The notes beneath the pieces are model-generated. The model ran no database searches, had not been told where the DNA came from, and worked only from the letters and a program-made list of their open reading frames with translations. From a virus (taxonomy: Duplodnaviria > Heunggongvirae > Uroviricota > Caudoviricetes): DNA of 64,000 nucleotides. Made by a program: the position numbers and the translations under genes. The DNA lies in the IMG/VR virus record IMGVR_UViG_3300048590_001376. The stretch is one strand, 5' to 3'. This document shows positions 1-64,000 of the stretch, in pieces (positions within the stretch are counted from its first letter, which is position 1; every line of letters starts with the position of its first letter).

Positions 1-885
1 GTAGGTGCTCAACTCGGCAGACGGAGTTACGCCGAGAATGCTTAGCAGGAACAATTGGGTCGTATTGCATGGCACCTTCACGTAACATTGCCTGGGCCTC
101 ATAAATCCAGGCTGGTGCAATACGTCGTATTGAGAATGGTCTGGCGGTTGCTCTAAGACGCGTTCACAGAGTCCTTGGAAGAGCGATCGATGATAAACGT
201 GTGTCAACACGTCAACCTTCCATCGCGGACGAAAGCGAGCCAGGTGCATGAGCGCCGAGCGAAAGCACATCGAATCGCCCAGCCCCTTAAGGATCGTTAG
301 GCACACCGTTCTCTCGGTGAGGTCTACGGCTGTCTCCGATGGCGCTGACTCAAATGGCGCTGGCTCGCGCGTTACCAGCTTGATCCGGCAATCCTCCAGC
401 GGCTCCGACTGGTCTTCGTCGCCTGCGCTTTCTGCCGCCAGTTCAATCGCTGGCCAGTGTCCTAGCGGGCAGTCGCTCTTGCCGTCGTTCTGCACGAGTC
501 CTGCTTTGAGCGCGACGACGCACTTGCACTTGCCGCACCGCTCGACCATCCCCAACGTGACCACCAGCTGTCCGCTGGGGCACTTTCCATGCGGGCCGGA
601 GCGACAGATCGCCCGCCGCTCCTCGTACTGCTCTTGCGTCGTGGTCTTAAAGCCGCGTGCGGTCCAATAGGCGATTGATTTAGCGAAACCCCATGCCGTC
701 TCAAACAATTTGACGACGCGATTATCGCACGGCTCGCCGCACGGCTTTTTTTTGTCCGTCGTGGTCTCGGGGAGAGATGGGGTACTGCCGCAGCGACAAC
801 GAATACTCGATAGATCGACCGGAGAGCGGCGGCGCGACCCGCATGTGTCGCACTGATACCAGTCGTCCTGTAGGTGTCTATACAT
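1..885 (-). CDS. Partial CDS running off the window start. Cys-rich N-terminal region (CDTCGS, CRCGS, CGEPC, CGKCKC), then a region resembling the N-terminal domain of a GT9 heptosyltransferase (LKGLGDSM...DVLT...SLFQGL).
   Basis: Manual translation of the minus strand shows no stop from 885 down to 1. An ATG at 883-885 sits immediately after the TGA of ORF 901..1818, in the same frame. The partial ORF is absent from the ORF track. Confidence 0.4.
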   Translation of the reverse strand, partial: MYRHLQDDWYQCDTCGSRRRSPVDLSSIRCRCGSTPSLPETTTDKKKPCGEPCDNRVVKLFETAWGFAKSIAYWTARGFKTTTQEQYEERRAICRSGPHGKCPSGQLVVTLGMVERCGKCKCVVALKAGLVQNDGKSDCPLGHWPAIELAAESAGDEDQSEPLEDCRIKLVTREPAPFESAPSETAVDLTERTVCLTILKGLGDSMCFRSALMHLARFRPRWKVDVLTHVYHRSLFQGLCERVLEQPPDHSQYDVLHQPGFMRPRQCYVKVPCNTTQLFLLSILGVTPSAELSTY

Positions 886-900
886 GTCACAATTACTGTC

Positions 901-1818
901 TCAGGCGTTTTGAAAGCTGATCTCGTCAGGAAACGTGCAATCAAAGGTGTCTGAGACACTCTCGGACACCTTGGCGAGCGTCAGTGTCGCCGTGCCAGCG
1001 CATTGTTGCTGGGTGATATTGTCAAGCTCATAAACCACCCATGTCCGCGGGCAGTCCGCCACGCCGACGAGTGACGCCCGAACCAGGCACGTTCCGGGGT
1101 TCGTGCCCGCCAGTTGTTCAACGACCCAGCTCATCAGGCCCACTACTTCTAGAAAGCTATCGCACGTATTACAGATGTCGCATACCTCGCAATCCCGATT
1201 AGGCCCGATGACGTAAAACGACGCCGACTCCAAGTGGCAGGTGCCCAGCAGTAAAAAATCATCCCATAGAATGGCCGTCAGAGGCACCGTGCCGTCTGGG
1301 TCAGCCAGACTAGCGCAGCATTGGCCGCCCGGATTGACGACCAGCATAGATCGCGCACAGCAGCAGGAAGTGCAGAGTTGGCCGGGGTCTGTGATAGTCC
1401 AGGTGCCGTGCATCTCGTCGGTATCCCAGCAATCGGGGTGCAGGGACGGCACGTCAAACACGGCGCTAAACTCGCCGGTAGTACAATCGACCGTCGCCTG
1501 GAAGTCTGTCGGACGATTCTGGAAAGCATCGCGACAGTAGATGCGGAGCGTCCAGGTCGAAACCTGCAAGTCGCCCACGCAATTCGGGCCGAACTCGACG
1601 CGCGAGACTCTCCCCAGTGGATGACCAGAGTCACTGACGTAGAGGACGTAGCCGATCCAGGCGCCGTACTCGCCCCAAGATCGATCGTAGCGCAGGATGT
1701 GCCGCTTGCCGTTGGGTGCGGTGGCAATCAGGTATTGACTAAGCGGGATATAACAACAGGGTAGCTCAATCATCTCGCATGGGTTGCAGCAACAACCATA
1801 GCTTTGCAGTCCGCTCAT
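901..1818 (-). CDS. Cys-rich hypothetical protein, probably a tail-tip or baseplate-associated structural protein.
   Basis: 305-aa ORF with CCC/CC motifs. It lies distal to the tape measure and distal tail genes in the late operon. Confidence 0.45.
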   Translation of the reverse strand: MSGLQSYGCCCNPCEMIELPCCYIPLSQYLIATAPNGKRHILRYDRSWGEYGAWIGYVLYVSDSGHPLGRVSRVEFGPNCVGDLQVSTWTLRIYCRDAFQNRPTDFQATVDCTTGEFSAVFDVPSLHPDCWDTDEMHGTWTITDPGQLCTSCCCARSMLVVNPGGQCCASLADPDGTVPLTAILWDDFLLLGTCHLESASFYVIGPNRDCEVCDICNTCDSFLEVVGLMSWVVEQLAGTNPGTCLVRASLVGVADCPRTWVVYELDNITQQQCAGTATLTLAKVSESVSDTFDCTFPDEISFQNA

Positions 1819-1821
1819 CGG

Positions 1822-2775
1822 CTACTCCGGGCAGCACGCCGACCACACTTCGTAGTGGCGATTAGTGGCGTTGAAGATAGCTCGAAACTCGACGCCGTAA
1901 GCGGCCTCCAGGCAGCCCAGGGGATAGAGCGTGATCTTTCCTGTGTTGGTCCCCATGTCCGATCGTGGCCACTCGCCGTCGTGGCCGGTGACGTTCTCGG
2001 CTTCGACCTCCCATTGGTCGCCCAGTAGCGTGCCGGTGATGTACCGATACCATGTCCCCACGGAAATGACCGTATAAACTTGCAGCTCACTGAATATGTC
2101 GCCCGATCCGACTTGCCCGTCGTCGGTAAGATTGGCTTTTAGTGCAAACCCAAAACAAGCGTTCCCCTTGGGGTCGCCGCCGTCATCTCCAGAGGGAGCT
2201 GTTTCGCCGCGCGCGAACCATTTTCGCTCATCGTCCTGCACGATGATCTGCGGGCCGGGCTTGGTGAGCAATGTCGCCGGATCCACGATCCGGGCGTTGG
2301 CAGCCATGCCTCGGAATAATTCTTCTTCCGGGCGAAACATGACGACTGTAGTGCCCTGGCCGCCAGTGATAATCTCCCAGCGACTAGACTGATAGTTGAA
2401 TTTGGCGTGTACGCGATCCAGTCTGCCCGGACTGGCATCATTGTTCTCTTTGTCTTGAGGGTGATAGAGGCGATATTCCGTCTGGTCGCTCTGGTCAACG
2501 TTATATGTATTCGAGTCGGGATCGAGGACGAGTCGCTTCGCCAGTGCGCTACGCACGTCGTCGCTGCCGTCGATCGCCAAGTCTTCAGTCAGCTCGAACA
2601 GCAAGACTTTTTCGCGATAGCCATCCAGGATGCGCTTGCCGGCGCCATTGTGAAGCATGCCGAGCTTTGGACTGACCGTGGCGTCGTCCACGATGCCCAG
2701 CGCGCGGTTGTAGGCATTCAGCCGATCGGCCGTTATCGAATCGCCTTTAACCCACTTTTTGATGTCTTCAATCAT
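1822..2775 (-). CDS. Tail protein (Tal-like or tail-associated), product unknown.
   Basis: 317-aa ORF directly downstream of the Dit-like gene, with a 4-nt overlap (2772-2775). Confidence 0.45.
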   Translation of the reverse strand: MIEDIKKWVKGDSITADRLNAYNRALGIVDDATVSPKLGMLHNGAGKRILDGYREKVLLFELTEDLAIDGSDDVRSALAKRLVLDPDSNTYNVDQSDQTEYRLYHPQDKENNDASPGRLDRVHAKFNYQSSRWEIITGGQGTTVVMFRPEEELFRGMAANARIVDPATLLTKPGPQIIVQDDERKWFARGETAPSGDDGGDPKGNACFGFALKANLTDDGQVGSGDIFSELQVYTVISVGTWYRYITGTLLGDQWEVEAENVTGHDGEWPRSDMGTNTGKITLYPLGCLEAAYGVEFRAIFNATNRHYEVWSACCPE

Positions 2776-3560
2776 GCGACCATCGCGCTGAACGCTCCGG
2801 AGTTATAGATAGGGTCGCCGTTGACCAGTTGCAGTCGCTCCCACGTTCCAGTGTTGGGCCTCAAAAAGTAGTTCCAATTCAACGCTGTGTTGCCGTTGAT
2901 AAACCGCTCCTGGAATTTCATGCTAACCGTCCACGGCATACTGCCACCGGCAGTGACCTCCTGATTCAGCTCGGCGCCAATGAATAACAGCGTCTCGATC
3001 GCAGCGCCTTCGAACGCAACGCTGTTCACCTTGCCGATCAAGCTCCTGATCGCCGAATACCTGGGCGTCGGAACGCGATGGGCGGTGATGGAGTGCTCCA
3101 GCGAAGTGAGAACCTTGCCGGCAGATAAATCCTCGCCAGTCACCAGATTGTCTGAACCGCCACCGGCCCATCGCAGAGCACGCGCTGGCAGAGTCATAAA
3201 CTCGCCACTAATCGAAATCTGTCGCGTCAGAATGTTCGATCCGTTGTGCTCATACGTCTTCGTCTTGTAGTCGACTGTCGCTAGTGCGTTTTGGTAGACG
3301 GATGGGTAGGCTGATCCGTCGAACTCACCGCCTGTGGTGCCACACAGAGGCTCGAAAAACACGCTGTCGGCATAAAGAACCGAACTGCCGGTCAGTAGCT
3401 CCGGAAGCTGCGGGACGCCTGCGATCGCCAAGGGAAACAGCTCGATATACAGCGGATCGATGTCATCCCAATCGATAATAAACTTCGTGGTGGCCGTCAG
3501 CTCGGCCATGGAGCCACGATACTGCGGCCAGCCTGGAACTTGATCGCGGACGACAGCCAT
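2772..3560 (-). CDS. Distal tail protein-like (Dit-like).
   Basis: 262-aa ORF immediately after the tape measure gene, with start and stop sharing 1 nt at 3560. This is the canonical siphovirus position for Dit. Confidence 0.45.
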   Translation of the reverse strand: MAVVRDQVPGWPQYRGSMAELTATTKFIIDWDDIDPLYIELFPLAIAGVPQLPELLTGSSVLYADSVFFEPLCGTTGGEFDGSAYPSVYQNALATVDYKTKTYEHNGSNILTRQISISGEFMTLPARALRWAGGGSDNLVTGEDLSAGKVLTSLEHSITAHRVPTPRYSAIRSLIGKVNSVAFEGAAIETLLFIGAELNQEVTAGGSMPWTVSMKFQERFINGNTALNWNYFLRPNTGTWERLQLVNGDPIYNSGAFSAMVA

Positions 3561-5980
3561 TACGCCACCCTCGCACCCATGTTCATTACGTTGTCTGCCG
3601 TCTTCTGTGTGTTGGCCGCGATGCCACCGAGCCTGTCGAGCTGCTGTTTGCCAACATTCTCGATCGACTTCATGGCTCGCACTTCCGGGCTCGCCTTACT
3701 GGCGGCAAACAGAGATTGCTGGATCGACTTTGATCGCTGCACTAGCCCTTCGTAGCCGACCTTGCCCTTCGGCTTGCGTGACAGCGCGCTAGGCGGCGGG
3801 ATGCCTGCCCGCGGCCGCGACCGCAACGGCTCGTCGGGGATGTCCTCGCCACGAATGTTTTGCAGTTTCGCATCCAGGCCGCCATCCGATTCGCCGGCTG
3901 CCTTGGCTGCTGCGCTGGCCTTCTTCGCCCATTCGGTGGCTGGATCGGTTAGCGGCGTGCGCACAAACGGCAAGCCAGCGGTCGCGGGTGTGCCGCCCGT
4001 TGGTGCATTTCCTTCGAGCGTCATATTGGCGTCACGCTCTTTACGCATCTGCTCCTGCACTTTGGCAATCTGCTGCTCGATCGTCGCCGCCTCACGATCG
4101 GAGTCGATCTTGGCTTGCTGGCCAAAGCTCTTGGTCGCCTGAGAGCCGCTTTCCAGCAAGCCGGCGATGCCTTGGGTAATCATTCCCTCTTCGACTTTGG
4201 TGGTAAGGCCAAAACCCTTGTCCATAATCTCATTGTCGCTCATGCTGTTAATTTTTTCACGTTCAGCCTTGAGCTTCTTCATGCGCCGGCTCGACTCGTT
4301 GATTGCGTTATCCAGCTCCTCTGTTGTGTACTCGTGCCCCTTTTCATCAGTCACTTTGCCGCCCTGTTTTCTGGCGGTTTCAGCCAGTCCGATGTATCGA
4401 TTGCGCAGCCGCTCCTGCTGCTCGGTTTGCTGGCGATTCAGACCGAGCATCCGCGACCGTCTGGCATTCGGATTCTCTTCGTCCTTCCCGCTGATTGCAT
4501 CCGCCGCGGCATTCCAGGCTTTCTCCATCAGAACCGGCACTTCCGCCACGAACGCGCCGAGCATGCCCTTCATCTTCTCGATCGCCAGCTTGACGTGCAG
4601 GACCATCAACTCCCACGTCAACTGCCAGTTGGTGCTAAGCAGGCTAAACTGGTTGAGCAGGCCGGTGACGCCCTTGAATGCGGCATCAACAGCGGTGTTC
4701 ACCGGATCCATCGAGAAGCCGTCCACGATCTTGCTGATCACGGTCGCCACAGACTCGAATACCTGACTGGCCGTGCGCTTCAGGTTGTTCCAGATGTTCA
4801 CGACGTAGACCCACCAAGTCGACCACTCCTCCCGGTTGCGAGCGATCAATTGAGTGATCCACTCCCAGGTCGATGCAGCGGTTTCGGCGATGTAGTTCCA
4901 GGCGCCTGCCGCGACATTCTGAATCTCTTCGTAGGTCGGAATGTACTCGGTGACGAAAGCGATGCCTTGCGCCAGAATCGGGTACATGGCATTCCAGGCC
5001 GCCAAAGCGGCGTTCTTCGACCGCTCCCAAGCGGCGGCAACCCACTGCTGAATCGCCTGTCCGTACTGGGCGACAAACTGGGTGCCACGGTGGATCATCG
5101 TTTCCGCGTAAGTGAAAAAGCTGACCAGGGCCGCCCTGATTGTCTTAACGGCGCTGACAACGGCATCGGAGTTGATGAAATCGAGGAAGTCCTTCGCGCG
5201 ATTCTTGGCGAAGCCGAAGATCGGCCCGCCCAGCTCGCGCTTGATCTGGGACATGCGGTCCTGGATGTTCGACTGAATGCCGGCGAACGTCTTCGACTGC
5301 TCGCTCATCATGCCGCCGTACTTTTTGCGCAGGCCAGCGAAGAAAGTCTCCAGGATGGCGTCGATCTGCATCGTGCCGCCTTGGACTTGCTTCTTCACCT
5401 CCGGCACGCTCTTGCCCATCTGCTCGGCCATGATCGCCCAGAACGGGATGCCAGCATTAGAGAGCTGGAGCACTTCTTGCCCCATGACCTTGCCAGCGTC
5501 CTTCATCTGCTTGACGGCGTAGATGATGCGTTCCATGGCCACGTTAGGACCAAGCGAACTGGACGAGGCCGCCCCGCCCAAGGCTTCCATGATCGAGTTT
5601 TCGCCGACCATCTTCGCCGGGTCGAAGCCGGCCTGGATGAGCTGCTGCACGCCTGGAAACAGGGTTTCCAGCGTGAACGGCGTTTTGATCGCGTACTTCT
5701 CGATTTCGCGCATCATCGCGCGGGCCTGGCCGGCGCTGCCCATCACGACTTTCATGCTGGCCGCGAAGCCCTCGAACTGAGCATTCGTGCGAATCAGCTC
5801 ATTACCCAGCGAACGAATGTCCGTGACCAGCCCGCTAAAGCTGGTCGGCAAGTTGACCGCGGCCAGCATGGAGCCCATCGTGGACTCGACCGCATTGCGA
5901 ATGCGGCCCATGTCACGCTTGATGTTCTCCTGGATGCTCACCAGGATCGATGCTTCGCCGAGCCTTGTGTCGTATCCCAC
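3560..5980 (-). CDS. Tail tape measure protein.
   Basis: 806-aa ORF with a TP901/TIGR01760-like core (AGIPFWAIMAEQMGKSVPEVKKQVQGG), coiled-coil-rich and Ala/Gln-rich segments. Its size and its position after the chaperone pair fit a tape measure. Confidence 0.85.
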   Translation of the reverse strand: MGYDTRLGEASILVSIQENIKRDMGRIRNAVESTMGSMLAAVNLPTSFSGLVTDIRSLGNELIRTNAQFEGFAASMKVVMGSAGQARAMMREIEKYAIKTPFTLETLFPGVQQLIQAGFDPAKMVGENSIMEALGGAASSSSLGPNVAMERIIYAVKQMKDAGKVMGQEVLQLSNAGIPFWAIMAEQMGKSVPEVKKQVQGGTMQIDAILETFFAGLRKKYGGMMSEQSKTFAGIQSNIQDRMSQIKRELGGPIFGFAKNRAKDFLDFINSDAVVSAVKTIRAALVSFFTYAETMIHRGTQFVAQYGQAIQQWVAAAWERSKNAALAAWNAMYPILAQGIAFVTEYIPTYEEIQNVAAGAWNYIAETAASTWEWITQLIARNREEWSTWWVYVVNIWNNLKRTASQVFESVATVISKIVDGFSMDPVNTAVDAAFKGVTGLLNQFSLLSTNWQLTWELMVLHVKLAIEKMKGMLGAFVAEVPVLMEKAWNAAADAISGKDEENPNARRSRMLGLNRQQTEQQERLRNRYIGLAETARKQGGKVTDEKGHEYTTEELDNAINESSRRMKKLKAEREKINSMSDNEIMDKGFGLTTKVEEGMITQGIAGLLESGSQATKSFGQQAKIDSDREAATIEQQIAKVQEQMRKERDANMTLEGNAPTGGTPATAGLPFVRTPLTDPATEWAKKASAAAKAAGESDGGLDAKLQNIRGEDIPDEPLRSRPRAGIPPPSALSRKPKGKVGYEGLVQRSKSIQQSLFAASKASPEVRAMKSIENVGKQQLDRLGGIAANTQKTADNVMNMGARVA

Positions 5981-6292
5981 TTAATGAGCCTTTCGCGACT
6001 GCTGGGACCGCTGATAACGCTGGGTGACAGTAGACGGCCTCCGCGTCGGCGGCGGCTTATTGCCTTGCTTTTTCTGCTGAAAATCAGCGGCTTCTGCGCG
6101 GCTCATTTTCTGGGTGCGACTACTCCCCTTGATCGGCTTGCCAGGGAACATGGGAACGTTGATCTTGTCCGGCTCCATCGTGAAGATGATGAGCTGGTAG
6201 GGCGTCCAAAGTCTGACTTCCTGGATCGTCTTGCCGTGGCCGCCAAAGTCCGGCGCCATGCAAGCGATCGCGACTAGGTGTGGCCAGTTCAC
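5981..6292 (-). CDS. Tail assembly chaperone, downstream ORF (possible T-part of a G/GT pair).
   Basis: 103-aa ORF overlapping the upstream 170-aa ORF by ATGA in a shifted frame, immediately before the tape measure. A frameshift fusion is possible but unverified. Confidence 0.35.
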   Translation of the reverse strand: MNWPHLVAIACMAPDFGGHGKTIQEVRLWTPYQLIIFTMEPDKINVPMFPGKPIKGSSRTQKMSRAEAADFQQKKQGNKPPPTRRPSTVTQRYQRSQQSRKAH

Positions 6293-6801
6293 CCGGCTGC
6301 CGGAACCGCCTCGATCGGCTGATTCGTCGGCGGCGTCGGTGACTGGCCAGAGGAGTTTCCCACCGCATCCAGTCCGTTGATCTGTTGCTGCTTGTCGCGC
6401 AGGTCGCGAAACTCGGCAGTGTTTTTCGATCCCTCTTCGACGATGTATTCCTTCACGGCGGCGAACGTGAACCGTCCGGGATACACCCGCTCCAGCGGCG
6501 TCCAGACGCTCATGGCCATTCCCTCGATGTCATGCTCGATAAAGCGAAGCACGACATCCGGGTCGATCGCAAACGCCTCGGCGGCCGACTTGACGGCCTG
6601 TTCCCAGCGACGATCTTGTTCGGCGGGCGGGAAGTAATGCAGTGACTTGGCGGCCAATTCCAGCGGATTCGCCCGCCGGCTGTTCATCCAGTGGCCAATC
6701 GTCGCAATGTCATCCATGACCATTGGCGGCATTACGACTGTCTGTCCAGCAATGGTGACGGGCACTCCCGCGCCGAGTGCCAAACCTAAAGCAGTGCTCA
6801 C
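6289..6801 (-). CDS. Tail assembly chaperone (gpG-like).
   Basis: 170-aa acidic ORF between the major tail protein and the tape measure. Confidence 0.4.
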   Translation of the reverse strand: MSTALGLALGAGVPVTIAGQTVVMPPMVMDDIATIGHWMNSRRANPLELAAKSLHYFPPAEQDRRWEQAVKSAAEAFAIDPDVVLRFIEHDIEGMAMSVWTPLERVYPGRFTFAAVKEYIVEEGSKNTAEFRDLRDKQQQINGLDAVGNSSGQSPTPPTNQPIEAVPAAG

Positions 6802-6852
6802 TAAGCCCTCCAGGTGAGTTGTGGACTCACTTCACGCCAAACGAGACGGCGA

Positions 6853-7236
6853 TCAGGTGTCGGTCCAGGCCAGATGCGAAGTCCAGGTGGCTTCCCAACC
6901 AACGATATCTCCGGTGTCGATGTCAACCTCGAAGCTGAGGCCGTCGATCTTGCAGGGGTAGCTGGTGGATTTACTGGCGGTCAGGTACTTGGACAGCGTG
7001 ACCGCATCGCCGTCATCCATGTGATCCGTGATCGGATCAAGGGGGTCGTATTTGCCGCGGACGGTTCCACTGGCTCGCTTGGTTCCCACGACCGCAGCCT
7101 GGAAGCCGTCCGTCGTGTTCGCCGCGTAGGTGTGGACTTCGGGTTTTCGATCCACGTCGAAGCCAGTGACTTCGACGATTTCAGACGAACCAATTTTGAC
7201 TGTCGAACCAGTTGAGGAAACGGCTCCAGATGACAT
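6853..7236 (-). CDS. Major tail (tube) protein, small type.
   Basis: 127-aa ORF in the canonical position upstream of the chaperones; beta-rich and Thr/Gly-rich. Confidence 0.4.
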   Translation of the reverse strand: MSSGAVSSTGSTVKIGSSEIVEVTGFDVDRKPEVHTYAANTTDGFQAAVVGTKRASGTVRGKYDPLDPITDHMDDGDAVTLSKYLTASKSTSYPCKIDGLSFEVDIDTGDIVGWEATWTSHLAWTDT

Positions 7237-7310
7237 GCCGCGAACTCCTTTGTTTCAAGAGGAAATTCGCGAGCGTGAAACGGCCCCCACGTCGTTGGTT
7301 GTTCGAGTTG

Positions 7311-7739
7311 TTATCGCCCGGTCAGCGCCTTGCGCCGGACGACGAGGTATTCAATGGCTGCTCGCCCTACCTTTTTGTCGTCGATCGTCATTTCTTCGGC
7401 TTGCCTACGCTTGCTGGTCATCGAGCCGTTGGCGATCGTCAAGACCGCCGCGTCAATGACGCTGGCGGCCTCGGCCATGGCAGCGCCAGCCTGCTCGATT
7501 GTCTCGTGGTAAAAGTGGACCTTGAATTCATGCCGCCAGTATTCCGACGACGTAGTTGTCAGTGTTCGCCGGTTGTCGATGCTCTCGAACACGGCGTAAG
7601 GGAAGGTTACTTCCGAGCCATCGGTGTTCTGTTTGGGGCGCTCCCCAAAAAACGGCCCGTCGATGTCCGACAGTCCGCTCACGTCGTCCCAAGCTACTTT
7701 GACGGCTGCAAAAACGTCAAGGGATGATGTATCGGGCAT
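7311..7739 (-). CDS. Tail terminator / tail completion protein (DUF3168-like).
   Basis: 142 aa. The N-terminal pattern (LDVFAAVKVAW...TFPYAVFE) resembles the DUF3168 family. Neck position. Confidence 0.4.
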   Translation of the reverse strand: MPDTSSLDVFAAVKVAWDDVSGLSDIDGPFFGERPKQNTDGSEVTFPYAVFESIDNRRTLTTTSSEYWRHEFKVHFYHETIEQAGAAMAEAASVIDAAVLTIANGSMTSKRRQAEEMTIDDKKVGRAAIEYLVVRRKALTGR

Positions 7740-8135
7740 TTAGCGTCGCCTCCGGCCAAAGCAGCCCATAATCTGGCCAGCGGCCATGAACAGCGAGCGG
7801 GTCAGGAATGGCCGCGTTTTCTCGACAAACGGCGCGTGCTTGGCGTCGGCGTACAGCGACAACGTGAGCTTGGAGCGGTTGACGGTGTATCGCGTGCGGC
7901 GTTGCAGCTCGCCGGTACGGCGGTGCGGAAACTCGCCGGGCATGCTGGCGGGCGGGAACGGCGTCGACAGATTCTTGCGAAGCTGGCGTAAGGCGACCTT
8001 CCCCGCGTCGTCAAGCCGATTGGCAATCTCACGGCGAATCAGGTATTCCGCCGGACGGAGCTTCCAGTAAAACTTGGCCGCGAAGGATAAAAGGGTAAGT
8101 CCAGTTGAATTGACCCCGATCTGCGATTTAGCCAT
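7740..8135 (-). CDS. HK97 gp10-like tail-component / neck protein.
   Basis: 131 aa from the internal ATG at 8133-8135. The Arg-rich N-terminal extension listed in the ORF track is rejected. Contains a PGEFPHRRTGELQRRTRY...YADAKHAPFVE motif typical of the gp10 family. Overlaps the upstream gene by 8 nt. Confidence 0.5.
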   Translation of the reverse strand: MAKSQIGVNSTGLTLLSFAAKFYWKLRPAEYLIRREIANRLDDAGKVALRQLRKNLSTPFPPASMPGEFPHRRTGELQRRTRYTVNRSKLTLSLYADAKHAPFVEKTRPFLTRSLFMAAGQIMGCFGRRRR

Positions 8136-8529
8136 TAGCCGCCTCCAGCCGTCCCTTGTCCTCTTCGAATTCCGCGATCCACAACATCGGGGTCGCCACG
8201 CCGGGCCGGCCTTCGTCGTAAGCCCCCAGCAATCGCAAAACGTGGACGGTGCCCGCGGCATCGGTCCAAGTGAAGTGTGAATCGTACTCCAGCGATGGAT
8301 TCGAAGAAAAGAATGCCATGTGCGTCGCGCGCTGGTCGCGAGCCTTGAAGCCCAGCGATTCGGACGCCGAGACAGTCTGCATGAGACAGGTTTTGTTGCT
8401 GGCGGTCCCTGGCGTGTACGCCACGCCCATCGCCGAGCCGACCGAGACGGCGATCGGCTTTTCAACGAGCGTGTGACCAGTGCAGAGTGATGCGATGCTC
8501 ATGTCGGTTAGCCGAACAATCGGCCCCAA
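8128..8529 (-). CDS. Head-tail joining / head closure protein.
   Basis: 133-aa ORF between the connector and the gp10-like gene. Alternative start at 8502. Confidence 0.4.
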   Translation of the reverse strand: MGPIVRLTDMSIASLCTGHTLVEKPIAVSVGSAMGVAYTPGTASNKTCLMQTVSASESLGFKARDQRATHMAFFSSNPSLEYDSHFTWTDAAGTVHVLRLLGAYDEGRPGVATPMLWIAEFEEDKGRLEAANG

Positions 8530-9284
8530 TCCCGGTAGTGTTCTAGAATGTGTTGTGATTCAGGGCAGATCAGTTGCGGAGCGCCTAGCGAGGAAAGGTT
8601 CGTGGCATACGAGCCCGACCATTTGCCGATCGACTCCGAAGTCAGCGGCCCGGCTCCCTGGTTCTGTGCTCCATGCTTGACCTTCCAGAACTCGGTGGCG
8701 ATCGACTTGATTACAGCCAGCCGAATGTCTTCGGCCCACTCCATGAGCTGATCCGCATCCCAACCGCCGTAATAGAGCACTTTCACGCTGCGCGGTTCGC
8801 GCGGCCAGTAGCCGCTGCGAAACAGCACGCCGGAGTGGCAGATTTTCGTGCCAACATCGCCTGACACGTCATACTCGCTGTCGGTGTCTGGCCAGTAGTC
8901 ACTGCCAAACGTCAGCAGGCTCGATGCCGGAAAGGCACTGCTGGGGTGGTGGCCGGCGTTGGCGCCAGTGTCCTCGTAGACTTCCATGCCCGTTGAAATG
9001 ACGGGCGCATGCGTGAGCTGCAAACGGTCGCTGCCGGCGACGCCCATACTGGCGACCGCGCGGCCGTTCTCGTACTCGAAATCAGCCAGGCGGTTGTCGA
9101 GTTTCAGGTCATCGCCAACTGGCAGATATTCGACATGCCGGCGACGGCCAAGCTCTTTTTGGATGTAGTTTTGCAGCGCACGCTCTACTGGGCGGTGGAT
9201 CAGTGAAATCAGCTCACGCTCTGCTTCCGTGACAGACGTGCTCTTGCCAATATAAATCAGAATTTCGTCGATCGTGACGAGCAT
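8508..9284 (-). CDS. Head-tail connector (gp6-like DNA-packaging QLRG-type N-terminus).
   Basis: 258 aa. The N-terminus (MLVTIDEILIYIGK...ERELISLIHRPVERALQNYI) resembles the phage gp6-like head-tail connector family. Confidence 0.45.
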   Translation of the reverse strand: MLVTIDEILIYIGKSTSVTEAERELISLIHRPVERALQNYIQKELGRRRHVEYLPVGDDLKLDNRLADFEYENGRAVASMGVAGSDRLQLTHAPVISTGMEVYEDTGANAGHHPSSAFPASSLLTFGSDYWPDTDSEYDVSGDVGTKICHSGVLFRSGYWPREPRSVKVLYYGGWDADQLMEWAEDIRLAVIKSIATEFWKVKHGAQNQGAGPLTSESIGKWSGSYATNLSSLGAPQLICPESQHILEHYRDWGRLFG

Positions 9285-9295
9285 GAATTCACCGC

Positions 9296-10192
9296 TTAAC
9301 TGATTGATCGAGTGACATCCGCTGAGACGATGAATTTGCCAGACGTTAGAGTACCTACACTGCCGCCAGACCGCAGAACCTGGATGTCGTAAATGTATTG
9401 CCCCGGATCAAGCTCTGCGGTAGCCGCCTCGTCGATTGCGATCGTGACATCGCCACTGGCTGCGCTGTCGACTGTAATTGAACCATTGCCGCTGGTTGTC
9501 GTACTCCCGTTCAGCCGCAGCAACCCGCCAGATTCGGTGATCTGAATCGTCGCCCTGGTATCGGCCTCTCGCTCTTGCTTTTTGACGGTAAACCAGAGTG
9601 TAGAACGGTCAGCAATCGACCCCAGCCCGGTGATCGAAATGCTGGCCGTGTCGCCGCGCGTGATCGTAATGTTATCGCCCTCGACCGTCGCGGCCGTCGC
9701 GGCGGCCGAGCTGGTGAGCGTGCGGGTGGCGTAGGCCCATACCGCGGCGGCGATGGCGGCGGCGGAAGACAGAGCGGCGATGGCCGTGTTGATCGTTTGT
9801 AACAGCAAGCCAAACGTGCCGGCGGTGGTGTGATCGGTGGTTGCAGCATCCCAAACGGCATCTTCAATTTGCGTGTCCGTCAACAGCGTCCTTTCCGCGC
9901 TCCCGCTCCAATCCAGCGTGCCCACCCCTACCTGCTCGTCGGTGGTCGCTGGCGATCCCCCGGCCCGCTGGAAAATAGGAACGTCGGCCAAGCCTTCTGG
10001 CAGGTCCGGTACGTCGGCGCTAAACAGTCCGAATCCGTCGTGCTCCGTGAGCGTAATGGCATAGGTGGCGATATTGGCAGCAACGACAGCCTCGTAGGCT
10101 GTGCCGTTCCAGATTTCGGCCGACGTGTTAGTGATGTGCGCGTAAAGATTGGTGCCGGTCAACTGCCGCGCCCAAAATCGTAGTTTGGCCAT
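9296..10192 (-). CDS. Structural protein, Thr/Ala/Ser-rich, possibly Ig-like or decoration protein.
   Basis: 298-aa ORF with beta-rich low-complexity composition, sitting between the fibre-like gene and the connector. Confidence 0.4.
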   Translation of the reverse strand: MAKLRFWARQLTGTNLYAHITNTSAEIWNGTAYEAVVAANIATYAITLTEHDGFGLFSADVPDLPEGLADVPIFQRAGGSPATTDEQVGVGTLDWSGSAERTLLTDTQIEDAVWDAATTDHTTAGTFGLLLQTINTAIAALSSAAAIAAAVWAYATRTLTSSAAATAATVEGDNITITRGDTASISITGLGSIADRSTLWFTVKKQEREADTRATIQITESGGLLRLNGSTTTSGNGSITVDSAASGDVTIAIDEAATAELDPGQYIYDIQVLRSGGSVGTLTSGKFIVSADVTRSIS

Positions 10193-10193
10193 G

Positions 10194-10412
10194 TCAGTCC
10201 TTCACGGTCCACTCGACCAGCGTTGATTTCAGTTCTTCGATTCTCGCCGCGATGGTTTGCAACTCCTGCTGCTGCTGCACTAGCGTCACTTCGCGGTGAT
10301 GCTGCTGCTTCGTCAATAACTCAATCTCCCGCTCGATGGCGGCGCGCTGCTCGTCCACCAGCTTCTTGCGGCGTTCGTCGGGAGTGGGTTGGGGGGTTGG
10401 TTCGTCGGTCAT
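10194..10412 (-). CDS. Small coiled-coil protein.
   Basis: 72 aa with strong heptad-like E/Q/L composition. Its start lies adjacent to the stop of the upstream gene (10412/10413). Confidence 0.4.
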   Translation of the reverse strand: MTDEPTPQPTPDERRKKLVDEQRAAIEREIELLTKQQHHREVTLVQQQQELQTIAARIEELKSTLVEWTVKD

Positions 10413-10730
10413 TTAGTAGTCGCCGCCTTCCTCCAACTTCGCTTCCAGTGCTGCAACCCGACGTTTCAGTTGGTCGATTTCGTCCTGTTGCTTTTGCAGC
10501 ATCTTCGCTGCCTCGAATTGCACTGGCTCCTGCTGTGTAATACTGGACTGAAAAGGCGCGGTCGTTGAGCGGATAACAATGCTCGGCACGTCGTTCGTGA
10601 ACGATGGGTCGGACAACGGCAAGTCACCAGCTGGCATCAGATTGGCGGTCTGTGGCGTGCTGCAAAGTTTCAAACCACCAGACGACGGCGAAAGATTCAG
10701 CATCACGGAATTGCCTTCGATTTTTAACAT
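10413..10730 (-). CDS. Hypothetical protein with a C-terminal coiled coil.
   Basis: 105-aa ORF in the late operon. Confidence 0.35.
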   Translation of the reverse strand: MLKIEGNSVMLNLSPSSGGLKLCSTPQTANLMPAGDLPLSDPSFTNDVPSIVIRSTTAPFQSSITQQEPVQFEAAKMLQKQQDEIDQLKRRVAALEAKLEEGGDY

Positions 10731-10767
10731 GTGTTCTCTCCTGGTTGTCTGCCCCAGGTAAAAGTTC

Positions 10768-11058
10768 CTACTTCGCCACCCGCAACAGCGCCTGCTTTAC
10801 GGTCAGCGGCTCGAAGCCAATAACCGGCCTGTCCAGCACGCTCAACAACTGCTTCGCCGCCGCCACGGCTGCCAGCGTTTCGTCTAGCTTGGCCTGTGCG
10901 TCCTCGCCGTCGCCAAAGTCGTCCAGTTGGACACCGCTCCAGAGTTCCAGCTTGCCCAGCGCGATTTGCGCGTTGGCTGCCAGTTCCACTTGCTGCTGCG
11001 CAAATTTCGCCAGTTGTGGCAAGATGGCTTGGCGGTCTGCTTGTCGATGTGCGCTCAT
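10768..11058 (-). CDS. Hypothetical small helical protein.
   Basis: 96-aa ORF in the late operon. Confidence 0.35.
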   Translation of the reverse strand: MSAHRQADRQAILPQLAKFAQQQVELAANAQIALGKLELWSGVQLDDFGDGEDAQAKLDETLAAVAAAKQLLSVLDRPVIGFEPLTVKQALLRVAK

Positions 11059-11162
11059 TTTCGTTCTCCTGTTGGTTGTTGGTTACGTTACTGTCGTGAT
11101 CGACTCTGTGCCGTGCGGTCGGTTTAGCGGGTCGTGTTCACGCACGGCCCGCGACTGTTTTG

Positions 11163-12341
11163 TTACCAAGATGCGATTGGCACCCGCTTCCATGTGTCCG
11201 TTGCCGTGCAGACGTAGATGAATCCGCTGTCCCAGCAAATGTCACCGGCGTTGCCAGTTGCCGATGCACTGGCTGGCGTCTTGGCGGTTCGCAGCCGCAG
11301 CACGTCGCTGTTGATGTCTAGTAGTGCCGTACCGCTTGTGTCGCCGATAATAACCCGTCCGTCGTGGTCGATGTTCAGGCGGTCTGCGCCGGCCGTGATG
11401 TCAAAGACGCGGAACTTGCCGCTGTCGCCAGCGCCGCCCGTGCCTGCTCCGAAAAACCATTCGCGGTCACTGCCCCGCGTCGTTTTCAGATAGACGACGG
11501 CGTCGCTTTCGCCAGATACTGGTTCAATAATGACTTGTGCAAAGTACGGAGAGCCGACCGCATCCATCTTGAGATGCAGTGGCGACAGTGGTGTCACGCT
11601 GCCGATGGCAACGCGCCCGTTCTGCACCGTCAATATGTCGATTAGCGTCTGCGCCGTTGACCCGCTCGCACCCGCAACCGTCGATTGCAAGATCACGCTG
11701 GCAGGCGTGGCGTTGCCGGTGGACTGGCCAGGGGCTAGGACGAGATTCGAGCCTGCCGCGTTGCTGCCGGAGCCCGGCTTGCCGAGTAGGGACCGCAGCA
11801 TCAGGTCGCGGACGCTGCCGGCCGTGCCGTTGTTGATTTCGACCACACCAGCGGCGTTGCGGGCAATGGCAGTGTCAGGGAAAGTGGCTCCGATGATGCC
11901 TCCCCAAGCAAACATCCCGCTCTCTGGTCCGCGAATCCAACCTGACCCATTCACTTCCCATATACCAGTCACCACCCCATCTCTTGTAGAAGCGGACCCA
12001 ATAACAAGATCAGCACCACCGCCCCCGATATTCGTTACAAGCCTAATGCCTGTGGCTGCAATGTTTAAATAACCGGACTCGCTAGTGACTAGCCCTCTAG
12101 TTCCATCGTGGCTGATCTGCACTTCATCCGTGCCGGCTACCCCGCCAATCTGCCGCGCGATGAACGTCCCCAGCGAAATCACATCGCCTGCTGTGGCGTG
12201 AGACGTGCCGCGTAGCGTCAGATCCTCGCCACTCGCCGTGCCGCCAATCAGCGTCTGCCCGCCAGCGCGGCCCGCCAACAGCGCTACCGTGGAGTAGTCG
12301 CTGAATTGCGACAGCCTGCTAGGAATGAAGGTAATTGCCAT
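11163..12341 (-). CDS. Fibre-like structural protein, candidate head or neck fibre.
   Basis: 392 aa, Gly/Thr/Ser-rich beta-repeat character. The C-terminus (GDICWDSGFIYVCTATDTWKRVPIASW) resembles the conserved C-termini of phage fibre proteins. Located between capsid and connector genes. Confidence 0.45.
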   Translation of the reverse strand: MAITFIPSRLSQFSDYSTVALLAGRAGGQTLIGGTASGEDLTLRGTSHATAGDVISLGTFIARQIGGVAGTDEVQISHDGTRGLVTSESGYLNIAATGIRLVTNIGGGGADLVIGSASTRDGVVTGIWEVNGSGWIRGPESGMFAWGGIIGATFPDTAIARNAAGVVEINNGTAGSVRDLMLRSLLGKPGSGSNAAGSNLVLAPGQSTGNATPASVILQSTVAGASGSTAQTLIDILTVQNGRVAIGSVTPLSPLHLKMDAVGSPYFAQVIIEPVSGESDAVVYLKTTRGSDREWFFGAGTGGAGDSGKFRVFDITAGADRLNIDHDGRVIIGDTSGTALLDINSDVLRLRTAKTPASASATGNAGDICWDSGFIYVCTATDTWKRVPIASW

Positions 12342-12350
12342 TGGTGCCCC

Positions 12351-12590
12351 CTACATCTGCATTCCAGAGGTCGCAGAAGTCGTTTCGAGGTACAGCGAAT
12401 TGCCTGCGCCGGATGCTGGGATAGCGGATGAAATTGGATCTGCGGCGACAATCTTCCCCGGCGTGCCTGTCGGATTGCTTGCCATGACCATGTTGCCGCC
12501 CGCTGCCGGCGACCCGTAGATCGTCTGCCCATCGGCGAACGGACGAATGCCATCGGCGGTCTGATACCAAACTGCGGGGGAACCAGGCAT
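12351..12590 (-). CDS. Hypothetical small Gly/Pro/Ala-rich protein.
   Basis: 79-aa ORF directly upstream of the fibre-like gene. Confidence 0.3.
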   Translation of the reverse strand: MPGSPAVWYQTADGIRPFADGQTIYGSPAAGGNMVMASNPTGTPGKIVAADPISSAIPASGAGNSLYLETTSATSGMQM

Positions 12591-12659
12591 GGGTTATGTC
12601 TCACGAAAGGCAGGGAAACTTGATATTCTGCAAAGTGGTGAGGGGGTGAGCATGGGCTG

Positions 12660-12974
12660 TTAGTTGGTGCCGGACGACCTGTTGCGAGCCAGTTGCTGAA
12701 CGTCGTGCTCAATGCGCTCGATGCGGCTTTCGAGGGCACTCTGCCGCTCGATCATGCCGGCTTGCTGAACTTCAATCCGAGCCAAAATATCCGTTTTCGT
12801 TTCCAGCTTGGTGAGCACAACCGCCATCTGAGACATCGTGTTCTCAGTAACGGCGATGCGCGTTTGCATATTGAGCCCCCACCAGGCGAACCCACCAGCG
12901 GGAGTCATTGCCAGCGAGGCCAGCGTAATCCACTCCGCAGCGCCAAGTTTTAATTTGCCGTTGCTGGAAGTCAC
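12660..12974 (-). CDS. Membrane-anchored coiled-coil protein with i-spanin-like architecture.
   Basis: 104 aa with an N-terminal hydrophobic segment (WITLASLAMTPAGGFAWWGL) followed by a coiled coil. Confidence 0.4.
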   Translation of the reverse strand: MTSSNGKLKLGAAEWITLASLAMTPAGGFAWWGLNMQTRIAVTENTMSQMAVVLTKLETKTDILARIEVQQAGMIERQSALESRIERIEHDVQQLARNRSSGTN

Positions 12975-13102
12975 TTCGCTGCCCTCCTGGCAAAGAGCCG
13001 ATCGAACTTGACCAGGCGTCCCCTCCCCGCCGCGAGGCGTGCCAAACCGGAATCCCTGGCTGGCTGGTCAAGCTGATCGGCAATGTCAAGCAAACTCTGG
13101 CG

Positions 13103-13555
13103 CTACTTGGTTGCCGGCGCAGGCGTTACGGCCGCAACTGGCTCTGCCAATGGCGGCTCCGGCGCGGGCACAAAGCCGTTGTCTTTGAGCTGGGTCAACA
13201 GCCAGGGCCGCAGCTCGTTATCCTTCGCCAGATAGGCCAGCATTTTCTTGAAGACGCCTTGCAGCTCGCGGACGACGTTTTCCTTATTGGCGAACGCTTT
13301 CACGGCCGAGCGAAGCTCGTGCAGCATGCCGCTGTAATCGCCAACAACATAGTTGCGGACGAATTCGGGCGTGCGAACGAACCCCCAGTTGGTGAGCACT
13401 TCGAACAGGTCCATGCCGGCCTTGCGGCGCTCCTCGATCTTGTCATCGACGCGGAACAGCATCTTGACGACCAGGAACGTACAGGCGACCGCCAGGGCAA
13501 CCATCACGCCGTCTTGCGGAGTGACCGCAATGTCAGCAAGCAGAAAAGGATTCAT
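13103..13555 (-). CDS. Membrane protein with an N-terminal TM helix.
   Basis: 150 aa with a hydrophobic N-terminus (VMVALAVACTFLVVKMLF) and a Pro-rich tail. Confidence 0.45.
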   Translation of the reverse strand: MNPFLLADIAVTPQDGVMVALAVACTFLVVKMLFRVDDKIEERRKAGMDLFEVLTNWGFVRTPEFVRNYVVGDYSGMLHELRSAVKAFANKENVVRELQGVFKKMLAYLAKDNELRPWLLTQLKDNGFVPAPEPPLAEPVAAVTPAPATK

Positions 13556-13610
13556 GTGATTTCTCTCCAGTGGTGTCAGGTGTATCTGCCGCGATCAACC
13601 GCCAGAGCGG

Positions 13611-14351
13611 TTACATCTTCACGCGGTTTTTGGTTTCCAGATAGGCGGCAATAGCTGCCGTGATCAGCGAGGCAATCGCCGCCAAGCCGAGCACGTTGGT
13701 TGGCTCTTCGGCCGGCGGCGTCGGTGCCAGCGGCTGTGGTCCGATGTCCGGGATGACTGGAATAGGATTCGGATTTGGATTCGGCTCCGGCGTCGGCGTT
13801 GGCGCCGGGTCAGGCCGCGGGCAGGGTCGGCCGAGCGCGTTGCGAATCATGGCCACCAGGGCTTGCGGCGAATCAGGGATATTGTGCGACGCGCACTTGA
13901 AAACCACCTTGCCATGGTTGCCGTACTGGTCCGGGCCTTGCAGCATGATGGCTGGAAACTGATTTTCAGGGACCGCAGAGGCAAACCGCGTGCGGTACAT
14001 GGCCAGTGCCGGAGTGTAGTGGTTCCAATGCGTCTGCGCTTTAAGACTGGCCAGCGACGTATCGCTTTGGAACCAGCTCAGCATCACACGCTCTTGCGGC
14101 GTCGGATTGGTGTTGGTGAAGACAGTCAGGTAGTACGACTGGCCGTCTTCGGGCAGTTCGATGACGCGATCGGAAATCAGGCTATTGGCGGGCAGATCGA
14201 GCGCAGGCAATTGCAATTGCTGCCGCGGCTGCTGCTGTTGAATCTGGCTGGCTGCTTGGGCGTCGTTGTTCTGCTGGTAGTCGCGGACCAAGAACAGCGA
14301 TACGGTCACGCATAGCGTGGCGATCGCCGCGTGAGTGAACGATACTTTCAT
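13611..14351 (-). CDS. Secreted protein with a signal peptide, a Pro-rich linker and a C-terminal hydrophobic anchor.
   Basis: Start taken at the internal ATG (MKVSFTHAAIATLCVTVSLFLV). Contains PNPNPNPIP repeats. The C-terminus (LGLAAIASLITAAIAAYL) is hydrophobic. Confidence 0.45.
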   Translation of the reverse strand: MKVSFTHAAIATLCVTVSLFLVRDYQQNNDAQAASQIQQQQPRQQLQLPALDLPANSLISDRVIELPEDGQSYYLTVFTNTNPTPQERVMLSWFQSDTSLASLKAQTHWNHYTPALAMYRTRFASAVPENQFPAIMLQGPDQYGNHGKVVFKCASHNIPDSPQALVAMIRNALGRPCPRPDPAPTPTPEPNPNPNPIPVIPDIGPQPLAPTPPAEEPTNVLGLAAIASLITAAIAAYLETKNRVKM

Positions 14352-14395
14352 GTGATTCCCTCCACAGTTGAAGATGGACATTGCCGGCCTGGCGT

Positions 14396-15001
14396 CTACA
14401 GCCATGGCCTGGGCGGTGCGGGAGAGTAAACGGGTGTCAGCGCGAAGCCCCCGAATCCTTTCCATTTACTGATGAACGTCTCGCGGTCGACGTACTCGTG
14501 CTCCTTAATGTGATTGTTGTCCAGCAAAATCGCTTGGCGTCCGTCTTCGGTCCAACCGAAGAAGCAGATCGAATGACTTGGCTTGTAGAAAATCGTCGCC
14601 CCGCGTTTAGTCCTGCTGCACCAATCGAGAAAACCAACGTCGCCCTCAGTCGTGTAGGCGAATCGCAACCCCGCTTTCTCGCACTTATTGATCAGTCCGC
14701 CAGATGACTCGCCGCCGTGATACGTCTCGCGCCACCAGGCGGCCAAGTCTTCCATGCCCTGCCAGCGCATGATCATTTCAGTGCTGGCGTGGACACACGA
14801 GCCGCCGGAATAGTTCTTCATCCGCAGCTCGTAGGGCAGATCGACCGGCGGCACGCCAGTCCACGGATAGTCGCCGTAGCAGGTGCCAGGCGAATTGACG
14901 TAGGCGGCGTCGCTATAGGCCAGCGGACCAGAGCCGGTGCGAATCGTGCAGCCGGCAGCGAAAACGATCGCAATGATCGCCAGCGTGGCGAGTGGCTTCA
15001 T
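14396..15001 (-). CDS. Lipoprotein with a peptidase C39-like (papain-fold Cys/His) domain.
   Basis: Start at the internal ATG (MKPLATLAIIAIVFAAGC) gives a lipobox. The conserved GSCVHAS (Cys) and HSICFFGW (His) pattern resembles Peptidase_C39_2. Confidence 0.45.
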   Translation of the reverse strand: MKPLATLAIIAIVFAAGCTIRTGSGPLAYSDAAYVNSPGTCYGDYPWTGVPPVDLPYELRMKNYSGGSCVHASTEMIMRWQGMEDLAAWWRETYHGGESSGGLINKCEKAGLRFAYTTEGDVGFLDWCSRTKRGATIFYKPSHSICFFGWTEDGRQAILLDNNHIKEHEYVDRETFISKWKGFGGFALTPVYSPAPPRPWL

Positions 15002-15204
15002 GGACAATCCTCCTTGATTGGACCCGGCACCGGCGTCGTATCCGGTGAAAAGGGCGGTTGCGGTCGCTGGTAATTGATGGCTGGCGCTGGGCACTGGCCG
15101 TCCGGGCAACAGCCGTCAGGGCCGCATTGCTGGGCTCCAGGAGTGCGAACCGTGCAGCCACCAACGGCAAGCAAGACCATCATCGCAGCGATCATTTGTT
15201 TCAT
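14998..15204 (-). CDS. Small Pro/Cys-rich lipoprotein, similar in form to an o-spanin (Rz1-like).
   Basis: 68 aa from the internal ATG (MKQMIAAMMVLLAVGGC lipobox), then a Pro/Cys-rich tail (CGPDGCCPDGQCPAP...). Confidence 0.4.
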   Translation of the reverse strand: MKQMIAAMMVLLAVGGCTVRTPGAQQCGPDGCCPDGQCPAPAINYQRPQPPFSPDTTPVPGPIKEDCP

Positions 15205-15392
15205 TTGTCGCGATCCTTTTTCCACGGCACTTGAAAGTGGATGTAGTGATCGTGCCGCTGGGCGTCGTAGTGGTGGTGGTGGTCGTGGCCGTGCTGGTGC
15301 GTGGCCTTGCAGCCGCGACCCTGACAAACAAACAGACAGGCGACAGCCGCCAGGACCAGTACGATCATCAGGTTGCTTGTGTCTCGTTCCAT
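15201..15392 (-). CDS. Small His-rich putative lipoprotein.
   Basis: 63 aa with a hydrophobic N-terminus (MIVLVLAAVAC) and an HQHGHDHHHHYDAQRHDHY stretch. Confidence 0.3.
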   Translation of the reverse strand: MERDTSNLMIVLVLAAVACLFVCQGRGCKATHQHGHDHHHHYDAQRHDHYIHFQVPWKKDRDK

Positions 15393-15431
15393 CGCGCTCT
15401 ATCGCCGAACTGGCGACTCACATCCTCGGTT

Positions 15432-16085
15432 TCAAGGGCTTGGTTCTGGGCGGTTCGCTGGCCTCGCGAGCACTACAACCCAACATTTTCGGCCACGAGT
15501 ATCCTCTGCCATCGCACAGCCGAATTGAGTGAACTCAGGGTCGAGGATAGTCGCCTTATGGCCAGGTGATTGCAGCCAGCCATTGATAACGCTGATTGGT
15601 GTCTCGAAATCGCCGGCTACGACTTCACCAACCTTGCTTGCCGGATAGCCAGCGGCGCGCACGCGATCGGCAGGCCAACTTCCGCCTTGGCCTTGGTGTC
15701 CGAGCCTGCCAGTGCTGGCCATCCATTTGGCAAACTGGTCGGCGGCGGCCGTGAGCTTCTGGTCGCTAAACAGATAAAGGCAGTTGTTTCGGCTGCGCAA
15801 TCGAATGCCGAGCCGGATTTCCAGCTCTGTCACTGGATCGTCGACATGGATGTCGAGCGGGTCGTTCCAGTTGGGCAGTTGGTTTGGGAGTGGGGCTGGC
15901 GGCGGCGCCACGCTGGGCGGCGTGAGATTGACGCCTGGCCTGCGAGTCATCGCCAGGGGCTCTCCCGTCTTGATGGTACAGCCAGCGACAACGAGCACGA
16001 AAAGCAGGCGACCGACAAAGCGGCACGTCTCGTAGGCAATCGCGCTCCAGTGAAGGCCGTTGATGATGCTGGTAAGTCGATCCAT
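15432..16085 (-). CDS. CAP/SCP (PR-1-like) domain lipoprotein.
   Basis: LLFVLVVAGC lipobox. CAP-like motifs GHQGQGGSWP...SPGHKATILDPEFTQFGCA...WVVVLA. ATG at 16083-16085; the ORF-track start at 16121 is a TTG codon. Confidence 0.45.
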   Translation of the reverse strand: MDRLTSIINGLHWSAIAYETCRFVGRLLFVLVVAGCTIKTGEPLAMTRRPGVNLTPPSVAPPPAPLPNQLPNWNDPLDIHVDDPVTELEIRLGIRLRSRNNCLYLFSDQKLTAAADQFAKWMASTGRLGHQGQGGSWPADRVRAAGYPASKVGEVVAGDFETPISVINGWLQSPGHKATILDPEFTQFGCAMAEDTRGRKCWVVVLARPANRPEPSP

Positions 16086-16128
16086 GTCGAAAACTCGCTG
16101 AAAAGTCCTGTTGCCCGCCAAAAAGCCG

Positions 16129-16554
16129 CTAGTTTTGTAGTTCGACTACGCTTTTTTCGCCTAGCTTTTGGCCAGTGGTTTTTCGCTCGGTGCAGCGACA
16201 TGGCTTCTGACAGTCGCATGACACGACGCAAAGGCAGGCCCCGCCGCCGCCGTCCTGGTGAATTCGCGGCTCGGCCTCCAGGGTGATTGGTTCGGTCGAG
16301 TGAACGGTCAGCTCAGTATTGGACTTGCCCAGATAGGTGTACCGCAGTTCTCCGCGGCTGTTGTATTCCCAGCGATACATGTTGCCAGTGCGGAACGCCG
16401 CACCCGGCCAGGCCGGAGAGAGCGGCGCGATCGTGAACCCGGTGACGGGCTGCCACTTGACTTCGTTGGAAGCCTGGATCGAAGCGGCAATCATCAATCC
16501 AATCCAGATGCCGGCGAAAACAAAGTACATCGCTCCAGCGATATAACGAGCCAT
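16129..16554 (-). CDS. Single-pass membrane protein with a Cys-rich C-terminal domain.
   Basis: 141 aa from the ATG at 16552-16554 (MARYIAGAMYFVFAGIWIGLMIAA). A GGAG sequence lies 10 nt upstream, and the gene sits next to the C92-like gene (TGAaATG junction). The longer 275-aa ORF-track version is rejected. Confidence 0.4.
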   Translation of the reverse strand: MARYIAGAMYFVFAGIWIGLMIAASIQASNEVKWQPVTGFTIAPLSPAWPGAAFRTGNMYRWEYNSRGELRYTYLGKSNTELTVHSTEPITLEAEPRIHQDGGGGACLCVVSCDCQKPCRCTERKTTGQKLGEKSVVELQN

Positions 16555-16555
16555 T

Positions 16556-17134
16556 TCAGTCAACTCCATCGAGGGTGAACGCATATCTCCAGAGCATGCT
16601 GTGGGACAGGTCGCCCGGCTCTGTAATGCGGTCGGAAATGTTGGGAACGGGGTCGATTTTGCCGCCCAGTCGGGCGGACGTGCTGACGGCGAATGAGCAG
16701 AATTTCGGCAGCCACGAGGGGTCGCCGATGTCATCCATTTCCGGCTTGATGAACAGCCGGACAAACGGCAGATGCAGCAGCGCGGCTGAGTAGATTGCGG
16801 TCCATCCGTAGGGCTCGCCAACGGAGTGAGTGAACATGTGCCGCACTGCGCCCGCGCGGTCGTATTGGTCTTCGAATTCCTGTCGGACGCGATACACGTC
16901 CCAGCGGCCAGGGTGATCTTTGACTTGGCTCCGCAAGCTGACGCAGCGGCCGCCAACGCCTTCGCACATTTCCATCACCGCGGGGATGCCGTTCCAGACG
17001 CAATACATGGCCGCGTGGCTGTAGATCGAGCGGCTGGCTGTGCGAATCAGCTTGGAGAACGAGAAGACTCCGTAGCCACGAAACAGCAGCAAGTCGCCGT
17101 CGGCCATGTGATCGACGGCTTTCGCGAGCGACAT
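16556..17134 (-). CDS. NlpC/P60-superfamily peptidase of the permuted papain-fold C92 (YiiX/YaeF-like) type; candidate cell-wall hydrolase.
   Basis: GDLLLFRG...SIYSHAAMY motif resembles the C92 family. Start taken at the internal ATG at 17132-17134. Confidence 0.45.
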   Translation of the reverse strand: MSLAKAVDHMADGDLLLFRGYGVFSFSKLIRTASRSIYSHAAMYCVWNGIPAVMEMCEGVGGRCVSLRSQVKDHPGRWDVYRVRQEFEDQYDRAGAVRHMFTHSVGEPYGWTAIYSAALLHLPFVRLFIKPEMDDIGDPSWLPKFCSFAVSTSARLGGKIDPVPNISDRITEPGDLSHSMLWRYAFTLDGVD

Positions 17135-17162
17135 GCTGTTGGTTTCAGGTGACACGGCAGTC

Positions 17163-17417
17163 CTATTTGCAGATGAGTGATTGCCTCCCGGTCCCACTGC
17201 ACGCCGGGCAGGTCGCCTCGACCTTTTTGCTTGGATCGACTTGCGACTTGTAAATCAGCTTCCCCTTGCCGCCACAGGACTCGCAAGGTCGCCTGGGTTG
17301 CTGATTCTCCATGACGATCACTCCATCGACTGTTAGCTGCCCGCACGTCTTCCAGGCGCGGTCGACGTGCGGGCTGCGAGTGGGGGCTTCACACACTCGC
17401 GACTGCTCTTGAATCAC
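17163..17417 (-). CDS. DnaJ-type CxxCxGxG zinc-finger protein.
   Basis: 84 aa with CESCGGKGK and CPACSGTGR repeats. Confidence 0.45.
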   Translation of the reverse strand: MIQEQSRVCEAPTRSPHVDRAWKTCGQLTVDGVIVMENQQPRRPCESCGGKGKLIYKSQVDPSKKVEATCPACSGTGRQSLICK

Positions 17418-17995
17418 TTTCCGCCGCCAGAACCGGCCGGCTCTTTCCTGGTGGTCGTGGCAGGAACTTCAACGCGGTCGGTCCAGCGCTGATCTTCAGG
17501 CTTGTGCAGCTTTCCCAGCGCGCCCTTGCGTCGCTTGCCAGGCAGCTTGCGGGCCTCCTCCGATGACATCAGTTCGCCGCTAACGACGCGGGCATAGCCA
17601 GCCTCGACCGTGCGCGCCATCTCGTACAGCCAGGTCTTGATTTCGTCCTGGCTCATGTTTTCCTTGACCGACTGCGGCCAGGGCTTGGTGGGCGAAAAGA
17701 ACGACGGATACTGAGACATGATCGGCTTGATCTTCTCCCAGATCGCGTGCCCCTCCGGCGTGCCGCCGTCCTTGGGCTCGGCCAGCGGGTCAAAGACCAC
17801 GCCTGTTTTCTTGTCGACATCCAGGCTGATATGAATGCCTGGAATGAAATGGACTGTCGAAATCGCCTTGAGTGATTCCGCCTTGTCCTTTTGCGCCACG
17901 TTGGCGGTGTCCCAGCGGCCACGCAACCGCCGCATGAGCGGCTTGAACGTGTGGCTTTCATTGCGAGGACCGGCAATCTCGATCACAACTTTCAT
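17414..17995 (-). CDS. Hypothetical protein.
   Basis: 193-aa ORF with a 4-nt overlap with the downstream gene. Confidence 0.45.
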   Translation of the reverse strand: MKVVIEIAGPRNESHTFKPLMRRLRGRWDTANVAQKDKAESLKAISTVHFIPGIHISLDVDKKTGVVFDPLAEPKDGGTPEGHAIWEKIKPIMSQYPSFFSPTKPWPQSVKENMSQDEIKTWLYEMARTVEAGYARVVSGELMSSEEARKLPGKRRKGALGKLHKPEDQRWTDRVEVPATTTRKEPAGSGGGK

Positions 17996-18037
17996 GCGTG
18001 AAACCCCCAGATGGAAAACAGAAGCAAAATAGGTGGA

Positions 18038-18376
18038 TCAGAAGCTCCTGGCCCGAAGCGTCGCCAAGCACTTCGCCAGGATGTCGACGTTTTTTTGCCG
18101 CAGCTTATTCAGTCGACGCTCGCGGTCGCCTTGTTTGGTCGTGTCGCCTTCGGGCACCGGAACCGGCAATTCGATGGCCCAGACCCAATCGATCAAGCCA
18201 CGCTCATTGACGTTGACGTTGCCCGGATCGTTGTCGCGCGCTCGCCACGGCTCGGCGGCTGGGACGATACCAAGTTCGATGGCGCGAGCATTCGCAGCCT
18301 CGGAGAACTTCTTGATGCTGATGGCCGACGCCCCCAGCAGCCAGATTCGGATCAGATTCTCGTTTGCTTGATTCAT
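18038..18376 (-). CDS. Hypothetical protein.
   Basis: 112 aa from the internal ATG at 18374-18376, immediately after the capsid terminator. The longer ORF-track version would span the terminator hairpin. Confidence 0.4.
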   Translation of the reverse strand: MNQANENLIRIWLLGASAISIKKFSEAANARAIELGIVPAAEPWRARDNDPGNVNVNERGLIDWVWAIELPVPVPEGDTTKQGDRERRLNKLRQKNVDILAKCLATLRARSF

Positions 18377-18398
18377 GGTCGAGTGAGTTGAAAAACGG

Positions 18399-18442
18399 CT
18401 GGCGCCGGCCGATGGAAAAACCGGCGCCAGCCTGTGCAGCGA
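18399..18442 (-). terminator. Rho-independent terminator downstream of the major capsid gene.
   Basis: Perfect 12-bp GC-rich inverted repeat (ggctggcgccgg / ccggcgccagcc, 18407-18442), followed on the minus strand by a T-run (plus-strand aaaaac at 18401-18406). Confidence 0.6.
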
Positions 18443-18476
18443 CTTCCAGACCCCGCAGCCGGAAGTGGCAGGTGAA

Positions 18477-20117
18477 TTAGGACTGCATATCGGTGATGCG
18501 GTAGCCCGCGCCACCCAGTTCCAGTTGACCGCCGAAGCGCGCCCGCAAGATGATCATGCGGGTGTTGCGACGAGCCAGATCGGCATCCTCGGTGACGACG
18601 CGAATGCCGAAACCGCTGCGCCGATACATGCGATAACGGTTCATGCAGAAGAAACCGGCGTCCGCATTGTCGATCGATTCGTTGATCTTGTGCGGATGGC
18701 CCAGCAGCTCGTAGCTCTCGTGGTCCATGCCGAACACGCGGCGAGCGTCCGAAGCGCCAACCGGAATGCCACGAGCGCGACTGTAGGTCGTCTCGTTGGT
18801 GATATATACCGAACGAGCACGGCCTGCCTCGGTGCGGAACTCCTTCTTGACGCCAAACAGCAGCGCCTCGTAATCGTCGATTTCCGGCGGGCCAACAGCG
18901 CCGTTTTCGCTGGTCGTGGTGGTGACGGCGCTCGACACAAACAAGCCTTCCGGCCGATCGGTGCCGTTGCCACTCGTGACTACGTTGTCCAGCTCCTGTT
19001 GGAAGCGAACACCATAGCGATCGACCAAGGCATCGCCAATTGCGACCGGGCTGTCGGCCTCGAAGTCCAGGCCGGACTCGATCGCGCCGGTGATCGGATG
19101 GATGTTCGTATCGAACGCGGCAATAAAGGCGTCGGTGTCGAACAGGCCGATCGACGTGCCTTCCGAAACGCCCCAGGAGAGCGTCGGGTTGCCGATCGAC
19201 ACACCTTCGATGCGACGCCGGGTGACGTTTCGCACCGTGACCAGCGGGTAGATTTCGCCAGTCAGCAGCGGCGTGAAGATAACCAGATCGTCGAACTCGA
19301 TCGGCACAGCTTCCAGACCGCCGGAGAGCGTGTCATCGAGCAGCGTCTTGCGATGCAGCTCGTTGTGAATGCGATTGCCCTTCGACCAGAACTGCGCTTC
19401 CTCGCCTTTGTCGTCCGCGCCGACCGGACCCACGAACTTGCATTCGTGGACCGCGTACTGGCAGAGCTGCCAGTCCTCTTCGGTCATCCGCATGGCGGGC
19501 GGAATGGCCTGACGGTGAGCGTTGCAGCTCTTGTTGACCATCAGCTTGAACCAGGCGCCGGCGATGGCCTTCTGGCGATCGCTGGGCACGTCCAGGCGGC
19601 GCGGCGCGATATCGCAGTTCTCGTCGATGCCCACGCCGGTCATCACCGGGCGACCGGAGAATTCCTTACGGAACATCTGGTCGCGGCCGCGGTACATGTC
19701 CCAGGTCGCCCCGGTGCGAGAATCGTCGAAGCGCTCGACGATCGACTTGACGCGCACGCGAGCCTCGTCGTTGTACTCGCCCAGCGCGCTGCCGGCCATG
19801 GCGTAAGCCTTGCGGCCCAGCCCGGTCGAAGCATCGGCCCCGTCGCCGCCGGCCGGCTGCGCCTTGGTGATCGTGGTCAGCATCTTCTCCTCGAACTTGC
19901 TGAATCGATCCTCCATCCGCTTGTCCAGGTCCGAGAAAAATTCCTCGCGGGCCTGCGCGTTCGGGGTGACGGTCAATTCCTTGACCTTTTTCGGCTCCAG
20001 CTTCTCATCGAGAATCGCCGTCTGGACCGCCTCGCGCACGGCAGCGTCGTCCGCGTCGGCAGCCAGACCGAAGTTGGCGACCATGTGCTGTTTCAGTTGC
20101 GGTGTGACCTTTAACAC
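18477..20117 (-). CDS. Major capsid protein with an HK97-like fold and an N-terminal coiled-coil delta/scaffold-like domain.
   Basis: About 546 aa. Its size and position after the protease are typical, and the C-terminal region looks like an HK97-family capsid. A strong AAGGAGG SD lies 7 nt before the GTG at 20115-20117. The TTG at 20123 is too close to the SD to be the start. Confidence 0.55.
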   Translation of the reverse strand: MLKVTPQLKQHMVANFGLAADADDAAVREAVQTAILDEKLEPKKVKELTVTPNAQAREEFFSDLDKRMEDRFSKFEEKMLTTITKAQPAGGDGADASTGLGRKAYAMAGSALGEYNDEARVRVKSIVERFDDSRTGATWDMYRGRDQMFRKEFSGRPVMTGVGIDENCDIAPRRLDVPSDRQKAIAGAWFKLMVNKSCNAHRQAIPPAMRMTEEDWQLCQYAVHECKFVGPVGADDKGEEAQFWSKGNRIHNELHRKTLLDDTLSGGLEAVPIEFDDLVIFTPLLTGEIYPLVTVRNVTRRRIEGVSIGNPTLSWGVSEGTSIGLFDTDAFIAAFDTNIHPITGAIESGLDFEADSPVAIGDALVDRYGVRFQQELDNVVTSGNGTDRPEGLFVSSAVTTTTSENGAVGPPEIDDYEALLFGVKKEFRTEAGRARSVYITNETTYSRARGIPVGASDARRVFGMDHESYELLGHPHKINESIDNADAGFFCMNRYRMYRRSGFGIRVVTEDADLARRNTRMIILRARFGGQLELGGAGYRITDMQS

Positions 20118-20182
20118 GTTCAAACCTCCTTGAAAGAACCGCGACTTTCACAGGGTCGCGAGCTGTTGGCAAAAAACGCTCT

Positions 20183-21796
20183 TTAATTCAGCAGCGGCTC
20201 CAGCGGTTCAAGCTGCTGTTCAACGGTTTTAATCGCATCGAGCAGAGCGCTGCCGGCCAGGGCGGCAGCCTCTTCGTCGGCCATGAACAGGGCCGCGCAA
20301 GTTTTGCGAGTCAGTTGCTCCAGGCTGTCCGAAGCGATCGGCGCGAGCGGTGCGCCCAAGCTGGCCAGGGCCTTCGTGACAACCTGGGGCTTGATTTCGA
20401 CCGCTTCGGGTGTTCCCGTCCATGCCGGCAGACCGGCATCGTTCATCGCCCACGACGAGCGATAGCAGGCGTGCTTGCCGCCGTGGTAGATGCAGAAGAT
20501 CGCCGAGTCAGCAAACGTGGCGACCATGCTGGCCCCATCGTCGTAGCTCGGCAGATCGGTTGCGCCGCTAGCGCATAAGTGAGACACCGCCGTCCGGCGC
20601 AGTTTGTGGGCGACCCACTCGAAGGAACCTTCGAGATAGTCATCCATGATGCCGTACATGCCTTTGGTCGACAGCTCGCCGGACGACTTGGCGACCAGCG
20701 CGTCGAGCGACTTGCGGTAAACAGGCACTTCGGACGGATCGAAGTTGGCCAGATCGATCAACGACTGGCCCACTGCCCGTAGCTTCCCCTTGGTTTCCAG
20801 CGAGATTTCGCTGCTCTTGTTTTTATTGCAATCGCAGGTGCCGTCTGGCTTCATGCCGGGACAGCCGCCGGGCCTCTTTTTCTTGCGGCGCTTTTTGGCG
20901 GTTGCGGTCGTTTCCGGCGGCGTGGCCTCCGTGCCACCGGACGTGTCGTCATCGGCCAGCATCTTGCCAGCCAGGTCCGCGCCGGAAACTTGTGTCGGTC
21001 GCTGGTCGAAGATGTTCTTCGCCCAGGCTTTGACCATTTCGTGTTGCAGCATGCCGCGGCTGTGAGCCGTGGCCAGGCCGTCGAATTCCTTCGTGGCCCA
21101 AACGCTGCCTTCACCCGCGTAAACATCGAGCACCCGGCCATCAGAGTTGGCCGGGATCGAGCACAGCGTTCCCTCGTACACGTTGGCCTTTTTGACGTGC
21201 CAGCCGATGGGAATCTGCTGGCCGTTCAAGCCTTTCTTGAAACCGCGCGGCTCGAAGTCGCTGGGGATAAATCCATGGCTCATCCGCAGCGCCTTCATCC
21301 GCGTGAGCACGGCGGCATCGCGGCCCAACTCGGTGTCGGCAATGGCAAACTGACACTTGACCCACTTGTCGTTCTGGTCGAGCAGTTTGACGTGCCGGCC
21401 GATCGGCTGGAGCTTGATGTGGTGCCATAACAGCGGCATATCCACGTCAATCGCCAGACCCTTCGACTCCAGGACATCGCCGTCCCGGTCCAGATTGGAC
21501 GAGGACAGGATGCCGTCGAACATGAGGATCGCGCCATCCGGCAAGTCGCTGCCGTCGCGCAGCGACTTGATCCGCATGTCCTCATCGCCCCAAGTGAGGC
21601 GCGAGGCAGCTTCGGCAATTTCCTTTTGCCACAGATCGCCCGACGCCAGATTAAAAATCTTGGTCGGGCACAGCGCGCTCTCGCCCTGGCCGAAGCATGG
21701 CAACAGGCCGCCGATGTCGCGAGCGGCCGTGCCGATGCCCCAGAGCGCGTCGCGCTCGCCGAGCGATTTCAGGATGGCTTCAATGTCGAGCTTCAT
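20183..21796 (-). CDS. Prohead protease (HK97/S78-like) fused to a C-terminal scaffold-like region.
   Basis: The LLWHH...LQPIG...DTELGRDAAVLTRMKALRMSHGF motif resembles the HK97 prohead protease. The gene encodes 537 aa and carries about 330 extra C-terminal residues. Confidence 0.6.
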   Translation of the reverse strand: MKLDIEAILKSLGERDALWGIGTAARDIGGLLPCFGQGESALCPTKIFNLASGDLWQKEIAEAASRLTWGDEDMRIKSLRDGSDLPDGAILMFDGILSSSNLDRDGDVLESKGLAIDVDMPLLWHHIKLQPIGRHVKLLDQNDKWVKCQFAIADTELGRDAAVLTRMKALRMSHGFIPSDFEPRGFKKGLNGQQIPIGWHVKKANVYEGTLCSIPANSDGRVLDVYAGEGSVWATKEFDGLATAHSRGMLQHEMVKAWAKNIFDQRPTQVSGADLAGKMLADDDTSGGTEATPPETTATAKKRRKKKRPGGCPGMKPDGTCDCNKNKSSEISLETKGKLRAVGQSLIDLANFDPSEVPVYRKSLDALVAKSSGELSTKGMYGIMDDYLEGSFEWVAHKLRRTAVSHLCASGATDLPSYDDGASMVATFADSAIFCIYHGGKHACYRSSWAMNDAGLPAWTGTPEAVEIKPQVVTKALASLGAPLAPIASDSLEQLTRKTCAALFMADEEAAALAGSALLDAIKTVEQQLEPLEPLLN

Positions 21797-21854
21797 TTGT
21801 GCGACTCACCTACTGGCCAGCGTTCAGTCCAATCGCTCCCGGCGGCCAACTCGG

Positions 21855-22316
21855 TTAGTTGACCTTAACCATCGACAACTGGGCCTCCTTGACCGTCACG
21901 TCGTTGCCCGAAGCATCGACAGCGATGACCATCAGTTCGACGTAATCGTCGATGGCCAGTTCCAGCGGCCAGTTGCAGATCGACAGGCTCTGCGGCAAGT
22001 CGACCGCCGTGTGGTTCATCAGTGCCTTGGTGCCAGTGACGATCGTGCCGTTCTTGGCCAGCGCGATGCCCACCTGGCCCGCGGCGTCGCCCGACGTGCC
22101 CGACAGGTCGTCCAGCTCGCCAGTGAGCTGCGCGGAAACGATGTACTGACCGGGAGTGTTGGCGGTGAGCCGGCTGTTGGCCGTATCGATTTCCACGTCA
22201 TTGCGACCATGACGGCTGACGGCATTGGCGGACCAGCCAGTCACCTTGCGGCCGGTGGCGCGAGCGTTGAAGTTCGTCGAGCCGCCAGTGATGTACATCG
22301 AGCCATGAGCGTTCAT
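21855..22316 (-). CDS. Hypothetical head-module protein.
   Basis: 153-aa ORF. Confidence 0.4.
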   Translation of the reverse strand: MNAHGSMYITGGSTNFNARATGRKVTGWSANAVSRHGRNDVEIDTANSRLTANTPGQYIVSAQLTGELDDLSGTSGDAAGQVGIALAKNGTIVTGTKALMNHTAVDLPQSLSICNWPLELAIDDYVELMVIAVDASGNDVTVKEAQLSMVKVN

Positions 22317-22404
22317 GTGTTTTCTCCGACAGTTAAAACGAAAAGCCCCGTATCGAACGCGAATGTTCGACCGGGGCTTAGTGGTGGTGATCGCCGCGGC
22401 TGAA

Positions 22405-22587
22405 TCAGGTTATTTGCAGATCGTCTTCAACTTGCGCCTTGCACAGTTCGCCGCGCGAGTTGTAGTGAAAGGTCGCCCGGACTTGGCCGGCTACAGCCAG
22501 CTTGCGTTGCGGAGTGGCGAGGACTTTAATCAGGTCCATCGCTGCCCGCAAGCGGTCTTCGGGCGACATTTCCTTTTCTTTTGCCAT
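22405..22587 (-). CDS. Small hypothetical protein.
   Basis: 60-aa ORF. Confidence 0.3.
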   Translation of the reverse strand: MAKEKEMSPEDRLRAAMDLIKVLATPQRKLAVAGQVRATFHYNSRGELCKAQVEDDLQIT

Positions 22588-22642
22588 GATGATGCTAGGT
22601 GTGGTGTCGAAGATCGGTCAACGGTTCGCGCACGGGAATTTT

Positions 22643-23230
22643 TCACAGCCACTGCACGAAACAATCGCAGCGGGGATGCAGGGGCGGCCCCCGGCCCTTA
22701 AAAGGCTTGGCATTTCGCTCCAGGCACTCGCTGCACGACTTCCCGGTCGCCCGCCAGATCGCCTTCAGCCCCAGCGGGATCGCCAGCGACGTTTCGGCAT
22801 CGGTCCAGGCTTGCGTGACTTCGGTAATCGCGATCGTCTGCGCCCGCCCGCGGCCGAAAGCCTGCTGGAATAGCGAGCGGACTTGCAGATCGTTTTCGGT
22901 CGGCTTGGCCAGCAGATTGCTGGTGTGAACCGTCAGTAACCCGGCCAGGTTTTTCGAGTAGTTGGTAGCCCAGACTTGCGCGGCGGCTTGCGAGTCGCCG
23001 GCCAGATCGAACTGCGAGCGGAAACTGCGGTGCGCTCGCTGGTAGGTGCTGGCCAGCGCGGATTGCAATCGCGAGGCGAGCTTGATTTCTTGCTCGGCCC
23101 AGAACGCACTAGTTAGCCCGGCGCCACTGGCGAGCTGCGCGTTGACGGCGCGGCGCTGCACCGAGAGGGCCTTGTAAGCTGCGGCTTCCATAGCCGCTTC
23201 GAGTGTGGTCCGACCGTGAACCGCGGGCAT
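22643..23230 (-). CDS. Head morphogenesis protein of the SPP1 gp7 / Mu F family.
   Basis: C-terminal KGRGPPLHPRCDCFVQW matches the PP.HPNCRC signature of this family. Start taken at the ATG at 23228-23230, 1 nt after the stop of the upstream gene. The Arg-rich N-terminal extension in the ORF track is rejected. Confidence 0.6.
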   Translation of the reverse strand: MPAVHGRTTLEAAMEAAAYKALSVQRRAVNAQLASGAGLTSAFWAEQEIKLASRLQSALASTYQRAHRSFRSQFDLAGDSQAAAQVWATNYSKNLAGLLTVHTSNLLAKPTENDLQVRSLFQQAFGRGRAQTIAITEVTQAWTDAETSLAIPLGLKAIWRATGKSCSECLERNAKPFKGRGPPLHPRCDCFVQWL

Positions 23231-23231
23231 G

Positions 23232-23585
23232 TCAGTATTGCGACCAATCATCCTTTGGGGTGTCATCGCCAGGCAGTTCGCCGTCTGCGCCGTCGGAAAT
23301 GACGAGTACACTGTCGGCGGTCGGCTTGGCATCGCGGATCGTCTTGAGCAGCCCGCGCGCCGTCGTGAGAACCGAGTTGTTCGTTGGCGGCGCGTCGCGC
23401 AGCGCCTTGCCAAGCTGCTGAATGAGCGACATGACTTGCTGCGACCAGCCATGCTCGCGGACATGGATCAGCTCGCCGTGGTCTTCGACGGAGAGCGTGT
23501 CGATCCACTTTCCCAGGTCGCTATAGCCGCGCGTCGTGGCGATCTTGTCGGCCACCCGGTCGTCGATGATTGCGTAGTAACTCAT
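23232..23585 (-). CDS. Hypothetical acidic protein.
   Basis: 117 aa with an ATGA overlap with the upstream gene. Confidence 0.45.
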   Translation of the reverse strand: MSYYAIIDDRVADKIATTRGYSDLGKWIDTLSVEDHGELIHVREHGWSQQVMSLIQQLGKALRDAPPTNNSVLTTARGLLKTIRDAKPTADSVLVISDGADGELPGDDTPKDDWSQY

Positions 23586-24412
23586 TTGCCGCGCTGCTTT
23601 CGCTTAAGTGCTTCAAATTCGGAATCGCTCAGGGCCATGAGCTTTTTGATTTCGGCTACGCTCTTGGCTTTGTATTGGGCCTTCGCGCGAAACGCACCCG
23701 TCCCCCGGCAGTAATACAGATTGTGCCCAGTATACTGATGCGCGTTCTTGCCGCCGGAGAATTCTTTTTGCCCATCATAGATGATCAGGTGCGTTGGCCT
23801 CTTGCCGCCAGCCCATTCTTTTTTGCGCTGGTTGCTCTCCGGGTGGACTGTCACTTTGCCGTTCTTATTGTCGACCATCGCTTTGACTTCAACGCCGTGC
23901 AGCTTCCCGTTGATCTTGATCGTATTGTCCATCGGCTTGTTGTCATCGGTGCGCTTCGCGCCGAGCTTGCGAGCGATCATGGCTTCCACTTTGTCGGCGA
24001 ACGCCTGCTTCTCTTTTGTCGACGGCTTGTACGTCGCCTTCGCCCGCTCGGCCTTCGACGTGAGCGGCTTTTGTTCGGGAACTCGCGAGGCCCCTGATTT
24101 CGCAGCGGTCTTTGGTTTGGCGGCCGGCTTCGCCTTGGCGGCCGGCTTCGCCTTGGCGGCAGGTTTCGCAGCGGCAGTCCCACGCTTGCCACCACTGCCA
24201 CGGCCGGAGCAGAACTGCCCGCCGCGCGGGCCTGCGGGCAAGTGACAGGCGTTGGCTTTGGTGAGTAGGTCTGTGGCTTCATTGAGCAGCGATTCCAGCG
24301 ATTTCTTTCTGGATCGCTTTCGCTGAATCCACGCATCCCCGAACTTGCCGTCCTTGGTTACAGGCACGTTGAATAATTCAGTGAGAATCATAGTAGACCG
24401 AATTTTTCCCAA
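23582..24412 (-). CDS. Lys/Ala/Pro-rich histone H1-like protein with a C-terminal globular region, encoded in the head module.
   Basis: 276 aa with AAKPAAKAKPAAKAKPAAKPK repeats (18-bp DNA tandem repeats at about 24101-24180). An N-terminal motif (CHLPAGPRGGQFCSGRGSGG) is shared with the neighbouring 188-aa gene. Confidence 0.55.
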   Translation of the reverse strand: MGKIRSTMILTELFNVPVTKDGKFGDAWIQRKRSRKKSLESLLNEATDLLTKANACHLPAGPRGGQFCSGRGSGGKRGTAAAKPAAKAKPAAKAKPAAKPKTAAKSGASRVPEQKPLTSKAERAKATYKPSTKEKQAFADKVEAMIARKLGAKRTDDNKPMDNTIKINGKLHGVEVKAMVDNKNGKVTVHPESNQRKKEWAGGKRPTHLIIYDGQKEFSGGKNAHQYTGHNLYYCRGTGAFRAKAQYKAKSVAEIKKLMALSDSEFEALKRKQRGK

Positions 24413-24439
24413 GCGGCATAAGACAACGGGAATGTTTTT

Positions 24440-24449
24440 TTGTCGACAA
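24440..24449. promoter_or_regulatory. Perfect 10-bp palindrome TTGTCGACAA in an AT-richer intergenic region; candidate operator or promoter element.
   Basis: Located in the intergenic region 24413-24537, upstream on the minus strand of the H1-like gene. Confidence 0.3.
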
Positions 24450-24537
24450 GACCCAAAATCACCGCTCGTCCAAATTCAGCGAATCCTTCGGCTGGGTTTG
24501 TTTTTGCATACTTAGACAGCCTTTCGCCTTCCTTTTT

Positions 24538-25104
24538 CTACGCCGCCTTCCAGTCGCTACTGTCGCTACGCATCTGCACTCCGCTTCTCATCCCGGCTTT
24601 TATAACGTCTGCTGCATGCGACAGTTCGTGCGCTAGGGTCGATTCAATCTGATCGCGTCTATCAAAAAATTTAGATGGCCCCTGTGTTGTTATATGCACC
24701 CGACCCATATACGAATCGTAAGCAGCACGTGCGCCTTTCAGGCCGACCGCCTTGCTCATGTCCTCTGATGTTTCATGCACAACGATCGAAACCAACTGGC
24801 TGCTGATCGCACTGGCCATCTTCTCCGGCATATCAGCAACAATTTGAGAGTACGCTTGTTCGACATAAGAAAAGCCCTCTTTGTCCGGGAATGGCTGCGA
24901 CTTTTCTCCTGGACCGGCCCATGAATAGTGGCTAATTGGTACATTGTTCAATAGTTCGCGTTTACTGCCAGTTGCTGGCGGTGCGCCGCCGATGCCGCAT
25001 GATGTAAATTGGCCGCCACCAGTTCGCCCAGCCGGCTTGCGACATAGGTTTCCCCTGATCTTGGCGGCAGCTTTACCAAGCAGCTGGTCGAGCGTCATGC
25101 TCAT
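24538..25104 (-). CDS. Putative zinc metallopeptidase motif (HELSH) protein; possibly a capsid-internal or ejected protein.
   Basis: 188 aa with HELSHAAD (HExxH). The N-terminal motif (CRKPAGRTGGGQFTSCGIGG) is paralogous to that of the downstream gene. ATGA overlap with the portal gene. Confidence 0.4.
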   Translation of the reverse strand: MSMTLDQLLGKAAAKIRGNLCRKPAGRTGGGQFTSCGIGGAPPATGSKRELLNNVPISHYSWAGPGEKSQPFPDKEGFSYVEQAYSQIVADMPEKMASAISSQLVSIVVHETSEDMSKAVGLKGARAAYDSYMGRVHITTQGPSKFFDRRDQIESTLAHELSHAADVIKAGMRSGVQMRSDSSDWKAA

Positions 25105-26792
25105 GTCGCCTTGCCCCCCTTGCCCTTCGGTACCCGCTTCTTCACGGGCGGTTTCTTGGCGGCGGCCTTAGCCTGCTGTTCCTTTGCCCCAATGACAAGC
25201 TCGGTACGTTCCATGTTGAAGCCATGGGCCTGCTCAGCCTGTGCGGCTTGCTGCTCGGCCTGGACATCGCGCATCGGCTGCTTGGCCCGCTCGTCGGTCG
25301 ACGGCTCCATGTTCAGGAATTCGCGGATGTCGTTCTCGCTGGTGATGCCGAGCTGTGCAGCCCATTGCATCTTGGCGAAGTGCATTTCGGCATCGTGCGG
25401 CTCGCACTCTTCGATCCAGGCATAAAGGTCGCCGCCGTCGCTGGGAAACTTGGTGCGGAAGCGGCGAGTCATCACCTGGCTCATCATCACGATCTGCGGA
25501 TTGACCACGTTGGCGCAGAGCGTGTTGTCAGCCAGTGCCGACGAGGCGTAGCTGCTGGCCTCCATTTCGCCGGACGAAATCGGCGATACGCCGTAGCCGC
25601 GATCGATCCGCTTGCCCAGGTGTGTGTCGGTGTTGATGTAGTCCATTTCGGCTGGCGAGTTGGTCCAGGGATAGATGTCCTCGATCAACCCGTCGATGAT
25701 GGCCGGCTCGCCGTGGTGCTCGACGCCAGCGTAAGCGTACTTGACGGCATCGATCAGTTGCCGCCGCTGCTTCGGATTGAGAATGCGGCGCTGGTCCATT
25801 GGGCGGCCATCGGGACCAGGCAAGCGGCCAGCCTTGATGACCACGCCGGGTTTGGGGCCATTGCGATAGCTGGCTAGTTGTGATCGCTGGACGTGCTCGC
25901 CAAGCACGGCGGAAAACGCATTGGCTTGCAGCGGCGACAGAGCGCCGGTCGGGTCTTCCGGGTCCGGCAGATAGAAATAGCACATGTCATCGGCGGGAAT
26001 CGGAATCGGCTTTGTCTGCCCGGTCGGCGTGACATCCCATCGCTCGATCGTGGTGCGCCTGCCGAAGACTGGAGTAACCCAGTGGGCAGGGAACGGCCAG
26101 ATCGACATTTCGCCATTTTCGTCCGGGCCATCGAGATACCAGTAACTCTTGCCGGTGAGCTGCACGCTGGCGGCGGTGAAGTATGACAGGTGCCATCGCT
26201 CCATCAGATCGTTCGGCGTCTCGAACGCCCGCAGCATGGGATGGTTGTGATTAACTTCCATTCCTTCGGCCAGTTGCTTGCGGATGAAGTCTGGCGCCCG
26301 CTGGAATGTCTTGCGCAGAATCGGATCGGCCTGGATGCAATACATGCGCTCGCGGAACATCTTCGTGCGTTCCGGGCCGGCAGTCTGCCGCGACAGGCTG
26401 GTCGGCATCGTGCCAGCGCGGAATTCCTGGCGGGCGATGCGTGTGGCGATCGGACGAATGGCGGTGTAGACGTAGCCGCGGAAGTGCCTGTACTGCTCGC
26501 GGTGATGCTCGGTTTCGCGGTGGCGGCCAAACTCGTTTGAGTGCTGCTGCGAATAGAACGTGCCGCCGGATCGAGCGGACGCGCTGGCGCTGGCGGCCTT
26601 AAGAGACAGCGTGCGGTACTCGTCAGTGCGCCGCCGCGCGTCCGAGAGGATCATGTCGAGCTTCATCGGCGAGCTTCCATTCTCCGCTGTGGCGATCTCA
26701 GCTATCGAGCCACTTAGTTCGCTTCTTTCGTAGTCGGCTTTTTCGCTGCAACCGCCCGCCGACATTGCGAGGGGATTCGAGCCCAATCGCAA
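25101..26792 (-). CDS. Portal protein.
   Basis: 563 aa. Positioned between the terminase and head morphogenesis genes, with an acidic/Gln-rich C-terminus and a basic tail. Confidence 0.55.
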   Translation of the reverse strand: MRLGSNPLAMSAGGCSEKADYERSELSGSIAEIATAENGSSPMKLDMILSDARRRTDEYRTLSLKAASASASARSGGTFYSQQHSNEFGRHRETEHHREQYRHFRGYVYTAIRPIATRIARQEFRAGTMPTSLSRQTAGPERTKMFRERMYCIQADPILRKTFQRAPDFIRKQLAEGMEVNHNHPMLRAFETPNDLMERWHLSYFTAASVQLTGKSYWYLDGPDENGEMSIWPFPAHWVTPVFGRRTTIERWDVTPTGQTKPIPIPADDMCYFYLPDPEDPTGALSPLQANAFSAVLGEHVQRSQLASYRNGPKPGVVIKAGRLPGPDGRPMDQRRILNPKQRRQLIDAVKYAYAGVEHHGEPAIIDGLIEDIYPWTNSPAEMDYINTDTHLGKRIDRGYGVSPISSGEMEASSYASSALADNTLCANVVNPQIVMMSQVMTRRFRTKFPSDGGDLYAWIEECEPHDAEMHFAKMQWAAQLGITSENDIREFLNMEPSTDERAKQPMRDVQAEQQAAQAEQAHGFNMERTELVIGAKEQQAKAAAKKPPVKKRVPKGKGGKAT

Positions 26793-26879
26793 TTCGGTCG
26801 GCGCGACTTAACTCCCACACGCAAGGGCGGTATTGGCCGTCCCTGGTCCAGGTCCAAGCGATTGGCTTGCCGATGGACA

Positions 26880-27137
26880 TCACTTGCCTTCCGGCCGCTT
26901 GTCGAGACCCTTTTCGGCGATCATCGCCGCCACGTCATCCATGTGCAGGCAGTCGCACAGACACGCGCCAGTGATGGCCTGCTGAATCGGCGCGATGTTG
27001 CCGTTGCAGTGGTCGCTGCCGGGAGTGGCGTCATAAAGCACACCTGCGGCCACAATCTGAACTGGACCGCTGCCGTACCCGCCAAGCTGGATGATCTTGT
27101 CGCCGTTCTTCGCTTCACGCCCGTTTCTGTAATGCAC
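26880..27137 (-). CDS. Hypothetical small protein.
   Basis: Start taken at the GTG at 27135-27137, preceded by GGAGG 6 nt upstream. The ORF-track start at 27197 is a TTG codon. Confidence 0.3.
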   Translation of the reverse strand: MHYRNGREAKNGDKIIQLGGYGSGPVQIVAAGVLYDATPGSDHCNGNIAPIQQAITGACLCDCLHMDDVAAMIAEKGLDKRPEGK

Positions 27138-27297
27138 GACGAACCTCCATAGAGTTACCACGGTCGTTTTCCGACGCGGAGACAATCTACTGGGCAATAG
27201 CGCTTTCTGCCTAGGTTTTCGTACCAGATGGCGGCTTTGGCTTCCTGCCGAAACCGCTTGGCGCGGCGGGATTTGATGCGACGAATACGGCGATCGG

Positions 27298-27600
27298 TCA
27301 CTTGATTTTCAGGCTCTCTTCGAGTGTCGCCAAAAATTGCTCAGACTCTCGCCGCAACATCTTGCGGAAGAATTGCTTCTCGTACAGTTCTTTGACGGCA
27401 TCGATCGCGCGGTTGTAAGCCTCTTTTTCCAGGTCGCCCGCGTCGACGTGCTGCGTCGTCTCGACACCAATGAGCTGCCCCAGGTCGTTCATCGCCTCGA
27501 TCGCTTCCGGGCAGGCTCCTGAGAGGCCAAAGAATCGAACGAAGGGCCAGAGGCGGCGGCCGACGCCCTCAAATGCGGCGATGCGTTCTGTGTCGGTCAT
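27298..27600 (-). CDS. Hypothetical protein.
   Basis: 100-aa ORF. Confidence 0.4.
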   Translation of the reverse strand: MTDTERIAAFEGVGRRLWPFVRFFGLSGACPEAIEAMNDLGQLIGVETTQHVDAGDLEKEAYNRAIDAVKELYEKQFFRKMLRRESEQFLATLEESLKIK

Positions 27601-27896
27601 TGCGAAAAACCGATCTTCTGTTGCTGAGTTTCAGGCATGCGCTCGACTTCAATTGATTCGAGCCACAATTCCTTGCGGTCACGACCTTGCCACCAGATGC
27701 ATTTATAGGTGACATGCCGATTTTCCTCGATCATTACGGCGATGACAGTTGCCGGAATTGATTCCGACTTTTCGCGATGATTCCTGTGGCCACCAATTAA
27801 GACTGGCGACCCTGGCTGAATAATTTCGATCATGCTTGCGGCTGCTCCATGCGGGATATGCCTTGCGTCAGCTCGGCTGACTGCCGAGAGAACCAA
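27597..27896 (-). CDS. Hypothetical protein.
   Basis: 99-aa ORF with an ATGA overlap. The start is uncertain because it overlaps the upstream ORF. Confidence 0.35.
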   Translation of the reverse strand: MVLSAVSRADARHIPHGAAASMIEIIQPGSPVLIGGHRNHREKSESIPATVIAVMIEENRHVTYKCIWWQGRDRKELWLESIEVERMPETQQQKIGFSQ

Positions 27897-28117
27897 GCTC
27901 GATTGGCTTCAATGAACTCCATGTTCATTTCATGCAGCGCAGCGAATCGTTTGAGCGACAATTCATGCATGCTGATTTCGTGCTCTAGCCGGCCTACTTC
28001 TTGCGACAGACGGCGATTCTCGAACACCAGCGACTGATCGCCGAGCCGGCGCAGTGGTAACAGGAAAATGCGGTTAAGCCAGTAGAGCATGGAACTCACT
28101 TGAGGAATCGTTTGCAC
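27830..28117 (-). CDS. Hypothetical coiled-coil protein.
   Basis: 95-aa ORF. Confidence 0.3.
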   Translation of the reverse strand: MQTIPQVSSMLYWLNRIFLLPLRRLGDQSLVFENRRLSQEVGRLEHEISMHELSLKRFAALHEMNMEFIEANRAWFSRQSAELTQGISRMEQPQA

Positions 28118-28497
28118 ATGCCGAGAGCGGACTGGATATACATTCCCAAATCGCTATAGGGCTCCTCGTCGATGGCAAACAACAGGTCTTCCAGGATGTC
28201 ACTGATGCCAAGCACTTCGCCGGCCGCAATCGGGTCTTTGCACGACAGTTCACCTGTATGACAGATACAAAGTGCCATGATCGGGCAGACTCGCAGTGTA
28301 TTGCGCGGCGGATTGCCGGCAGGCTTGCCGCGAATCATGCCAGCAGGCGAGCGTTGATCGGAGTAGATAAACCACTCGAAGCGCTGGCGAGGGCCGTCGT
28401 GCAGTGCTGTGGCGAACGAACAGAGTACCGCGTTGCGATGGTGATCGTAGAACCGATCCATTGAGCCCAGGTTGTACTTGGATGTCATGCGTGACAT
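28096..28497 (-). CDS. Hypothetical protein.
   Basis: 133-aa ORF. Confidence 0.4.
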   Translation of the reverse strand: MSRMTSKYNLGSMDRFYDHHRNAVLCSFATALHDGPRQRFEWFIYSDQRSPAGMIRGKPAGNPPRNTLRVCPIMALCICHTGELSCKDPIAAGEVLGISDILEDLLFAIDEEPYSDLGMYIQSALGMCKRFLK

Positions 28498-28502
28498 GCC
28501 TT

Positions 28503-29054
28503 TTAGCCCCCGGTGTCACTGCGATCCACTGAAATGACTTCCCATTTTCCAGCAGCACTGTTCCATTGATGCGTCTCCGGCGCGATGATTTCCCATTTGT
28601 CAATTGTCGACTTTCGGTCGATCATCTTTCGCCATGTTCGCTCGCAAGTCGCTCCATTCAAGTTACAAAGAAGATTGTGCATTGGCGAAACGGAAATTGA
28701 CGCAATCTGGCGGTCGCCAACCTGATCGTGAATCTTCGGAACATACTCTTTTGCTATCGCTTCCTCTGGGGTTTTGGCCCAGACCACCCAGCGATAACCG
28801 TACTGCTTGCCGTTTTCCAGCGTGCATAAGATTTCCCATGGCAACCGGCCGCCACTAAGGATAATCGGATCGCTGTGAAGCTTGCCACCTCGATAGTTGT
28901 CTTCGATCGCGTTCATCAGTTTTTCTCGCTGAGCGGCTCTTAGTAGGCTACGACGTGGCGTCTGGCATATAGCACTGCACGCCGCCGGCAATCCAAATAG
29001 GGCGGCGATCGCACCAATAATCTGACCAAAAAAAGATCGGCGAACGTTGTTCAT
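28503..29054 (-). CDS. Secreted protein with a signal peptide.
   Basis: 183 aa. N-terminus FFGQIIGAIAALFGLPAACSA. Confidence 0.45.
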   Translation of the reverse strand: MNNVRRSFFGQIIGAIAALFGLPAACSAICQTPRRSLLRAAQREKLMNAIEDNYRGGKLHSDPIILSGGRLPWEILCTLENGKQYGYRWVVWAKTPEEAIAKEYVPKIHDQVGDRQIASISVSPMHNLLCNLNGATCERTWRKMIDRKSTIDKWEIIAPETHQWNSAAGKWEVISVDRSDTGG

Positions 29055-29350
29055 CTCTGCTCCGAACTGATAATACTGAAATCGAACGTCGGGTCCGCGA
29101 TCACAAATCGAATGTCATCGCCCCATGCAGTGCGAAGTTGATCAGTAATCGCCTGGCGGTGCTCTTTCGTCAACATCGAGCTGACGCGAACTAGCACTCG
29201 ATCGCCGGGCTGTAAGTTCATGCGGCACACTTGGGCGTTCACCAGCTCGATACGCATTACTTCGGAAGTACGAAGCGAGGGCGGCGGCGGCGAAAACGGC
29301 GGCTCCGGTTTCGTGCCTGGTGGCGGCGGTTCTGGTTGCTTTGCGCCCAT
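29051..29350 (-). CDS. Hypothetical protein.
   Basis: 99-aa ORF with a 4-nt overlap. Confidence 0.4.
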   Translation of the reverse strand: MGAKQPEPPPPGTKPEPPFSPPPPSLRTSEVMRIELVNAQVCRMNLQPGDRVLVRVSSMLTKEHRQAITDQLRTAWGDDIRFVIADPTFDFSIISSEQR

Positions 29351-29352
29351 GG

Positions 29353-29643
29353 CTATTGCTTTAGTTCGGTGACTGAGAAGCCATGCCGTTCGTACTTTGA
29401 ATCATGCGCAATCGTGGTTGCTGTGCCTCGCTTTCCAGCCAACCAGCCTTGCTTGGCCGCCGACGCGAGCAATCGCCAGAATTCATTCTCTGTGATCTTG
29501 CGATTCGGAAAGCGGCGGCGGAAGTGGCCAAGCAGCTCATCGAACTCCGGCGTGTACGGCAACCGATCGCGCGGCGTCGGGCAGGCCAAAAGCAAGCTGC
29601 GGCAGTAGTCGCGTTCCTGTCGTTCTTCCGGGGTCATGTCCAT
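29353..29643 (-). CDS. Hypothetical protein.
   Basis: 96-aa ORF. Confidence 0.4.
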   Translation of the reverse strand: MDMTPEERQERDYCRSLLLACPTPRDRLPYTPEFDELLGHFRRRFPNRKITENEFWRLLASAAKQGWLAGKRGTATTIAHDSKYERHGFSVTELKQ

Positions 29644-29822
29644 TTGCCAAAGATGGTAGGGTATTCTCTCTCGGCACTTCGCGCCATGACATGTCTTTGC
29701 AGGTCATGTATCTTTGTTGCGAACTCACTACACTCATCTGGATGGTGGTCGCCAAGACTGACAAAACAAGAGTAGGCGTCGCCGAGCATCTGGATCAGGT
29801 GGATTTCATTCTCCGTCAACAT
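29634..29822 (-). CDS. Hypothetical small protein.
   Basis: 62-aa ORF. Confidence 0.3.
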   Translation of the reverse strand: MLTENEIHLIQMLGDAYSCFVSLGDHHPDECSEFATKIHDLQRHVMARSAEREYPTIFGKWT

Positions 29823-29825
29823 AGA

Positions 29826-31691
29826 TCACCAACTCTCGTCGCTAATGATTGACCTTACATCGCTGCCTCCACTGGAACGGCGGCCGTAGTTTCGCTCCAG
29901 GTACGCTACAAGGTCATTTTCGTTTTCGTCAAGCTGTCCTTCGCGCTCGCGCTGTCGCTGGATGTGCTCCGGCGCTGGCGGCCACGACACGAGCGGGCCA
30001 GAGTACATGGCGAACTGGCTATTGAGCGAATGCAGCTCGCGGACGGCATGGAACAGCATGACCGTGGCGTCGCCCTTGTCAGGCGAGCGACCGAGCTTTT
30101 CGCGGACAGTCGGCGCGTCCTCGGCCATACCAGGATGACGGTCCTTTGGCGTCAGCAGGAATCGCAGGCTGTCGCCGCTACTGGAATAGACCTTTTCCGG
30201 GGCACATAATTCCTGGGCCAGCTCATCGTCATCGGGCAGCATCCAGGCGGTATCGCCCCACTGGTCATCCGGGTTGAGCCGGCGGCCGAGCGTGCCATAG
30301 GACTCGGCTCGCAGGTTGCCGTAATAGGCCCGCAGCTCCATGCTTGGTGCCGCGCCGCCCATGAACTCGATCACCCAGACGCCCATGTCCTTGAGCTTGT
30401 CGGCGGTGCCGGCGCCCAGCCCGACTGTATCAACCACGACGGGATGGCAGTGCTTAGTCAGGTCGATGCCATACGTCTCGCTGACCAGATGGACGATGTA
30501 CGCAGCATGCTCCGTGGTGCTCGTCTTCTGCCAGGTGTGCAGCGCCTTGAGCCCCAGTAAACCGCCAACGGCCAGGACGGTGTTGTCGCCGGAGAGCGAG
30601 CGGGCCACGTCGACCGCGAAACATTCGATCTCGATCGCCTCGTAGTTCCACGCTTGCTGGTGCCGCCGCAGCCACGAGGCCAGGATGACTTGCTTCTCGA
30701 TGTCTTCGGTTGGAAACTTGCCATGAGCGAAGATGTCAACGTGTCGCTGATCCAGATGGCGACTGATGCCCTGGAAGCGAGCCAGATCGCATTGGTTGGG
30801 GATCAGCGGCCGGACGTGAACATAGTATTCATCCGGGATGCGTTCATTTGGCTGAAATACGCGGTCTTTGATCGTGATGCCGTTCGGTGGCGCAACAGGC
30901 GTTTCGAGTCGCGATCGCTTGACATTGGAGCAGTCGAGGCCGCCGACAGTGACGCATCGCCTCAGACCGAACGCACCCTCGACTGTCTGCGTGACATCCC
31001 GGTCGACACATGGATCGTACCCCTTGTAAAACCAGCCAGAGAGCGTGCGAGGATTAGACAGCGCCACAATCTTGCGGAACTGCTTCTGGGCGTTCTCGTA
31101 GAGCAGCCCGCGGCAGTTCGAGGACTCGTCGAACACGAATAGAGTACGCGGCCCATGTTGCCCTGAAAAGCCTTCGCCGCTCGACGGGTTGCGGACGACA
31201 AGGTAGCGAGTTTCGTGGCACTTGATTTCATCAGTGAGGGCGTCGCCTGGCAAGTCGACGGCTGCGGTGTTGCGCCACATCAGCACTTCGCCGTAGAGGT
31301 TTTTCTGGCAGTGCTCGTAGCTGGTCGACGTGAGGATGATCTTGCATTCATCCCAAACATAGAGCCACAGATTGATGGCGATCGAGACGGCCGTGCCCTT
31401 GCCGGCCTTCGTGTTTCCTTTGATGAAAATCTCGCGGATCGTGTCGTCGAAGAAAGATCGGATGATGTCGCGCTGCCAGTTGTCGATGCACAGGCAAGGG
31501 TCGAGCGGCTTGCCGGGCTCGCCTTCGAAGAATCCTGTTTCGGCTGGATCGGTGACGATCAGCGACGGCCAGATATGGGCGATCAGCGGGAACGGGTCGC
31601 CAGCGCGGCACTTGCGTTTCAGAAACTCGATCGCTGCCGCTTCCAGGGCTATTGGGTTGATCTCAGCGGGTGGCGAGTTGACGGTGCTCAT
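29826..31691 (-). CDS. Terminase large subunit.
   Basis: 621 aa with an N-terminal ATPase (Walker A-like GNTKAGKGT, Walker B-like LFVFDESS) and a C-terminal nuclease-like half. Upstream of the portal. Confidence 0.6.
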   Translation of the reverse strand: MSTVNSPPAEINPIALEAAAIEFLKRKCRAGDPFPLIAHIWPSLIVTDPAETGFFEGEPGKPLDPCLCIDNWQRDIIRSFFDDTIREIFIKGNTKAGKGTAVSIAINLWLYVWDECKIILTSTSYEHCQKNLYGEVLMWRNTAAVDLPGDALTDEIKCHETRYLVVRNPSSGEGFSGQHGPRTLFVFDESSNCRGLLYENAQKQFRKIVALSNPRTLSGWFYKGYDPCVDRDVTQTVEGAFGLRRCVTVGGLDCSNVKRSRLETPVAPPNGITIKDRVFQPNERIPDEYYVHVRPLIPNQCDLARFQGISRHLDQRHVDIFAHGKFPTEDIEKQVILASWLRRHQQAWNYEAIEIECFAVDVARSLSGDNTVLAVGGLLGLKALHTWQKTSTTEHAAYIVHLVSETYGIDLTKHCHPVVVDTVGLGAGTADKLKDMGVWVIEFMGGAAPSMELRAYYGNLRAESYGTLGRRLNPDDQWGDTAWMLPDDDELAQELCAPEKVYSSSGDSLRFLLTPKDRHPGMAEDAPTVREKLGRSPDKGDATVMLFHAVRELHSLNSQFAMYSGPLVSWPPAPEHIQRQREREGQLDENENDLVAYLERNYGRRSSGGSDVRSIISDESW

Positions 31692-32248
31692 TTCAGGCCA
31701 GTGTTCTCGCGTTCAAGATCGAGGCCCGACAGATTCATGTAGTCGTTAGAGAGCAGTCGGTACGTCCTCACGAAAGCAAATCCGGTGACAAACGCCTGGA
31801 GTTGATTCAGCCCCCATGCGTTTAGCTCGCTAATTTCCTTGTTGATGGACTCCTCGATGTCGCCCGGCCTCAAGTCGGTCGACGCATGAGCTGAGATATA
31901 CTTGGCCGACTTCGCCAGCACAAAATTCAACAGCGTATGCTCAGGGTTCGCCACTTCGTGGTAGAGCTTTACGAGATCGCTGATCGCAAACTGGACCGCA
32001 AACGATACGGTAACGACCTTGCCGTCCGACGTGGCCATCGTCTGGTTGGTCGTCGTCATTATTCGCAGTCGAACGCTCTGTGAATAAACGCGGTCGAGAA
32101 ACGGGATGCGGAAGTGGATTCCGGGCGATAGTAGCTTCGTGGTTTTGCCGAGACGAACGAGCAGTCCAGCCTCCCATGCGGCGATAACAACCCACCATTG
32201 AAATGGCTTGCCGATCGATCCGAGTAACTGTGTGAGCCAGGTGGACAT
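31688..32248 (-). CDS. SPFH / band-7 (stomatin-prohibitin) domain protein.
   Basis: WVVIAAWEAGLLVRLGKTTKLLSPGIHFRIPFLDRVYSQSVRLRIMTTTNQTMATSDGKVVTVSFAV resembles the SPFH core. Start at the ATG at 32246-32248. ATGA overlap with the large terminase. Confidence 0.55.
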   Translation of the reverse strand: MSTWLTQLLGSIGKPFQWWVVIAAWEAGLLVRLGKTTKLLSPGIHFRIPFLDRVYSQSVRLRIMTTTNQTMATSDGKVVTVSFAVQFAISDLVKLYHEVANPEHTLLNFVLAKSAKYISAHASTDLRPGDIEESINKEISELNAWGLNQLQAFVTGFAFVRTYRLLSNDYMNLSGLDLERENTGLK

Positions 32249-32249
32249 G

Positions 32250-32678
32250 TTATCTCGGCTTGCTGGACTTCGCTGAGAACCCAATCTCTTCGAGTCGCTT
32301 GAACACGTTGGCTATCGTCTTCTCGCCCACGTTCGACAGCGACATGAGTTGCCCGCGAGTGAGCTTAAGAAGATCCTTTAGGTATAGCACTCCGGCCTCT
32401 TCCATGCGGTTCACGAACCGCAGCTCGATGTCGCCGAAGATTTCGGCCAGGCTGGTTTCCAGCCACAGCTCGCGAGTCATTTCTTCGGAGCACGCCTGGC
32501 CCACCGACTTCAATTCTTTCTCTAATTCCATGATCCGCTCATTGTGAAAGTCGATCTGCATCTGAATGCAGCGGGCTCGCGTCAGTGGCGTCGATCCAGT
32601 GATGCCATCCACGCCGAGAATAACCTGAGACTCATTCCCCTTGACGAAGCGACGGCGGCCTTCGATTTGCTTGATCAT
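32250..32678 (-). CDS. DNA-binding protein with an RNA polymerase alpha-CTD-like helix-hairpin-helix; possible small terminase.
   Basis: C-terminal LRFVNRMEEAGVLYLKDLLKLTRGQLMSLSNVGEKTIANVFKRLEEIG resembles an alpha-CTD. Lies immediately upstream of the SPFH and TerL genes. Confidence 0.4.
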   Translation of the reverse strand: MIKQIEGRRRFVKGNESQVILGVDGITGSTPLTRARCIQMQIDFHNERIMELEKELKSVGQACSEEMTRELWLETSLAEIFGDIELRFVNRMEEAGVLYLKDLLKLTRGQLMSLSNVGEKTIANVFKRLEEIGFSAKSSKPR

Positions 32679-32681
32679 TGG

Positions 32682-32993
32682 CTACCACCCACGCAACTTA
32701 CGCTGCCGCTCGGTGTATCGGTCGACTCTTAGTTCTGCGGATTGCAGGGCCTGAATGCCACTGGGAGTTAGCTTAAACAGCAGGGTATCACCCTTCCGCT
32801 TGCACTCGACGTAACGCTGACGCAGCAGCCAGCGGGTGACTTCGCCCAGCGCTGGCCTGCCAAGCTCCGGGTGCTTGACCGGGACCGGCAGGCCATCGGA
32901 CACGGCTGACATGTAGGCGATCTTGCGGAGCACGGTCAGCGTGCCAGCCGGCGTGACGTTCGGGTTGTGCGGCTTCCTTTGTGGCATGGGCAA
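32682..32993 (-). CDS. Putative winged-helix DNA-binding protein.
   Basis: 103-aa basic ORF. Confidence 0.35.
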   Translation of the reverse strand: MPMPQRKPHNPNVTPAGTLTVLRKIAYMSAVSDGLPVPVKHPELGRPALGEVTRWLLRQRYVECKRKGDTLLFKLTPSGIQALQSAELRVDRYTERQRKLRGW

Positions 32994-33110
32994 GATTTAG
33001 CGGCAGGGCTTCAAAACCGTCAAGCAGATTTTTCTGGCTCCGGCTGAACTGGATCATCTTCACCGAAGTATCCAGGCGAAAAGAAGCCGCCGGCCGCGAT
33101 TCAGGATTCT

Positions 33111-33416
33111 TTAAAGCTCCTCGTATTCCTTCTGTGCTGCGGCAATTCGACACTCCAACATTTCGATGAATAGCCGCAGTGCTTCCGGCACAAGGCTGGG
33201 CTCGCGGTTGGCCCAGCACACTTTCGCAAGATCCGATTTCTGCAGATCATTCGAGTCATTGCCATACCACACTTCGCCCTTCACTAGATCGAAGGCAACT
33301 ACACTTACACTGCCACCTAGTCTTACCAACGCATCATTCAGGAACTCGATGCGGCTTTCAATCTCCGTGGCTCTCTTGAGCCGGGCTTCGAGTAAATTCT
33401 TCTCATCTCTGTTCAT
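33111..33416 (-). CDS. Hypothetical helical protein.
   Basis: 101-aa ORF immediately after a terminator. Confidence 0.4.
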   Translation of the reverse strand: MNRDEKNLLEARLKRATEIESRIEFLNDALVRLGGSVSVVAFDLVKGEVWYGNDSNDLQKSDLAKVCWANREPSLVPEALRLFIEMLECRIAAAQKEYEEL

Positions 33417-33426
33417 GCGTCACCCG

Positions 33427-33471
33427 TTAAAAACACCGTTGCGGCCGACTCAGGCGAACCGACCGCAACGG
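33427..33471 (-). terminator. Rho-independent terminator.
   Basis: 12-bp stem with 1 mismatch (ccgttgcggccg / cgaccgcaacgg, 33436-33471), followed on the minus strand by a T-run (plus-strand ttaaaaaca at 33427-33435). Confidence 0.5.
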
Positions 33472-33612
33472 CCTCGAAAGGACAAGCAGGCCCGCGTTAC
33501 AACGCCACAGCGGGCTCTGGGCTACTCCTGCGGCTGGACTTTGCTTTGCTTACAAGGCAGGTACGCAACGCAACCAGCTTGCCTCGATCCATCGGGCCGC
33601 TATTGGCCGGAG

Positions 33613-34179
33613 TCAGCCGGCACCCTCCCGCGCAACATCGATCGTAGTGATCACTGTTGATAGTGCATCGGCGTCGCATGATGGCGCCGGTGCTTCAAAT
33701 CCGTCAAGGGAATTTTTGGCGGCGGCGTCATTAAGGCGGCGATGCAAGGCCCACATGCCGCAACTGCACTCTTGCGGCTTTCCTCGTTTGATGACGCAAT
33801 CGTCGTAATGGGCCAGATAAAGCTCTACGTAGCCGCACAAATTCCGTAGTTGCTGGATTTCGTGGTCGCGGATGCACAGTGAGCAACGGCAATCGGGGTC
33901 GCTCATTACTCGGCATGTTTCGCCAACAGCGCGATGCCTCCATTCGTCTCGCTCTTGCTCGGCCGCCAGCAACTTCGCCTGCATTTCATTGATCGCTTCC
34001 GCAATCGCCTCGCGGATGACCGACTCAACATCCGGCACGGCATGCACCCTCGGCTCGCCGCGAAAACCAAGCAGGCTTTGCACCATCCACTCGCCGCCGC
34101 TGGGCAGGTAGCCTCGCAATTCGCTGATGCGCTCGGCAGCCTGCCTGACGATCTCGTCCACGCTTCTGTTCATTCGCAC
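33613..34179 (-). CDS. Hypothetical protein, Cys-containing.
   Basis: 188-aa ORF with a 10-nt overlap with the HTH gene. Confidence 0.4.
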   Translation of the reverse strand: MRMNRSVDEIVRQAAERISELRGYLPSGGEWMVQSLLGFRGEPRVHAVPDVESVIREAIAEAINEMQAKLLAAEQERDEWRHRAVGETCRVMSDPDCRCSLCIRDHEIQQLRNLCGYVELYLAHYDDCVIKRGKPQECSCGMWALHRRLNDAAAKNSLDGFEAPAPSCDADALSTVITTIDVAREGAG

Positions 34180-34433
34180 TTGCTCCGTTTCCTCGACAGC
34201 CTCTTGTCCACTTCGGCTAGCTTGGCCAGCGTAGCAAATGTCACCTTGCGTTTGCCATTCTCCATCGCGGAGAGATTCGGCCGGTTAATGCCGGTTAGCT
34301 TCTCCAGGTCGGCCAGCGATAGGCAGTGCTGCTTGCGGAAGCAGTGAATGATCTTCGGGCCGTCGCGCTCCAGCTCCTTGACGGCAGTGGCGATCAAACG
34401 AGCGCGAACCATACTAATTAGTTCAGTGGTCAT
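34170..34433 (-). CDS. XRE-family helix-turn-helix transcriptional regulator.
   Basis: LSLADLEKLTGINRPNLSAMENGKRKVTFATLAKLA is a classic HTH_XRE. ATGA overlap with the AAA gene. Confidence 0.55.
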   Translation of the reverse strand: MTTELISMVRARLIATAVKELERDGPKIIHCFRKQHCLSLADLEKLTGINRPNLSAMENGKRKVTFATLAKLAEVDKRLSRKRSKCE

Positions 34434-35326
34434 GCCGCGGCAATTAGCTCCCTGGCCTTGTTCTGTAGGATCGTTTCGATTTCTGCGAAGCTTGGGCGTG
34501 GCGTGCTTTCGTCAAAGCGAAGTGCCGACAAGCTGCCGCGGAGTATCGGGTGCCGCCTGCATAGCGTGTCGATGAAGATCGCGACTTGCCTATCGCTCGG
34601 CGGCGGGAATTCCAATTTGGTGTCGAAGCGGCGAAACAGCGCTGGATCGAGGCAATCAAGGCGATTGGTCGCCGCGATGAACGTGCATGTCGGCGGCATC
34701 GCGTCGAGCGACATCAATAGCTGCGTTACCATGCGATTAGCCTCTTTGTCGGCCCCACTGGTGCCAGCGGCCCGCGACTCGGCCAGGGCGTCGATTTCGT
34801 CGATGAACAGCACGCATGGTTGGCGTGCGGCGTCGCTGAACACCTTCACGAGATTCTTGGCCGACGTGCCGAAGTGGCTATCGGCAATCTGGCTGTGCTC
34901 GGCGTAGAGCAGCGGCACGCCAAGCAAGCTGGCCAGTGCTTCGGCCGCGGCGGTCTTGCCGTTGCCCGGCGGACCATGGAACAGCAGTTTGGTTCGCGGG
35001 CGAAGATTATTGGCCAGGAGCACTTCGCGGCGATCGTGCTCGCGCTTGAGCAATTCCAGCGACTGCCGCACATCATCGGGCAGCAGCAGTGTGCCAAGCG
35101 TGCGCGTGGGATTGATGGCACAGACTCCATCGGAGCAGTTCGGCAGGGCAACCAGGCTGCTGGTGGGGCCGGCGTGCTGCTCCAGCAGTTTGCGAATCCG
35201 ATCGGCCAGCGAGTGGCGGCGTGCGGCGCGCTCGCTGGCTTCCAAGCAGCGAATTGCGCTGATTAACTGATCGCGATTGCCGGAGAGGGCATAGCGAAAT
35301 GCGTTGATGGCCTCGGTGGACTTCAT
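34430..35326 (-). CDS. AAA+ ATPase of the classic AAA clade (FtsH/CDC48-like).
   Basis: Walker A LLFHGPPGNGKT, Walker B VLFIDEIDAL, and a second region of homology. Confidence 0.6.
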   Translation of the reverse strand: MKSTEAINAFRYALSGNRDQLISAIRCLEASERAARRHSLADRIRKLLEQHAGPTSSLVALPNCSDGVCAINPTRTLGTLLLPDDVRQSLELLKREHDRREVLLANNLRPRTKLLFHGPPGNGKTAAAEALASLLGVPLLYAEHSQIADSHFGTSAKNLVKVFSDAARQPCVLFIDEIDALAESRAAGTSGADKEANRMVTQLLMSLDAMPPTCTFIAATNRLDCLDPALFRRFDTKLEFPPPSDRQVAIFIDTLCRRHPILRGSLSALRFDESTPRPSFAEIETILQNKARELIAAA

Positions 35327-35340
35327 GCCTGTTGTTCCTG

Positions 35341-35769
35341 TTAGCGTCCGTTCGCAACGGAACTCGCTCGCGGTTCCGTTGCTTGCAAATCGTCAGGCAC
35401 ATGCCGCTCCAGTACCGCCCGCTCATTCCCCAGGTCGCGATTCACTGCATCGTGCTCTGTGAACTTATTCGGATAACGAGCGCGGAGCTTGTTGATGTTG
35501 GCCACCATGCACTGCTCGAAGCTCACGCCGACGTGATCGCAGAGGATGGCCAGATACCAGAACGCATCGCCAATCTCTTCGGCGATGTTCGTGCGGTCGG
35601 CATGCTTGCCATAAAAGATCGTGCGCTTGAACGAGTCGGTCAGTTCGCCGATTTCAGTCGCGAGTCCAAAGATCGCATGTACGGCGCGAGCATCGGTAAT
35701 AAGGCGATTGGCTAGCTCCGGCGTGATAGGGGCCTCGGTGGTCAGTGCCTGCTCGATATAGTTTTTCAT
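35341..35769 (-). CDS. mazG: MazG-like nucleotide pyrophosphohydrolase.
   Basis: EIGELTDSF...AEEIGDAFWYLAILCDHVGVSFEQCMVANINKLRARY resembles the MazG signature. Confidence 0.55.
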   Translation of the reverse strand: MKNYIEQALTTEAPITPELANRLITDARAVHAIFGLATEIGELTDSFKRTIFYGKHADRTNIAEEIGDAFWYLAILCDHVGVSFEQCMVANINKLRARYPNKFTEHDAVNRDLGNERAVLERHVPDDLQATEPRASSVANGR

Positions 35770-36155
35770 TGCTTGTCTTTCTTGATTTCCTCAATAATCT
35801 TTTCGGGTTGTTTGATTCGCTCCCGCAGCGCGTCACGCAGCTCGTCACGTTCTTTTTTGACGCTCTCTAGTTGCTCTTGAAAACGTCGACCATCTCTAGC
35901 TGCCTCGACGACGATCCGGGCCATGTCGACGACGTGCGTTTTCGGTGGCGAGATTTCGCAAAGCACGCGAACAATGGCAGATTGAAAATGAAACACGCCC
36001 TCTTGAACTTCGCGCTTGATGCGGTCCCGCAGGAAGTTCTTGATGTGCGAGGCTGCCCACGGCAGATCACTCTCGGCAGCAAGCGGGAATATCTCCCGGA
36101 ACGCCTTGCGGATCTCGGCCTGCTCTTGCTTCGCTCGTTCGATGTCGTAATCCAC
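35766..36155 (-). CDS. Coiled-coil hypothetical protein.
   Basis: 129 aa with an ATGA overlap with mazG. Confidence 0.4.
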   Translation of the reverse strand: MDYDIERAKQEQAEIRKAFREIFPLAAESDLPWAASHIKNFLRDRIKREVQEGVFHFQSAIVRVLCEISPPKTHVVDMARIVVEAARDGRRFQEQLESVKKERDELRDALRERIKQPEKIIEEIKKDKQ

Positions 36156-36471
36156 TGGCTATCTCCTGGCGGAATAAATATGCCCGTCTCTCCGAGCTGT
36201 CACGCGACTACTCGTCAGCAGTTTTTCCGACTCGCGTTTGGTCGTTGGCCAAGTCGATCAATCCGTCGCTACTTTCGAGCTATACCCGAAAGTCCCATCC
36301 CCCTGGCCAGAGGCGGTGCGAGATACGGTCATGTCTTCAAGGTGGATTCCAGTTGCTTGATTCGCTCCCGCAGCTCGTCACGATCCTTCGTCACTCTCTC
36401 TACCCCACCCGCCGCAGCTCGAATCGCGGTGGCAACGAGAAACGAGCTGCGGACGGAGAGGGGAAACGGAG

Positions 36472-37011
36472 CTAAATGGTTGATGCTTTTGGTCGCCGCC
36501 CTATCTTTCCTCGTGACACTGCGACGATTGAATAGTCAATTACGTCTGGAAAGTTTAGTTTCGCAAATTCTCCAGCCAACTCTCTGGCTGCTTGGTCGTA
36601 GGCCAGTGCCGCAACCTCTTCGCTTACGAATGTCCCTAGGTGCTTGCGAACTTTATTGAACGTGATATGTGACACCCAGCAGTTATTTTGCGAATGTCTT
36701 CGCACTCCCTTGAATCGCGAACTCGTTCCAAGAACCGGCCCGCGATTGTGCTGATTTTGTGGCTGTGTAGCTAATCGAAGATTGTGGCGCTGATTATCAA
36801 GTCCATTGCGGTTGCGATGATCCACGAGGCAGTCTGGCTCACCCATGATCATGCGGTGCATGTAAACCCTGCGGCCTTTTCGTCCGACTTGCATTTGGGC
36901 GTAGGATGTCTTGTTGCGAACCGCAAGTCGCCAGGGAAGGCTGGCAAGCCAATCGTAATCAGCATCATCAACAAGCACTTCATGGCCAGATGGCAAGCGT
37001 ATGATTTTCAT
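36472..37011 (-). CDS. HNH homing endonuclease with an AP2 DNA-binding domain.
   Basis: HNH core (HRMIMGEPDCLVDHRNRNGLDNQRHNLR) plus an AP2 domain (SSRFKGVRRHSQNNCWVSHITF...EEVAALAYDQAARELAGEFAKLNF). ATGA-coupled to the thyX-like gene. Confidence 0.6.
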   Translation of the reverse strand: MKIIRLPSGHEVLVDDADYDWLASLPWRLAVRNKTSYAQMQVGRKGRRVYMHRMIMGEPDCLVDHRNRNGLDNQRHNLRLATQPQNQHNRGPVLGTSSRFKGVRRHSQNNCWVSHITFNKVRKHLGTFVSEEVAALAYDQAARELAGEFAKLNFPDVIDYSIVAVSRGKIGRRPKASTI

Positions 37012-38414
37012 TTCACGAACTCTGCCACTTGTCCGATGCCGTCCGGTGAGTCGATTAACCGGATGTCCTGAAATGAGTCTGCATACCTGCTTTTTTGCAA
37101 CTCACGAACCACCTGGACATAGACTTCCCGTATCTCTGCATCGGCGTGCCGGGAGCATCGCTGTTGAACCATCCTGCGCCACTGACTGACGGACGCGGAG
37201 AAGATCATTTCGGTTTGCAGTGCGTTGCCGAGATAGCCGCGTGCCGCGCCGCGGGCTTGCTTGCGGGCGGAAGTCTTGTCGACCTTGCGGTCGATCAGAT
37301 ACGCCTCAAGCTCGTGAACGGTCAGACGGTAAGTGTTCTGTGCCGACTTCATCGTTTCATCCGCACAGCTCGGGATAGCTGTGTCTTCGGCATGCACATC
37401 GTTGATGTATGCCGTGATCAGTGGATGCTCGACCCACGGCGAACCATCTTCATCCACATACCGCGTACTCCGCTGGCTGATCGCGGTGAAGTCGCCATGT
37501 CGGACTTGCTCGTGTGAGAAGCCGCGGCTGCCGGAGAGGTAGAGGGAGATCCACTTTTCGTGGTCAGTTTCAGGCGGCATGATCATCGCCGAAGTCGACG
37601 ACGATTGCTCCGGTCGCTTAATGATGTGTGGCGCAACTTGATGGCCAAGCTCAGCGAGAAGACGACCAAGATCATTGTGAGCATCAATTCGATACTCGTC
37701 GTCAAGGTTACCGAACTCGTCGGCGAAGGATTGCCATTCGAGTATCGCGCGAAGATTGACGGTTATTCTGAAATCGGCATTGTGCCAGTGGCTGTGGAAG
37801 ATAATGCCGGGACGATTAATCAGCAGATAGGCAGCGTAATCGGCATCGAAGCCCTGAACGCCGATCGTGAAATTGAAATGCTCCAACACGCTGCCGTGGC
37901 CAACGGCGAGGATGTGGTCGTGGTAGCCCTCAACTCTGCTGCATGACACGCCGGCTTTTTGTGCGAAATGGGCGGCGACATCGCTCCATTTCCTGAACTT
38001 GCCTGCCTTCATTGCGAACTCGATCAGCGACAGATTGTCGCCGTTTGCTGCGTCGTGATAGCGGCCATCCTTTATGTTCACAAATGCCGATGGATTGGAA
38101 TCTGCTCGACCGAACGCATGGCACGTCATGCAGCCATTGTGCTCGACGCCAACAAACTGCACCCCCAGCTCCCGATACTCGGCAATCACGTCTAGTTTCG
38201 ATGCGATCTCCGCGCTATTGAACTCTCCTGATCGGCTAAAGCTCGGCCTGCCCTTGCCCAGAGAGTCGTAACATACTCGCCCTGCCAACTCGCTCAGCCG
38301 CTCAGCCGCCGTCCCCTGCATTTGATCGCTGCGCGGCACGCCCATCTCTGGCGGAATTCGCACTTCGTCGCCGCCGTCCCAAACAAGGCGGGCTTTCAGT
38401 AGATCGTTGGACAT
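37008..38414 (-). CDS. thyX: ThyX-like flavin-dependent thymidylate synthase, unusually long with an N-terminal extension and an internal insertion.
   Basis: Motifs GHGSVLEHFNFT, SRGFSHEQVRHGDFTAISQRSTRYVD (RHR motif present as RHG; S-x-R-Y present), and ARGAARGYLGNALQTEMIFSASVSQWRRMV. The 468 aa length compares with about 220-250 for typical ThyX. Confidence 0.55.
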   Translation of the reverse strand: MSNDLLKARLVWDGGDEVRIPPEMGVPRSDQMQGTAAERLSELAGRVCYDSLGKGRPSFSRSGEFNSAEIASKLDVIAEYRELGVQFVGVEHNGCMTCHAFGRADSNPSAFVNIKDGRYHDAANGDNLSLIEFAMKAGKFRKWSDVAAHFAQKAGVSCSRVEGYHDHILAVGHGSVLEHFNFTIGVQGFDADYAAYLLINRPGIIFHSHWHNADFRITVNLRAILEWQSFADEFGNLDDEYRIDAHNDLGRLLAELGHQVAPHIIKRPEQSSSTSAMIMPPETDHEKWISLYLSGSRGFSHEQVRHGDFTAISQRSTRYVDEDGSPWVEHPLITAYINDVHAEDTAIPSCADETMKSAQNTYRLTVHELEAYLIDRKVDKTSARKQARGAARGYLGNALQTEMIFSASVSQWRRMVQQRCSRHADAEIREVYVQVVRELQKSRYADSFQDIRLIDSPDGIGQVAEFVK

Positions 38415-38754
38415 GAGGGTGCTCCTAGAGTTTCAGGAAAGAGGAAAGGGGTTAAGGGTCAGGCCGCCGCCTGTTTCCGCCGGGCGAACTTCACTTGGTT
38501 GCGATAGATGCGATCACACTGCTCGTTCGCCTTGTCGGCCGAGCCGTATGGCCCGATGACACCGACTTTCATCGACTTGTCGAGCACGATCGCCAGCGGC
38601 GGCAAGGCCCAGTTCGTGCGATCGATCCAGACTTCTTTGCTCCGGCCGTCGAAGCAAACCCACCAGCGCGAGCAGAACAGCGCGAAGCCTGTTCGCTGAA
38701 TGGCCAGGCCGATCTGGATTCCGATGACGACGGCGATGAGGGCGATGAGGATGT

Positions 38755-39201
38755 TCATTGAGTCGACTGTGCTTTCAGGTAGTGCTCGTACTCCGGCCGC
38801 TCCGGGATGTCGATCAGGTGCGGCATTTTTTCCTCGAAGTGGCACAGCGTCATCAGGTTCCAAATCGCATGACCCAGATCGTCCTCTTCCGTCTTCCCTT
38901 CCAGATAGCTGGCGATATGCTCCAGCGCGTGGTTGATCAACACGCTGGCGGGCATGCCCTTTTTCCAGTTGTGCGGCGGGTACTTCACGGCCCCTTCCGC
39001 ACAGGCATTGCCGACGCGACGCAGGCCGACAGGGCTGATCAGATCGAGGCGAGCCTTGGGGCTGCTGCCGCGAACGGCTCCGGTGTCGAACTTCGTGACG
39101 GCTTGGTCGTCCATGATTTCCTCGAACCCTCCGTGATAGATGCCGCCGCACGGCCCGCGAACAGGAATGGCCATGAACGTGCGAATGTTGCTGTCAGCCA
39201 T
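38755..39201 (-). CDS. dATP/dGTP pyrophosphohydrolase N-terminal-type domain protein (MazZ-like).
   Basis: GAVKYPPHNWKKGMPASVLINHALEHIASYLEG...DDLGHAIWNLMTLCHFEE resembles a phage dNTP diphosphohydrolase domain. Start at the internal ATG at 39199-39201; the Arg/Ser-rich N-terminal extension in the ORF track is rejected. Confidence 0.5.
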   Translation of the reverse strand: MADSNIRTFMAIPVRGPCGGIYHGGFEEIMDDQAVTKFDTGAVRGSSPKARLDLISPVGLRRVGNACAEGAVKYPPHNWKKGMPASVLINHALEHIASYLEGKTEEDDLGHAIWNLMTLCHFEEKMPHLIDIPERPEYEHYLKAQSTQ

Positions 39202-39610
39202 CGTGATTCCTGCGCGGCAGCGACCCTGGATAGGGATTGCGTGCTTCCGGCGGCGAGCTGAACTCGGTCGGAATGAAATCGCCAGTCTCGGCGGGCAGAT
39301 TGGATTGCTCCGGCTCCGGCTCGGCCAGCCTGCGCTGGAGCGATTCGGGCAACTGGAGCACGAACTGCTCGGCGATCGCGGCGATCTGCTTGACGGCCGC
39401 CGGCTCATCGGTCAGCGATTCGTGCAGCAGCTCGCGGAGCGCGGCGAGCTTGGCGGCCAGGTCTTTTGAGAGCGACGGCTGATTCTGGAGCTTGGCGATT
39501 TCAACGCCAATGGCCTGTCGGAATTTACCGGAAATCGCGGCATGCCGAGTGTACTTCGGTGAGTTGGTCCAGGCCGTGTAGCGGCGGATAGCAAGGAGAA
39601 GATCGACCAT
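39194..39610 (-). CDS. Hypothetical protein.
   Basis: 138 aa; first gene downstream of the divergent promoter region. Overlaps the downstream gene by 8 nt. Confidence 0.4.
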   Translation of the reverse strand: MVDLLLAIRRYTAWTNSPKYTRHAAISGKFRQAIGVEIAKLQNQPSLSKDLAAKLAALRELLHESLTDEPAAVKQIAAIAEQFVLQLPESLQRRLAEPEPEQSNLPAETGDFIPTEFSSPPEARNPYPGSLPRRNHDG

Positions 39611-39699
39611 ATTACTGGCCCCCTAGGACGCGGAGGAAAGCGACGGCGGCGGGAAGCTTTGTCCTTGATCGCCCGAACGCGGCTGGTCGCCGCCGTCGC

Positions 39700-39780
39700 G
39701 AGGGCAGAATATGGCCGACTGTTATCAAAACTGTCAACAAGATTTTTTAATCGTTGCTGATAACGGGGTTAGGTATAATC
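39700..39780. promoter_or_regulatory. Divergent promoter/operator region.
   Basis: Leftward (minus strand): TTGACA at plus 39731-39736, an 18-nt spacer, then CATATT at plus 39707-39712. Rightward: TTGCTG at 39753-39758, a 14-nt spacer, then TATAAT at 39773-39778. An inverted repeat GTTATCA (39720-39726) / TGATAAC (39757-39763) overlaps both promoters. Confidence 0.4.
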
Positions 39781-39817
39781 GATGCAGTGGCTCCGGCACT
39801 TAATGGAGGGGAACGAA

Positions 39818-40126
39818 ATGGCACACCAACAGAAGCAGAGTTATTGCTATCGGTGTCAACAGGTGTCGCTGCACACCCGCGACACCTACGAAGTTCCGCA
39901 CGTACTACACCTAGGGCTGGCGCTCTTGATGTGCGGACTGTGGCTGCCGTTCTGGATTTTGCACGCAGCGCTGAATGCCTATTCAACGATGCCCTATCGC
40001 TGCTCGGTGTGCGGGCAAATTGCCGGCGAACGGATTGATTCGCCGTGGGCCAGGGCAATCGGTAGGTCCGTGAGAAAATCGCTCAAGCCTGGTGTCAGCG
40101 ACTCCACGGAGCAGGCGACTCGTTAG
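39818..40126 (+). CDS. Small membrane protein with two CxxC pairs flanking a TM helix. It is the only plus-strand gene in the window.
   Basis: Start at the ATG at 39818, with GGAGGGG 7 nt upstream. CYRC...LGLALLMCGLWLPFWILHAALNAY...CSVCGQ. Overlaps the stop of the convergent gene 40123..40323 by 4 nt. Confidence 0.45.
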   Translation: MAHQQKQSYCYRCQQVSLHTRDTYEVPHVLHLGLALLMCGLWLPFWILHAALNAYSTMPYRCSVCGQIAGERIDSPWARAIGRSVRKSLKPGVSDSTEQATR

Positions 40127-40323
40127 CGGCATTGCTTGTGCTTGCGCTTGCTTAACTCCCTTGGCCCCAGCCGCTCGTAGCAATCCCCGCAGCGATTGTG
40201 CGGCGGATCGTGATGCGGAAACTCCGCGCAGCATGCCTCGCAGATGAATTCGAGGCAATCATCGCACTGCTTTAGTTCGTCGCGGCTGCACCTGGCGCCG
40301 CAGTTGGCACAACGCATAGTCAT
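40123..40323 (-). CDS. Cys-rich zinc-ribbon-like small protein.
   Basis: 66 aa with CANCGARC...CDDC...CEACC...CGDC. ATGA overlap with the upstream gene. Confidence 0.4.
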   Translation of the reverse strand: MTMRCANCGARCSRDELKQCDDCLEFICEACCAEFPHHDPPHNRCGDCYERLGPRELSKRKHKQCR

Positions 40324-40853
40324 TCCGGCTTGTGTTCAATCTGCTGCGCCTTGTCGATCTGTTGCTTCAACAGGAACAGCGATTGGAGTTGTTCATCTGT
40401 GAGTGATTGCGCCACCCGCTCCGCGAGGGCGTACGGTTGACTTCCATCGGGCGTGGTCGGGGCGATCTTGACTGGCTTGTAGAGCCCGAACAGCTTGCAA
40501 ATCTCGGCGTTGGCGGCAATCACTTCCATACCAGAGTCGGATTGCCGGATCACGGTTCGCAGCGAGGCGAGCACGTTGGCGACAAGCTCACGCGGGCCTT
40601 CGTCGGCGAGGGATAGCAAATAATCTCTCGCGCGAGAAATGTACGTTTCGGCCTGACGACCACCCACGCCGTATTTCTGCTTCAGCATCGCCTTGATCTG
40701 ATGCTTATGAAAGTGCCTCGCCAGCATGTCCGCGCAAGCAGCCACCCGCTCGTTGACATCCTTCGCCGTGGACTTGGGGGTGCGTACCTTCCCGTCCTTC
40801 GTGGTGACATACTTGTGACCAGTCTGGGGGTCGGTGATCGGCTCGGTCATCAC
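40320..40853 (-). CDS. Hypothetical protein.
   Basis: 177-aa ORF with a 4-nt overlap. Confidence 0.45.
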   Translation of the reverse strand: MMTEPITDPQTGHKYVTTKDGKVRTPKSTAKDVNERVAACADMLARHFHKHQIKAMLKQKYGVGGRQAETYISRARDYLLSLADEGPRELVANVLASLRTVIRQSDSGMEVIAANAEICKLFGLYKPVKIAPTTPDGSQPYALAERVAQSLTDEQLQSLFLLKQQIDKAQQIEHKPE

Positions 40854-41065
40854 GCATTGCCCTGGTAAACCTTGATCGGCGGCGGCGGCGGCGAAGGAGT
40901 CGGCCGGAGTGACTTCATTGCCTCGCGATCAGGCCACCCAGGCGGCTTGGAGATTCCATCACCACCACATACCTTGCATGGCACGCGACGCCAGAACTGC
41001 CACCAGCGGGCCGATGGGTCCGGCATGGTGCCGCTGCTCCGACATTGATCGCACCAGTTTTTCAC
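40850..41065 (-). CDS. Small Cys-containing (zinc-ribbon-like) protein.
   Basis: 71 aa with CDQC...CKVCGG. Confidence 0.35.
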   Translation of the reverse strand: MKNWCDQCRSSGTMPDPSARWWQFWRRVPCKVCGGDGISKPPGWPDREAMKSLRPTPSPPPPPIKVYQGNA

Positions 41066-41234
41066 GGCGACCTCGATTGCAAAATAAACATGCAGATCAA
41101 AAACGGCGACACGATGAACGTGCCAACCGCGATACCGACTGCAATTCCTAGTGCGTAGAAAAAACCACAGCGACCACGATCGGAATTCAGATCAAACACA
41201 CCGAGTCTTGTGTTGATCCGCAAAAGCAAGTCGA

Positions 41235-41759
41235 TCATCTTCGCTTCGCCTTTTTCCTTCGCTTGGCGGCCAGCAACTTCGGCAAGTCCTCTTCGGACAC
41301 AATGTAGCCCCGGCAGTTATACGAGCCACAGTGACATTTCGGGAACTCCCCTTGAAACGGCCAGCCGTAGTCGTAGCACAATTCCTGCCCGGTAGCGATG
41401 AAGCACAGAGCGCGCAACTCCCAACAGTGTGGGATGTTGGGATTGGTGTTCTGGATGCAGTTCGGCGAGCAGGAGTGGTTGACCAGGCCCCCCGGCATGT
41501 AGGGCTCCAGGATCATGCGATGATCGTCCAGTTCCATGCAGTAATGCGAGCCATAGGGCGATCGCTTGGTGTCTGGAATCAGCCGGCCGTAGATTCGCAT
41601 GACCAGCTCGTCCGGGAGAAAATCGCGCAGGGCGATCACAGAACGGCCAGCGTTGGGCGTGGTGATGATTTCAAAATTCGAGTAGAGATAGTCGTCCGTG
41701 CCGCGGCCATCGGGGTCGGTGAAGCGCGCGCGGGGGTTATTCTTCTTCGTCTTCGCCAT
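41235..41759 (-). CDS. SET-domain protein lysine methyltransferase with a post-SET Cys cluster.
   Basis: GGLVNHSCSPNC...ELCYDYGW...CHCGSYNCRGYI matches the SET plus post-SET signature. Start at the ATG at 41757-41759; the ORF-track start at 41789 is a TTG codon. Confidence 0.65.
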   Translation of the reverse strand: MAKTKKNNPRARFTDPDGRGTDDYLYSNFEIITTPNAGRSVIALRDFLPDELVMRIYGRLIPDTKRSPYGSHYCMELDDHRMILEPYMPGGLVNHSCSPNCIQNTNPNIPHCWELRALCFIATGQELCYDYGWPFQGEFPKCHCGSYNCRGYIVSEEDLPKLLAAKRRKKAKRR

Positions 41760-42879
41760 CGTTTTCGTCTTCTGTTTCGTCGGGGTCAAAGTACAGGAAC
41801 ACCGGGTCGCCCGTTTCCGGGCAGAGAGCCCAGAAATTGTGCGTGTCGGTCGGCACGGTCATTTCGCGAATCGGAATGTAACCATGGGCGCCGCCGCAGC
41901 GATCGCAGCAAGGGATCGATGAATAGGGTTGCTCTTCGGCCTTTTTCGGGTCGGCCTGGATGACGCGCATGGCGCAGAGCGAATCGAACACGCCGCGGCC
42001 GTCGATGATCGTGCGGTCCTGCTCGGTCCCTTGGTCCAGCGCGCAGGCAAAGGCATCGCGTTGAATGCGATCTTTGAAAACGAGCACGGCATAGAAGCCT
42101 GGATCGTCGCGGTCCCCGGTGGAAGAGACTTGCTTCTGGGTGCGGTCGGTCGCCTCGCGGATTCTCTCGGCCAAGTCCTCTAAGTCAGGCGCGCGATCCT
42201 CGAATCCTTCGTCGCCAAAGAGGCGGTAGTATTCGCCCAGGTCAAAGCCCGCTTCCTCGATGCCGATCTTGTCATCGGCGAAGAGAGATTTCAGTTTGTC
42301 TTGATCGTACTCGCCTTGCATGAGCGCGTTGGAAAGTGCGGTCATGGTTTCCAGGTGAGTTTTTTCGTCCATGTCGACCACGGCGACGTGCAGCCGGTAG
42401 TTGGTCCCCTTGTGGTGCGAATCCATGATCGAGAGACGCTGGTGGCCGCCGACGAGATAGCCGTTGCGTTTGTTCCAGACGATCGGCTCGATCAGGCCGA
42501 CGCGCTTGATCGTCGATTGGAGCTTCTTGCGGGCCTTGGACGTGATGGTTTTCGGGTTTTTCGGGTGCGGCTTGAGATCGCGCCGGTGCTTGACCTCGAA
42601 CGTGAATTTCTCCAGCTCGGTCAGCGCGGCGGGCGCAGTGTCTTTAGCGCGCGAGGACTTCGCGGCGGCTGGAGAGGGTGTTTCAGAGGGAGAGGGGTCG
42701 CCGGCGGCTTCTGCGGGCTCGGCCTGTGGGCTGCCTGTGTGATCGTCGTGTGATGGCTGTGGGGCTTCTGCGGGCTCCCCGGTGCCAACGACTGGCTCTC
42801 CGGCCTCACTGGGCGGCTGAGGCGGCTGCTGCTTCGCCTTGCGGGGCTTCCTGGCCTTCGTCTCGTCAGTTAGTTCCAT
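41737..42879 (-). CDS. ParB-like nuclease domain (ParB/Srx fold) protein, IbrB-like.
   Basis: IEPIVWNKRNGYLVGGHQRLSIMD resembles the ParBc motif. Has an acidic low-complexity N-terminus and an acidic C-terminus. Confidence 0.5.
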   Translation of the reverse strand: MELTDETKARKPRKAKQQPPQPPSEAGEPVVGTGEPAEAPQPSHDDHTGSPQAEPAEAAGDPSPSETPSPAAAKSSRAKDTAPAALTELEKFTFEVKHRRDLKPHPKNPKTITSKARKKLQSTIKRVGLIEPIVWNKRNGYLVGGHQRLSIMDSHHKGTNYRLHVAVVDMDEKTHLETMTALSNALMQGEYDQDKLKSLFADDKIGIEEAGFDLGEYYRLFGDEGFEDRAPDLEDLAERIREATDRTQKQVSSTGDRDDPGFYAVLVFKDRIQRDAFACALDQGTEQDRTIIDGRGVFDSLCAMRVIQADPKKAEEQPYSSIPCCDRCGGAHGYIPIREMTVPTDTHNFWALCPETGDPVFLYFDPDETEDENDGEDEEE

Positions 42880-43445
42880 GTTCTGCCTCTGATTACGTTG
42901 GCGATCGTTGCAGCACTGACACCAAACTCACGGCCGAGCATTGCGTAACTCATGTCGCCAACGGCATATTTGCGGCGAATCTCACTCGCCTTAGCTGTGG
43001 TCAGAATGGCGCTGCCGTTTAGTTCGCCCTTGTTGTGTCGAGTCTGAGTGTTATGCCTGATTCGATCTCGATAATTCTCCATTGGCGTGCCCCACTTGAT
43101 TTCGCTTAACCGATTGTCGGACTTATCGCCATCCTTATGACGACACTCCTGACCCGGCGGACACGGACCAACGAATGCTTCGAGAATAAGGCGATGAACC
43201 AAACAAAGTATTTTCTTGCCATCGCGACACAGGCTGACTCGGTAGTACCCGCCTGATGTTTTAATTGGACGAAGCTGATGCCACGTATCACTTAAATAAG
43301 ATTCGCAGCCACCACCTTTTTTGCCCCTGACTTTCCGGCAGCTCCAAACAGAGCCATCATCGCCTGCCCTATAGCCAGGGAACCGCTTAATCGGCCTGTA
43401 CTGGACGGGCACGGTCTTTTGCTGCTGCATGCGTTCCAATTCCAT
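42870..43445 (-). CDS. HNH homing endonuclease (NUMOD4 plus HNH_3).
   Basis: RPIKRFPGYRAGDDGSVWS (NUMOD4-like) and CRHKDGDKSDNRLSEIKWGT (HNH). Start taken at the internal ATG at 43443-43445 to avoid overlapping the PAPS-reductase-like gene. Inserted between the ParB-like and PAPS-reductase-like genes. Confidence 0.55.
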   Translation of the reverse strand: MELERMQQQKTVPVQYRPIKRFPGYRAGDDGSVWSCRKVRGKKGGGCESYLSDTWHQLRPIKTSGGYYRVSLCRDGKKILCLVHRLILEAFVGPCPPGQECRHKDGDKSDNRLSEIKWGTPMENYRDRIRHNTQTRHNKGELNGSAILTTAKASEIRRKYAVGDMSYAMLGREFGVSAATIANVIRGRTWN

Positions 43446-44106
43446 ACCAATCACGACGCTTAACAATTGCTTCAACGAATGGATAGACAAGCCGGATTTT
43501 CTCGTAATCCTCCGGGAAGGAATCATATAGCCACAGTACGCTCGAAACCGTCAACCCCAGACCGCCAGAAGTTGCCCCGTCCGACGATGGGACGGGGATT
43601 TTCTTGGATTGCAAATAGGCGAGAACGTGCCACTTGTTCCATTTCTCGATCGGATAGATGCGTTCCTGGTGAGACTTCGAGAGCGCTTTCATCGTCCGGC
43701 GACGCCAGAGCGAATCGGACATCTTGCCACCATGGGCCACGATCGAGCATTTGGCGTCAGAGAGGGCCAGCCGCTCGATGTCATGGACATTCAGGTCGGG
43801 CATCGAGGCGAACGCGGGGTCCGGGAAGCGGTAGGTGCCGTGCTTGAGGCATTGCAGCATGCCCCAGTGCGGATACTGGCGGATGTCGATTTTCCATCGC
43901 TGGCGAGCGTACTCCAGGCGTTCTTCGACGTGGGCCAGGCCCGGCACGAAAAACATGTGAAACGCTTCAACGCGCGCGAAGAGAGAGCAGCACAGGTCCA
44001 TCACGCACAGCGAATCCTTGCCGCCGGAGTAGCTGACGAGGATCGAGTCGTGCTCTTTGGCGAGACGGACCAGACGCTTAATGGTCTGGTCGAATACGAC
44101 AGCCAT
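43387..44106 (-). CDS. PAPS reductase / PP-loop ATP pyrophosphatase family protein (IbrA-like).
   Basis: ILVSYSGGKDSLCVMDL contains the PP-loop SGGKDS. Start at the ATG at 44104-44106. Confidence 0.6.
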   Translation of the reverse strand: MAVVFDQTIKRLVRLAKEHDSILVSYSGGKDSLCVMDLCCSLFARVEAFHMFFVPGLAHVEERLEYARQRWKIDIRQYPHWGMLQCLKHGTYRFPDPAFASMPDLNVHDIERLALSDAKCSIVAHGGKMSDSLWRRRTMKALSKSHQERIYPIEKWNKWHVLAYLQSKKIPVPSSDGATSGGLGLTVSSVLWLYDSFPEDYEKIRLVYPFVEAIVKRRDWYGIGTHAAAKDRARPVQAD

Positions 44107-44208
44107 CGGTGAAGCCCCGAACGCGCACAAAAAAAGAGCAGCCAGGATCGCATGAGTTAGATGCGATCCTGGCGAAACAGTCGAGTTGAAGAGACGGACG
44201 CGAGAGGC

Positions 44209-44565
44209 TTACTGCCCGGCGCCGGTCTTGGCGTTGATGCGGCCAGACTTGATCAGCGAGGACAGCTTTCGCTTGCCGTGACGCTTGACGAGATTGGCCA
44301 TGCGGCCACCCTTGCCGCCGGACTTCTTGCCGCCGGACTTTTTCTTCGGCGCGGCCTTTTTCTTCGGCGCGGCCTTCTTCGGTGCGGCTGCCTTTTTCTT
44401 GGCGGCCTTCTTCTTCGGTGCGGCCGGCTTCTTTTTGGGAGCGGCCTTCGGCTTCGCTTTCTTCTTCGCCACGTTGACTCCTTTCACAGTGTCAATGACC
44501 TTGCGAACGGCGCGGCCGGCTTTGTAAGCCACGCTCGGTTCGCTCTTACGACGTTTCTTTGCCAT
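44209..44565 (-). CDS. Histone H1-like Lys/Ala/Pro-rich DNA-binding protein.
   Basis: 118 aa with AKKKAKPKAAPKKKPAAPKKKAAKKKAAAPKKAAPKKKAAPKKK. The gene stands alone with intergenic regions on both sides. Possible TTGACG -35 element upstream. Confidence 0.55.
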   Translation of the reverse strand: MAKKRRKSEPSVAYKAGRAVRKVIDTVKGVNVAKKKAKPKAAPKKKPAAPKKKAAKKKAAAPKKAAPKKKAAPKKKSGGKKSGGKGGRMANLVKRHGKRKLSSLIKSGRINAKTGAGQ

Positions 44566-44655
44566 TGCTTGACTCGCAGCTTGGTATCTGCATTCAACGG
44601 CGATGATTATCGATGCGGACTTGAAAATCCGTCAACGATCTGCGCAAGGTGCGCG

Positions 44656-45057
44656 CTAGGTCCATTCGGTGAATGTCTCGCATTGCTCGCGCTCGAAGCC
44701 GTACTCCGGGATGATCAAGCCGTCGATGTTTTGCTCCAGCCACTCGGCGACGTAGCGACGATGGCAGTAGTCCAATGGCTCGCAGAAGCAGAGCATGGCG
44801 ATCGCTTCGCATCCTGGTGCCAGGCCCGCGGTCAGCTCGGTGAGGAATGCGTGCGGGTCGAGCGAATGGAAGATCGGAAAGTAAAGTGCATCGTACTCCT
44901 CGTGCGTTTTGGCTTTCATGGCCAGCGGCGGCGGCGCGACGGTGTAGATGCGTCTGCCGCGAAAGTTGCGGGCTGGCCAGCGGGCAATCGATACGGGCTC
45001 GATCGAGGGCGGCAGCGTGCGGATGCGAGAAAAACAGGACGTGTAAAGTTCGATCAT
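44656..45057 (-). CDS. DUF488-like protein (uncertain).
   Basis: 133 aa with an MIELYTS...CFCEPLDYCHRRYVAEWL pattern. Preceded by a terminator and the start-associated motif. Confidence 0.35.
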   Translation of the reverse strand: MIELYTSCFSRIRTLPPSIEPVSIARWPARNFRGRRIYTVAPPPLAMKAKTHEEYDALYFPIFHSLDPHAFLTELTAGLAPGCEAIAMLCFCEPLDYCHRRYVAEWLEQNIDGLIIPEYGFEREQCETFTEWT

Positions 45058-45065
45058 GGGTTGGG

Positions 45066-45090
45066 CTCCGAACTAGGTTTTGGGAAAGCG
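45066..45090 (-). promoter_or_regulatory. Start-associated conserved motif (gene strand: TTTCCCAAAACCTAGTTCGGAG-N8-ATG).
   Basis: One of at least 7 instances of TTTCC-N-AAAACCCTAG-SD-N7-8-ATG upstream of early genes. Confidence 0.5.
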
Positions 45091-45092
45091 CA

Positions 45093-45116
45093 TAAAAAAA
45101 CCCGCTCGATGGCGGG
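45093..45116 (-). terminator. Putative Rho-independent terminator.
   Basis: cccgc-tcgatg-gcggg hairpin (45101-45116), followed on the minus strand by a 7-nt T-run (plus-strand aaaaaaa at 45094-45100). Lies downstream of gene 45135..45599. Confidence 0.4.
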
Positions 45117-45134
45117 TGCCTCGATCGAGGATCG

Positions 45135-45599
45135 TTATTCGTTTGCCTCCTTGCCATCGACGATCCTGTCTACGATGGTCAGTGTGCCGAAGTAATGGAC
45201 GTAGCCGCCGTCAAGCCATGGTTCACTCAGCTTGTCCGGCCGCTCATTGCGAAAGATGATCGCCCGGTCGCCGTCCCAGCCAGTTTCGCGAAGTCTGTTG
45301 ATCGCTTCGGGCACGCTGGAGTCAATGCCCCATCGCCCCGGACCCAGCGCCAGGTAGGTTGTCACAATCGTAACATCCCCTATGGTCTGGAACGTCAGTT
45401 CGTGCGGGTACAGCCTGCTCATGCCGGCTGGGTAGGTGACTTGCTGGACTTTCACGCCATCGAGCAGCTTTTCGCGTTCGATGTTGTAGTTCTCCGCTCG
45501 TTCCACGATCGCGTCCTGGAAGCCAAGAATGTAGGCTCCAGCCGCTGATGATGCGGCGACGGCCGCCCAAAGTAAGTGGATGCTGATGCTCTTTAACAT
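45135..45599 (-). CDS. Secreted protein with a signal peptide.
   Basis: 154 aa. N-terminus MLKSISIHLLWAAVAASSAAGAYILG. Confidence 0.45.
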   Translation of the reverse strand: MLKSISIHLLWAAVAASSAAGAYILGFQDAIVERAENYNIEREKLLDGVKVQQVTYPAGMSRLYPHELTFQTIGDVTIVTTYLALGPGRWGIDSSVPEAINRLRETGWDGDRAIIFRNERPDKLSEPWLDGGYVHYFGTLTIVDRIVDGKEANE

Positions 45600-45675
45600 G
45601 GTGCCTCCTCAGTGTTGGTTGGTGCCACTGCCGTCGGTGTCCCTACTTCGATCGTAATTGATAGTGCAGGAAATT

Positions 45676-45978
45676 CTATACCGGCATGGAAAACAAATCA
45701 CCCAGGGCAGTGTGCTCGTCGAACGCCTGGAGCACGCCAACTTCCTGCATCCGCTCGAACATGTCCCGGTGGACGGCCCACCATGTTTCGCGCTGATGCT
45801 TGGTGCTGGCGTTGGGATTGCGCACCAAAATGATCGGTGCGTGTTTGCGGGTGCGGCCCCACTTGGCTTCGATCCCGGCGAGGCGGAACGTGCTGACGCG
45901 GTACTGGAGTGAGGGTGCGACCATTGGGTTCCTTTCGGATGCAGAAACAAAAACTCCCGCCGCCCAGCGCGCCCACAA
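45676..45978 (-). CDS. Hypothetical protein; start uncertain.
   Basis: 100-aa ORF downstream of the SNF2 gene. Confidence 0.3.
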   Translation of the reverse strand: MWARWAAGVFVSASERNPMVAPSLQYRVSTFRLAGIEAKWGRTRKHAPIILVRNPNASTKHQRETWWAVHRDMFERMQEVGVLQAFDEHTALGDLFSMPV

Positions 45979-46020
45979 CTGACGCGCCAGGTCGACGGGA
46001 GCCCCTAGTGTTGGAATTGG

Positions 46021-48264
46021 TTAGTCAAACAAGAACTTCTCGCGGAACGTGATCTTCCGCTTGGGTGCCGCCGGCTTGGACTGCTCGACGACGGGTTGCG
46101 GCTGCGGCTGCTGCTTTCGCTGACGGCCAGCGGCTTTGTCAGGCTTGGCAGGCGGCAATGATGCGGCCACTGGTGCGGCTGGTGCCACTGCCGGCGGCTT
46201 GAAGTGAGCATTGCCTTGCACCTGACTGACTTTCGACCAGACGCGCTCGGCGTCCATGTCATCCATGCGGTTGACGAGCGAGCGAGCCAGAGCGATTTGC
46301 ATCGACTCGTCGTCTTCACCCGACATGGCCGCGAGCCCTTCGGACGAAAATTTACCCTCGATCGCTTCGGACGCCACGAGCTTGCGTCCCATGAGCGTCA
46401 TCGCGCGGGCCTGCATGGTGCCGGCATAGAACGAGTAGAACACCTTGCATGGCAGGTGCTGGCCAATCCGCCATGAACGGCGAGCGGCCTGCCGCAGCGT
46501 GAACAGGTCGTAGCCGGTTTCGTGAAAGAACAACGAGGGGAAGTTGTGTCGCCCTCGCTTGTCGAACAGATCGAGCCCAGTGCGGACCAGCCGGGGATGT
46601 GAAATGATCACGTCCAGCTTGGGCGCGTGCTCGTTAATCCAGTCCTCGCGAGCATCGGTGCTGACGGATGACCGCAGCACGCGAGCCTTGAGTTTGGCAT
46701 CCCGTAGGGCACGCTCCACGCGGCCAGCGACATCGTGCTTGTTGGTGCAAGTGACGTACACCCAGCACTGCCGGCCGGCGCCATGCTCGGCCAGGATCGT
46801 TTCGACCAGGGCTTGCTCTTTCGCACGGATGGACTCACCCAAGTCCGGCGGTTGGACCACCGGAATGAAGTGATTCTGGATACCCTTGGGCGTCTCGACC
46901 TTTTGCCAATAGCCCACTTCGTCCCAGCCATACGGCATGTCCGGGTAAGTCAGCAGGCAATCAAGCATGGCGGACAGCAGGCGACGATCATTGCGAGCGA
47001 TCATCTGCTTGACGACGATGCGCAACGCCTCTTCGGTTTCCTGGTAGGCTTCCGCGAGCTTGCGGTCCATCTTGATCGGCATCACGATTTCCTCGAACGT
47101 GGGCAAGTTGTCAGACAACTCGTCCAGCGAGAGGAATACGCACTTGTCGATCAGGTGGCGGCCGAACAGCGTAGGCATGATGCCAGGGATGGCCTTTTGG
47201 ATCGTGCGCTGCGAGCCCTTCGATCGCTTGTTGTCAGCGCTCGCGGCGTCGCTCGTGGTGACGACCTTTGTTTCCATCCGGCCGTAGCGGCGATTGAAGT
47301 CCGTCACGTTGCCCCAATGCAAACCCTCGGCGGTGAGGGATTGTGGAGCGATGCGCAGGATCAGCGTGCGCAGGTGCCACGCATAACCGCCGACGAGCGT
47401 ACCAGTCAGGCCGATCACCTTGCGGCAAGCGGCGGCCAGCGTGCCCATGGCGTTGGCGCGGGCAGATGTCGGCGAATTCTCTTCATGGATTTCGTCGACC
47501 ACCAGATAGTCGAAGAATCCCCGCAGGTGCTTTTTGATGTAGTCCGCTGGCGCCCATTTCTTCGTGACGCCATTGTAGGTCCACAGCGGCGAGCCACAGC
47601 CTGGACTTTCTTCGGTGCCGACACAGAAGAGGCGACGCTTGGCCAGCTCGCTCGGCGGAATCGGCGACCCCTTTTTGTTGAGGATAAACCGCCCGCAATT
47701 CGGGCACTGCGGGCAAGTCGACTTGTCAACCTTTGAATAGCCCTTACGGGTTTTCCAGATCGTGTACGCCGGCTCCCAGGCCGCGCCGTCTTTGGCGGTC
47801 GTCTCTTTGACGATCCAGTATTCAGGACCAGTCGGGCGCGAGCGACGATCGAGGCGAGTGAGCTGCCGGAACGACCGGAGCTGTACAACTTGAGCGCCGG
47901 GGACAGTTTCTTCGATCTCGCGCTGCCATTTTTGCGTGAGTTGGGGCGGGCAGAAGATTAACACGCGCTGCGGCTTGCCTTTGCCGTACAACTTGATGGC
48001 GGCGTGAATTGCGGCCATCGCCATGATGGTTTTGCCGGTGCCACACTCGGCGACCATAAGAATCGCCGGGCTGTGCTCCAGCGCCTTGGCTGCTGCGGTG
48101 GCGGCGTGCAACTGCGGATCAAATGGCTTGCGATCGAAATCGAGTTCAATCGGCTTGTCGCGGCCAGGAACGTGCAGCGGCGTAAGTGTTTTAATGGATG
48201 ATCGGCCGAGTAATGGGCCGTACTGGGTCAAATAAGAATCGAGCGAATCGATGTTCGCGAGCAT
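46021..48264 (-). CDS. SNF2-family DEAD/DEAH-box helicase.
   Basis: Motif I AECGTGKT, motif II DEIHE, a helicase C region, and a Pro/Ala/Gln-rich basic tail. Start at the ATG at 48262-48264, preceded by the start-associated motif. The 24-aa N-terminal extension in the ORF track is rejected. Confidence 0.7.
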   Translation of the reverse strand: MLANIDSLDSYLTQYGPLLGRSSIKTLTPLHVPGRDKPIELDFDRKPFDPQLHAATAAAKALEHSPAILMVAECGTGKTIMAMAAIHAAIKLYGKGKPQRVLIFCPPQLTQKWQREIEETVPGAQVVQLRSFRQLTRLDRRSRPTGPEYWIVKETTAKDGAAWEPAYTIWKTRKGYSKVDKSTCPQCPNCGRFILNKKGSPIPPSELAKRRLFCVGTEESPGCGSPLWTYNGVTKKWAPADYIKKHLRGFFDYLVVDEIHEENSPTSARANAMGTLAAACRKVIGLTGTLVGGYAWHLRTLILRIAPQSLTAEGLHWGNVTDFNRRYGRMETKVVTTSDAASADNKRSKGSQRTIQKAIPGIMPTLFGRHLIDKCVFLSLDELSDNLPTFEEIVMPIKMDRKLAEAYQETEEALRIVVKQMIARNDRRLLSAMLDCLLTYPDMPYGWDEVGYWQKVETPKGIQNHFIPVVQPPDLGESIRAKEQALVETILAEHGAGRQCWVYVTCTNKHDVAGRVERALRDAKLKARVLRSSVSTDAREDWINEHAPKLDVIISHPRLVRTGLDLFDKRGRHNFPSLFFHETGYDLFTLRQAARRSWRIGQHLPCKVFYSFYAGTMQARAMTLMGRKLVASEAIEGKFSSEGLAAMSGEDDESMQIALARSLVNRMDDMDAERVWSKVSQVQGNAHFKPPAVAPAAPVAASLPPAKPDKAAGRQRKQQPQPQPVVEQSKPAAPKRKITFREKFLFD

Positions 48265-48275
48265 TGAGTTGATCC

Positions 48276-48300
48276 TTGCACTAGGGTTTTCAGGAGTGAC
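48276..48300 (-). promoter_or_regulatory. Start-associated conserved motif (gene strand: TCCTGAAAACCCTAGTGCAAGGA-N8-ATG).
   Basis: Instance of the early-gene motif. Confidence 0.5.
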
Positions 48301-48308
48301 GCAATGTT

Positions 48309-49046
48309 TCAGGACACTAAACCTAAATGCCTCCAAGCCTTTCCATTCAATATCCTGTATATAGTTGATTTATTCACGCACAATTTATTAGCTATATCGA
48401 TAGCAGACCGCCTGCCAGACGTGATGTCGTTAAAGGCGGTTCTGACTTGCATTTCCGTGAGCTTGTGCATCGGCTGATCTTCGCCGACAGCTCGCTTATA
48501 GCTTTGTGTTCCATGAACATACATATCTGCTGAATTCTCGTTCCGTGTCCCCCATTGAATATTGTTGAGTCTGTTGTTTGATCGATCGCGATCTGGAAAG
48601 TGACGGCACACCATCCCTGGCGGTCGCGGTCCCACGAAAGTTTCTAACACTAGGTCGTGAACGTACCTCATCTCCGGTGGAGACTGCAATGAAACGGCAA
48701 GGTATCCACTAATAGGATTTTTGGCTGGGCGTCTCTTTTTCCATTCGCCACAGATCATCGACCAAATCGATCCGTCCGTTCCAGCAGCATAGTTTTCCCT
48801 TCCAGGGACTAACTTGTACCTCACTCCCGGCTTGCTAGGCGGAAGTGGCGATAGTAATTCTGGAAATAACCTCCTCCACATCGTGTTTACGTAGATGTTG
48901 ATACGGACTCCATTGCGGTAAAAGCCGATCGCACCACTACCTGGAATCTTGAGCTTCTTCCACGAGCCGGATACGTCGGACCAGATGGATCTATCTGACC
49001 CAATGGCGTACTGGCTGGCATTAGGAATTCTTCGACGCTCTATCAT
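48309..49046 (-). CDS. HNH homing endonuclease (two NUMOD-like motifs, HNH, HTH).
   Basis: GSDRSIWS and GTDGSIWS (NUMOD4-like), VCRHFPDRDRSNNRLNNIQWGT (HNH), and a C-terminal HTH (SAIDIANKLCVNKSTIYRIL). Confidence 0.55.
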   Translation of the reverse strand: MIERRRIPNASQYAIGSDRSIWSDVSGSWKKLKIPGSGAIGFYRNGVRINIYVNTMWRRLFPELLSPLPPSKPGVRYKLVPGRENYAAGTDGSIWSMICGEWKKRRPAKNPISGYLAVSLQSPPEMRYVHDLVLETFVGPRPPGMVCRHFPDRDRSNNRLNNIQWGTRNENSADMYVHGTQSYKRAVGEDQPMHKLTEMQVRTAFNDITSGRRSAIDIANKLCVNKSTIYRILNGKAWRHLGLVS

Positions 49047-49055
49047 GCGTGATCC

Positions 49056-49700
49056 TTATTCCACAATCTTAAGATGTCCTTCACGAACGCCGCGACTTAC
49101 TAAGTCGTCAAAATAGTCCGTCCCACCAACCACAACCACCGCGTTGCAGTTGAAGCACGACAGTTTCTCGATCGGACTGTTGCGGTAGCCGCGCTCATCG
49201 GCGAGCGCGGCTTGCATGATCCACGGCGTCCAGCTCCGCAGAACCGGCGTCGTGATATGCTCACTCCGCAAGAAATTCCAAAACGCCTGCTCGGTTAGGT
49301 CCGGGATCAGGCGTTTGTCTTTGGCGATGGCCAACATGTGCCATTGCCCTTCGGAGACGTAGTGCTTGTAGATGCGATAGCCGTTGTCATAGGGCTGGTA
49401 GTAGCCGTAGTAGATCGGGTCGCATCCAGTGAATCGCACCTGACCCACCTTGCTGTGCAGTAGGGCCGCCATCGCCTTGACGGACGTGGACGGCCCAACG
49501 GCTGACAGGATGGCCAGGTGCTCGCTGCGGTAGCCAGTCTTATCGATGGCCGCCGCGGCACAGCGAAGCGTGAAGTCCGAGCCCTTGGCGACCGTCTGGA
49601 CTGTTCCCAGCTTGCGTGGTGCCACTGCCGGCTCGCTACTCTTCGCTGTCGCTTCCCTGCTCATGGTCGTTTTCCTCGCTAGATTGCTCATCGGCTTCAT
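49056..49700 (-). CDS. Hypothetical protein.
   Basis: 214-aa ORF. Its start overlaps the methyltransferase gene end by about 65 nt, so the start is uncertain. Confidence 0.4.
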   Translation of the reverse strand: MKPMSNLARKTTMSREATAKSSEPAVAPRKLGTVQTVAKGSDFTLRCAAAAIDKTGYRSEHLAILSAVGPSTSVKAMAALLHSKVGQVRFTGCDPIYYGYYQPYDNGYRIYKHYVSEGQWHMLAIAKDKRLIPDLTEQAFWNFLRSEHITTPVLRSWTPWIMQAALADERGYRNSPIEKLSCFNCNAVVVVGGTDYFDDLVSRGVREGHLKIVE

Positions 49701-50697
49701 CCTGGAAGGTCATAATGTTGCCAAGGTGATCCAGGGCGCGAACCACCAGACTGATTTTTTCCGAATACACTTGGGTCGTTTGCACGGCCCCGTCCTCTTT
49801 TTCCTCTTCATCGCGGGACACCAGATAGGTGATCTTTTTGGCGGTCCCGCGAACAACGTGTGGCGGCTCGTCTGGCGGCGACACGATGCCATCCAGGTGC
49901 CCAGCGGTAAGCAATAGGGCTCGATGCCCCTTGCCTAACGACATGGGCGGCCGAGCGATGCCGCGATCGACTTGCGGTTGCAAGTGCTGATTGAGCGGCG
50001 AACGATCGACCATTTCCCAGGCTTCTTCGTCGGTCAGCATCGACTTGCGGAAGGTCGTGGGGCCTGGAGTCGCCGGAATGGCGTACAGTCCAGGGGAATC
50101 GCTCGCCTCAGTCGACCACTTGCGAAGCCATGAGGCTTCTGCTTTTTCGCGCTTCACGCCAAAGATGACCACTTCCTTGTACTGCCGGTGAGCAGCCAGG
50201 TAGGGCATCCAGGCGATCTGCCTGTATCGCCCCAGAAGCGTGTCGCAGATGTCCGATCGAGTCATCACGTCGGCCGGACAGGCGAGGCACATCACCCCGC
50301 CTGGCGCCAGTAGATCGGTGCAGCGGCGAAGGAATTGACCCTCGACGCGAACACCCCCGCCCAGCTCAAAGTCATAAGGCGGGTTGCACCAGATGAACCC
50401 GAACCGGCTGTGCGGGCTGACTGACACCGAGTTGAAGTCGGAGTAAAGAACCGTCGCCCCTTCGAGCAAGGCGGCGGCCTCGCGCGATCGGGTGCGGTCC
50501 AACTCCACGGCATAGACCATCTCCGGCGGAACATGCAAGGCGTCGGCGAACTGCTTGGCGGCAGCACCAGCGCCACAGCATGGGTCCAGGAAAGCAAAAC
50601 GGCCGCCAGTTGGCGGCCGAAGATGCTTGACGATGGAAGCGACGACTGGGGGCGGAACCGGGAAAAAACCACCGCGCTTTTGGCCTTCGAGCCTCAT
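49636..50697 (-). CDS. N6-adenine DNA methyltransferase-like protein.
   Basis: Motif I FLDPCCGAG, motif IV WCNPPYD (NPPY), and an acidic C-terminal tail. Confidence 0.55.
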   Translation of the reverse strand: MRLEGQKRGGFFPVPPPVVASIVKHLRPPTGGRFAFLDPCCGAGAAAKQFADALHVPPEMVYAVELDRTRSREAAALLEGATVLYSDFNSVSVSPHSRFGFIWCNPPYDFELGGGVRVEGQFLRRCTDLLAPGGVMCLACPADVMTRSDICDTLLGRYRQIAWMPYLAAHRQYKEVVIFGVKREKAEASWLRKWSTEASDSPGLYAIPATPGPTTFRKSMLTDEEAWEMVDRSPLNQHLQPQVDRGIARPPMSLGKGHRALLLTAGHLDGIVSPPDEPPHVVRGTAKKITYLVSRDEEEKEDGAVQTTQVYSEKISLVVRALDHLGNIMTFQDEADEQSSEENDHEQGSDSEE

Positions 50698-51194
50698 CTT
50701 AAGGATTCCTTTCTGTTGCTGATCTGAATGAACTCAATGTTTGGACCCATGTAAGTTGCGATGCTGCCGTAAATTAAAACAGGCATGTCCAACTTATGCT
50801 CGCGGGCTTCGGCGATGATGTCTCGGAACGTCTCACGATCCAGGATACCGGGTCCAGATGTATTGAAAATCAAGAAGTGACCAACATTTTTGGCTACGGC
50901 AAAAAGATGTCGACCGTCAACACGAGTAATGCGCTTGGCGACCTTTTCATCCGGCCAGCACTGAACGAATTCGGCGTCAGCTCGCCGCTGCCACGCTTCT
51001 CGATCATTGATCCAATTGCGTGTTTCTGGCGTTAGGCAGTAGGCAGGAACAAGAACTTCAGAATGCGGGTTGCGAAATATGGCGTATCTAGCATTCAGTG
51101 GCCCTGTCGGTCCCGTCCAGCCGGAGAATTGACCACGAGTCCACTTCACCTTGCCAGTTACAAAATCCTTGTAGGTGTGCTTCGTAGCCTTCAT
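50694..51194 (-). CDS. Hypothetical protein.
   Basis: 166 aa with an ATGA overlap with the methyltransferase gene. Confidence 0.4.
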   Translation of the reverse strand: MKATKHTYKDFVTGKVKWTRGQFSGWTGPTGPLNARYAIFRNPHSEVLVPAYCLTPETRNWINDREAWQRRADAEFVQCWPDEKVAKRITRVDGRHLFAVAKNVGHFLIFNTSGPGILDRETFRDIIAEAREHKLDMPVLIYGSIATYMGPNIEFIQISNRKESLR

Positions 51195-51470
51195 TCATAC
51201 ACCGCCTTTCTTATGCCCGAATAAATGCCACACAAACGGCGTCTGCTGGAACGTGGCAATGAATTCCAGCGTCGCCAACTGGGCTTCGTCGATCTCATGC
51301 CCGGTGCCGAAGATATGAAACACGCGGCTAACTCGCTGTGCCTTTGGATCGACCAGAGCCCAGAGACATGGCTGACCATCCTGGCATTCGACATGTAGGA
51401 TGCGAGCATTGGCCGGCATTTCGATCACGACGGCATTGTTGATTGGGAATGTAAACTTCCAGATCGTCAT
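51195..51470 (-). CDS. Conserved phage small protein.
   Basis: 91 aa (MTIWKFTFPINNAVVIEMPANARILHVECQDGQPCLWALVDP...). Recurring phage hypothetical family, recalled from memory. Confidence 0.4.
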   Translation of the reverse strand: MTIWKFTFPINNAVVIEMPANARILHVECQDGQPCLWALVDPKAQRVSRVFHIFGTGHEIDEAQLATLEFIATFQQTPFVWHLFGHKKGGV

Positions 51471-51484
51471 TGTTACTGCCTCTC

Positions 51485-51715
51485 TTAAATGTAAGCCCCG
51501 ATGAACCGCTTCACTTCTGCGGACGGCTCTGGGGTGATGTCATAATGGAAACCACGGACGCCATAGCTCGGATGCGTCTCGCCGACTGGAATGTCGGCAT
51601 CGCACGTCGCGATACATCCGACGCACAATCCGTAGCCAGCGTCGCGATTCCACCACTGCCTGCCGATCGCCTCGTCACCACAGCAGCAGCACGTTAGTCG
51701 CTTGGGTCGTGTCAT
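51485..51715 (-). CDS. Small Cys-rich protein.
   Basis: 76 aa from the internal ATG at 51713-51715 (CCCCGDE...CVGC...C). The N-terminal extension in the ORF track is rejected. Confidence 0.35.
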   Translation of the reverse strand: MTRPKRLTCCCCGDEAIGRQWWNRDAGYGLCVGCIATCDADIPVGETHPSYGVRGFHYDITPEPSAEVKRFIGAYI

Positions 51716-51912
51716 CACTCGCCAGCCTTCCAATTCAGGTCGCGAATATGGCCGATAACCACAACGCATGGCAGGCCAATTACAAGGCCATGCGTCGTGC
51801 CGCAGTACGTTGGTCCGAATGACACGAACCAACGCCACCATGCCAGCGGACGGCGCTCGAATGAGAGCCAGCAGCGGGTGGTGGATATGTCGCCGAAGCT
51901 GATGTACTTCAC
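51715..51912 (-). CDS. Small Trp-rich hypothetical protein.
   Basis: 65 aa with start-stop overlaps on both sides (ATGA and TGATG). Confidence 0.3.
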   Translation of the reverse strand: MKYISFGDISTTRCWLSFERRPLAWWRWFVSFGPTYCGTTHGLVIGLPCVVVIGHIRDLNWKAGE

Positions 51913-52286
51913 GATGCACCGCTTTCCAGGATGGTAAGCTTGCTAGCCACGCGGCGAGCGGCATTAAGCGCTCGATGCAAGGTAGCCTGCTCACCTATGT
52001 TGTTGCTGATGTAATACGACACGTCGCTGTCGGCCAGCAGGTCGTGACACTGCCGAAGCGCCTCACGCAACTCGCCAATCATGTCTGCCTCAGCGCACTC
52101 TGTTGCTCGCTCGCCAAAGTGCTTGACGTAGCTGTTCCATGCGGCCACGACGAGACGGCCATCGTTGTCGCCGGTGAGCCCCACGACGCCGCTCTTGTCG
52201 TGGTCCGTGCGAATGAATCGAACGTCGGCGTTCCATTGCTGGCGTTCTGCCAAGTAAAGCTTGCCGCGTGTGAATTCCTGGCTCAT
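51909..52286 (-). CDS. Hypothetical protein.
   Basis: 125-aa ORF. Confidence 0.4.
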   Translation of the reverse strand: MSQEFTRGKLYLAERQQWNADVRFIRTDHDKSGVVGLTGDNDGRLVVAAWNSYVKHFGERATECAEADMIGELREALRQCHDLLADSDVSYYISNNIGEQATLHRALNAARRVASKLTILESGAS

Positions 52287-52516
52287 GTCAATCTCCGAAT
52301 TTGAATCAGTTCCAGTTCATGGTCCCATAGCCACTGGTCCTGGCCCTGGTAGCCCGGCGGATTGCGGCCATGCACGATGACGTTTTCCAAGTCGACTTCG
52401 CGAACCAGCGTCGCGCGTCGCCCCTGGCGGTCGGGCAGCTTGTTACGCACGACGCGGCCGATGAAGCCGGTGGTTTCGTGACGCACAAGCTGCCCACGGC
52501 GTAGTGCTCGGATCAT
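52283..52516 (-). CDS. Hypothetical small protein.
   Basis: 77 aa with a 4-nt overlap on both sides. Confidence 0.4.
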   Translation of the reverse strand: MIRALRRGQLVRHETTGFIGRVVRNKLPDRQGRRATLVREVDLENVIVHGRNPPGYQGQDQWLWDHELELIQIRRLT

Positions 52517-53577
52517 TTGCGGCCTTTGCCTTTCGGTTGGAGCAGTGCCGCGGCGGCCTCGGCCTGGTTGTCGACTGCCACGGCATGCGGGGTCATGCCA
52601 TCGGTATCCTTGATCTGCTTGGCTCCGTGCTCCAGCAGCAGTTGGATGTTGTCGACGGCGTTGAAGTAGGCGGCGTAATGCAACGCGGTCCAGGGGTCAT
52701 CTTCGGCCCGTAGATTCACGTCTGCGTCGGCGTTGAGCAGTTCGCTCAAGATCAGCAGATGCTCCGGCTTCTTGTAGCAGCACACCTTGCAGATGGCCTG
52801 GAAGCCTTCGTGCTCGCAGTTGGGCGACAATCCACGAGCGAGCAAATCCTGAACGCGGTTCACGTCGCCGCGGTGAATGGCGGCAAACAGGGCCTTCGGA
52901 GTCGGCGTATCGTCGCGCGGCTTGCGAGGCGCGTTACTTCGCTTTCCTGACGACTTGAATTCGCTCGACTGGATGCCGGTGCCATTGGCCCACGAGGCAA
53001 CGGCGTCGCGAATCGTGTTGCCTGCATCCTCTTCCGGCACGAGCGTTGACAGGGCGCCAACGATTGCAGTGTCGCCATGCGGCAGCACAAAGCCGAGCGT
53101 GCCCCGCGAGATGCCGATACCATTGTCTGGCTGGATGTCGAGCAGCAGGGCAATTTCTGGCAGCTCGGCTTGCTTGGCATATTCGAGCAGCTTGCCGAGC
53201 GTTTCCGTCGAGAGGACTGTCACGGAGTTGTAAGTGACGGACTCGATGACCTTAGCGACCGGCGGGAGCTTGCCGGGGTCTTTTAGGGCGATCACTTTTT
53301 CGAGAGCCAGCGATTTAGTTGCTCGCTTTGCCGTCAATTGCTCCAGGTGGCAAGCCTCGAAAACCTTGTCGGGCTCATTGGCTGCATTGTCAACCGACAC
53401 GGCGATCGCGATCCGGCTATCGGTGGCCAGTAGTCGCTGGCTCTTGCTGTCGAACATCGCGACGTGCAGTGCGTATCGCCCTGGTTCGCCGCAGATCGGG
53501 GCTACGTTGTGAATGCGGGTTAGGGTTGGCATGGTTGATTGCTCCAAAAGAAAACCGCCGGGCGCGACTGATGCCAC
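52513..53577 (-). CDS. Ankyrin-repeat protein with an unassigned N-terminal domain.
   Basis: C-terminal ankyrin repeats (DPWTALHYAAYFNAVDNIQLLLEHGA; GDVNRVQDLLARGLSPN). Confidence 0.5.
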   Translation of the reverse strand: MASVAPGGFLLEQSTMPTLTRIHNVAPICGEPGRYALHVAMFDSKSQRLLATDSRIAIAVSVDNAANEPDKVFEACHLEQLTAKRATKSLALEKVIALKDPGKLPPVAKVIESVTYNSVTVLSTETLGKLLEYAKQAELPEIALLLDIQPDNGIGISRGTLGFVLPHGDTAIVGALSTLVPEEDAGNTIRDAVASWANGTGIQSSEFKSSGKRSNAPRKPRDDTPTPKALFAAIHRGDVNRVQDLLARGLSPNCEHEGFQAICKVCCYKKPEHLLILSELLNADADVNLRAEDDPWTALHYAAYFNAVDNIQLLLEHGAKQIKDTDGMTPHAVAVDNQAEAAAALLQPKGKGRK

Positions 53578-53606
53578 GCCCGGCGGCGGTGATGGGAAGA
53601 TGGTTA

Positions 53607-54161
53607 TTAAATGCTAGCGGCAGCGACCGGCAGCTTAAAACTGCGCTCAAATCGCAGGCCGAGGCGATTCGCTTCCGCTTGCGATCGCTCCAGTTCGGAC
53701 TTGATTGCGGTAAGCGACTCCTGCTCTTGAGTCAGTTCCTTTTCGAGCGATTCAACCTTGCTTTCCCGCATGCGGACCTGACCCTCGATTTGAAAGACGC
53801 GGCCACGAGCAAATGCGAGCGGATGAACGGCCAGCAGAACCGCCTTGGCGATGTCCCTGACTGTCTTGCGAGCGACATCAGTCGGGTTGTCGTCGCATCC
53901 ACCCGGCTTGTATTGCGTCCGACGTGTGTAGTCACGAGCACGGAAGAATTTTCCATCGCTGTGGCGAATCGCGTCGTGATAATGATTGCGATCGACCTTT
54001 TCTAAGTCGACGTTACCACGATACTCGACGCCGTTAATCGTGAGCGAATCGAACCTCATGTAAACCTGTTCTTCGGACCTTACGTCGTACTCAACTTCGC
54101 CGTACTTCGTCTTAACGGTGCCCTCGCGATCTTTCAGGACGCTGGGGGTGATAACGATCAT
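53607..54161 (-). CDS. Hypothetical protein with a C-terminal coiled coil.
   Basis: 184-aa ORF. Confidence 0.4.
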   Translation of the reverse strand: MIVITPSVLKDREGTVKTKYGEVEYDVRSEEQVYMRFDSLTINGVEYRGNVDLEKVDRNHYHDAIRHSDGKFFRARDYTRRTQYKPGGCDDNPTDVARKTVRDIAKAVLLAVHPLAFARGRVFQIEGQVRMRESKVESLEKELTQEQESLTAIKSELERSQAEANRLGLRFERSFKLPVAAASI

Positions 54162-54225
54162 GGTTATGCTCCAGAACTAAGGTTTAATGAAAAGCAATCT
54201 GCCCAACAGTCAGCCGCCCGGTAGA

Positions 54226-54801
54226 TCAGGCGTACCACGAGCAATAATGAGCCTCGTTGTCGCCAGTCGGTGTGGCGTAGCCGTGACTCATGCGGATGCC
54301 GCCCTCGCCAATCGTCTTTCGCATCGGCGGGCCAATAAACTTGTCACGAGCCGGCATGCGACGATCGGCCATGCCGTTGTAGTCACCTTGGCTTCCAGGA
54401 ACGGTGCGGCTGCCGATCTCCCGCATGGTGATCGTGCAGCCCTTTTTCTCGGTGACTTGATAGAAGTCGCAGTTTGTTTGCTCGTAGCCCCACGAGCAAT
54501 GCAATAGTGTGCCGACGTTGATAATCTCGACCATCTTAGCGATGTCGGCGGCGCGGCGACCCTTGCGAGCAGACTTGTGAGTCTCGCGAGAATCAGCCGA
54601 CCCCTTTTCCTTGCGTATGAAGGCGGCGGCCTTTTCAGCGTTGTCGAAGTAGTAATGAGCAGTCGGCTTTCGAGCCCGGCCCACCCACAACTTGACGCCG
54701 ACTCTGCCAGTGGCAGAGTACGAGTAAGTGACCCAGCGAATGTCTTTGTAGGACTCGGCGTCAGCCGGCGGCAGGTCGGTAAGGAAGGAACGTCGTGCCA
54801 T
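54226..54801 (-). CDS. Hypothetical protein.
   Basis: Start at the ATG at 54799-54801, with GGAG 9 nt upstream inside the start-associated motif. The ORF-track start at 54816 is a GTG codon. Confidence 0.45.
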   Translation of the reverse strand: MARRSFLTDLPPADAESYKDIRWVTYSYSATGRVGVKLWVGRARKPTAHYYFDNAEKAAAFIRKEKGSADSRETHKSARKGRRAADIAKMVEIINVGTLLHCSWGYEQTNCDFYQVTEKKGCTITMREIGSRTVPGSQGDYNGMADRRMPARDKFIGPPMRKTIGEGGIRMSHGYATPTGDNEAHYCSWYA

Positions 54802-54810
54802 GATGAAATT

Positions 54811-54833
54811 CTCCACTAGGGTTTAAGGAAACG
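54811..54833 (-). promoter_or_regulatory. Start-associated conserved motif (gene strand: GTTTCCTTAAACCCTAGTGGAG-N9-ATG).
   Basis: Instance of the early-gene motif. Confidence 0.5.
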
Positions 54834-54858
54834 TGAATGCCGCCAGGCGGCAGCTGGT

Positions 54859-55158
54859 CTACTCCATTTCGATCACACAGGCGTTGGATGTTATGGGTTC
54901 GTCCATGTCATCGTCGATGCCGTGCTCGTTAAAATCTTCCTTGTCGGCATCTTCCTCGAAATGCCGAGCATTAGTTGCCCGTAGGTATCGATCGCCATAA
55001 TTAACGACGACCTTGGCCTTTGGGTGCATACGTTTCAGGTAAAGCAATAAATCTTCGACCAACATGACTTGCTCTCCAGCTTTTGAAGTTGGCTGCCCGG
55101 TGCCACAGCGGCTACTCGGCGATGCGAACGAAGTGCGGAATGCCATCCGCGTCGTCAA
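54859..55158 (-). CDS. Hypothetical acidic protein.
   Basis: 99-aa ORF. Confidence 0.4.
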   Translation of the reverse strand: MTTRMAFRTSFASPSSRCGTGQPTSKAGEQVMLVEDLLLYLKRMHPKAKVVVNYGDRYLRATNARHFEEDADKEDFNEHGIDDDMDEPITSNACVIEME

Positions 55159-55330
55159 CTAGAACGTGAACGGCTTGCGGCTTCATGCGAAACCTCTCGT
55201 AAACTGCCCGATCGGCGTCCGGCCGTCGCATGGCAATCTGCATGAGGCGCTGAGCCTCGTCGAAGTCGCCAGCGTTGCGGGCCTTGAAAGATGCTTCGAG
55301 TAAATCAGCCGTGGTTGCTTCGTTATCCAT
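55112..55330 (-). CDS. Hypothetical small protein.
   Basis: 72-aa ORF overlapping its neighbours; start uncertain. Confidence 0.3.
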   Translation of the reverse strand: MDNEATTADLLEASFKARNAGDFDEAQRLMQIAMRRPDADRAVYERFRMKPQAVHVLVDDADGIPHFVRIAE

Positions 55331-55979
55331 ATTGTCTCCTTTCTCCTGACTTAATCCGCCTTACATGGCGAACTGTTATACCGAAAGTCTTGGCTATTAC
55401 CGACAAGCTAATGCCTCTTTCGATCTTGTTGTGTATCCGCTTAATATCTTCATTGCTCAATCGGGCCATTCCATGCCTTTCCCCACGGTTTGATGTCCCA
55501 TGATTAACACGATCCATTTGGTTTGAGCTAACTGTGCCCCACCGAAGGTTGTCTAGTCGGCAGTCAAGCGGATTGCCGTTTCTGTGACACCCCTCATAGC
55601 CTTGTGGCCTGGGACCAATAAAAGTTTCCAAGACAAGAATATGAACTTTCGTAAGTCGCGTTTGCGACCCATTACATAGCTTGACGGTCAAGTATTCTCC
55701 AGATACTCCGGGACTGAGAAGTTGGCCGGCGTACCCACCTTTATATCCAACATCTCTCCTTAGTCGTCCAAGATTGGATACTGAATACACTTGCTCAAAC
55801 CCGACAACTGGGCGCCACAACTCGCCTTTAATGAAGTTCCTCCTCCCCATGTCCTTAATAATTAATTCCTTGGCGACAGCTCTCGCCGCTGCTCGCGTCA
55901 CATACGGCCCTAGATTGCAACTGCCACCAGTAACCCACCAGGACTTGTCGGCACGACGCTGAATTCTCAGTTGAGCCAT
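55323..55979 (-). CDS. HNH homing endonuclease (NUMOD4, HNH_3, C-terminal HTH).
   Basis: EQVYSVSNLGRLRR (NUMOD4), CHRNGNPLDCRLDNLRWGT (HNH), ISLSVIAKTFGITVRHVRRI (HTH). Start at the ATG at 55977-55979, with GGAGG 4 nt upstream. Confidence 0.55.
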   Translation of the reverse strand: MAQLRIQRRADKSWWVTGGSCNLGPYVTRAAARAVAKELIIKDMGRRNFIKGELWRPVVGFEQVYSVSNLGRLRRDVGYKGGYAGQLLSPGVSGEYLTVKLCNGSQTRLTKVHILVLETFIGPRPQGYEGCHRNGNPLDCRLDNLRWGTVSSNQMDRVNHGTSNRGERHGMARLSNEDIKRIHNKIERGISLSVIAKTFGITVRHVRRIKSGERRQYG

Positions 55980-56260
55980 GCCGCCTCCAGTCTGGCAATC
56001 TCTGAACCCCAGTCGGTTCCGTCTACTGCAAGCGTGAAGTATACACGTTGCCCGCACCTGAGCCTTTTGAGAACAATTGGCTTGTCAGCCAGTGACTCAA
56101 CAGCCATGGCAAGCAGCCAGTGCGTTAATTCGTCGACACTCTGTTCGCAATCAACCGGCTTGCTTTTCTCGATAGCTTCACTGAGTAACTTGAAATCCAT
56201 TCGAGAAACGCCGGGCATGCCAACTGCAAACTGAATAGGAATGTGAAGGTACGCCATCAT
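55967..56260 (-). CDS. Hypothetical protein.
   Basis: 97-aa ORF. Confidence 0.35.
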   Translation of the reverse strand: MMAYLHIPIQFAVGMPGVSRMDFKLLSEAIEKSKPVDCEQSVDELTHWLLAMAVESLADKPIVLKRLRCGQRVYFTLAVDGTDWGSEIARLEAAWLN

Positions 56261-56865
56261 GGGTACTCCGTTACGATGTGCCCGAATCGCTCACATGCCT
56301 CTTTGGTTTCCAAGGTATGCACAGCGACACGGCTAGTTAGATGGCCACGAATCCGCCGCGAGTCCCGGTAGGCCGATTGCTGCCATTCCGGGAAGCACTT
56401 GCGAAAGTCCGGCTCGTGGTCGGCTTTGAGATTGATTCGCCGATTGAGCGCCTGCATAAACTCACGACGGAACCCAGCCAGGCCGAGCCCCTCTGACATC
56501 CGATTCATGCGGATGCGGTTCGAGTCGGACTCTTTCAGCAGAGAAAATGCTCGCTTATACGCCGACGACATTTCCCGGACGTGCCTGTATCGCCACAGCG
56601 GCAGGGAGTTTCGATGCTCGACGAGAGCGTCGAAGATACATTGCTTGTCAGCGGCCGATGGCTCATGCCAATTGCCGCGATAATACTGGTCGACAACAAA
56701 GGCTTGTCGACCGCGATATGGTGCGGTGTGCAGCTTGTTGTGGTGCCACCGCAGCGGACGGCCAGCGTCACGACTAATCAGGTACGCGATCACTGAGCTA
56801 ACGCCCGCCAGCGTGACGAATCCGCCACTATCAGCACGACCGACATGCCATACTGGTAGTTTCAT
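56257..56865 (-). CDS. Hypothetical protein.
   Basis: Start at the internal ATG at 56863-56865 (MKLPVWHV...), with GGAGGAA upstream. Confidence 0.4.
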   Translation of the reverse strand: MKLPVWHVGRADSGGFVTLAGVSSVIAYLISRDAGRPLRWHHNKLHTAPYRGRQAFVVDQYYRGNWHEPSAADKQCIFDALVEHRNSLPLWRYRHVREMSSAYKRAFSLLKESDSNRIRMNRMSEGLGLAGFRREFMQALNRRINLKADHEPDFRKCFPEWQQSAYRDSRRIRGHLTSRVAVHTLETKEACERFGHIVTEYP

Positions 56866-57056
56866 TTGCGATTCCTCCGAAGTTGTTGCAGCTCTCGCCG
56901 AACTATTTCGCGGGCGCCATGGGCTAAGTAGCTTCGCCACTGGCGGCCGCTGGGGCTCGACTTAGAGAGCTTTGTGTGGTCGTTGATCCACGCTTGCCCA
57001 CGAGTGAGCAAGCGGATCTTGTGGATGACTGGGTGCATTAAGTCGCTCCCGTTTGA

Positions 57057-57710
57057 TTAGCCGGCCAGCTTGAGCTGCGCGGCTTGATACAAGTGATACA
57101 TTCCGTTCGGCAGCCCCCTGCCGCGAATCCTGGCTTGATCGGCCTTGATCTCGACGACGCGCTTGCGAAGCGTGCCGACCGTGCGCGGATGGATGTCGAT
57201 TTCCAGATGCCGCAGCAAGTCGACCAGATCGTCGCCGGAGACGTACTCGCCCTGCTTGACTTTGGCGGCGATGGCATCGATCCGCTTCTGTCGCTCGGCG
57301 GCTTTGTCGGCGAGTCGTTGCTGCTCCTTCGCCTCGCGCTCATCCCGGCGGCCTTGCAAGAACGCTTCATAGCGTTCGTGGCCAATGTACTTGCGGAACG
57401 CGGCGTCGGTGCCAGCGACCGTGTTCGGCAGCTCGACGCCAGTGAATGCAGTGAACAGCGCTCGCCAGTTTTTGTTGCTGGGATGCAGGAACCCTTTGCT
57501 ATGCCGCTCCATCATCCGGTCGGGATCGAGGATGATTTCGACCCACTGGTGAGCCTCGCTACGCAGCTTCTCTTTGTATTCAGCAAGCTGCTCCGGCGTG
57601 ATCTTGGCGAGCTGCTCGGCGCGGTACTCGCGATAGTAGGCCATTTCGTCGTCGTATCGACTCTGCGCGAACTGCTCGACGGCCGCATGCTGGTTGGGGG
57701 TAAGTGTCAT
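57057..57710 (-). CDS. Hypothetical protein, helical and charged.
   Basis: 217 aa from the ATG at 57708-57710 (MTLTPNQ...), preceded by the start-associated motif. The 85-aa N-terminal extension in the ORF track is rejected. Confidence 0.45.
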   Translation of the reverse strand: MTLTPNQHAAVEQFAQSRYDDEMAYYREYRAEQLAKITPEQLAEYKEKLRSEAHQWVEIILDPDRMMERHSKGFLHPSNKNWRALFTAFTGVELPNTVAGTDAAFRKYIGHERYEAFLQGRRDEREAKEQQRLADKAAERQKRIDAIAAKVKQGEYVSGDDLVDLLRHLEIDIHPRTVGTLRKRVVEIKADQARIRGRGLPNGMYHLYQAAQLKLAG

Positions 57711-57718
57711 GGCTTCAT

Positions 57719-57742
57719 TCCTCACTAGGGTTTTTGGAAACG
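57719..57742 (-). promoter_or_regulatory. Start-associated conserved motif (gene strand: CGTTTCCAAAAACCCTAGTGAGGAA-N7-ATG).
   Basis: Instance of the early-gene motif. A GGAAACG direct repeat lies nearby. Confidence 0.5.
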
Positions 57743-57772
57743 AGATTGGAAACGGGAATCGAGAGCCAGCGG

Positions 57773-57982
57773 TCACAGTCGAATCCGCAGGTTCTCCAGG
57801 ATCGATTGTTCTCCAGGGGTCAGTTTTCGCTCGGCCTGAATCTTGCGTGCCAAGTCGCGAATCTCGCCAATGCAGATGGCCTCGGCCATGCCTCGCTCGG
57901 ATGCGGTGCCGCCATAATTCACGCGGTCTTGCTGCATGGCGGCGTACAGTTGTGTAATGGTCCATGGCTTCAATTGTTTCAT
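57773..57982 (-). CDS. Small protein; paralog of 58030..58260.
   Basis: 69 aa from the ATG at 57980-57982. The TQLYAAMQ motif is shared with the neighbouring gene. The start-associated motif lies upstream. Confidence 0.4.
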   Translation of the reverse strand: MKQLKPWTITQLYAAMQQDRVNYGGTASERGMAEAICIGEIRDLARKIQAERKLTPGEQSILENLRIRL

Positions 57983-57990
57983 GGTCAATG

Positions 57991-58012
57991 CTCCACTAGG
58001 GGTTTCAGGACC
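57991..58012 (-). promoter_or_regulatory. Start-associated conserved motif (gene strand: GGTCCTGAAACCCCTAGTGGAG-N8-ATG).
   Basis: Instance of the early-gene motif. Confidence 0.5.
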
Positions 58013-58029
58013 GGCCGCATCGCGGCGGC

Positions 58030-58260
58030 TCACTTCACGTTGTCAACGATCACTCGCTCCAGCGGATTCAGCTTGCGGGTCAGCTTGGCTGCCGCAGCCT
58101 GGATGTCGCTGGCGCCTTTAGACCAGCAGGCGTCGCGAGCGGCGTCGGTTGTGCATTGCCGCAGCTCGCGTTGCATGGCCTCGTAGAGTTGACAGATGGA
58201 ACGAGAACGTGGTTGGTTTTCCAGGTAATCCATTTCGGCTTCGATCTGGTGAAGGTGCAT
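58030..58260 (-). CDS. Small protein; paralog of 57773..57982.
   Basis: 76 aa with a CQLYEAMQ motif. Confidence 0.4.
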   Translation of the reverse strand: MHLHQIEAEMDYLENQPRSRSICQLYEAMQRELRQCTTDAARDACWSKGASDIQAAAAKLTRKLNPLERVIVDNVK

Positions 58261-58366
58261 TGGCTACTCCGTTCGTTTATTCATGGGAATCCAAAATCGC
58301 CAGCACGGCCGCGAGGCCGAGCAGTAGATAGAAGAGAGAGGCGAGCATTCCTTTGCTCCTGATGAT

Positions 58367-58621
58367 TTAAGTCGGCGGATGAATAACTTCGTCGCTATTG
58401 CAATCCGACCAGAGCGTGTGCCAATTACCGCACCCGTCGTCGTACTTCAGGAGCACCATGCGAATCTCGCCGCGATACAGCGGCTTAACGATGTCGTCCA
58501 CCCTTTCGATCGTGGCTCCGACGTGAGGCAAGTTCAGGCTTTGTAACGCTCTCACCCGCATCCCAACGTAAGCCTCGCTGGGGCGAACTGGCTTGATCTT
58601 TTGTTTGTGCTTCGTTTCCAT
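58367..58621 (-). CDS. Hypothetical small protein.
   Basis: 84-aa ORF. Confidence 0.4.
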   Translation of the reverse strand: METKHKQKIKPVRPSEAYVGMRVRALQSLNLPHVGATIERVDDIVKPLYRGEIRMVLLKYDDGCGNWHTLWSDCNSDEVIHPPT

Positions 58622-58624
58622 GGT

Positions 58625-59299
58625 TCATCCCCAAGGGAGTTGGTACTTCTCACTGCACACCGGCCCATAGCCCACTTCCACAGAACGCGGATCAGTGAGC
58701 GGCCTGGCACAGAAGCAGCAATTGCCAGTCTCGCGGCCATACTCGGCAGCGACTTCGGCCGGGTCCGCGGCGAAGCGTTTCAGGAAAGCGATCACGTCTT
58801 GATCGCTGTTCTTTCCCTCGACCAACACGCCACCCTTGGTGACGTGCCCGTACCAGCGGTTGTTGGGGAAGTGGCCATCGTCAGTGACCATGATCGAGCC
58901 AGCGTATTTGCTGTTTGGCCCGGCTAGGTACAACCGCACGCGGTCGCCGCTCTCCAGGTCGAAGCTGATCTTCGGCTTGCGAAGCGACTCGGCGGCGTGC
59001 TGGAACATGGCGTAGACTTGCGAGAAATCGCCAACCTTGTGAGTCGGCTTCTCTGGTGCCACGCCCGACGATTGGGCTCGCTCAATTGCCTCGTTGACTA
59101 GCTTGTGAACGTATGGCCACTGCCGCTCGGTCAGGCTGCCGTAGCGCCGCCAGGACGTAACGAGCGACTTGGCGAATTCAAGCGCCCGCGGCGGTGTGCC
59201 AAGGGCCTTTTCGTCGGCGATGTCGCAGAGGCGAGCAATCGCAGTGGCGTCGGACATGTCGCTGTCGAAGGACTGTCCGGTGGAAAGAGTCATCATCAT
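58625..59299 (-). CDS. Protein with a C-terminal DUF6011-like zinc-binding motif.
   Basis: 224 aa. C-terminal GNCCFCARPLTDPRSVEVGYGPVC resembles DUF6011, recalled from memory. The start-associated motif lies upstream. Confidence 0.4.
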   Translation of the reverse strand: MMMTLSTGQSFDSDMSDATAIARLCDIADEKALGTPPRALEFAKSLVTSWRRYGSLTERQWPYVHKLVNEAIERAQSSGVAPEKPTHKVGDFSQVYAMFQHAAESLRKPKISFDLESGDRVRLYLAGPNSKYAGSIMVTDDGHFPNNRWYGHVTKGGVLVEGKNSDQDVIAFLKRFAADPAEVAAEYGRETGNCCFCARPLTDPRSVEVGYGPVCSEKYQLPWG

Positions 59300-59307
59300 G
59301 GTAGGTG

Positions 59308-59331
59308 CCTCGAACTAGGGTTTCGGAAATG
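59308..59331 (-). promoter_or_regulatory. Start-associated conserved motif (gene strand: CATTTCCGAAACCCTAGTTCGAGG-N8-ATG).
   Basis: Instance of the early-gene motif. Confidence 0.5.
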
Positions 59332-59352
59332 AAGGACAGCGGGCGACGGCTG

Positions 59353-60084
59353 TCACCACTCGTCCGGATTTTCTTTCTCGTGTTGGAATGCACACTCGGC
59401 GTGCATTGAGCCTTGCGGCGTACTCTCGCCGTCCGACTCTTCTTGGATCATCTCACCGCAGTGCGCGCATTCGATTCCCTCGTGACGATGGCTGCTGCCT
59501 GGTGGCCCGCCAGCAAAGTCGCCGCCGCAGGTATCTTTGGCGTCGTCTAGGTCGCAATCGCGAATCGTCTTATCGATCAACTGCTCCAGTCCTTCGCCGG
59601 TCTTGAACGTGAATTGCCATTTATCGTCAGGCCGCGGCTCAAGTTGGAACCATGCGGACCTATTGACCAATGACATGCAGATCGCGCGGACATAGCGGCC
59701 AGTCACAAGGCGATCAACAACCAGCTCGTCAGCCGCGACAACCAGCTTGTCGGCAATGTCTTTGAGTCGGCGGTAGAGTTCTTGCCTGCTCATAAAGAAA
59801 TCGCGGCTGGGCTCCGGCGTCTGCTCAGCGGGTTCCTTGTCGGCCAGCTCGGCGCTGCCATTGTGTTCCGCAATGAACAAGGCATCGCGAGCCTGCCGCA
59901 ATGCTTGCGGATCGTGCTCATTCAGGAATGCCACAATCTTCGGGTCGAGCACGAGCATCGACAGTGCCGTAAACATCCGCTGGCCGCGAAACCACAACTC
60001 TTTAACAAGCGGATCGCAGAGCGAATGCAACGGAACGATCTTGCAATCGGCTTTCGTGGCGTGCGGATGACCTTTAATAAACAT
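59353..60084 (-). CDS. Hypothetical protein with a C-terminal CxxC...HxxC cluster.
   Basis: 244 aa from the ATG at 60082-60084, downstream of a terminator hairpin. The longer ORF-track start would place the hairpin inside the gene. Confidence 0.45.
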   Translation of the reverse strand: MFIKGHPHATKADCKIVPLHSLCDPLVKELWFRGQRMFTALSMLVLDPKIVAFLNEHDPQALRQARDALFIAEHNGSAELADKEPAEQTPEPSRDFFMSRQELYRRLKDIADKLVVAADELVVDRLVTGRYVRAICMSLVNRSAWFQLEPRPDDKWQFTFKTGEGLEQLIDKTIRDCDLDDAKDTCGGDFAGGPPGSSHRHEGIECAHCGEMIQEESDGESTPQGSMHAECAFQHEKENPDEW

Positions 60085-60103
60085 GGGCAGTGACCTTTCA
60101 ATG

Positions 60104-60135
60104 AAAAGGCCCCGCATGGCTGCGGCCATGCGGGG
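60104..60135 (-). terminator. Rho-independent terminator.
   Basis: Perfect 11-bp stem ccccgcatggc / gccatgcgggg (60110-60135), followed on the minus strand by CCTTTTCATT. Confidence 0.5.
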
Positions 60136-60175
60136 CTCGGTGAAGAAACGAACGAAACTCTGGCGTCAGGTCCGG

Positions 60176-61648
60176 CTATGCCTCGACAGCCTGTCGCTCC
60201 ATCAGCAGCTTGGCGGCCAAGCCGAACGCGAAATTCTGAAAGTCCCGCGTGAAGTCGCCGGCCTGGGTGATGTAATGGGCCAATTCTTCAAGCATGACGT
60301 AATGCAATATCGCGCTGCGTCCGGTGGCGATGTCCGCGTGAATGCAGATTTCGCTGGTGCCCATCAAGTGGTATCCCAGCGTCTGCTTTCCGCCGTTGTC
60401 GGTCAACATCATGTAGCAGCGGATGCCCGGCAGCAGCTTGCCATTGGTCATGCCGCGAGCTTCCAGCTCGCCCCAGATTTCATTGGCCACGGCAAGCGTG
60501 TCGTCGGTCGGCGGCAGCATCTGCTTGCCTTCCCGCTCATCTTTGGTCATGACATCGACATCGGTCGTGATGCCATAACGCTGCAACACTTCGTACCAGT
60601 TGGATTGCCGAACGGTGATCGTCCGGTATCCCTTCGAGGCGAGTGAATCGACAACGTAGTCGATCGGCATGCAGGCGACTCCATCGCCAACCGCCAGTTT
60701 CCAGGCCGCCTGCCACTTCTCCTTTATGGCCTTGATCTTCTCGCTGCTACCGTAGCGAATAGGCTCGATCAGGTCATAGGACGAGAAATCCTTTTCCCAG
60801 TAGTCCGGGCTGTCCGGGTCGACGATGGCCCGAAACAGCGTGACCAGCGTGGCGGCATCTGCATTCGCCAAAGCGACCGAGGCGGCATCTTCGCACGAGG
60901 AATCATTGACGTTGCGGCTTTCATCCATCCGCAGGTCGTCACCCAGGTTGTAGTCGAACAAGCTGGGGCGCTCGTCGTCGATCTGGCGAACGAACACGCC
61001 ATTGCGATAGATGGCAGCCGACTTTCGACCATCCATGTTGCGATCGGTCTTGAGCAACACACGCTTGGTGAGGCTGTCCGGCTCGCCCAGGTGCAAGAAC
61101 CGCTTCGGTAGCTCGCGGTGAATCTTGCTGATCTCCGGTGCTAACGGGACAAAGACTCGCGTGTGGCCAGCCTTGGCTCGCATCTTCGATTCGTCCACCA
61201 CGTCAATCACGGCATTGCGCCAGGTGCCGGTTTCCCGCGTCGCACGATCGAGTGCGTTGCTGACAAACTCGCGGATGGCCATGGCCAAGTTATCCCAGTC
61301 GTGGACGCCGTGCTCCAGCACGAAGCCCAGTTCCTGGCGAACGCGGCCAGACTTGCCAGAGCGTTCATCCTTGCCAGACATGTTGCAGACGACCGCTCCG
61401 TACTCATGCGAGAGCAGGCCATCGGTGACGGGTTTCGGCTCGCGGTGAAACTCCAGCTTGCGGGTGCCGCAGTAGACGGTCGGGTTGATGTCGTGTCGCA
61501 GCAGCAGGCCAACCGCTTGCTTGGCGCCGGAGCCGAACTGACCGATCAGGTTGCTGGACGAGCTGTCCATGCGAGTCGTCGAAACGCCAAGCATAGTGAA
61601 TCCCTCGACAGGTGCCACGCCGGGGTTCTCGATGAGCAAAAACAACAT
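60176..61648 (-). CDS. Large early protein of unknown function.
   Basis: 490-aa ORF preceded by the start-associated motif. Confidence 0.5.
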   Translation of the reverse strand: MLFLLIENPGVAPVEGFTMLGVSTTRMDSSSSNLIGQFGSGAKQAVGLLLRHDINPTVYCGTRKLEFHREPKPVTDGLLSHEYGAVVCNMSGKDERSGKSGRVRQELGFVLEHGVHDWDNLAMAIREFVSNALDRATRETGTWRNAVIDVVDESKMRAKAGHTRVFVPLAPEISKIHRELPKRFLHLGEPDSLTKRVLLKTDRNMDGRKSAAIYRNGVFVRQIDDERPSLFDYNLGDDLRMDESRNVNDSSCEDAASVALANADAATLVTLFRAIVDPDSPDYWEKDFSSYDLIEPIRYGSSEKIKAIKEKWQAAWKLAVGDGVACMPIDYVVDSLASKGYRTITVRQSNWYEVLQRYGITTDVDVMTKDEREGKQMLPPTDDTLAVANEIWGELEARGMTNGKLLPGIRCYMMLTDNGGKQTLGYHLMGTSEICIHADIATGRSAILHYVMLEELAHYITQAGDFTRDFQNFAFGLAAKLLMERQAVEA

Positions 61649-61654
61649 GATGAA

Positions 61655-61679
61655 ACTCCACTAGGGTTTTTAGGAAACA
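61655..61679 (-). promoter_or_regulatory. Start-associated conserved motif (gene strand: TGTTTCCTAAAAACCCTAGTGGAG-N7-ATG).
   Basis: Instance of the early-gene motif. Confidence 0.5.
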
Positions 61680-61788
61680 GAGAGAGAAAAGAAACAGCCG
61701 GCGGCTTGCCTCATGCGTCGTGCGTGACATGTGGTCAATCGCGTCAGGCAGGGCGAAGCCGCCGGCTTGAAGGATGCTGACAGCCGAA

Positions 61789-62169
61789 CTACTCGACGAT
61801 CAGCCTCTTGCTCGGTGCGGTGCGCTCGGTCACGGCCTCGGCCGCGGCCTCGCCGGCGAGACGAACGAATTCGTCTTTCCATGACGGGTATCGAGCGCCA
61901 TCGACGATGGCCAGATTGAAGCCACAGCGAGTCGCACTGGTGCGGCCCGCCTGCTTCATCCAGTCCATGATCTGATCGCGAAGCAACTCTTCGGCTTTCT
62001 TGAGCGATCGACTGGCCCGATCCAGCTCCGCACGCTCGGCTGAGACTCGCTTGTACTCGCTGATCTGATCAGCGGTCGGCGGCGGAACCTTTTTCGGTGC
62101 CGGGCCGGCGGCGGCGACTGGCGGGGCGGGCAGTTTGATCGAGCGGCGTGAATTGCGTACAGTTGCCAT
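61789..62169 (-). CDS. Hypothetical protein.
   Basis: 126 aa with an AAGGAG SD 8 nt upstream. Confidence 0.4.
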   Translation of the reverse strand: MATVRNSRRSIKLPAPPVAAAGPAPKKVPPPTADQISEYKRVSAERAELDRASRSLKKAEELLRDQIMDWMKQAGRTSATRCGFNLAIVDGARYPSWKDEFVRLAGEAAAEAVTERTAPSKRLIVE

Positions 62170-62262
62170 AGGTAGTTCTCCTTGTCGAAAGGGGAATGAG
62201 ACAGAGCCCGGCGAAGTGGCGCTTCGACCGGGCTCGTTTTTTGGCCCAGCTACGTGATGGGC

Positions 62263-62472
62263 CTATGGTCTGCCTGCAATCCACTCAACACCGTAGGCGT
62301 GAGCAACTTGCAGATTCGGTACGACTTCCAGGGCGACAACGTGGAGTAAGTTCACGCCGGCCTTTCTGGCGACTTCTCGCGGAAGTTCGTCGTGGGTGCA
62401 TGCCAAGGCCAAGCGGATAGCCCGCCAGTATCGGTGGCTTCCGTACTGACATCGCAATAGATACATTGCCAT
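62263..62472 (-). CDS. Hypothetical small protein.
   Basis: 69-aa ORF starting 3 nt after the stop of the upstream gene. Confidence 0.25.
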   Translation of the reverse strand: MAMYLLRCQYGSHRYWRAIRLALACTHDELPREVARKAGVNLLHVVALEVVPNLQVAHAYGVEWIAGRP

Positions 62473-62475
62473 TGA

Positions 62476-62979
62476 TCACACTCCGTAGGGTTCAGTATCC
62501 GGTGCATACACAACTTCTTCCGGCTGTTCATCGGTCATGGTCGCCAGTGCCTTGCGGCACACGCTGGCCTGCTTCTCGCAGCCGCCGGCCACGTCGAGCC
62601 ATGAGGCGGCGCTGGTTGCCTCGCGGATAAAACCAGCGGTCAAGTCGAGCTGCCGGACGGCACACTCCAAAGCGTTCTTTCGCTCGGATTCATCGGCGGC
62701 GAGCTGCTGCTTGAAGGGCTCGAAGTCCGCTGCGATGGCTGCGTTGTAAGCCTGCTCAACTAGCTCCGCGAATTCCGCGACGGCTCCAGAGCGATTGCCA
62801 ACTGCCTTGCCGTTGACGTGGCAGATGTCCCAGGTGCCCGGCGGTGCGTCGGCCAGCGTCGGGCCTGGTTGAATCGCGACGATCACGCGAAGGCCAGGAA
62901 TCGGCGACAGGTCCAAGCGACATGGTGCCGGCGTGCGCGAAATCTGCATGACGTGCGAAGCGACGACTACAAGTCTCAT
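62476..62979 (-). CDS. Hypothetical protein.
   Basis: 167-aa ORF. Confidence 0.4.
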   Translation of the reverse strand: MRLVVVASHVMQISRTPAPCRLDLSPIPGLRVIVAIQPGPTLADAPPGTWDICHVNGKAVGNRSGAVAEFAELVEQAYNAAIAADFEPFKQQLAADESERKNALECAVRQLDLTAGFIREATSAASWLDVAGGCEKQASVCRKALATMTDEQPEEVVYAPDTEPYGV

Positions 62980-63189
62980 GATTCATTGCTCCAGAAATGA
63001 AAAAGGCCAGCTCGAAGTGAGCTGGCCCGGTGCCAATTTTCGGTGCGGATCAAAACTCGCTGTCGAGCAGTTCCCTTACTCGCTCGGCGTCACCGCTCTT
63101 GACGGCTTCGCGAATGCTCTCATTCTCCAGAGCGATCTGTGGATCGATCATCCGAGCACCGCACAGCACGAGGAATTCAATCTTCGTCA

Positions 63190-64000
63190 TTACATTTTCC
63201 TTCCATCTAAACGCGGGTCGCGGGCGGCATCCAGGTACTTCTGATATTCGCCGGTCAGTAGTTTGTCGCCACCCGACAGACAAACGGTGATGACGCGGCG
63301 AGGGTCGTTCGACTTCTCGCGATCGACCACGTAGTCGATCGCCGGCTCGATCCATTCGTGCTTGCCGAGCGGCTTGCCATCTTCATCGGTCGCGGCAATC
63401 TCGCGTTCAAGGATGCGACGCAGCACCGTCTTGTCCGGTCGCGGGCAATAAATCTTGTGCGAGAATCGCGACGCCAAGGCCCCGTCCATGACCGACTCGA
63501 ACAGCGCGATGTCGTTGACCGTGGCCAGCGTCAGGACATGTACCTTGCGTTGCAGCGTGCCAACCCGGTAATTGGTCTTGCGAATCTCGGCTCGATGGTC
63601 GAGCAAGCCAAGCAACCAGCGAAGCGATGCTTCATCGGTTTTCTCAATCTCTTCGCAGATCATCACAGGCGGCACTTCGGCGGCTTCGAGCAGAATCTTC
63701 TCAGCGCCGGCCTTGGTGGTCGACGTGCAGTCGAATCGCAACACGGACTCTTCGCCCACCATGTCGGCGACACAGTTTAAAATTTGTGTTTTTCCGCAGG
63801 CGGGCGGCCCGTACAGAACCGCATGGAAGCGGTTCTGGAAGTTGGACTTCACCGCGGCATCGACCGCCGACAGGACCAGGGCGATTTGCGGGTCGCGGGC
63901 GTAGATGTTCTCGAAAAACTTCGAGCGATCAGGGTCCATGCGAACCTTGGCGTAAGCCCGACGCGGGCTGATCGAGTCAATCAGAGGCGTTTCGCTGTGA
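63190..64000 (-). CDS. AAA+ ATPase, probably N-terminally incomplete in this window.
   Basis: Walker A LYGPPACGKTQ and Walker B-like VMICEEIE. The reading frame stays open upstream of the ATG at 63939 to the window end. Confidence 0.45.
   Translation of the reverse strand, partial: HSETPLIDSISPRRAYAKVRMDPDRSKFFENIYARDPQIALVLSAVDAAVKSNFQNRFHAVLYGPPACGKTQILNCVADMVGEESVLRFDCTSTTKAGAEKILLEAAEVPPVMICEEIEKTDEASLRWLLGLLDHRAEIRKTNYRVGTLQRKVHVLTLATVNDIALFESVMDGALASRFSHKIYCPRPDKTVLRRILEREIAATDEDGKPLGKHEWIEPAIDYVVDREKSNDPRRVITVCLSGGDKLLTGEYQKYLDAARDPRLDGRKM

Follow-up and report, generated by a model that had tools for sequence, protein, structure and literature searches.

A conserved, mobile four-gene cassette of envelope-directed proteins in the late region of a phage, most likely a non-canonical lysis cassette

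The lysis cassette of phage lambda comprises a holin (S), an endolysin (R) and the spanins Rz/Rz1. The Lyz protein of phage P1 is a SAR endolysin, the catalytic Cys of which is caged by a disulfide. T5 Llp and TP-J34 Ltp are small phage-encoded lipoproteins that act at the envelope as superinfection-exclusion factors; each is encoded by a lone gene with early or lysogenic expression and lacks a catalytic domain. Permuted NlpC/P60 enzymes were reported to be lipid-active and not muralytic (PMC12994826, PMC7387801), and the outer-membrane lipoprotein DalA binds peptidoglycan (PMC10470522). In Planctopirus limnophila, some of the peptidoglycan-synthesis genes are non-essential, and the Cys-rich YTV wall protein is essential (PMC10632474).

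A cluster that likewise encodes envelope lipoproteins was analyzed in the window, a 64-kb stretch of a ~174-kb contig, of which ~8 kb beyond the window was also covered. Unlike T5 Llp and TP-J34 Ltp, it contains a late block of four genes, two of which encode intact Cys-His enzymes. We regard the cluster as a late-transcribed, envelope-directed module and, with somewhat better than even confidence, as most likely the non-canonical lysis cassette of the phage; the cassette is probably the means of opening the unusual planctomycete envelope. The cluster contains nine densely packed ORFs in the same orientation on the minus strand, spanning 12660-17134. The cluster and its surroundings are as follows:

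20183-21796, prohead protease (PF04586)
18477-20123, major capsid protein, MCP (PF05065)
18397..18432, minus strand, intrinsic terminator just 3′ of the MCP gene (14-bp stem with 11 G-C pairs, then a T-run)
16556-17134, minus strand, g1, 192 aa
16129-16554, minus strand, g2, 141 aa
15432-16085, minus strand, g3, 217 aa
15201-15392, minus strand, g4, 63 aa
14998-15204, minus strand, g5, 68 aa
14396-15001, minus strand, g6, 201 aa
13611-14351, minus strand, g7, 246 aa
13103-13555, minus strand, g8, 150 aa
12660-12974, minus strand, g9, 104 aa
8508-9284, head-tail adaptor
7740-8465, Neck1-like protein
3560-5980, tape measure

The nine-gene cluster that the sequence-only reading had placed between the capsid and neck genes is therefore real, and both this context and the terminator were recovered, but extra genes flank the cluster on both sides: three between the MCP gene and g1, and, separating g9 from the adaptor, one fibre-like gene of 392 aa, one gene of 298 aa and several small ORFs. 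The packing is operon-like, with ATGA overlaps at g4/g5 and g5/g6, a spacing of 1 nt at g1/g2 and remaining gaps of 39-128 nt, and the GC3 of the cluster (0.61-0.77) is like that of the other genes. No promoter or terminator comparable in strength to the MCP terminator was found inside the cluster, and the genes 3′ of that terminator, cluster included, would be transcribed by read-through. A strongly hydrophobic segment (19 residues with a mean Kyte-Doolittle hydropathy, KD, of at least 1.6) was observed in seven of the nine cluster ORFs versus 3 of the 78 other window ORFs (Fisher p = 7e-7). The three lipoboxes noticed earlier, LVVAGC (g3), LAVGGC (g5) and FAAGC (g6), are all clear. The proposal that the cluster encodes exported proteins does not hold for g1, which has no signal peptide, TM or hydrophobic segment and is thus not exported. 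Elsewhere, the phage genome also encodes LPS-type sugar genes, possible cell-surface modifiers.

The g1 protein (199 aa in the public gene call, which starts near 17155) is a cytoplasmic permuted NlpC/P60 enzyme (YaeF/YiiX-like, peptidase C92) of the Cys-His type, with the catalytic dyad intact. The single sequence matched PDB 3kw0 (E = 5e-4) as well as NCBIfam YiiX (8.5e-4) and YaeF (4.9e-3), both below the NCBIfam cutoff, and the family profile (A3) matched 3kw0 over its full length with E = 1.2e-14 and YiiX 2if6 with 4e-7, which sustains the C92/YiiX-like call made from the sequence. H40 and C146 are invariant in the family, with the His before the Cys. A total of 72 homologues were obtained, two of them carrying PF05708 and some belonging to named Planctomycetota, and in other loci they lie directly 5′ of g6 as the conserved first gene of the cassette. 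The substrate of g1 may be a lipid.

The g6 lipoprotein carries a Cys peptidase domain of the C39-like papain fold, in which the Cys/His/Asn site is intact; g6 is the cassette's invariant core gene and a candidate exported endolysin or wall protease. Its profile matched 3erv (E = 4.8e-4), which together with FAAGC agrees with the C39-like lipoprotein proposed before, whilst no Pfam C39 model was matched, and none of g6, g7 and g8 matched a Pfam family. The best viral structural neighbours of g6 are the endolysin of Gordonia phage OneUp (E = 6e-5) and mycobacteriophage LysA, and its sequence identity to the viral endolysin neighbours is 9-15%. The fold checks thus recovered peptidase-type folds for g1 and g6 and a CAP domain for g3; the claim of three distinct peptidase folds was overstated, since both g1 and g6 belong to the papain-like type and the CAP fold is not established as that of a peptidase. 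The obligate partner of g6 is g7, a bitopic membrane protein anchored at both ends, with an N-terminal TM, a periplasmic helix, a thioredoxin-fold domain that lacks CxxC and carries an LPEDG motif, a Pro-rich stalk (PNPNPNP) and a C-terminal TM; the stalk and the C-terminal anchor had been anticipated. It adjoins g6 in 81 of the 87 related loci, and the two genes often overlap.

The g8 protein is, as anticipated, a membrane protein; it has a single TM (KD 2.35) with a predicted N-out/C-in orientation, which would place its helical domain of ~115 aa in the cytoplasm, and is a candidate holin or trigger. Across 41 family members, the mean K/R number is 0.7 in the 15 residues before the TM versus 3.8 in the 15 after it, and a median of 117 residues follows the TM. 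No Pfam, PHROG or PADLOC family was found for g8, the conserved fourth gene, which comes next after g7 in 27 of 39 dereplicated clusters. A TM and a coiled coil had both been assigned to g9, and both are weak: the N-terminal hydrophobic stretch reaches a maximum of 1.11, and the matches are of the coiled-coil type only (PF15237, 6e-4; SpiroCoCo, 6e-4; six PHROGs of unknown function). No sequence homologue of g9 was detected in related loci. ORFs with a TM and a coiled coil occupy its position in L003, L009, L010, L015, L071 and L073 (numbers denote individual loci), that of L010 with a weak XhlA match (1e-3), and g9 appears to be the local counterpart of the coiled-coil membrane proteins found 3′ of g8 in relatives.

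Among related loci, g2-g5 are four inserts seen in this phage only. The g2 protein is a single-pass membrane protein, as first read (TM at residues 5-23, KD 2.06), with six Cys and a Cys-rich C-terminus, ACLCVVSCDCQKPCRC; it has no Pfam, PHROG, NCBIfam or PADLOC match and no homologue among the 87 related loci. The g3 protein is the CAP/SCP-domain lipoprotein that had been called (PF00188, E = 7.4e-17, 62.7 bits, cutoff 21.1), with no homologue in related loci. It matched the NCBIfam DalA model with 3e-21 and YkwD with 7e-13; as the 76 bits for DalA are below the cutoff of 200, g3 is not a DalA equivalog. The g4 product is a 63-aa membrane peptide (TM 5-23, KD 2.45) with a His-rich tail of 10 His, in line with the His-rich description, but its status as a lipoprotein is doubtful, the lipobox-like strings being non-canonical only (AAVAC, LFVC). 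Its database matches are faint and restricted to His-rich loops of Ni/Co transporters, and related loci contain no homologue. The g5 product, which contains CGPDGCCPDGQCP, was rightly described as a Pro/Cys-rich lipoprotein of 68 aa, with 13 Pro and 6 Cys. It matches the N-terminal linker of the g6 homologues in L002 and L012, and is identical to g6 at 16 of 17 nt around the lipobox; the same protein is also among the gene calls of an independent contig of 2.4 kb.

The genes g1-g6-g7-g8 form a conserved, mobile and previously undescribed four-gene cassette, accompanied by a coiled-coil membrane protein. The g6 profile search returned 157 IMG/VR contigs and 705 protein clusters, and none of the GenBank phages contained the cassette, the core of which recurs across hundreds of uncharacterised Planctomycetota phages. 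Homologues were also found in Planctomycetota MAGs, and L093 is an integrated prophage in a 416-kb Pirellulales contig; the hosts are Planctomycetota. The order g1-g6-g7-g8 was maintained in 27 of the 39 dereplicated clusters, in otherwise unrelated phages. When the window was compared with four relatives (tblastn, E ≤ 1e-5), the cassette proteins alone were shared, except for one ThyX-like match in L014, and therefore the cassette moves between phages. In relatives it is found immediately 5′ of the terminase or between tail genes and the integrase. L053 and L023 have it directly 5′ of the gene for a gpA-type large terminase, and in Planctomycetota chromosomes it is 5′ of genes for terminase and portal, along with a putative small-terminase ORF. 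In L071, the gene sizes of which recur in L073 and L080, it is flanked by a giant LPD38 protein on one side and an integrase on the other, and in L003 it adjoins an integrase. These positions are typical of lysis cassettes. The post-capsid location, taken as unusual in the sequence-only reading, is not unique: the largest group, 38 loci of an unrelated lineage represented by L065, keeps g6-g7 after the capsid gene, with g1 and g8 undetected within the 20 kb examined. Beside g1 homologues in two Planctomycetota genomes, g6 is replaced by a Trypsin_2 protease that is secreted, anchored in the membrane and carries the same CxDGxCP motif in its linker; the cassette protease is interchangeable. A CxxC thioredoxin, in most cases with a recognisable lipobox, was observed 3′ of g8 in 16 loci.

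The putative function of the cassette was assigned from its gene context together with the fold and architecture of its proteins. Pfam searches of the 64-kb window gave no lysozyme, amidase, transglycosylase or M15/M23/CHAP domain, and none occurs among the 25 listed of 40 families in 149 ORFs flanking ten related loci; the cluster proteins matched no known holin, endolysin or spanin family in Pfam, PHROG or NCBIfam. The window and flanks examined, out of the ~174-kb genome, contained no canonical endolysin; since coverage is the window plus ~8 kb, a canonical lysis cassette could sit in the remaining ~102 kb. The lysis reading is supported by the membrane and export enrichment, the operon packing after the capsid terminator, the conserved order, mobility and lysis-typical positions, the absence of canonical lytic domains, the swappable protease, the thioredoxin partner, the host biology, and the lack of any PADLOC defence-model match in the cluster. 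Counted against it are the L065-type group with g6-g7 alone, the lipid activity of permuted NlpC/P60 relatives, and the pre-lysis export of an active wall hydrolase in lipoprotein form, which is unusual and demands a postulated control step. Phage lipoproteins are, moreover, classic superinfection-exclusion factors.

In the proposed mechanism, g6 would leave the cytoplasm by the lipoprotein pathway ahead of lysis and be kept inactive by its partner g7 and/or by periplasmic oxidation of the catalytic thiol. A holin-like timer, g8 and perhaps g9, g2 and g4, would then permeabilise or depolarise the membrane, and g6 would cleave peptide links of the wall, either peptidoglycan stems or cross-links or, alternatively, the Cys/Pro-rich wall proteins typical of Planctomycetia. 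Meanwhile, g1 would build up in the cytoplasm and then reach its substrate, which could be a peptidoglycan amide bond or, by the precedent of other permuted NlpC/P60 enzymes, a membrane lipid. Thiol chemistry might be part of the system, relatives adding a CxxC thioredoxin lipoprotein and this phage the Cys-rich g2 and g5, and the g3 CAP lipoprotein may bind peptidoglycan.

The sequence-only reading had offered a relocated lysis cassette or a module for envelope remodelling or superinfection exclusion; the lysis type is better supported, but the cluster is not a canonical cassette that has been relocated. An exclusion or lysogenic-conversion module, remodelling the envelope against adsorption or injection by related phages, is rather unlikely. 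The tethered g6 could, for example, break down a receptor or proteins that an incoming phage ejects, and the cluster is indeed rich in lipoproteins and membrane proteins, many carriers are temperate (integrase nearby) or integrated prophages such as L093, g2-g5 resemble moron-type inserts confined to this phage, and the LPS-type sugar genes could change the cell surface. However, the core sits inside late structural operons on the same strand, without a promoter or terminator of its own, immediately 5′ of terminase in several phages, and comes together with a hydrolase-type enzyme of the cytoplasm. Its conservation over very diverse phages is atypical of exclusion genes, and the nearest viral structures of g6 are endolysins; PADLOC, which gave no match, includes few exclusion systems.

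We consider it improbable that g6-g7 is a toxin-immunity (effector-inhibitor) pair for addiction or inter-bacterial competition with g7 as membrane-tethered immunity protein, despite the strict adjacency and frequent overlap of the two genes and their occurrence alone in the largest group, because no secretion-system genes lie nearby, the lipobox ties g6 to the producer's own envelope, and most clusters link the pair to g1, g8 and lysis-type positions. This possibility differs from the lysis model mainly in purpose, since the latter also has an enzyme-inhibitor relation between g6 and g7. A chance pile-up of unrelated morons without common function at a permissive site would be suggested by the lack of homologues of g2, g3, g4 and g9 in related loci and by genes inserted at the same site in an unrelated lineage, the region behind the capsid terminator being a common insertion place. 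This is very improbable, and for the core it is largely refuted by the synteny of g1-g6-g7-g8 (27/39 clusters); in addition, the cluster is enriched in membrane proteins (p = 7e-7), and its members have short motifs in common.

The cluster shares with the lambda cassette a compact late block, a cytoplasmic enzyme, small membrane proteins and lipoprotein(s), and the cassette of its relatives, mobile between phages as a unit, lies directly 5′ of terminase genes, as in lambda. However, the cluster lacks muralytic glycosidase and amidase domains as well as any holin or spanin family match, its lipoprotein bears a catalytic peptidase domain, and the membrane partner of that lipoprotein combines two anchors with a thioredoxin fold in place of a coiled coil. 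The spanin-like pairing suggested for g5 and g9 was not upheld: the two are not adjacent but ~2 kb apart, match no spanin family and lack conservation among relatives. As with SAR (P1 Lyz) and signal-peptide endolysins, the catalytic-Cys g6 would be exported early, tethered and inactive until triggered, and the accessory thioredoxin proteins suggest thiol control; g6, in contrast, is anchored by a lipobox and not by a releasable SAR helix, has a papain/C39-like fold and not that of lysozyme, and its regulation is inferred. Its catalytic residues follow the same order as in C39-like peptidases (3erv, Peptidase_C39_2) and the C39 domains of PCAT/ComA, but unlike those double-glycine peptidases it is a periplasmic lipoprotein without an ABC transporter fusion or an evident GG-leader substrate gene. 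The Cys-His-Asp/Asn arrangement is shared with the N-terminal peptidases of actinophage LysA and the pseudomurein endoisopeptidase PeiR, whereas g6 lacks a cell-wall-binding domain and has a lipoprotein signal and an obligate membrane partner. The g3 lipoprotein has the CAP domain of DalA and YkwD and a lipobox as in DalA, but is phage-encoded and missing from related cassettes. Finally, g1 resembles the YaeF/YiiX-like C92 enzymes (3kw0, 2if6; relatives of LRAT and Tox-Act1) in its profile match and invariant His-then-Cys, the window protein alone being under the Pfam and NCBIfam thresholds, and differs from these lipid-acting relatives in being phage-borne and tied to an envelope cassette.

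Nearly all genes of the window lie on the minus strand, and the structural genes, the terminator and the nine-gene run g1-g9 are arranged as follows:

25101-26792, portal
20183-21796, S78-type prohead protease
18477-20123, HK97-type major capsid protein (MCP)
18432-18397, strong intrinsic terminator directly 3′ of the capsid gene
17134 down to 12660, minus strand, nine ORFs g1-g9
8508-9284, head-tail adaptor
7740-8465, Neck1-like protein
3560-5980, tape measure protein

The interval between the capsid and adaptor genes holds about 9 kb of other genes; on the capsid side of g1-g9 these are ORFs of 112 aa and 193 aa and a 49-aa zinc ribbon, and on the adaptor side a 79-aa ORF, a fibre-like protein of 392 aa, three small ORFs with coiled coils and a 298-aa ORF. 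The 49-aa ORF just upstream of g1 (17163-17312) carries a DnaJ-type CxxCxGxG zinc ribbon (PF00684, 8e-4), the 392-aa protein (11163-12341) has a tail-fibre-like C-terminus (phrog_17312, 1e-10) and the 298-aa protein (9296-10192) belongs to phrog_1084; the latter two may be head fibres or decoration proteins. The spacing of g1-g9 is operon-like, with two ATGA overlaps, one gap of 1 nt and remaining gaps of 39-128 nt, and their GC3 equals that of real genes. A strongly hydrophobic 19-residue segment was detected in seven of the nine cluster ORFs; of the remaining 78 window ORFs, three have one (Fisher p = 7e-7). Lipoproteins, judged by pattern and hydropathy only, were called from a positive n-region, a hydrophobic h-region and a lipobox of [LVI][ASTVI][GAS]C, and canonical lipoboxes were observed in g3 (LVVAGC), g5 (LAVGGC) and g6 (FAAGC). 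Operon packing, gene-like GC3, hydrophobic-segment enrichment and lipoboxes together indicate that the cluster is real and non-random, confirming both the membrane and lipoprotein genes between capsid and neck and the three lipoboxes reported by the sequence-only reading.

Four of these genes, g1, g6, g7 and g8, form a conserved cassette. Many metagenomic homologues of g6 and g7 were obtained, some annotated as Pirellulales, and four unrelated phage-like contigs have g6, g7 and g8 side by side, downstream of a YiiX-like gene. Queried with single sequences (the capsid protein and g6), IMG/VR returned nothing and an alignment profile was needed; the profile scan with the g6 family alignment recovered 157 relatives. 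The g7 gene lies next to g6 in 81 of the 87 loci examined, the other loci being truncated, and the order g1-g6-g7-g8 was found in 27 of 39 clusters (dereplicated at 80% identity). The g1 of the window directly matches the gene at the g1 position in the related loci L010 (6e-47), L020, L008/L009 and L014, and no sequence outside the cassette is common to the window and the matched phages at tblastn E ≤ 1e-5, except a ThyX-like match in L014, indicating that the cassette moves between genomes. The g6 family comprises at least 705 representative clusters at E ≤ 1e-10 among 1.84 billion proteins. It is absent from 50,697 GenBank phage records, against which neither megablast of 12300-21800 nor tblastn of the capsid protein, g6 and g1 gave any match. 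In a scan of a genome collection with A4, a narrower alignment than the g6 family alignment A1, ten of the 13 matches came from Planctomycetota MAGs, including Schlesneria, Pirellulales, Thermoguttaceae and Pirellulaceae, which places the hosts in this phylum.

The g1 protein has 192 aa and no signal peptide, so its presumed export was not borne out. Alone, it gave no Pfam match at E ≤ 1, a weak match to PDB 3kw0 (5e-4) and matches below cutoff to the NCBIfam YiiX (8.5e-4) and YaeF models. The family profile A3 (26 members) matched 3kw0 over the full length at 1.2e-14 and YiiX (2if6) at 4e-7, and PF05708 is present in two g1 homologues. All 26 sequences have H40 (SH motif) and C146 (FCS motif), which align with the SH and CSE motifs of 3kw0; the catalytic order is permuted, with His before Cys and both conserved. 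By profile and residues, g1 is a predicted permuted NlpC/P60 enzyme of the YaeF/YiiX type (peptidase C92, PF05708), and the profile match and the permuted order bear out the earlier C92/YiiX-like call. Lipid binding or activity, not activity on peptidoglycan, has been reported for the permuted clade (PMC12994826, PMC7387801).

The g6 protein is a stand-alone lipoprotein of 201 aa with the fold of a C39-like papain-fold cysteine peptidase. Across the alignment of 32 sequences, N63, C69, H143 and N163 do not vary and D161 hardly does, which at the sequence level gives the catalytic pattern of Cys, His, Asp/Asn and an upstream oxyanion Gln/Asn; a lipobox-like site was found in 28 of the 32 homologues. 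However, g6 does not match the curated Pfam C39 models PF03412 and PF13529, so that the proposed C39-like assignment is upheld by fold and catalytic pattern but not by these models. Against Pfam at E ≤ 1, nothing but one spurious CBM match was obtained for g6, and precomputed Pfam domains are absent from its homologues. Its best neighbours among viral predicted structures are phage endolysins, namely those of Gordonia phage OneUp (6e-5) and cyanophages and mycobacteriophage LysA. Whereas PCAT-type C39 peptidases are tied to an ABC transporter, g6 stands alone; neither the window nor the gene tables inspected for other loci contained an ABC transporter, and a role as bacteriocin-leader peptidase was rejected, there being neither a transporter nor a double-glycine leader substrate gene. 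The claim of three distinct peptidase folds fails as well, since two of the three, g1 and g6, are papain-like and CAP, the domain found in g3, is to our knowledge not an established peptidase fold.

Every member of the g7 family has predicted N-terminal and C-terminal TM helices and a Pro-rich stalk. The g7 domain has a thioredoxin fold, though no match to Pfam thioredoxin was obtained; a CxxC is absent from the window protein and from 18 of 19 family members, and a redox-active thioredoxin was therefore rejected. The g8 protein (150 aa) lies within the cassette, adjoining the enzyme genes, and has one strong TM helix. Its 41 family members carry on average 0.7 K/R before the helix versus 3.8 after it, and this bias predicts an N-out/C-in topology in which about 115 residues form the cytoplasmic domain. 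Compared with holins, g8 is atypical in its length and large cytoplasmic domain, and it matched no Pfam or PHROG holin family.

The remaining cluster genes are g2-g5 and g9. No homologue of g2, g3, g4 or g9 was found in any related locus, and g5 merely resembles the N-terminal linkers of other g6 proteins; as g1 and g6 are normally adjacent, g2-g5 are phage-specific inserts between them. The g2 product crosses the membrane once and ends in a Cys-rich tail. The g3 protein matches the CAP domain PF00188 with 62.7 bits (cutoff 21.1, E = 7.4e-17, 110 of 117 profile positions), above the gathering score, and together with its lipobox this sustains its earlier assignment as a CAP-domain lipoprotein; g3 is thus classed, by sequence, as a putative CAP/SCP-superfamily lipoprotein. 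It is related to DalA, an outer-membrane lipoprotein that binds peptidoglycan (PMC10470522), yet is no equivalog, scoring 76 bits against the DalA model NF052539 with its equivalog cutoff of 200. The g4 product, described earlier as a His-rich lipoprotein, is a 63-aa membrane peptide that does contain 10 His, but its lipobox is doubtful as the canonical pattern failed. The Pro/Cys-rich lipoprotein g5 (68 aa, 13 Pro, 6 Cys) fits an o-spanin in composition, being short and Pro-rich with Cys and a lipobox, and g9, set against the N-terminal TM and periplasmic coiled coil of an i-spanin, has a coiled coil but only a weak N-terminal hydrophobic stretch (KD 1.11). The spanin-like pairing proposed for them was not supported, because about 2 kb holding g6, g7 and g8 separate the g5 stop (14998) from the g9 start (12974), neither protein matches spanin PHROG or Pfam families, and neither is conserved in related cassettes. 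A motif of G-C-T-[IV]-[KR]-T-[GP] immediately after the lipobox Cys is common to g3, g5 and g6, in the following stretches:

15960-16025, minus strand, g3
15135-15204, minus strand, g5
14930-15001, minus strand, g6

Here g5 and g6 are identical at 16 of 17 nt, and the motif suggests duplication of a signal-peptide module or a common sorting signal.

Among the relatives, L053 and L023 have a gpA-type large terminase (PF05876; phrog_675, 8e-80) after the cassette, which is the arrangement of lambda. Five loci (L046, L053, L059, L061 and L067) carry a small conserved Cys-motif ORF downstream, directly before the large terminase where that gene was identified, and we take this ORF to be a putative small terminase. 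An integrase flanks the cassette in L071, where a giant LPD38-domain protein is encoded on the other side; L073 and L080 show the same gene sizes and order, and in L003 the cassette abuts an integrase. The largest group, that of L065 (38 loci), has g6 and a longer g7 after the capsid gene (PF25209) and before neck-sized genes, which is the position seen in the window with a different capsid type. A CxxC thioredoxin (PF00085, up to 8e-12), in most cases with a recognisable lipobox, directly follows g8 in 16 loci, including L046, L059, L067, L080 and L085, about 1.0-1.4 kb downstream of g6; no counterpart was found in the window. Proteins with TM and coiled-coil segments are also common after g8 in relatives. 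An XhlA-like identity for them was unconfirmed, being weakly seen in L010 (E = 1e-3, below cutoff), and one stronger XhlA match (5e-10) occurs somewhere among 149 flanking ORFs.

Two Planctomycetota assemblies (L105 and L106) carry a prophage-like element that begins with a g1 homologue. Next comes a Trypsin_2 protease, secreted and membrane-anchored, with CVDGRCP in its linker, then a TM plus coiled-coil protein, and further downstream a putative small-terminase ORF and terminase and portal genes. The Trypsin_2 protease after the g1 homologue therefore indicates that the protease class is interchangeable and the architecture kept. This element, prophage- or GTA-like, occupies one and the same chromosomal site in both assemblies (10001-19000), with Radical SAM, MgsA, MerR/TPR and Exo_endo_phos genes on its flanks. 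The motif C-[PV]-D-G-x-C-P recurs across different exported members of the module, namely g5 (14998-15204), the linkers of 14 of the 32 g6 homologues (A1), the long g7 of the L065 group (L065 10581-11594) and the Trypsin_2 protease replacing g6 (L106 10602-12065).

No lysozyme, transglycosylase, amidase, M15/M23 or CHAP domain was detected by Pfam in any sizeable ORF of the window, and no muralytic domain occurs among the 25 of 40 families listed for 149 flanking ORFs of ten related loci; the muralytic endolysin domain of a canonical lysis cassette is thus missing from the window and the listed flank families. The canonical endolysin looked for beyond the cluster was accordingly not found in the 64-kb window, part of a contig of about 174 kb. 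At approximately 174.3 kb, this contig indicates a large phage. The 8 kb beyond the left end of the window encode sugar and LPS-type enzymes; past the tail genes on the same contig (L088 12068-20954) lies an LPS/heptose-type set with a heptosyltransferase/Methyltransf_21 fusion, CTP_transf_like, PfkB kinase, methyltransferases and glycosyltransferases. Within the window, an SPFH/Band 7 membrane protein (PF01145, 2e-16; 31688-32284) adjoins the putative large terminase (29826-31691). Nucleotide-pool genes encode MazG (35341-35769), ThyX (37008-38414) and a PF18909 protein (38755-39408) with a MazZ-like dATP/dGTP diphosphohydrolase N-terminal domain; PurZ was not seen among the window genes, so nothing here points to a modified-base genome. 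The early or replication region contains SET-domain (41235-41789), ankyrin-repeat (52513-53577), PAPS-reductase-like (43387-44130) and DUF6094 methyltransferase (49636-50697) genes, and three homing-endonuclease-like genes carry AP2 (36472-37011), HNH_3 (48309-49046) and NUMOD4 plus HNH_3 (55323-56057) domains. A tRNA scan found nothing, and neither the nine cluster proteins nor gB matched a PADLOC family at E ≤ 0.01.

Several features of the g1-g6-g7-g8 cassette point to lysis. An enzyme of hydrolase type in the cytoplasm occurs together with a peptidase that is exported and lipid-anchored, with an obligate membrane partner and with a membrane protein of holin size; the nearest viral structures of g6 are endolysins; the cassette is embedded in the late operon, at positions typical of lysis cassettes; and it is mobile as a unit, with no canonical endolysin in the DNA examined. 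We regard the main rival, a superinfection-exclusion or envelope-remodelling module, as less likely, since its late-operon setting, its link to g1 and a g6 structure resembling endolysins all count against it. A virion component or entry enzyme is disfavoured by the lipoboxes and TM anchors. In lysis, g8 would be the trigger, g7 may restrain g6, g6 would cleave wall peptides or proteins, and g1 might attack lipid or amide bonds after the membrane is breached.

Planctopirus limnophila can do without some peptidoglycan-synthesis genes and requires a Cys-rich YTV wall protein (PMC10632474), making protease- and thiol-based lysis plausible. We tentatively propose, as a rather doubtful extension, that Planctomycetota phages use a three-part system against a protein-reinforced wall without relying on a classical muralytic endolysin. 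A pre-exported, lipid-anchored cysteine (interchangeably serine) protease would be controlled by the thioredoxin-fold membrane partner and accessory thiol-redox lipoproteins and joined by a cytoplasmic, lipid-active permuted NlpC/P60 enzyme; the target envelope would owe its strength to Cys/Pro-rich proteins as much as to peptidoglycan, and CxDGxCP could be a targeting or regulatory handle.

Planctomycetota is a phylum with an atypical envelope, and no worked-out phage lysis in it was found in the literature searched. If the cassette is a lysis system, g6, g7, g8 and the YiiX-type enzyme would be the first parts list for opening these cells, would add to the known endolysins a type of papain-fold protease that is lipoprotein-anchored and under the control of thioredoxin-fold partners, and would give the poorly understood bacterial YiiX-like enzymes a concrete, testable role. 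With 157 IMG/VR contigs and at least 705 protein clusters, the cassette is also a practical marker for spotting planctomycete phages in metagenomic data and a possible source of enzymes for lysing hard-to-break cells. Phage lysis cassettes are known as a kind, and three of the four families here (g6, g7 and g8) have no Pfam match; what is new is the composition, in which a papain-fold protease that is a lipoprotein stands with a bitopic partner of thioredoxin fold and a YiiX-type enzyme, optionally joined by thioredoxin lipoproteins.

Follow-up and report, generated by a model that had tools for sequence, protein, structure and literature searches.

Flavin-dependent thymidylate synthases (ThyX, or FDTS) form a well-established enzyme family that is also a target for antibiotics. 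Canonical members, among them those of Mycobacterium tuberculosis (Mtb; 2AF6, 3GWC) and T. maritima (TM0449), have about 220-260 aa. The same fold is found here in a 468-aa protein encoded on a 64,000-nucleotide stretch of a Caudoviricetes genome (IMG/VR record IMGVR_UViG_3300048590_001376; the whole stretch is called the window below), and the order of the motifs CY.S, H.S..EH, SR..HE..RH, SQ.S.RY, R..AR and R...H.D.EIR is shared. Compared with the canonical enzymes, the phage protein has two inserts of ~100 aa, RHG instead of RHR and one residue more before SQ, and identity over the core is just 25-32%. Longer ThyX proteins (294-372 aa) are encoded by the crAss-like phages cr127_1/cr128_1, Brevibacillus phage Jenst and Gordonia phage Skog. 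These were the best matches to our protein among predicted viral structures (293-357 columns, 16-24% identity), and we found no biochemical characterisation of any of them in the literature. The crAss-like protein aligns with the first half of insert 2, including a hairpin with the pattern '..T.N.R..E', but it keeps RHR and lacks the helical second half of this insert; no primase-domain insert was seen in those inspected.

Three other known systems bear on the locus. In phage T4, the dNTP synthetase complex (Mathews and co-workers) is reportedly a non-covalent association with the ThyA-type td and gp32. The logic proposed below is the same, with thymidylate synthesis physically near the replication fork, whereas the link in our phage would be a primase domain covalently inserted in a ThyX-type enzyme. 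The zinc-binding domain of DnaG primase (PDB 1D0Q, 2AU3; PF01807) shares its fold with insert 1, which however sits within a nucleotide-synthesis enzyme and not at the start of a primase. In mycobacteriophages, ThyX is also known to host inteins (PMC5050341), and some relatives of the present protein carry LAGLIDADG inteins. The HNH-AP2 endonuclease gene next to ThyX is as sporadic and compositionally deviant as a mobile endonuclease gene, but it is a separate gene that lies in neither an intron nor an intein. Coordinates of all features are given in Table 1.

Table 1. Features of the ThyX locus (positions in the window).
Feature	Position	Strand	Basis or remark
MazG-like nucleotide pyrophosphohydrolase, 142 aa	35341..35769	-	Pfam MazG 1.4e-07, PHROG 229 5.8e-40
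Free-standing HNH-AP2 endonuclease gene, 179 aa	36472..37011	-	PHROG 99 'HNH endonuclease' 2.8e-36
ThyX homolog (flavin-dependent thymidylate synthase), 468 aa, 'long' phage clade	37008..38414	-	Pfam Thy1, phmmer, AF2 + Foldseek
ThyX motif segment SRGFSHEQVRHGDFTAISQRSTRY, RH-G replacing RH-R, Ser316 and Arg318 kept	37458..37529	-	Alignment to Mtb ThyX
Insert 2, aa ~191-287, beta-hairpin and helices, between strands FNFTIGV and WISLYLSG	37554..37844	-	Clade-wide elaboration
Insert 1, DnaG-primase zinc-binding-domain-like module (incomplete zinc ligands), aa ~59-162, contains CMTCH	37929..38240	-	Primase-family relatives, fold match
Conserved ThyX N-terminal segment, aa 1-58 (strand, helix AERLSELAGRVCYDS, GKGRPS)	38241..38414	-	Kept in all clade members
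99-aa ORF between DUF5664 gene and ThyX	38459..38758	-	JGI gene call
DUF5664 (PF18909, dGTP_diPhyd_N), 148 aa, probable dNTP pyrophosphohydrolase	38755..39201	-	Pfam 5.8e-17; JGI gene call

By sequence and by fold, the gene is a real ThyX homolog. A JGI gene call named ThyX has exactly the same sequence and occurs on 11 contigs, and the product matches Pfam PF02511 (Thy1) at E=3.5e-27 (95.9 bits; cut-off 24.8). phmmer aligns it with Mtb ThyX (3gwc) in three collinear pieces (5.5e-18) and finds C. glutamicum ThyX at about 5e-18. The AF2 model of the full-length protein has a pLDDT of 86.9 (core >90). In a Foldseek search this model matches 2af6/3gwc (E=1.5e-13, target-normalised TM 0.65), and the top 50 PDB hits are ThyX without exception. 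The hallmarks quoted in the original prediction, which was made from the sequence alone, can all be read off the ORF, with GHGSVLEH at aa 172-179, SRGFSHEQVRHGDFTAISQRSTRY at aa 296-319 (RHG at aa 305-307) and ARGAARGYLGNALQTEM at aa 387-403; AGRVCYDS is found at aa 44-51. The motifs run in the same order as in Mtb ThyX in the phmmer alignment.

The architecture differs from the one originally proposed. There is no N-terminal extension of ~170 aa: residues 1-58 align with Mtb ThyX residues 29-54 (pLDDT 85-98) and are the conserved N-terminus of the clade described next, and the extra length is an internal insertion of ~104 aa. The CMTCH motif noted in the supposed extension does exist (aa 95-99), but it lies inside this inserted domain. 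An insertion ahead of SRGF, put at ~105 aa, is also present (about 100 aa) but is common to the clade and not peculiar to this gene. The spacing from EH to SRG, which includes insert 2, is 103-144 aa in 94 of 94 measured homologs. Insert 2 is modelled with pLDDT >90, and a Pfam search with this segment alone gave no match.

The gene belongs to a distinct 'long' ThyX clade of uncultured large phages. Members have about 350-420 aa, with a ~100-aa insert preceding the SR..RH helix, and were seen only in metagenomic phage-like contigs of up to 544 kb; the cultured-phage collection held no member of the clade, and cultured phages held no near-identical DNA. The genes lie in neighborhoods of phage replication and nucleotide metabolism, and two are found immediately downstream of a thymidylate kinase gene. 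The clade is large, with an extra sub-domain and RH-G/K/R, and has no cultured or characterised member. This clade, together with a primase head inside the ThyX of one phage, is what the locus adds to the known picture.

Insert 1 is an intact head domain of the phage primase/primase-helicase family, unique to the ThyX of this phage lineage. The primase-like domain proper spans aa 66-162. Its 442 relatives were found by an exhaustive HMMER search, and fold comparison was informative too, the null result of a word-indexed protein search reflecting a limit of the index; a profile search of solved-chain sequences returned a chance match only. Sampled carriers of the domain have DUF5906, AAA_25 or Toprim_2 domains and match PHROGs named DNA primase or primase/helicase. 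No ThyX is present among the best 150 carriers, in 147 of which the domain starts within the first 60 residues, a position that it does not have in our protein. The model of insert 1 matches the fold of the primase zinc-binding domain and no other. It scores 123.6 bits over the full length of a family HMM (uncurated, defined here and built without the query), compared with a median of 123.25 for 100 held-out members and 126.9 for the primase domain encoded elsewhere by the same phage. All 9 invariant and all 14 nearly invariant positions of a 20-sequence family alignment are kept. Identity to the closest sampled relative is at most 52%, which together with the member-typical score suggests that the source of insert 1 is unsampled or that its sequence has been held by selection.

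The match to the DnaG family itself is weak. Pfam PF01807 (Zn_ribbon_DnaG, CHC2) reaches 14.6 bits (E=0.029) on insert 1, below the gathering threshold of 24.9, and only 3 of 20 members of the insert-1 family match it at E<=1. The Cys-His-Cys-Cys ligand set is incomplete: the second CxxC pair is absent from insert 1 (YHDAANGDN) and from 31 of 31 aligned relatives, where it is replaced by Y-x-D...G-[DE], and only one Cys is nearly invariant in the family. In the full-length ThyX model the pLDDT of insert 1 is 42-72, and how it sits against the ThyX core is predicted with little confidence.

Two origins for insert 1 were considered and rejected. Inteins have the Hint fold, begin with Cys or Ser and end in His-Asn ahead of a Cys, Ser or Thr. 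By these marks insert 1 is not an intein or a remnant of one: its boundaries (...GRPSF|SRSG... and ...SRVEG|YHDH) have no intein residues, and it has the fold of a primase zinc-binding domain. True inteins do occur in ThyX homologs, about 10 residues from the insert site, either immediately ahead of the CYDS cysteine or within GHG|S. Their junctions read C...GN|C or GN|S, and two of the three match Pfam LAGLIDADG_3. Nor is insert 1 a recent duplicate of the phage's own primase head. The window contains no second copy of the domain, but one sits 5.4 kb past its end, in a Toprim protein of 348 aa (L012:1241-2287; about 31 kb from ThyX) that, compared end to end, shares 45% identity with a protein containing a Toprim_2 domain. 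This head domain is 47-48% identical to insert 1, less than the best value to unrelated phages (52%), and a neighbor-joining tree does not pair the two.

Immediately 3' of ThyX is the HNH-AP2 gene, whose ATG overlaps the ThyX TGA (ATGA, reading gtgaaATGAaaatc), so the coupling originally described is confirmed. The ORF contains both domains, each scoring just under its curated Pfam cut-off (AP2, 2e-07, 31.6 bits against 33.3; HNH_3, 6e-05, 23.0 bits against 24.8). Its GC3 is 0.49, compared with a genome background of 0.745 ± 0.044, and none of 35 related loci has a homolog within 8 kb of ThyX. The gene looks foreign, and its composition and sporadic presence point to a mobile homing-type endonuclease gene that may have been parked 3' of a conserved gene. 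The analogy drawn earlier with T4 td and I-TevI is inexact, since I-TevI is intron-encoded and the endonuclease here is a separate downstream gene.

We favor, with somewhat more confidence than doubt, the explanation that a long-clade ThyX, probably a dTMP synthase, acquired a primase head module in the loop following CYDS, with docking as the proposed role of the module. Most probably the protein is a conventional dTMP synthase carrying a primase module taken from elsewhere. The variable surface loop after CYDS would have taken up a complete ~100-aa primase-head module in one phage lineage. The module could then dock the ThyX oligomer onto the primase head's own partner (single-stranded template, Toprim domain or helicase), and docking would put dTMP synthesis at the replication fork. 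Tethering to the replisome, for which the T4 dNTP synthetase complex serves as the model, is put forward only tentatively; that the inserted head is a functional docking module, bringing the ThyX oligomer to the primase-helicase or to its single-stranded template, is rather doubtful. If true, docking would be the first case of de novo thymidylate synthesis hard-wired covalently to a replisome, and would provide a natural experiment in which to study dNTP channelling coupled to replication. If the head domain still binds its primase partner, it would also offer a testable handle on fork-coupled dNTP synthesis, an old idea.

A serious possibility, although not the one we expect, is that insert 1 is a passenger without function, a piece of a primase gene captured in frame in a permissive loop (for instance when a break left by an intein or a free-standing endonuclease was repaired), and that ThyX works despite it. 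Selfish elements make thyX a hot spot, with inteins close to the insert site in homologs and an endonuclease gene abutting its 3' end, and a neutral accident is therefore plausible. Consistent with this, insert 1 is missing from the other 119 of the 120 best ThyX homologs, in which the loop after CYDS has 10-44 aa (with an unrelated 4-Cys mini-insert in one homolog, P0010), and its GC3, at 0.625, falls short of the genome mean (0.745). The contigs carrying it represent a single clonal population (100% identical at the DNA level), so that selection on the insert cannot be measured. On the other hand, the ends of insert 1 coincide with domain boundaries, and no convincing junction repeats or other scars surround it. 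The conservation of the invariant and nearly invariant family positions, and a score at the median of genuine members despite the low identity to any sampled relative, also argue against a decaying fragment.

In the favored explanation the enzyme is most likely still active. Equivalents of T. maritima Q75, E86, S88, R90, R147 and R174, and of His53, were located through the phmmer alignment to Mtb ThyX, with residue roles taken from PMC6514825. The counterparts of residues contacting dUMP or FAD in the T. maritima and Mtb enzymes are H173, E302, R305, H306, Q314, S316, R318, R392 and R419. Those that bind dUMP (E302, Q314, S316, R318, R392, R419) are invariant in 80 clade members, and the His53 equivalent, H173, is conserved in at least 90% of them. 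Invariant positions in and around the SR..RH segment are S296, R297, H301, E302, R305, H306, S313, Q314, R315, S316 and R318, and the phage protein retains every column that is invariant across the 80 sequences.

The strict motif RHR(X7-8)S with both arginines is absent; the sequence is R305-H306-G307...S316-x-R318. In characterised enzymes the second Arg of RHR forms a hydrogen bond to the FAD phosphate/ribityl (PMC6514825), and with Gly at this position cofactor binding could be altered. The substitution had been noted in the original prediction; it is real but not a peculiarity of this gene, with G in 92, K in 18 and R in 7 of the 120 best homologs. Because the position varies within the clade, we class the protein with the Thy1 family as a divergent homolog, without calling it a proven canonical FDTS. 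The second Arg thus appears dispensable in the clade, which bears on how the cofactor is held. It is very unlikely that the protein has ceased to be a thymidylate synthase and become a nucleotide- or DNA-binding replisome accessory, or acts on another substrate. The missing FAD-contacting Arg, the distance to the nearest solved or characterised enzymes and the absence of the clade from cultured phages are compatible with such a change, but G, K and R alternate among clear orthologs whose other catalytic and substrate-binding positions do not vary, the Arg, Ser and Gln that bind uracil and phosphate are kept, and a thymidylate kinase gene is adjacent in some relatives. Judged from these residues, the protein most likely still makes dTMP from dUMP using FAD and methylene-tetrahydrofolate.

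The MazG and DUF5664-type genes reported beside ThyX are both real by Pfam and PHROG. The latter also matches PHROG 18716 (1.8e-25) and PHROG 801 (1.1e-14) but has no significant match among solved chains, while the 99-aa ORF that separates it from ThyX has none in Pfam or PHROG. A PAPS-reductase-like gene and methyltransferase genes are also found near ThyX. A promoter and terminator scan of the region gave nothing above shuffled expectation. Among the 35 related loci, MazG lies within 8 kb of ThyX in 3 and DUF5664 in 2; the trio of MazG, ThyX and DUF5664 recurs in two unrelated phage contigs (L038 and L043). A stand-alone DUF5664 protein hydrolyses dATP, dUTP and dGTP, and the domain is found both in Z-genome phages, where it hydrolyses dATP and dGTP, and in phages with canonical DNA (PMC12884076).

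The original prediction had linked these genes to a non-canonical base, had seen no PurZ-like gene and had called for a search for PurZ, DatZ and hydroxymethylase genes. We found no PurZ/PurZ0 (Adenylsucc_synt), DatZ (HD), DUF550 (MazZ) or ThyA-type hydroxymethylase in the Pfam annotations and scans of ~72 kb (Pfam annotations of the window at 27-64 kb, 7.6 kb beyond it and scanned ORFs; ~102 kb of the contig lies outside), and of the Z-genome genes only the stand-alone DUF5664 is present. That ThyX, MazG and DUF5664 form a pool-remodelling module for such a base (Z-genome or modified pyrimidine) is highly improbable and already weakly refuted: ThyX flanked by two pyrophosphohydrolase genes, the recurrence of the trio, the use of DUF5664 in Z-genome phages and the nearby PAPS-reductase-like and methyltransferase genes would fit it, but the dUMP-holding residues are conserved, thymidylate kinase lies beside relatives, co-occurrence of the trio's genes is rare, the base genes are absent from the ~72 kb and DUF5664 also occurs in canonical-DNA phages and, in a stand-alone form, has a dUTP activity that would feed ThyX. 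Overall, nothing points to an unusual DNA base, and effort should not go there.

The neighboring genes are instead in keeping with a normal provision of thymidylate and with the passage of selfish elements. From dUTP, the DUF5664 pyrophosphohydrolase could provide dUMP, and MazG, which weakly matches the solved chain 2q73, would act as a house-cleaning pyrophosphohydrolase.

The 468-aa ORF is a ThyX homolog by homology and by fold. Pfam Thy1 matches it with 95.9 bits (cut-off 24.8), and a phmmer search of solved chains returned ThyX only. The AlphaFold2 model (80 homologs in the input) has a mean pLDDT of 86.9, exceeding 90 in the core; the top Foldseek matches in the PDB are all ThyX, the best being M. 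tuberculosis (Mtb) ThyX (2af6/3gwc; E=1.5e-13, TM 0.65, target-normalised). Because the Mtb alignment splits into three collinear pieces (query 32-59/Mtb 29-54, 163-190/64-91, 289-459/78-238), the extra sequence of the protein lies in two internal insertions rather than in an N-terminal extension; query residues 1-58 (LVWDGGDEVRIP...AERLSELAGRVCYDSLGKGRPS) are kept in every relative. The original prediction was largely correct in recognizing ThyX, with every quoted motif found at its place, but it misread the anatomy, describing the first internal insert as part of a long N-terminal extension. From established knowledge of ThyX, the protein is predicted to form dTMP from dUMP. Confidence is very high for the ThyX identity and for the primase-head nature of the first insert (insert 1).

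Coordinates of the ThyX gene, its insert and other features of the phage (window positions unless a locus is named; L012 is the same contig, reaching beyond the window end, and L001 is a further locus in or around the window)
Feature	Position	Strand	Remarks
ThyX ORF	37008..38414	minus	468 aa; identical to JGI gene call named ThyX
Insert 1	37929..38240	minus	aa ~59-162; primase head domain, contains CMTCH
HNH-AP2 gene	36472..37011	minus	overlaps ThyX stop codon as ATGA
Further HNH gene	42870-43526	minus
Further HNH gene	~55.3-56.0 kb (L012:15670-16326)
Further HNH gene	L001:1-106
348-aa protein	L012:1241-2287 (window-equivalent ~69362-70408)		head domain first; 5.4 kb past window end
612-aa Walker A protein	L012:2562-4400		two genes downstream of 348-aa gene, past 66-aa ORF
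SET-domain protein	41235-41789	minus
Ankyrin-repeat protein	52513-53577	minus
PAPS-reductase-like protein	43387-44130	minus
DUF6094 methyltransferase	49636-50697	minus

Eleven contigs of up to 174 kb carry a JGI ThyX call identical to this ORF, and their DNA is 100% identical to that of the window, which corresponds to positions 75860-139859 of contig Ga0498930_0000262 (174,324 bp). Genes in the window for a tape measure protein, a major capsid protein, a prohead protease and a portal indicate a large tailed phage; no near relative was found among the cultured phages searched.

Insert 1 is an intact primase head domain. The Pfam match to Zn_ribbon_DnaG is marginal yet collinear (E=0.029, profile positions 17-94 of 98), and searching 1.84 billion representatives exhaustively with HMMER recovered 442 relatives of the insert at E<=1e-3, 116 of them at E<=1e-10, with 31-52% identity. 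A word-indexed protein search with the insert found nothing, although one database protein (P0001) holds it exactly; negatives from indexed searches are thus not evidence of absence. The domain begins within the first 60 residues in 147 of the 150 best carriers (median carrier length 714 aa). Sampled carriers bear DUF5906, AAA_25 or Toprim_2 domains, and carriers run against PHROGs fall into families annotated as DNA primase or as primase/helicase. Modelled with 20 relatives in the input, the insert reached a pLDDT of 83.5. The second CxxC zinc knuckle is missing in every aligned family member, with Y-x-D...G-[DE] in its place, so the family, whose ligand set is incomplete, stands as a sister to the curated CHC2 family rather than belonging to it. 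Two database proteins, P0125 (2239 aa) and P0179 (1403 aa), match domain positions 43-97 repeatedly, in 6 separate stretches for the first and 8 for the second; P0125 also shows scattered unrelated Pfam matches. Both may be repetitive or chimeric predictions.

The combination is unique to the window gene among the sequences compared: the primase head domain is present in 0/119 of its other best ThyX relatives, in which the corresponding loop has 10-44 aa, and there is no ThyX among the best 150 carriers of the domain. A ThyX with a primase head domain embedded in it is a new domain architecture; the protein belongs to a widespread and uncharacterised clade of long ThyX proteins from large uncultured phages. 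One of the 119 relatives (P0010, L047:8001-9221) carries at this loop an unrelated short insert with four Cys (ECCPISLQIGPIHSPDCRVCGG) that resembles a minimal zinc ribbon.

The best 120 relatives in the database reach 322 bits or more, share 43-61% identity with the query (best local alignment) and mostly have 346-428 aa. The spacing from the H.S..EH helix to the SRG..HE helix, which spans the second insert (insert 2), is 103-144 aa in 94/94 measurable relatives, compared with about 11 aa in canonical ThyX (counted on the Mtb sequence), and the residue following RH is mostly G (92 of the best 120), with K in 18 others and R in 7. Insert 2 and RHG therefore characterise the clade and do not reflect damage to the query gene. 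The RHR triad hydrogen-bonds the phosphate and ribityl groups of FAD, its first Arg touching the isoalloxazine ring (PMC6514825). Within this triad the second Arg is the sole variable position in the clade; all other motif positions are invariant in 80 members (including S296, R297, H301, E302, R305, H306, Q314, S316, R318, R388, R392 and R419), and, as judged from sequence, the substrate-binding residues are conserved in the window ThyX. Clade members that were looked up reside on phage-like contigs of 28-544 kb amid helicase, methyltransferase and polymerase genes, and two have a thymidylate kinase gene directly upstream of ThyX. The cultured-phage collection contains no clade members; its 182 matches are all below 60% identity (24-32% among the matches listed) and none spans 80% of the query. 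Among predicted viral structures, the closest matches (16-22% identity) are likewise long phage ThyX proteins, 300-370 aa in length; they come from crAss-like phages, Brevibacillus phage Jenst and Gordonia phage Skog, and one crAss-like ThyX also has the first half of insert 2.

The phage has a primase-head copy of its own, in a 348-aa protein that scores 126.9 bits on the family HMM in this region. Along its whole length this protein shares 45% identity with a Toprim_2-bearing protein; it has no Pfam or PHROG matches itself. Insert 1 and this copy share 47-48% identity (E=5e-27), and a recent self-duplication is rejected because the phage's own copy (47%) is no closer than unrelated copies (best 52%). 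The nearest relative phage (ThyX P0003, 56-58% identical) has an orthologous head-plus-Toprim gene 2.5 kb downstream of ThyX, while ~31 kb separate the two genes in the window phage; an earlier adjacency could have eased capture of the domain. Downstream of ThyX (L046:8001-9167) in the relative's locus, the head-plus-Toprim gene is accompanied by one for a D5_N/DUF5906 helicase (L046:11660-14918 for the two). The replication genes of the window phage look split (~67.2-70.4 kb window-equivalent) among the 348-aa head-plus-Toprim-like protein, a 66-aa ORF and the 612-aa protein, whose match to a PHROG named DNA primase (968 positions) is confined to the C-terminal half of that PHROG.

With the query left out of the family HMM, insert 1 scores 123.6 bits, level with the median of 123.25 for 100 genuine members that were also held out, and every position that is invariant or nearly so in the family alignment of 20 sequences is retained in it. 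This intact score, together with an identity of at most 52% to any sampled sequence, indicates either a recent unsampled donor or retention by selection; the sampled contigs are all identical, so insert 1 shows no variation to choose between the two. That the insert is a neutral passenger, functionless in ThyX, is possible but less likely than not. Similarly tentative is a role in docking, in which insert 1 would attach ThyX to a replisome component or to single-stranded DNA, and the docked enzyme would concentrate dTMP synthesis at the replication fork; the logic is borrowed from the T4 dNTP synthetase complex, for which fork-located dNTP synthesis was proposed.

In the long clade, thyX attracts selfish elements. 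The HNH-AP2 gene acts like a mobile, free-standing gene for an endonuclease: its GC3 is 0.49 vs. 0.745 ± 0.044 for the genome, and none of 35 related loci has a homolog of it next to ThyX. Three ThyX homologs (P0103; L019:6762-8969; L024:3548-6577) carry inteins, two of which (L019, L024) match Pfam LAGLIDADG_3, consistent with the ThyX inteins already known in mycobacteriophages (PMC5050341). They lie just before the Cys of CYDS (query C48), only ~10 residues upstream of the position of insert 1 in the window gene, or inside GHGS between G and S (query G174/S175). The phage genome is rich in free-standing endonucleases, and at least three more HNH genes, matching HNH_3 and in one case also NUMOD4, occur within the window or close to it.

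The PF18909 protein beside ThyX is a stand-alone DUF5664. One such protein, from Arthrobacter phage Wayne, turns dATP, dUTP and dGTP into the monophosphates, and DUF5664-related proteins are also present in phages whose DNA is canonical (PMC12884076); the simplest reading is therefore that DUF5664 would supply ThyX with dUMP from dUTP. The MazG neighbor was confirmed, and MazG and DUF5664 were found within 8 kb of ThyX in 3/35 and 2/35 related loci, respectively (single-sequence phmmer, limited sensitivity); MazG, ThyX and DUF5664 are not a conserved module. With no PurZ, DatZ, DUF550 or ThyA-type gene seen in about 72 kb of the 174,324-bp contig and the trio not conserved, the suggestion that these neighbors point to a non-canonical base finds no support. 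Adjacent MazG - ThyX - DUF5664 trios, missing from most long-clade loci, do occur in two otherwise different viral contigs (L038:7452-9141, ThyX frame ~260 aa; L043:2529-6373, open frame ~600 aa), both placed with short ThyX types. The window phage further encodes SET-domain, ankyrin-repeat and PAPS-reductase-like proteins and a DUF6094 methyltransferase.

Follow-up and report, generated by a model that had tools for sequence, protein, structure and literature searches.

In a 64,000-nucleotide stretch of phage DNA (the window), the gene at 41235..41759 encodes an intact SET/post-SET protein-lysine methyltransferase, probably active judging from its sequence and predicted structure. In the window phage as well as in at least five divergent relatives, it is localised at the end of a conserved gene module that also encodes a polybasic micro-protein, a PP-loop ATPase and a ParB-like protein. 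Comparison of the loci indicated that SET genes have entered this module on at least two independent occasions, once in the window clade (planctomycete-like SET) and once in an IMG/VR phage designated L150 (Opitutales/Acidobacteria type). The best explanation overall, which we put forward tentatively and at somewhat short of an even chance, is that the captured SET protein is an accessory of the module that would methylate the polybasic micro-protein. The genes of the window referred to below are the following.

23582..24412, minus strand: KAP276, 276 aa, pI 10.3, named in the earlier note, with no demonstrated place in the SET module
24538..25104, minus strand: 188-aa HExxH (zincin-like) head-module protein, from the HELSH motif in its translation
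31688..32284: SPFH gene
41235..41759, minus strand: SET and post-SET protein-lysine methyltransferase, 174 aa from the ATG, with basic C-terminal helix and tail KLLAAKRRKKAKRR
41737..42879, minus strand: ParB/Srx-like (IbrB-like) protein, 380 aa, pI 4.9; PHROGs 9353 (1e-35), 620, 723 'ParB-like'
42870..43445, minus strand: HNH_3 homing-type endonuclease; Pfam HNH_3 1.7e-10
43387..44106, minus strand: PP-loop ATP-pyrophosphatase, PAPS-reductase-like (IbrA/DndC-like), 239 aa, SGGKDS; PF01507 8.3e-8
44209..44565, minus strand: KAP118, polybasic, 118 aa, from its composition and alignment to micro-proteins
44656..45057, minus strand: DUF488-N3a protein, 133 aa; Pfam PF22751 8.5e-6 (just under the cutoff), PHROG 2450 5e-16
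46021..48264, minus strand: SNF2/ResIII-type helicase, 747 aa; Pfam ResIII and SNF2-rel_dom, PHROG 62
49636..50520, minus strand: DUF6094 putative SAM-dependent methyltransferase; JGI Pfam call in L001
52513..53577: ankyrin gene

The host of this large phage is probably a planctomycete bacterium. All the features claimed in the earlier note were present where it had placed them, including the SNF2, ankyrin and SPFH genes and a head module in which portal, S78 protease, HK97-type capsid and tape measure genes were found.

The SET/post-SET identity proposed in that note was borne out by Pfam, by the motif residues and by the predicted fold. The Pfam run that it had recommended as a check gave a significant match to PF00856 (E=3.5e-11; 43.9 bits, with the cutoff at 22.4) spanning profile positions 1-105 of 105, and sequence matches in the PDB were to KMT2C, ASH1L and SETD2. 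The protein carries the NHSCSPNC, ELCYDYGW and CHCGSYNC motifs; among 50 homologues N94 and H95 were invariant, as were C97, C142, C144 and C149 of the post-SET zinc cluster (CxCx4C plus the Cys of NHSC), and D130, Y131 and W133 were nearly so. In the GxG SAM-binding motif, G38 was invariant and S40 occupied the position at which at least 90% of the homologues have Gly. When the AlphaFold (AF2) model (pLDDT 85.2, pTM 0.77) was compared with the PDB by Foldseek, the top matches were MLL1, MLL3, SETD2, ASH1L and NSD, with E values from 1e-10 to 1e-8 and TM scores of about 0.6-0.7.

The closest relatives of the window SET were phage-borne genes, followed by small chromosomal SET proteins of Planctomycetota, which gave the best cellular matches (33-43% identity); in a rough neighbour-joining tree the phage SETs formed one clade beside the planctomycete clade. 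The GC3 of the SET gene was 0.78, as in other phage genes. These relationships suggest that the gene came from the host lineage by capture and has resided in phages long enough to acquire their codon composition. SET identities across the syntenic phage relatives were 38-50%, and 12 viral SETs found with the family alignment of the window SET were 25-33% identical to it; a search of GenBank phages for its relatives gave no match. Basic C-terminal tails were present in the phage SETs examined, and K-rich tails are fused to the SET domain in many cellular homologues.

The PP-loop and ParB-like genes have the features of an IbrA/IbrB-like pair, namely adjacent genes for a PF01507 protein with SGGxDS and for a ParB-fold protein that bears a GxxR box. 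They are contiguous in the related loci L100, L102 and L103 and are split in the window by the HNH_3 gene, a window-specific insertion that was absent at this point in the three relatives and whose GC3 (0.54) was below that of its neighbours (about 0.75). The PP-loop protein belonged to PHROGs 2302 and 424, its SGGKDS motif was invariant in alignment A2, and the sole PDB profile match of its family was a weak one to TtuA (E=0.003). A DndC-type phosphorothioation enzyme was considered and rejected: only one Cys (C34) was invariant among four family members, which implies that the DndC-type Fe-S signature is absent, and a PADLOC scan detected no Dnd or Ssp partner, the BrxP match (E=1e-4) covering the PP-loop only. 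The ParB-like protein, which is of the NTPase-fold type, bears a GGHQR box, a C-terminal Zn-ribbon-like CxxC and an acidic tail, the latter also present in L275 and less marked in L100 and L102; its HMM matched in 26 of 30 module loci. Just upstream of terS/terL, the PP-loop/ParB pair was localised in the Riemerella phage RAP44, the Lactobacillus phage LR1, L142 and L109; in other phages the core module heads the terminase/late operon.

KAP118 and KAP276 had been presented as two histone H1-like proteins. Lys/Ala/Pro-rich tracts were indeed present in both, and these were the only ORFs of the 64-kb window to pass a K/A/P-window filter, which almost nothing passed when some 1.05 Mb from other SET loci was screened. 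The H1 homology itself was not sustained, as the search of Pfam at E<=0.01 and then at E<=10 gave neither protein a match to Linker_histone, Hc1 or HC2, and no PHROG matched either one; KAP118 matched no Pfam family. KAP118 was therefore rejected as an H1, Hc1 or HC2 homologue, and resembles histone H1 in composition only (30.5% K, 18.6% A, 6.8% P; 37% K+R, two acidic residues, pI 12.0). The protein consists of a MAKKRRKS start, a short helix, a (KKAAAP)n repeat encoded by about 5-6 copies of an imperfect 18-nt (6-aa) tandem repeat, the stretch SGGKKSGGKGG and a 31-aa extension ending in TGAGQ; its gene ends 102 nt upstream of the PP-loop ATG (78 nt for a TTG start), on the same strand.

KAP118 could be aligned with 13 micro-proteins from other loci, SGGKKSGGKGG falling against their Gly tails. 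These micro-proteins are polybasic, mostly of 24-70 aa, usually with a MAK start and a C-terminal glycine run, and the family was defined by an N-terminal MAK(K/A), a K+R content of 28% or more and almost no acidic residues, all of which KAP118 has. The alignment indicates that KAP118 is an enlarged, local member of this family, exceeding its usual length (118 aa versus about 24-70 aa) and continuing for 31 residues after the Gly-rich stretch; long paralogues (67-115 aa) were found only in the SET-bearing clade. With a strict filter (small ORF on the same strand, lying no more than 500 nt before the PP-loop gene), a micro-protein preceded the PP-loop and ParB-like genes in 17 of 29 distinct phage loci, and in about 23 of the 29 by eye, the background expectation being about 0.012 per locus. 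No description of a Gly-tailed polybasic peptide was found in the literature searched, and the family is apparently undescribed.

The three-gene module of peptide, PP-loop and ParB-like genes is widespread in phages without SET, and nearly all the loci with the peptide-PP-loop-ParB arrangement lack it. The Lys-rich gene, viewed in the earlier note primarily as the partner of SET, has as its conserved partners the PP-loop ATPase and the ParB-like protein. The DUF488-N3a protein is a frequent extra neighbour: of 30 module loci, 10 had DUF488-like genes and 15 were represented in an ASCH/DUF488 BLAST cluster.

The order peptide(s)-PP-loop-ParB-SET was kept in L100/L101, L102 and L103, the relatives whose contigs covered the Lys-rich region and in which the survey of related phages proposed earlier detected Lys-rich small proteins together with SET. 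Partial orders were seen in L275 (PP-loop-ParB-SET) and L276 (ParB-SET). The ParB-like gene was directly upstream of SET in the window, L100, L275 and L276; its end is overlapped by the start of SET for 23 nt in the window. Directly upstream of SET in L102 was a long peptide paralogue with the same MAKKRRKS start as KAP118, and three genes separated the ParB-like gene from SET in L103. The helicase gene was also syntenic in the SET-bearing clade, with its position unchanged in L102 and L103, and so was the DUF6094 putative methyltransferase gene (PADLOC matches to mad2 and MTase_II), present in both of these loci. The earlier statement that SET lies next to the Lys-rich gene holds only loosely; three genes (ParB-like, HNH and PP-loop) and 2.45 kb lie between the two.

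The same survey showed that an unrelated SET lineage adjoins such a peptide in L150, where the order was SET-peptide-PP-loop-ParB and SET was no farther than about 130 nt from the peptide gene. This SET was 28% identical to that of the window and 35-39% identical to SETs of Opitutales and Acidobacteria; the peptide is Arg-rich, with just 17% Lys. A survey of IMG/VR yielded at least 130 SET-encoding contigs, and among the 80 loci examined the 79 others had no peptide/PP-loop/ParB module. A general pairing of SET with Lys-rich genes was not supported: neither the 80 bacterial SET loci nor about 90 further viral ones showed it.

Several observations weigh against methylation of the micro-protein by SET. 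About 25 of 30 module loci were SET-less, which implies that the peptide functions unmethylated; SET was found associated with the module in just two independent cases, in the first of which inherited synteny may play a part; the peptide of L150 is rich in Arg; SET has the ParB-like gene, rather than that of the peptide, as its immediate conserved neighbour; and S40 replaces the nearly invariant second Gly of GxG. In addition, the chromosomal homologues of planctomycetes have no Lys-rich neighbour, and the native substrate of these SETs could equally be the target of the phage enzyme.

It is possible, if on balance unlikely, that the captured planctomycete SET is a host-directed effector, methylating either the target of the cellular enzyme or some other host protein (for example a nucleoid protein or a translation or transcription factor) as the phage takes over its host; the gene order that places it beside the ParB-like gene would then be inherited and without function. 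PBCV-1 vSET, which targets host histone H3, and the bacterial effectors NUE and RomA act on host proteins and are precedents for this. The closest cellular homologues are planctomycete chromosomal genes with conserved neighbours (45 of 80 bacterial SET loci, mostly of Planctomycetota, had a homologous neighbouring region in common), and the lack of a Lys-rich gene next to them suggests that the native substrate of the family is encoded elsewhere in the genome; similarly, the 79 viral SET loci without the module suggest that viral SETs commonly act without it. Against an effector of this kind weigh the independent recruitment of a different SET lineage to the immediate vicinity of the peptide gene in L150, and the fact that ParB-SET adjacency with overlapping genes is kept at 38-50% identity despite insertions and rearrangements.

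We regard as distinctly unlikely a reading in which the acidic-tailed ParB-like protein binds SET in a complex and the peptide is not the specific substrate. SET would then methylate the ParB-like or PP-loop protein, or would be carried by the ParB-like protein onto DNA and methylate the proteins bound there. The 23-nt overlap, the immediate ParB-SET adjacency in four loci and the acidic tails of the ParB-like proteins set against the basic tails of phage SETs are consistent with such a complex, but the L150 SET lies upstream of the peptide gene, two genes away from the ParB-like gene, and three genes intervene in L103.

The earlier note had gone further, suggesting that SET, KAP118 and a possibly packaged KAP276 make up a self-contained chromatin-like system of DNA compaction or protection, a conjecture that we consider very doubtful. 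Both proteins have K/A/P tracts, and the KAP276 gene sits between the portal gene (25101..26792) and 22643..23464, whose product, with no family match, was read as MuF-like from a C-terminal C..C/HP.C.C motif. KAP276 has an N-terminal 'C..PAG..GGQF.S.G' motif, a basic AKP linker of about 27 residues (approximately residues 80-107) and an alpha/beta C-terminal part; in a motif search GGQF was common only to the adjacent 188-aa HExxH protein, suggesting a head-targeted pair. However, the repeat makes up only 27 of 276 residues, no homologue or family match was found for KAP276 and its AF2 model (pLDDT 46) was too low for use. The proposed link to SET was not supported either: KAP276 is 17 kb away in a different functional module with no detectable comparative tie, and we do not count it as part of the SET module; the conserved partners of KAP118 are enzymes, not structural genes. 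Finally, a SET without catalytic activity, or one whose substrate is not a protein, to which S40 and a SET-type chain named BurB among the PDB matches could point, is hardly credible given the conservation of the remaining catalytic and Zn-binding residues, the confidently predicted fold and the conservation across divergent phages, which argues for purifying selection.

In the TtuA-TtuB and Ncs6-Urm1 systems a PP-loop enzyme is served by a small protein with a reactive group on its C-terminal Gly-Gly, and Pup ends in GGQ. Likewise, the PP-loop ATPase gene adjoins here the gene of a small protein whose last residue is nearly always Gly, and KAP118 ends in GAGQ; we regard this resemblance as a lead, and unlike TtuB or Urm1 the peptides are polybasic, probably disordered and not beta-grasp, with no E1-like gene in the module. 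As in IbrA/IbrB-like pairs, two protein folds (PP-loop and ParB) are encoded side by side, but the module described here has in addition a Gly-tailed polybasic peptide, which was absent in the cultured-phage examples (RAP44 and LR1). A SET accessory of such a pair is not previously reported. Virus-encoded SET domain proteins are otherwise represented by PBCV-1 vSET, the IMG/VR SETs and ORF62 of the Stenotrophomonas phage Ps15, annotated as 'SET domain protein' (PMC9025141); the other phage SETs are uncharacterised and, in the loci examined, differ from the window in lacking the module.

The chlamydial precedent cited in the earlier note is in the literature: according to the summary of Murata et al. 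2007 in PMC3980110, cpnSET of Chlamydia pneumoniae binds and methylates Hc1. As with cpnSET and Hc1/Hc2, a prokaryote-type SET occurs in one genome with Lys-rich, compositionally H1-like proteins, the known Hc proteins binding DNA; in contrast, KAP118 has no similarity to Hc1/HC2, its family is associated with PP-loop and ParB genes, the context is that of a phage rather than of a developmental cycle, and KAP118 is a candidate substrate. Go1-SET, also a small stand-alone enzyme, methylates MC1-alpha (PMC3980110), a resident small basic DNA-architectural protein of unrelated fold; the context of that enzyme is cellular, not viral, and has no PP-loop/ParB operon linkage.

In the reading that we prefer, SET would act as an accessory of the peptide/PP-loop/ParB module and, as the gene overlap suggests, may be co-translated with the ParB-like protein. 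It would methylate lysines of the micro-protein, a plausible candidate substrate, and perhaps also of its own basic tail, and methylation may tune the binding of the polycation to DNA or to the acidic ParB-like partner. The co-occurrence of SET with Lys-rich proteins and its independent recruitment in L150 together lend comparative support to the idea that SET may methylate a phage-encoded Lys-rich protein.

Sequence comparison and structure prediction together showed that the window encodes an intact SET enzyme, from the following gene:

41235..41759, minus strand, SET gene, 174 aa counted from the ATG

The SET and post-SET signatures described in the earlier note were borne out by Pfam, where the proposed check gave a SET match above the cutoff (E=3.5e-11), as well as by PDB sequence matches, conserved residues and an AlphaFold model. 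The PDB matches were to the SET/post-SET domains of KMT2C, ASH1L, SETD2 and NSD, and Foldseek grouped the model (pLDDT 85.2, built from a 50-sequence alignment) with MLL1/3, SETD2, ASH1L and NSD. When the protein was aligned with 49 homologues, residues G38, G58, N94, H95, C97, C142, C144 and C149 were invariant and D130, Y131 and W133 nearly so, the sole deviation of the window protein being S40 instead of the second Gly of GxG.

The SET gene had been described as lying next to the gene of KAP118, a 118-aa polybasic protein. Both are in the same region, but three genes stand between them:

41737..42879, minus strand, ParB-like gene
42870..43445, minus strand, HNH_3 gene
43387..44106, minus strand, PP-loop gene
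44209..44565, minus strand, KAP118

KAP118 has 30.5% Lys and a pI of 12, and its core is an imperfect 18-nt repeat. Contig look-ups for the closest SET homologues gave these gene orders in SET-bearing relatives:

L100 and L101: 40-aa and 69-aa basic ORFs, PAPS_reduct, ParB-like, SET
L102: DUF6094, PAPS_reduct, SNF2, ASCH+DUF488, 42-aa basic ORF, PAPS_reduct, ParB-like, 115-aa basic ORF, SET
L103: DUF6094, SNF2, 40-aa and 67-aa basic ORFs, PAPS_reduct, ParB-like, ASCH, two more genes, SET
L275: PAPS_reduct, ParB-like, SET
L276: ParB-like, SET

The small basic ORFs of these relatives have up to 49% Lys, start with MAKK and end in glycine runs (SKGTG, RRTGGGSG, G8, G6). The start MAKKRRKS is identical in KAP118 and the L102 115-aa protein, and in an alignment the SGGKKSGGKGG of KAP118 falls on the Gly tails of the other micro-proteins and is followed by a 31-aa extension. 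In the window alone, the PP-loop and ParB-like genes are separated by an HNH gene, which is absent at that position in the relatives; this and its GC3 of 0.54, versus about 0.75 in its neighbours, suggest that it was inserted recently as a mobile element, which gives peptide, PP-loop, ParB, SET as the ancestral order.

A second SET was found with the same module in an IMG/VR phage, L150, in the following order:

SET (9246..9743), peptide (9877..9984, MARKVTRK...RRTGGGG), PP-loop, ParB

This SET had 28% identity to that of the window and 35-39% to SETs of Opitutales and Acidobacteria, and it fell in a different clade in a rough NJ tree, which makes this an independent recruitment to the module. 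When 2.9 million IMG/VR contigs were searched by pattern, 130 stretches with a SET relative were confirmed; among the best 80 of these 130, the core module was present at one locus, L150 (returned again as L193), and no Lys-rich or Gly-tailed gene was found near SET in the other 79. The association of SET with the peptide/PP-loop/ParB module is therefore a repeated one. Because both are rare, two independent juxtapositions are improbable by chance, yet two is a small number. The co-occurrence in related phages proposed in the earlier note was found in the clade of the window and in L150, whereas a general rule that SET adjoins a Lys-rich gene was rejected, with no case in 80 bacterial, 12 remote viral and 79 further viral loci.

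An alignment of four PP-loop proteins, run against IMG/VR and JGI metagenomes, gave 30 distinct loci with a close PP-loop relative (at least 200 bits), and the module itself was followed through these. The ParB-like gene was immediately downstream of the PP-loop gene in 26 of them. Peptides were sought as ORFs of 20-130 aa on the same strand, within 500 nt upstream of the PP-loop gene, whose K+R content was 28% or more and D+E content 6% or less, and which had two or more Gly among the last six residues. Upstream sequence was available at 29 loci, of which 17 passed this filter, or about 23 once near-misses were added by eye; about 0.012 matches per locus were expected from the background, where 21 matches, Arg-rich shadow ORFs for the most part, came from elsewhere in 422.7 kb read on both strands. 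The micro-proteins, such as MAKAKLKPKKKVTAKVAAKKKPAAKAKKGGRKPKGGGGGGGG (L142) and MAKAKAKKGSKKGSKKGSKGKGGG (L109), start with MAK in most cases and end in a glycine run in almost all. They include, among others:

L142, 9803..9931
L109, 9871..9945
L152, 21..110
L147, 9905..9988
L159, 9844..9927
L116, 100..234
L150, 9877..9984

In many uncultured phages these ORFs lie directly upstream of PP-loop and ParB-like genes without SET, which among the 30 module loci was present solely in the window's clade and L150. As judged from these neighbourhoods, the primary partners of the Lys-rich gene are the PP-loop and ParB genes, not SET. Of the 30 loci, 10 had DUF488-like genes and 15 were covered by a BLAST cluster joining ASCH and DUF488. 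Downstream of the module, L142 and L109 have an HTH/DUF1441 gene and a lambda-type large terminase, and more distant PAPS-reductase/ParB-like pairs precede terS/terL in the cultured phages RAP44 (Riemerella) and LR1 (Lactobacillus), with no Gly-tailed peptide found at these two pairs.

PAPS-reductase/ParB-like pairs upstream of small and large terminase genes:
L142, 11771..14135
L109, 11712..14194
L192 (RAP44)
L191 (LR1)

The pair stands immediately upstream of terminases in several unrelated phages, which suggests that it acts at the beginning of the packaging or late operon, not in sulfur metabolism. The two folds recall those of DndC/DndB (PMC12839542); however, the PP-loop family of the module has one invariant Cys and no Dnd or Ssp partner was found, leaving a Dnd-like phosphorothioation reading unsupported. 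PADLOC found no known defence system matching the module, and no description of the micro-protein or of its SET association was found in the literature searched. The three-gene module is widespread in phages, often beside terminase genes, and appears to be undescribed.

A tblastn search of GenBank phages (n=50,697) with the window SET gave no match, and no relatives were returned by IMG/VR single-protein scans with the SET, ParB-like, portal and SNF2 proteins or by a metagenome scan with the ParB-like protein; the phage lineage of the window is absent from the collections so scanned. The SET-bearing relatives were reached solely through an all-versus-all representative search followed by contig look-ups. 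A HMMER scan of 1.84 billion representatives with the SET query gave 2178 proteins at E<=1e-3, the best being small SET/post-SET proteins of 145-280 aa with 38-50% identity to the window SET. The best GTDB matches were overwhelmingly from Planctomycetota (Rubripirellula, Pirellulaceae, Thermoguttaceae and Planctomycetaceae; 33-43% identity), and a homologous neighbouring region was common to 45 of 80 bacterial SET loci, mostly of this phylum, as would be expected for chromosomal genes. In the rough NJ tree the window SET shared a clade with the SETs of other phages and of two Rubripirellula MAGs, beside a large planctomycete clade, and the GC3 of its gene (0.78) matched the phage's own genes. 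We infer that the host is probably a planctomycete and that SET would be an old capture of a host-lineage gene.

The SETs of these two MAGs (L017 and L018) lie outside the main planctomycete chromosomal clade and had no PP-loop or ParB gene within 6 kb; they may mark the host genus or be prophage copies. In many of the small SET proteins of cells, the SET domain is extended by a long fused Lys-rich tail (L074 4081..4938; P0032; L086, L091, L058, L081, L077 and L087; for example KKASAKKAVKKAVKKAAKK...), a hint that the cellular family is targeted to the nucleoid or methylates itself. A BubE-family (PF20137) gene was present in two SET-bearing relatives (L104 987..1391 and L102 18407..18691), overlapping the end of the SET gene in L104.

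The window is phage DNA of 64 kb with 58.4% GC, and all its assigned genes are on the minus strand, among them:

3560..5980, minus strand, tape measure
18477..20123, minus strand, HK97-type capsid
20183..21796, minus strand, S78 prohead protease
23582..24412, minus strand, KAP276, 276-aa head-module protein
25101..26792, minus strand, portal

An identical SET protein was found in 11 contigs, which come from several JGI samples and of which seven are 50-200 kb long; the longest (174,324 and 174,365 bp) suggest a genome of roughly 174 kb. The SNF2, ankyrin and SPFH genes claimed earlier are all present. The ankyrin-repeat (52513..53577) and SPFH/Band_7 (31688..32284) proteins, together with a weak RNA-polymerase alpha-CTD-like protein (about 32250..32678; JGI call in L001) and a DUF6011 protein (58625..59299), make up an unusual repertoire, with no link found between SET and these four genes. 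A ThyX fusion of 468 aa (37008..38414; TIGR02170 on residues 295-441), a dATP/dGTP diphosphohydrolase N-domain protein (PF18909; 38755..39408) and MazG (about 35341..35769, equal to L001 15991..16419) are grouped, which suggests a rewired nucleotide pool and, possibly, phage DNA with a non-canonical base. There are four HNH_3 homing-type endonuclease genes (42870..43445, 48309..49046, 55323..56057 and 36472..37011), of which one also has NUMOD4 and another AP2. The gene after SET was rejected for now as a small terminase (hhalign probability 0.1%, nothing relevant in PHROGs).

KAP276 was the second protein described as H1-like. KAP118 is indeed Lys-rich and a K/A/P tract occurs in both, but the AKP tract of KAP276 spans only ~27 residues and the likeness is compositional. 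Searches with KAP276 gave no family match and no homologue, those with both proteins being dominated by low-complexity candidates without a usable match, and its AF2 model without alignment had a pLDDT of 46. Its C-terminal part might at a guess be PD-(D/E)xK, from D...EVK and a predicted alpha-beta-beta-beta order. The gene is located between that of the portal and one read as MuF-like without family match, a position that makes packaging of KAP276 in the virion plausible. The N-terminal motif L..LL...A......C..PAG..GGQF.S.G is common to KAP276 and the product of the adjacent gene (24538..25104), which has a HExxH zincin motif, and occurs nowhere else in the window; it may direct packaged proteins to the head or mark them for processing. 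No link between KAP276 and SET was found.

Comparative genomics led us to nominate SET and KAP118 (or the 40-aa peptides) as a candidate cognate pair. Our main reading, which we hold tentatively, is that SET would methylate lysines of the polybasic module protein and that this methylation would modulate how that protein binds to DNA or to its partner, the acidic ParB-like protein; cpnSET with Hc1 and Go1-SET with MC1-alpha are precedents (PMC3980110). The main alternatives are that SET acts on a host target or that it has a ParB-centred role. Within the window's clade ParB-SET adjacency is kept at 38-50% SET identity, and the two genes overlap in the window; in L102 a long peptide paralogue is directly before SET. 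It is also conceivable, but improbable, that the micro-proteins are carrier or tag peptides and not passive DNA binders. Their C-terminal Gly would be adenylated by the PP-loop ATPase, with thiocarboxylation, amidation or ligation following, the ParB-like NTPase would hand the activated peptide to DNA or proteins, and SET would have been acquired as a regulator in some phages. The near-universal C-terminal Gly beside a putative PP-loop adenylating enzyme is a striking lead in this direction, and the only PDB profile match of the PP-loop family, a weak one, was TtuA; the likeness to TtuB/Urm1, ThiS and Pup is one of analogy. If true, a carrier function would mean an unrecognised phage peptide-conjugation or DNA-modification pathway heading the packaging operon.

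The observation of the earlier note was thus confirmed and its interpretation partly supported; 'histone H1-like' is a statement on composition only, and both this and 'self-contained chromatin system' should be dropped as descriptions. Phage-encoded SET was already known as an annotation (PMC9025141). What appears to be new is that it stands together, inside a conserved peptide/PP-loop/ParB module, with a polybasic protein that is its candidate cognate substrate. To our knowledge, no phage SET-domain enzyme has been characterised so far. If SET methylates KAP118 or the peptides, the logic of a writer plus a basic DNA binder, seen in eukaryotes, Chlamydia and methanogens, would extend to bacteriophages. 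The PP-loop gene is routinely annotated as 'PAPS reductase', an auxiliary gene of sulfur metabolism; the conserved presence beside it of genes for a polybasic peptide and a ParB-fold protein speaks instead for a nucleic-acid-centred role, which would change the reading of a common viral 'AMG'.
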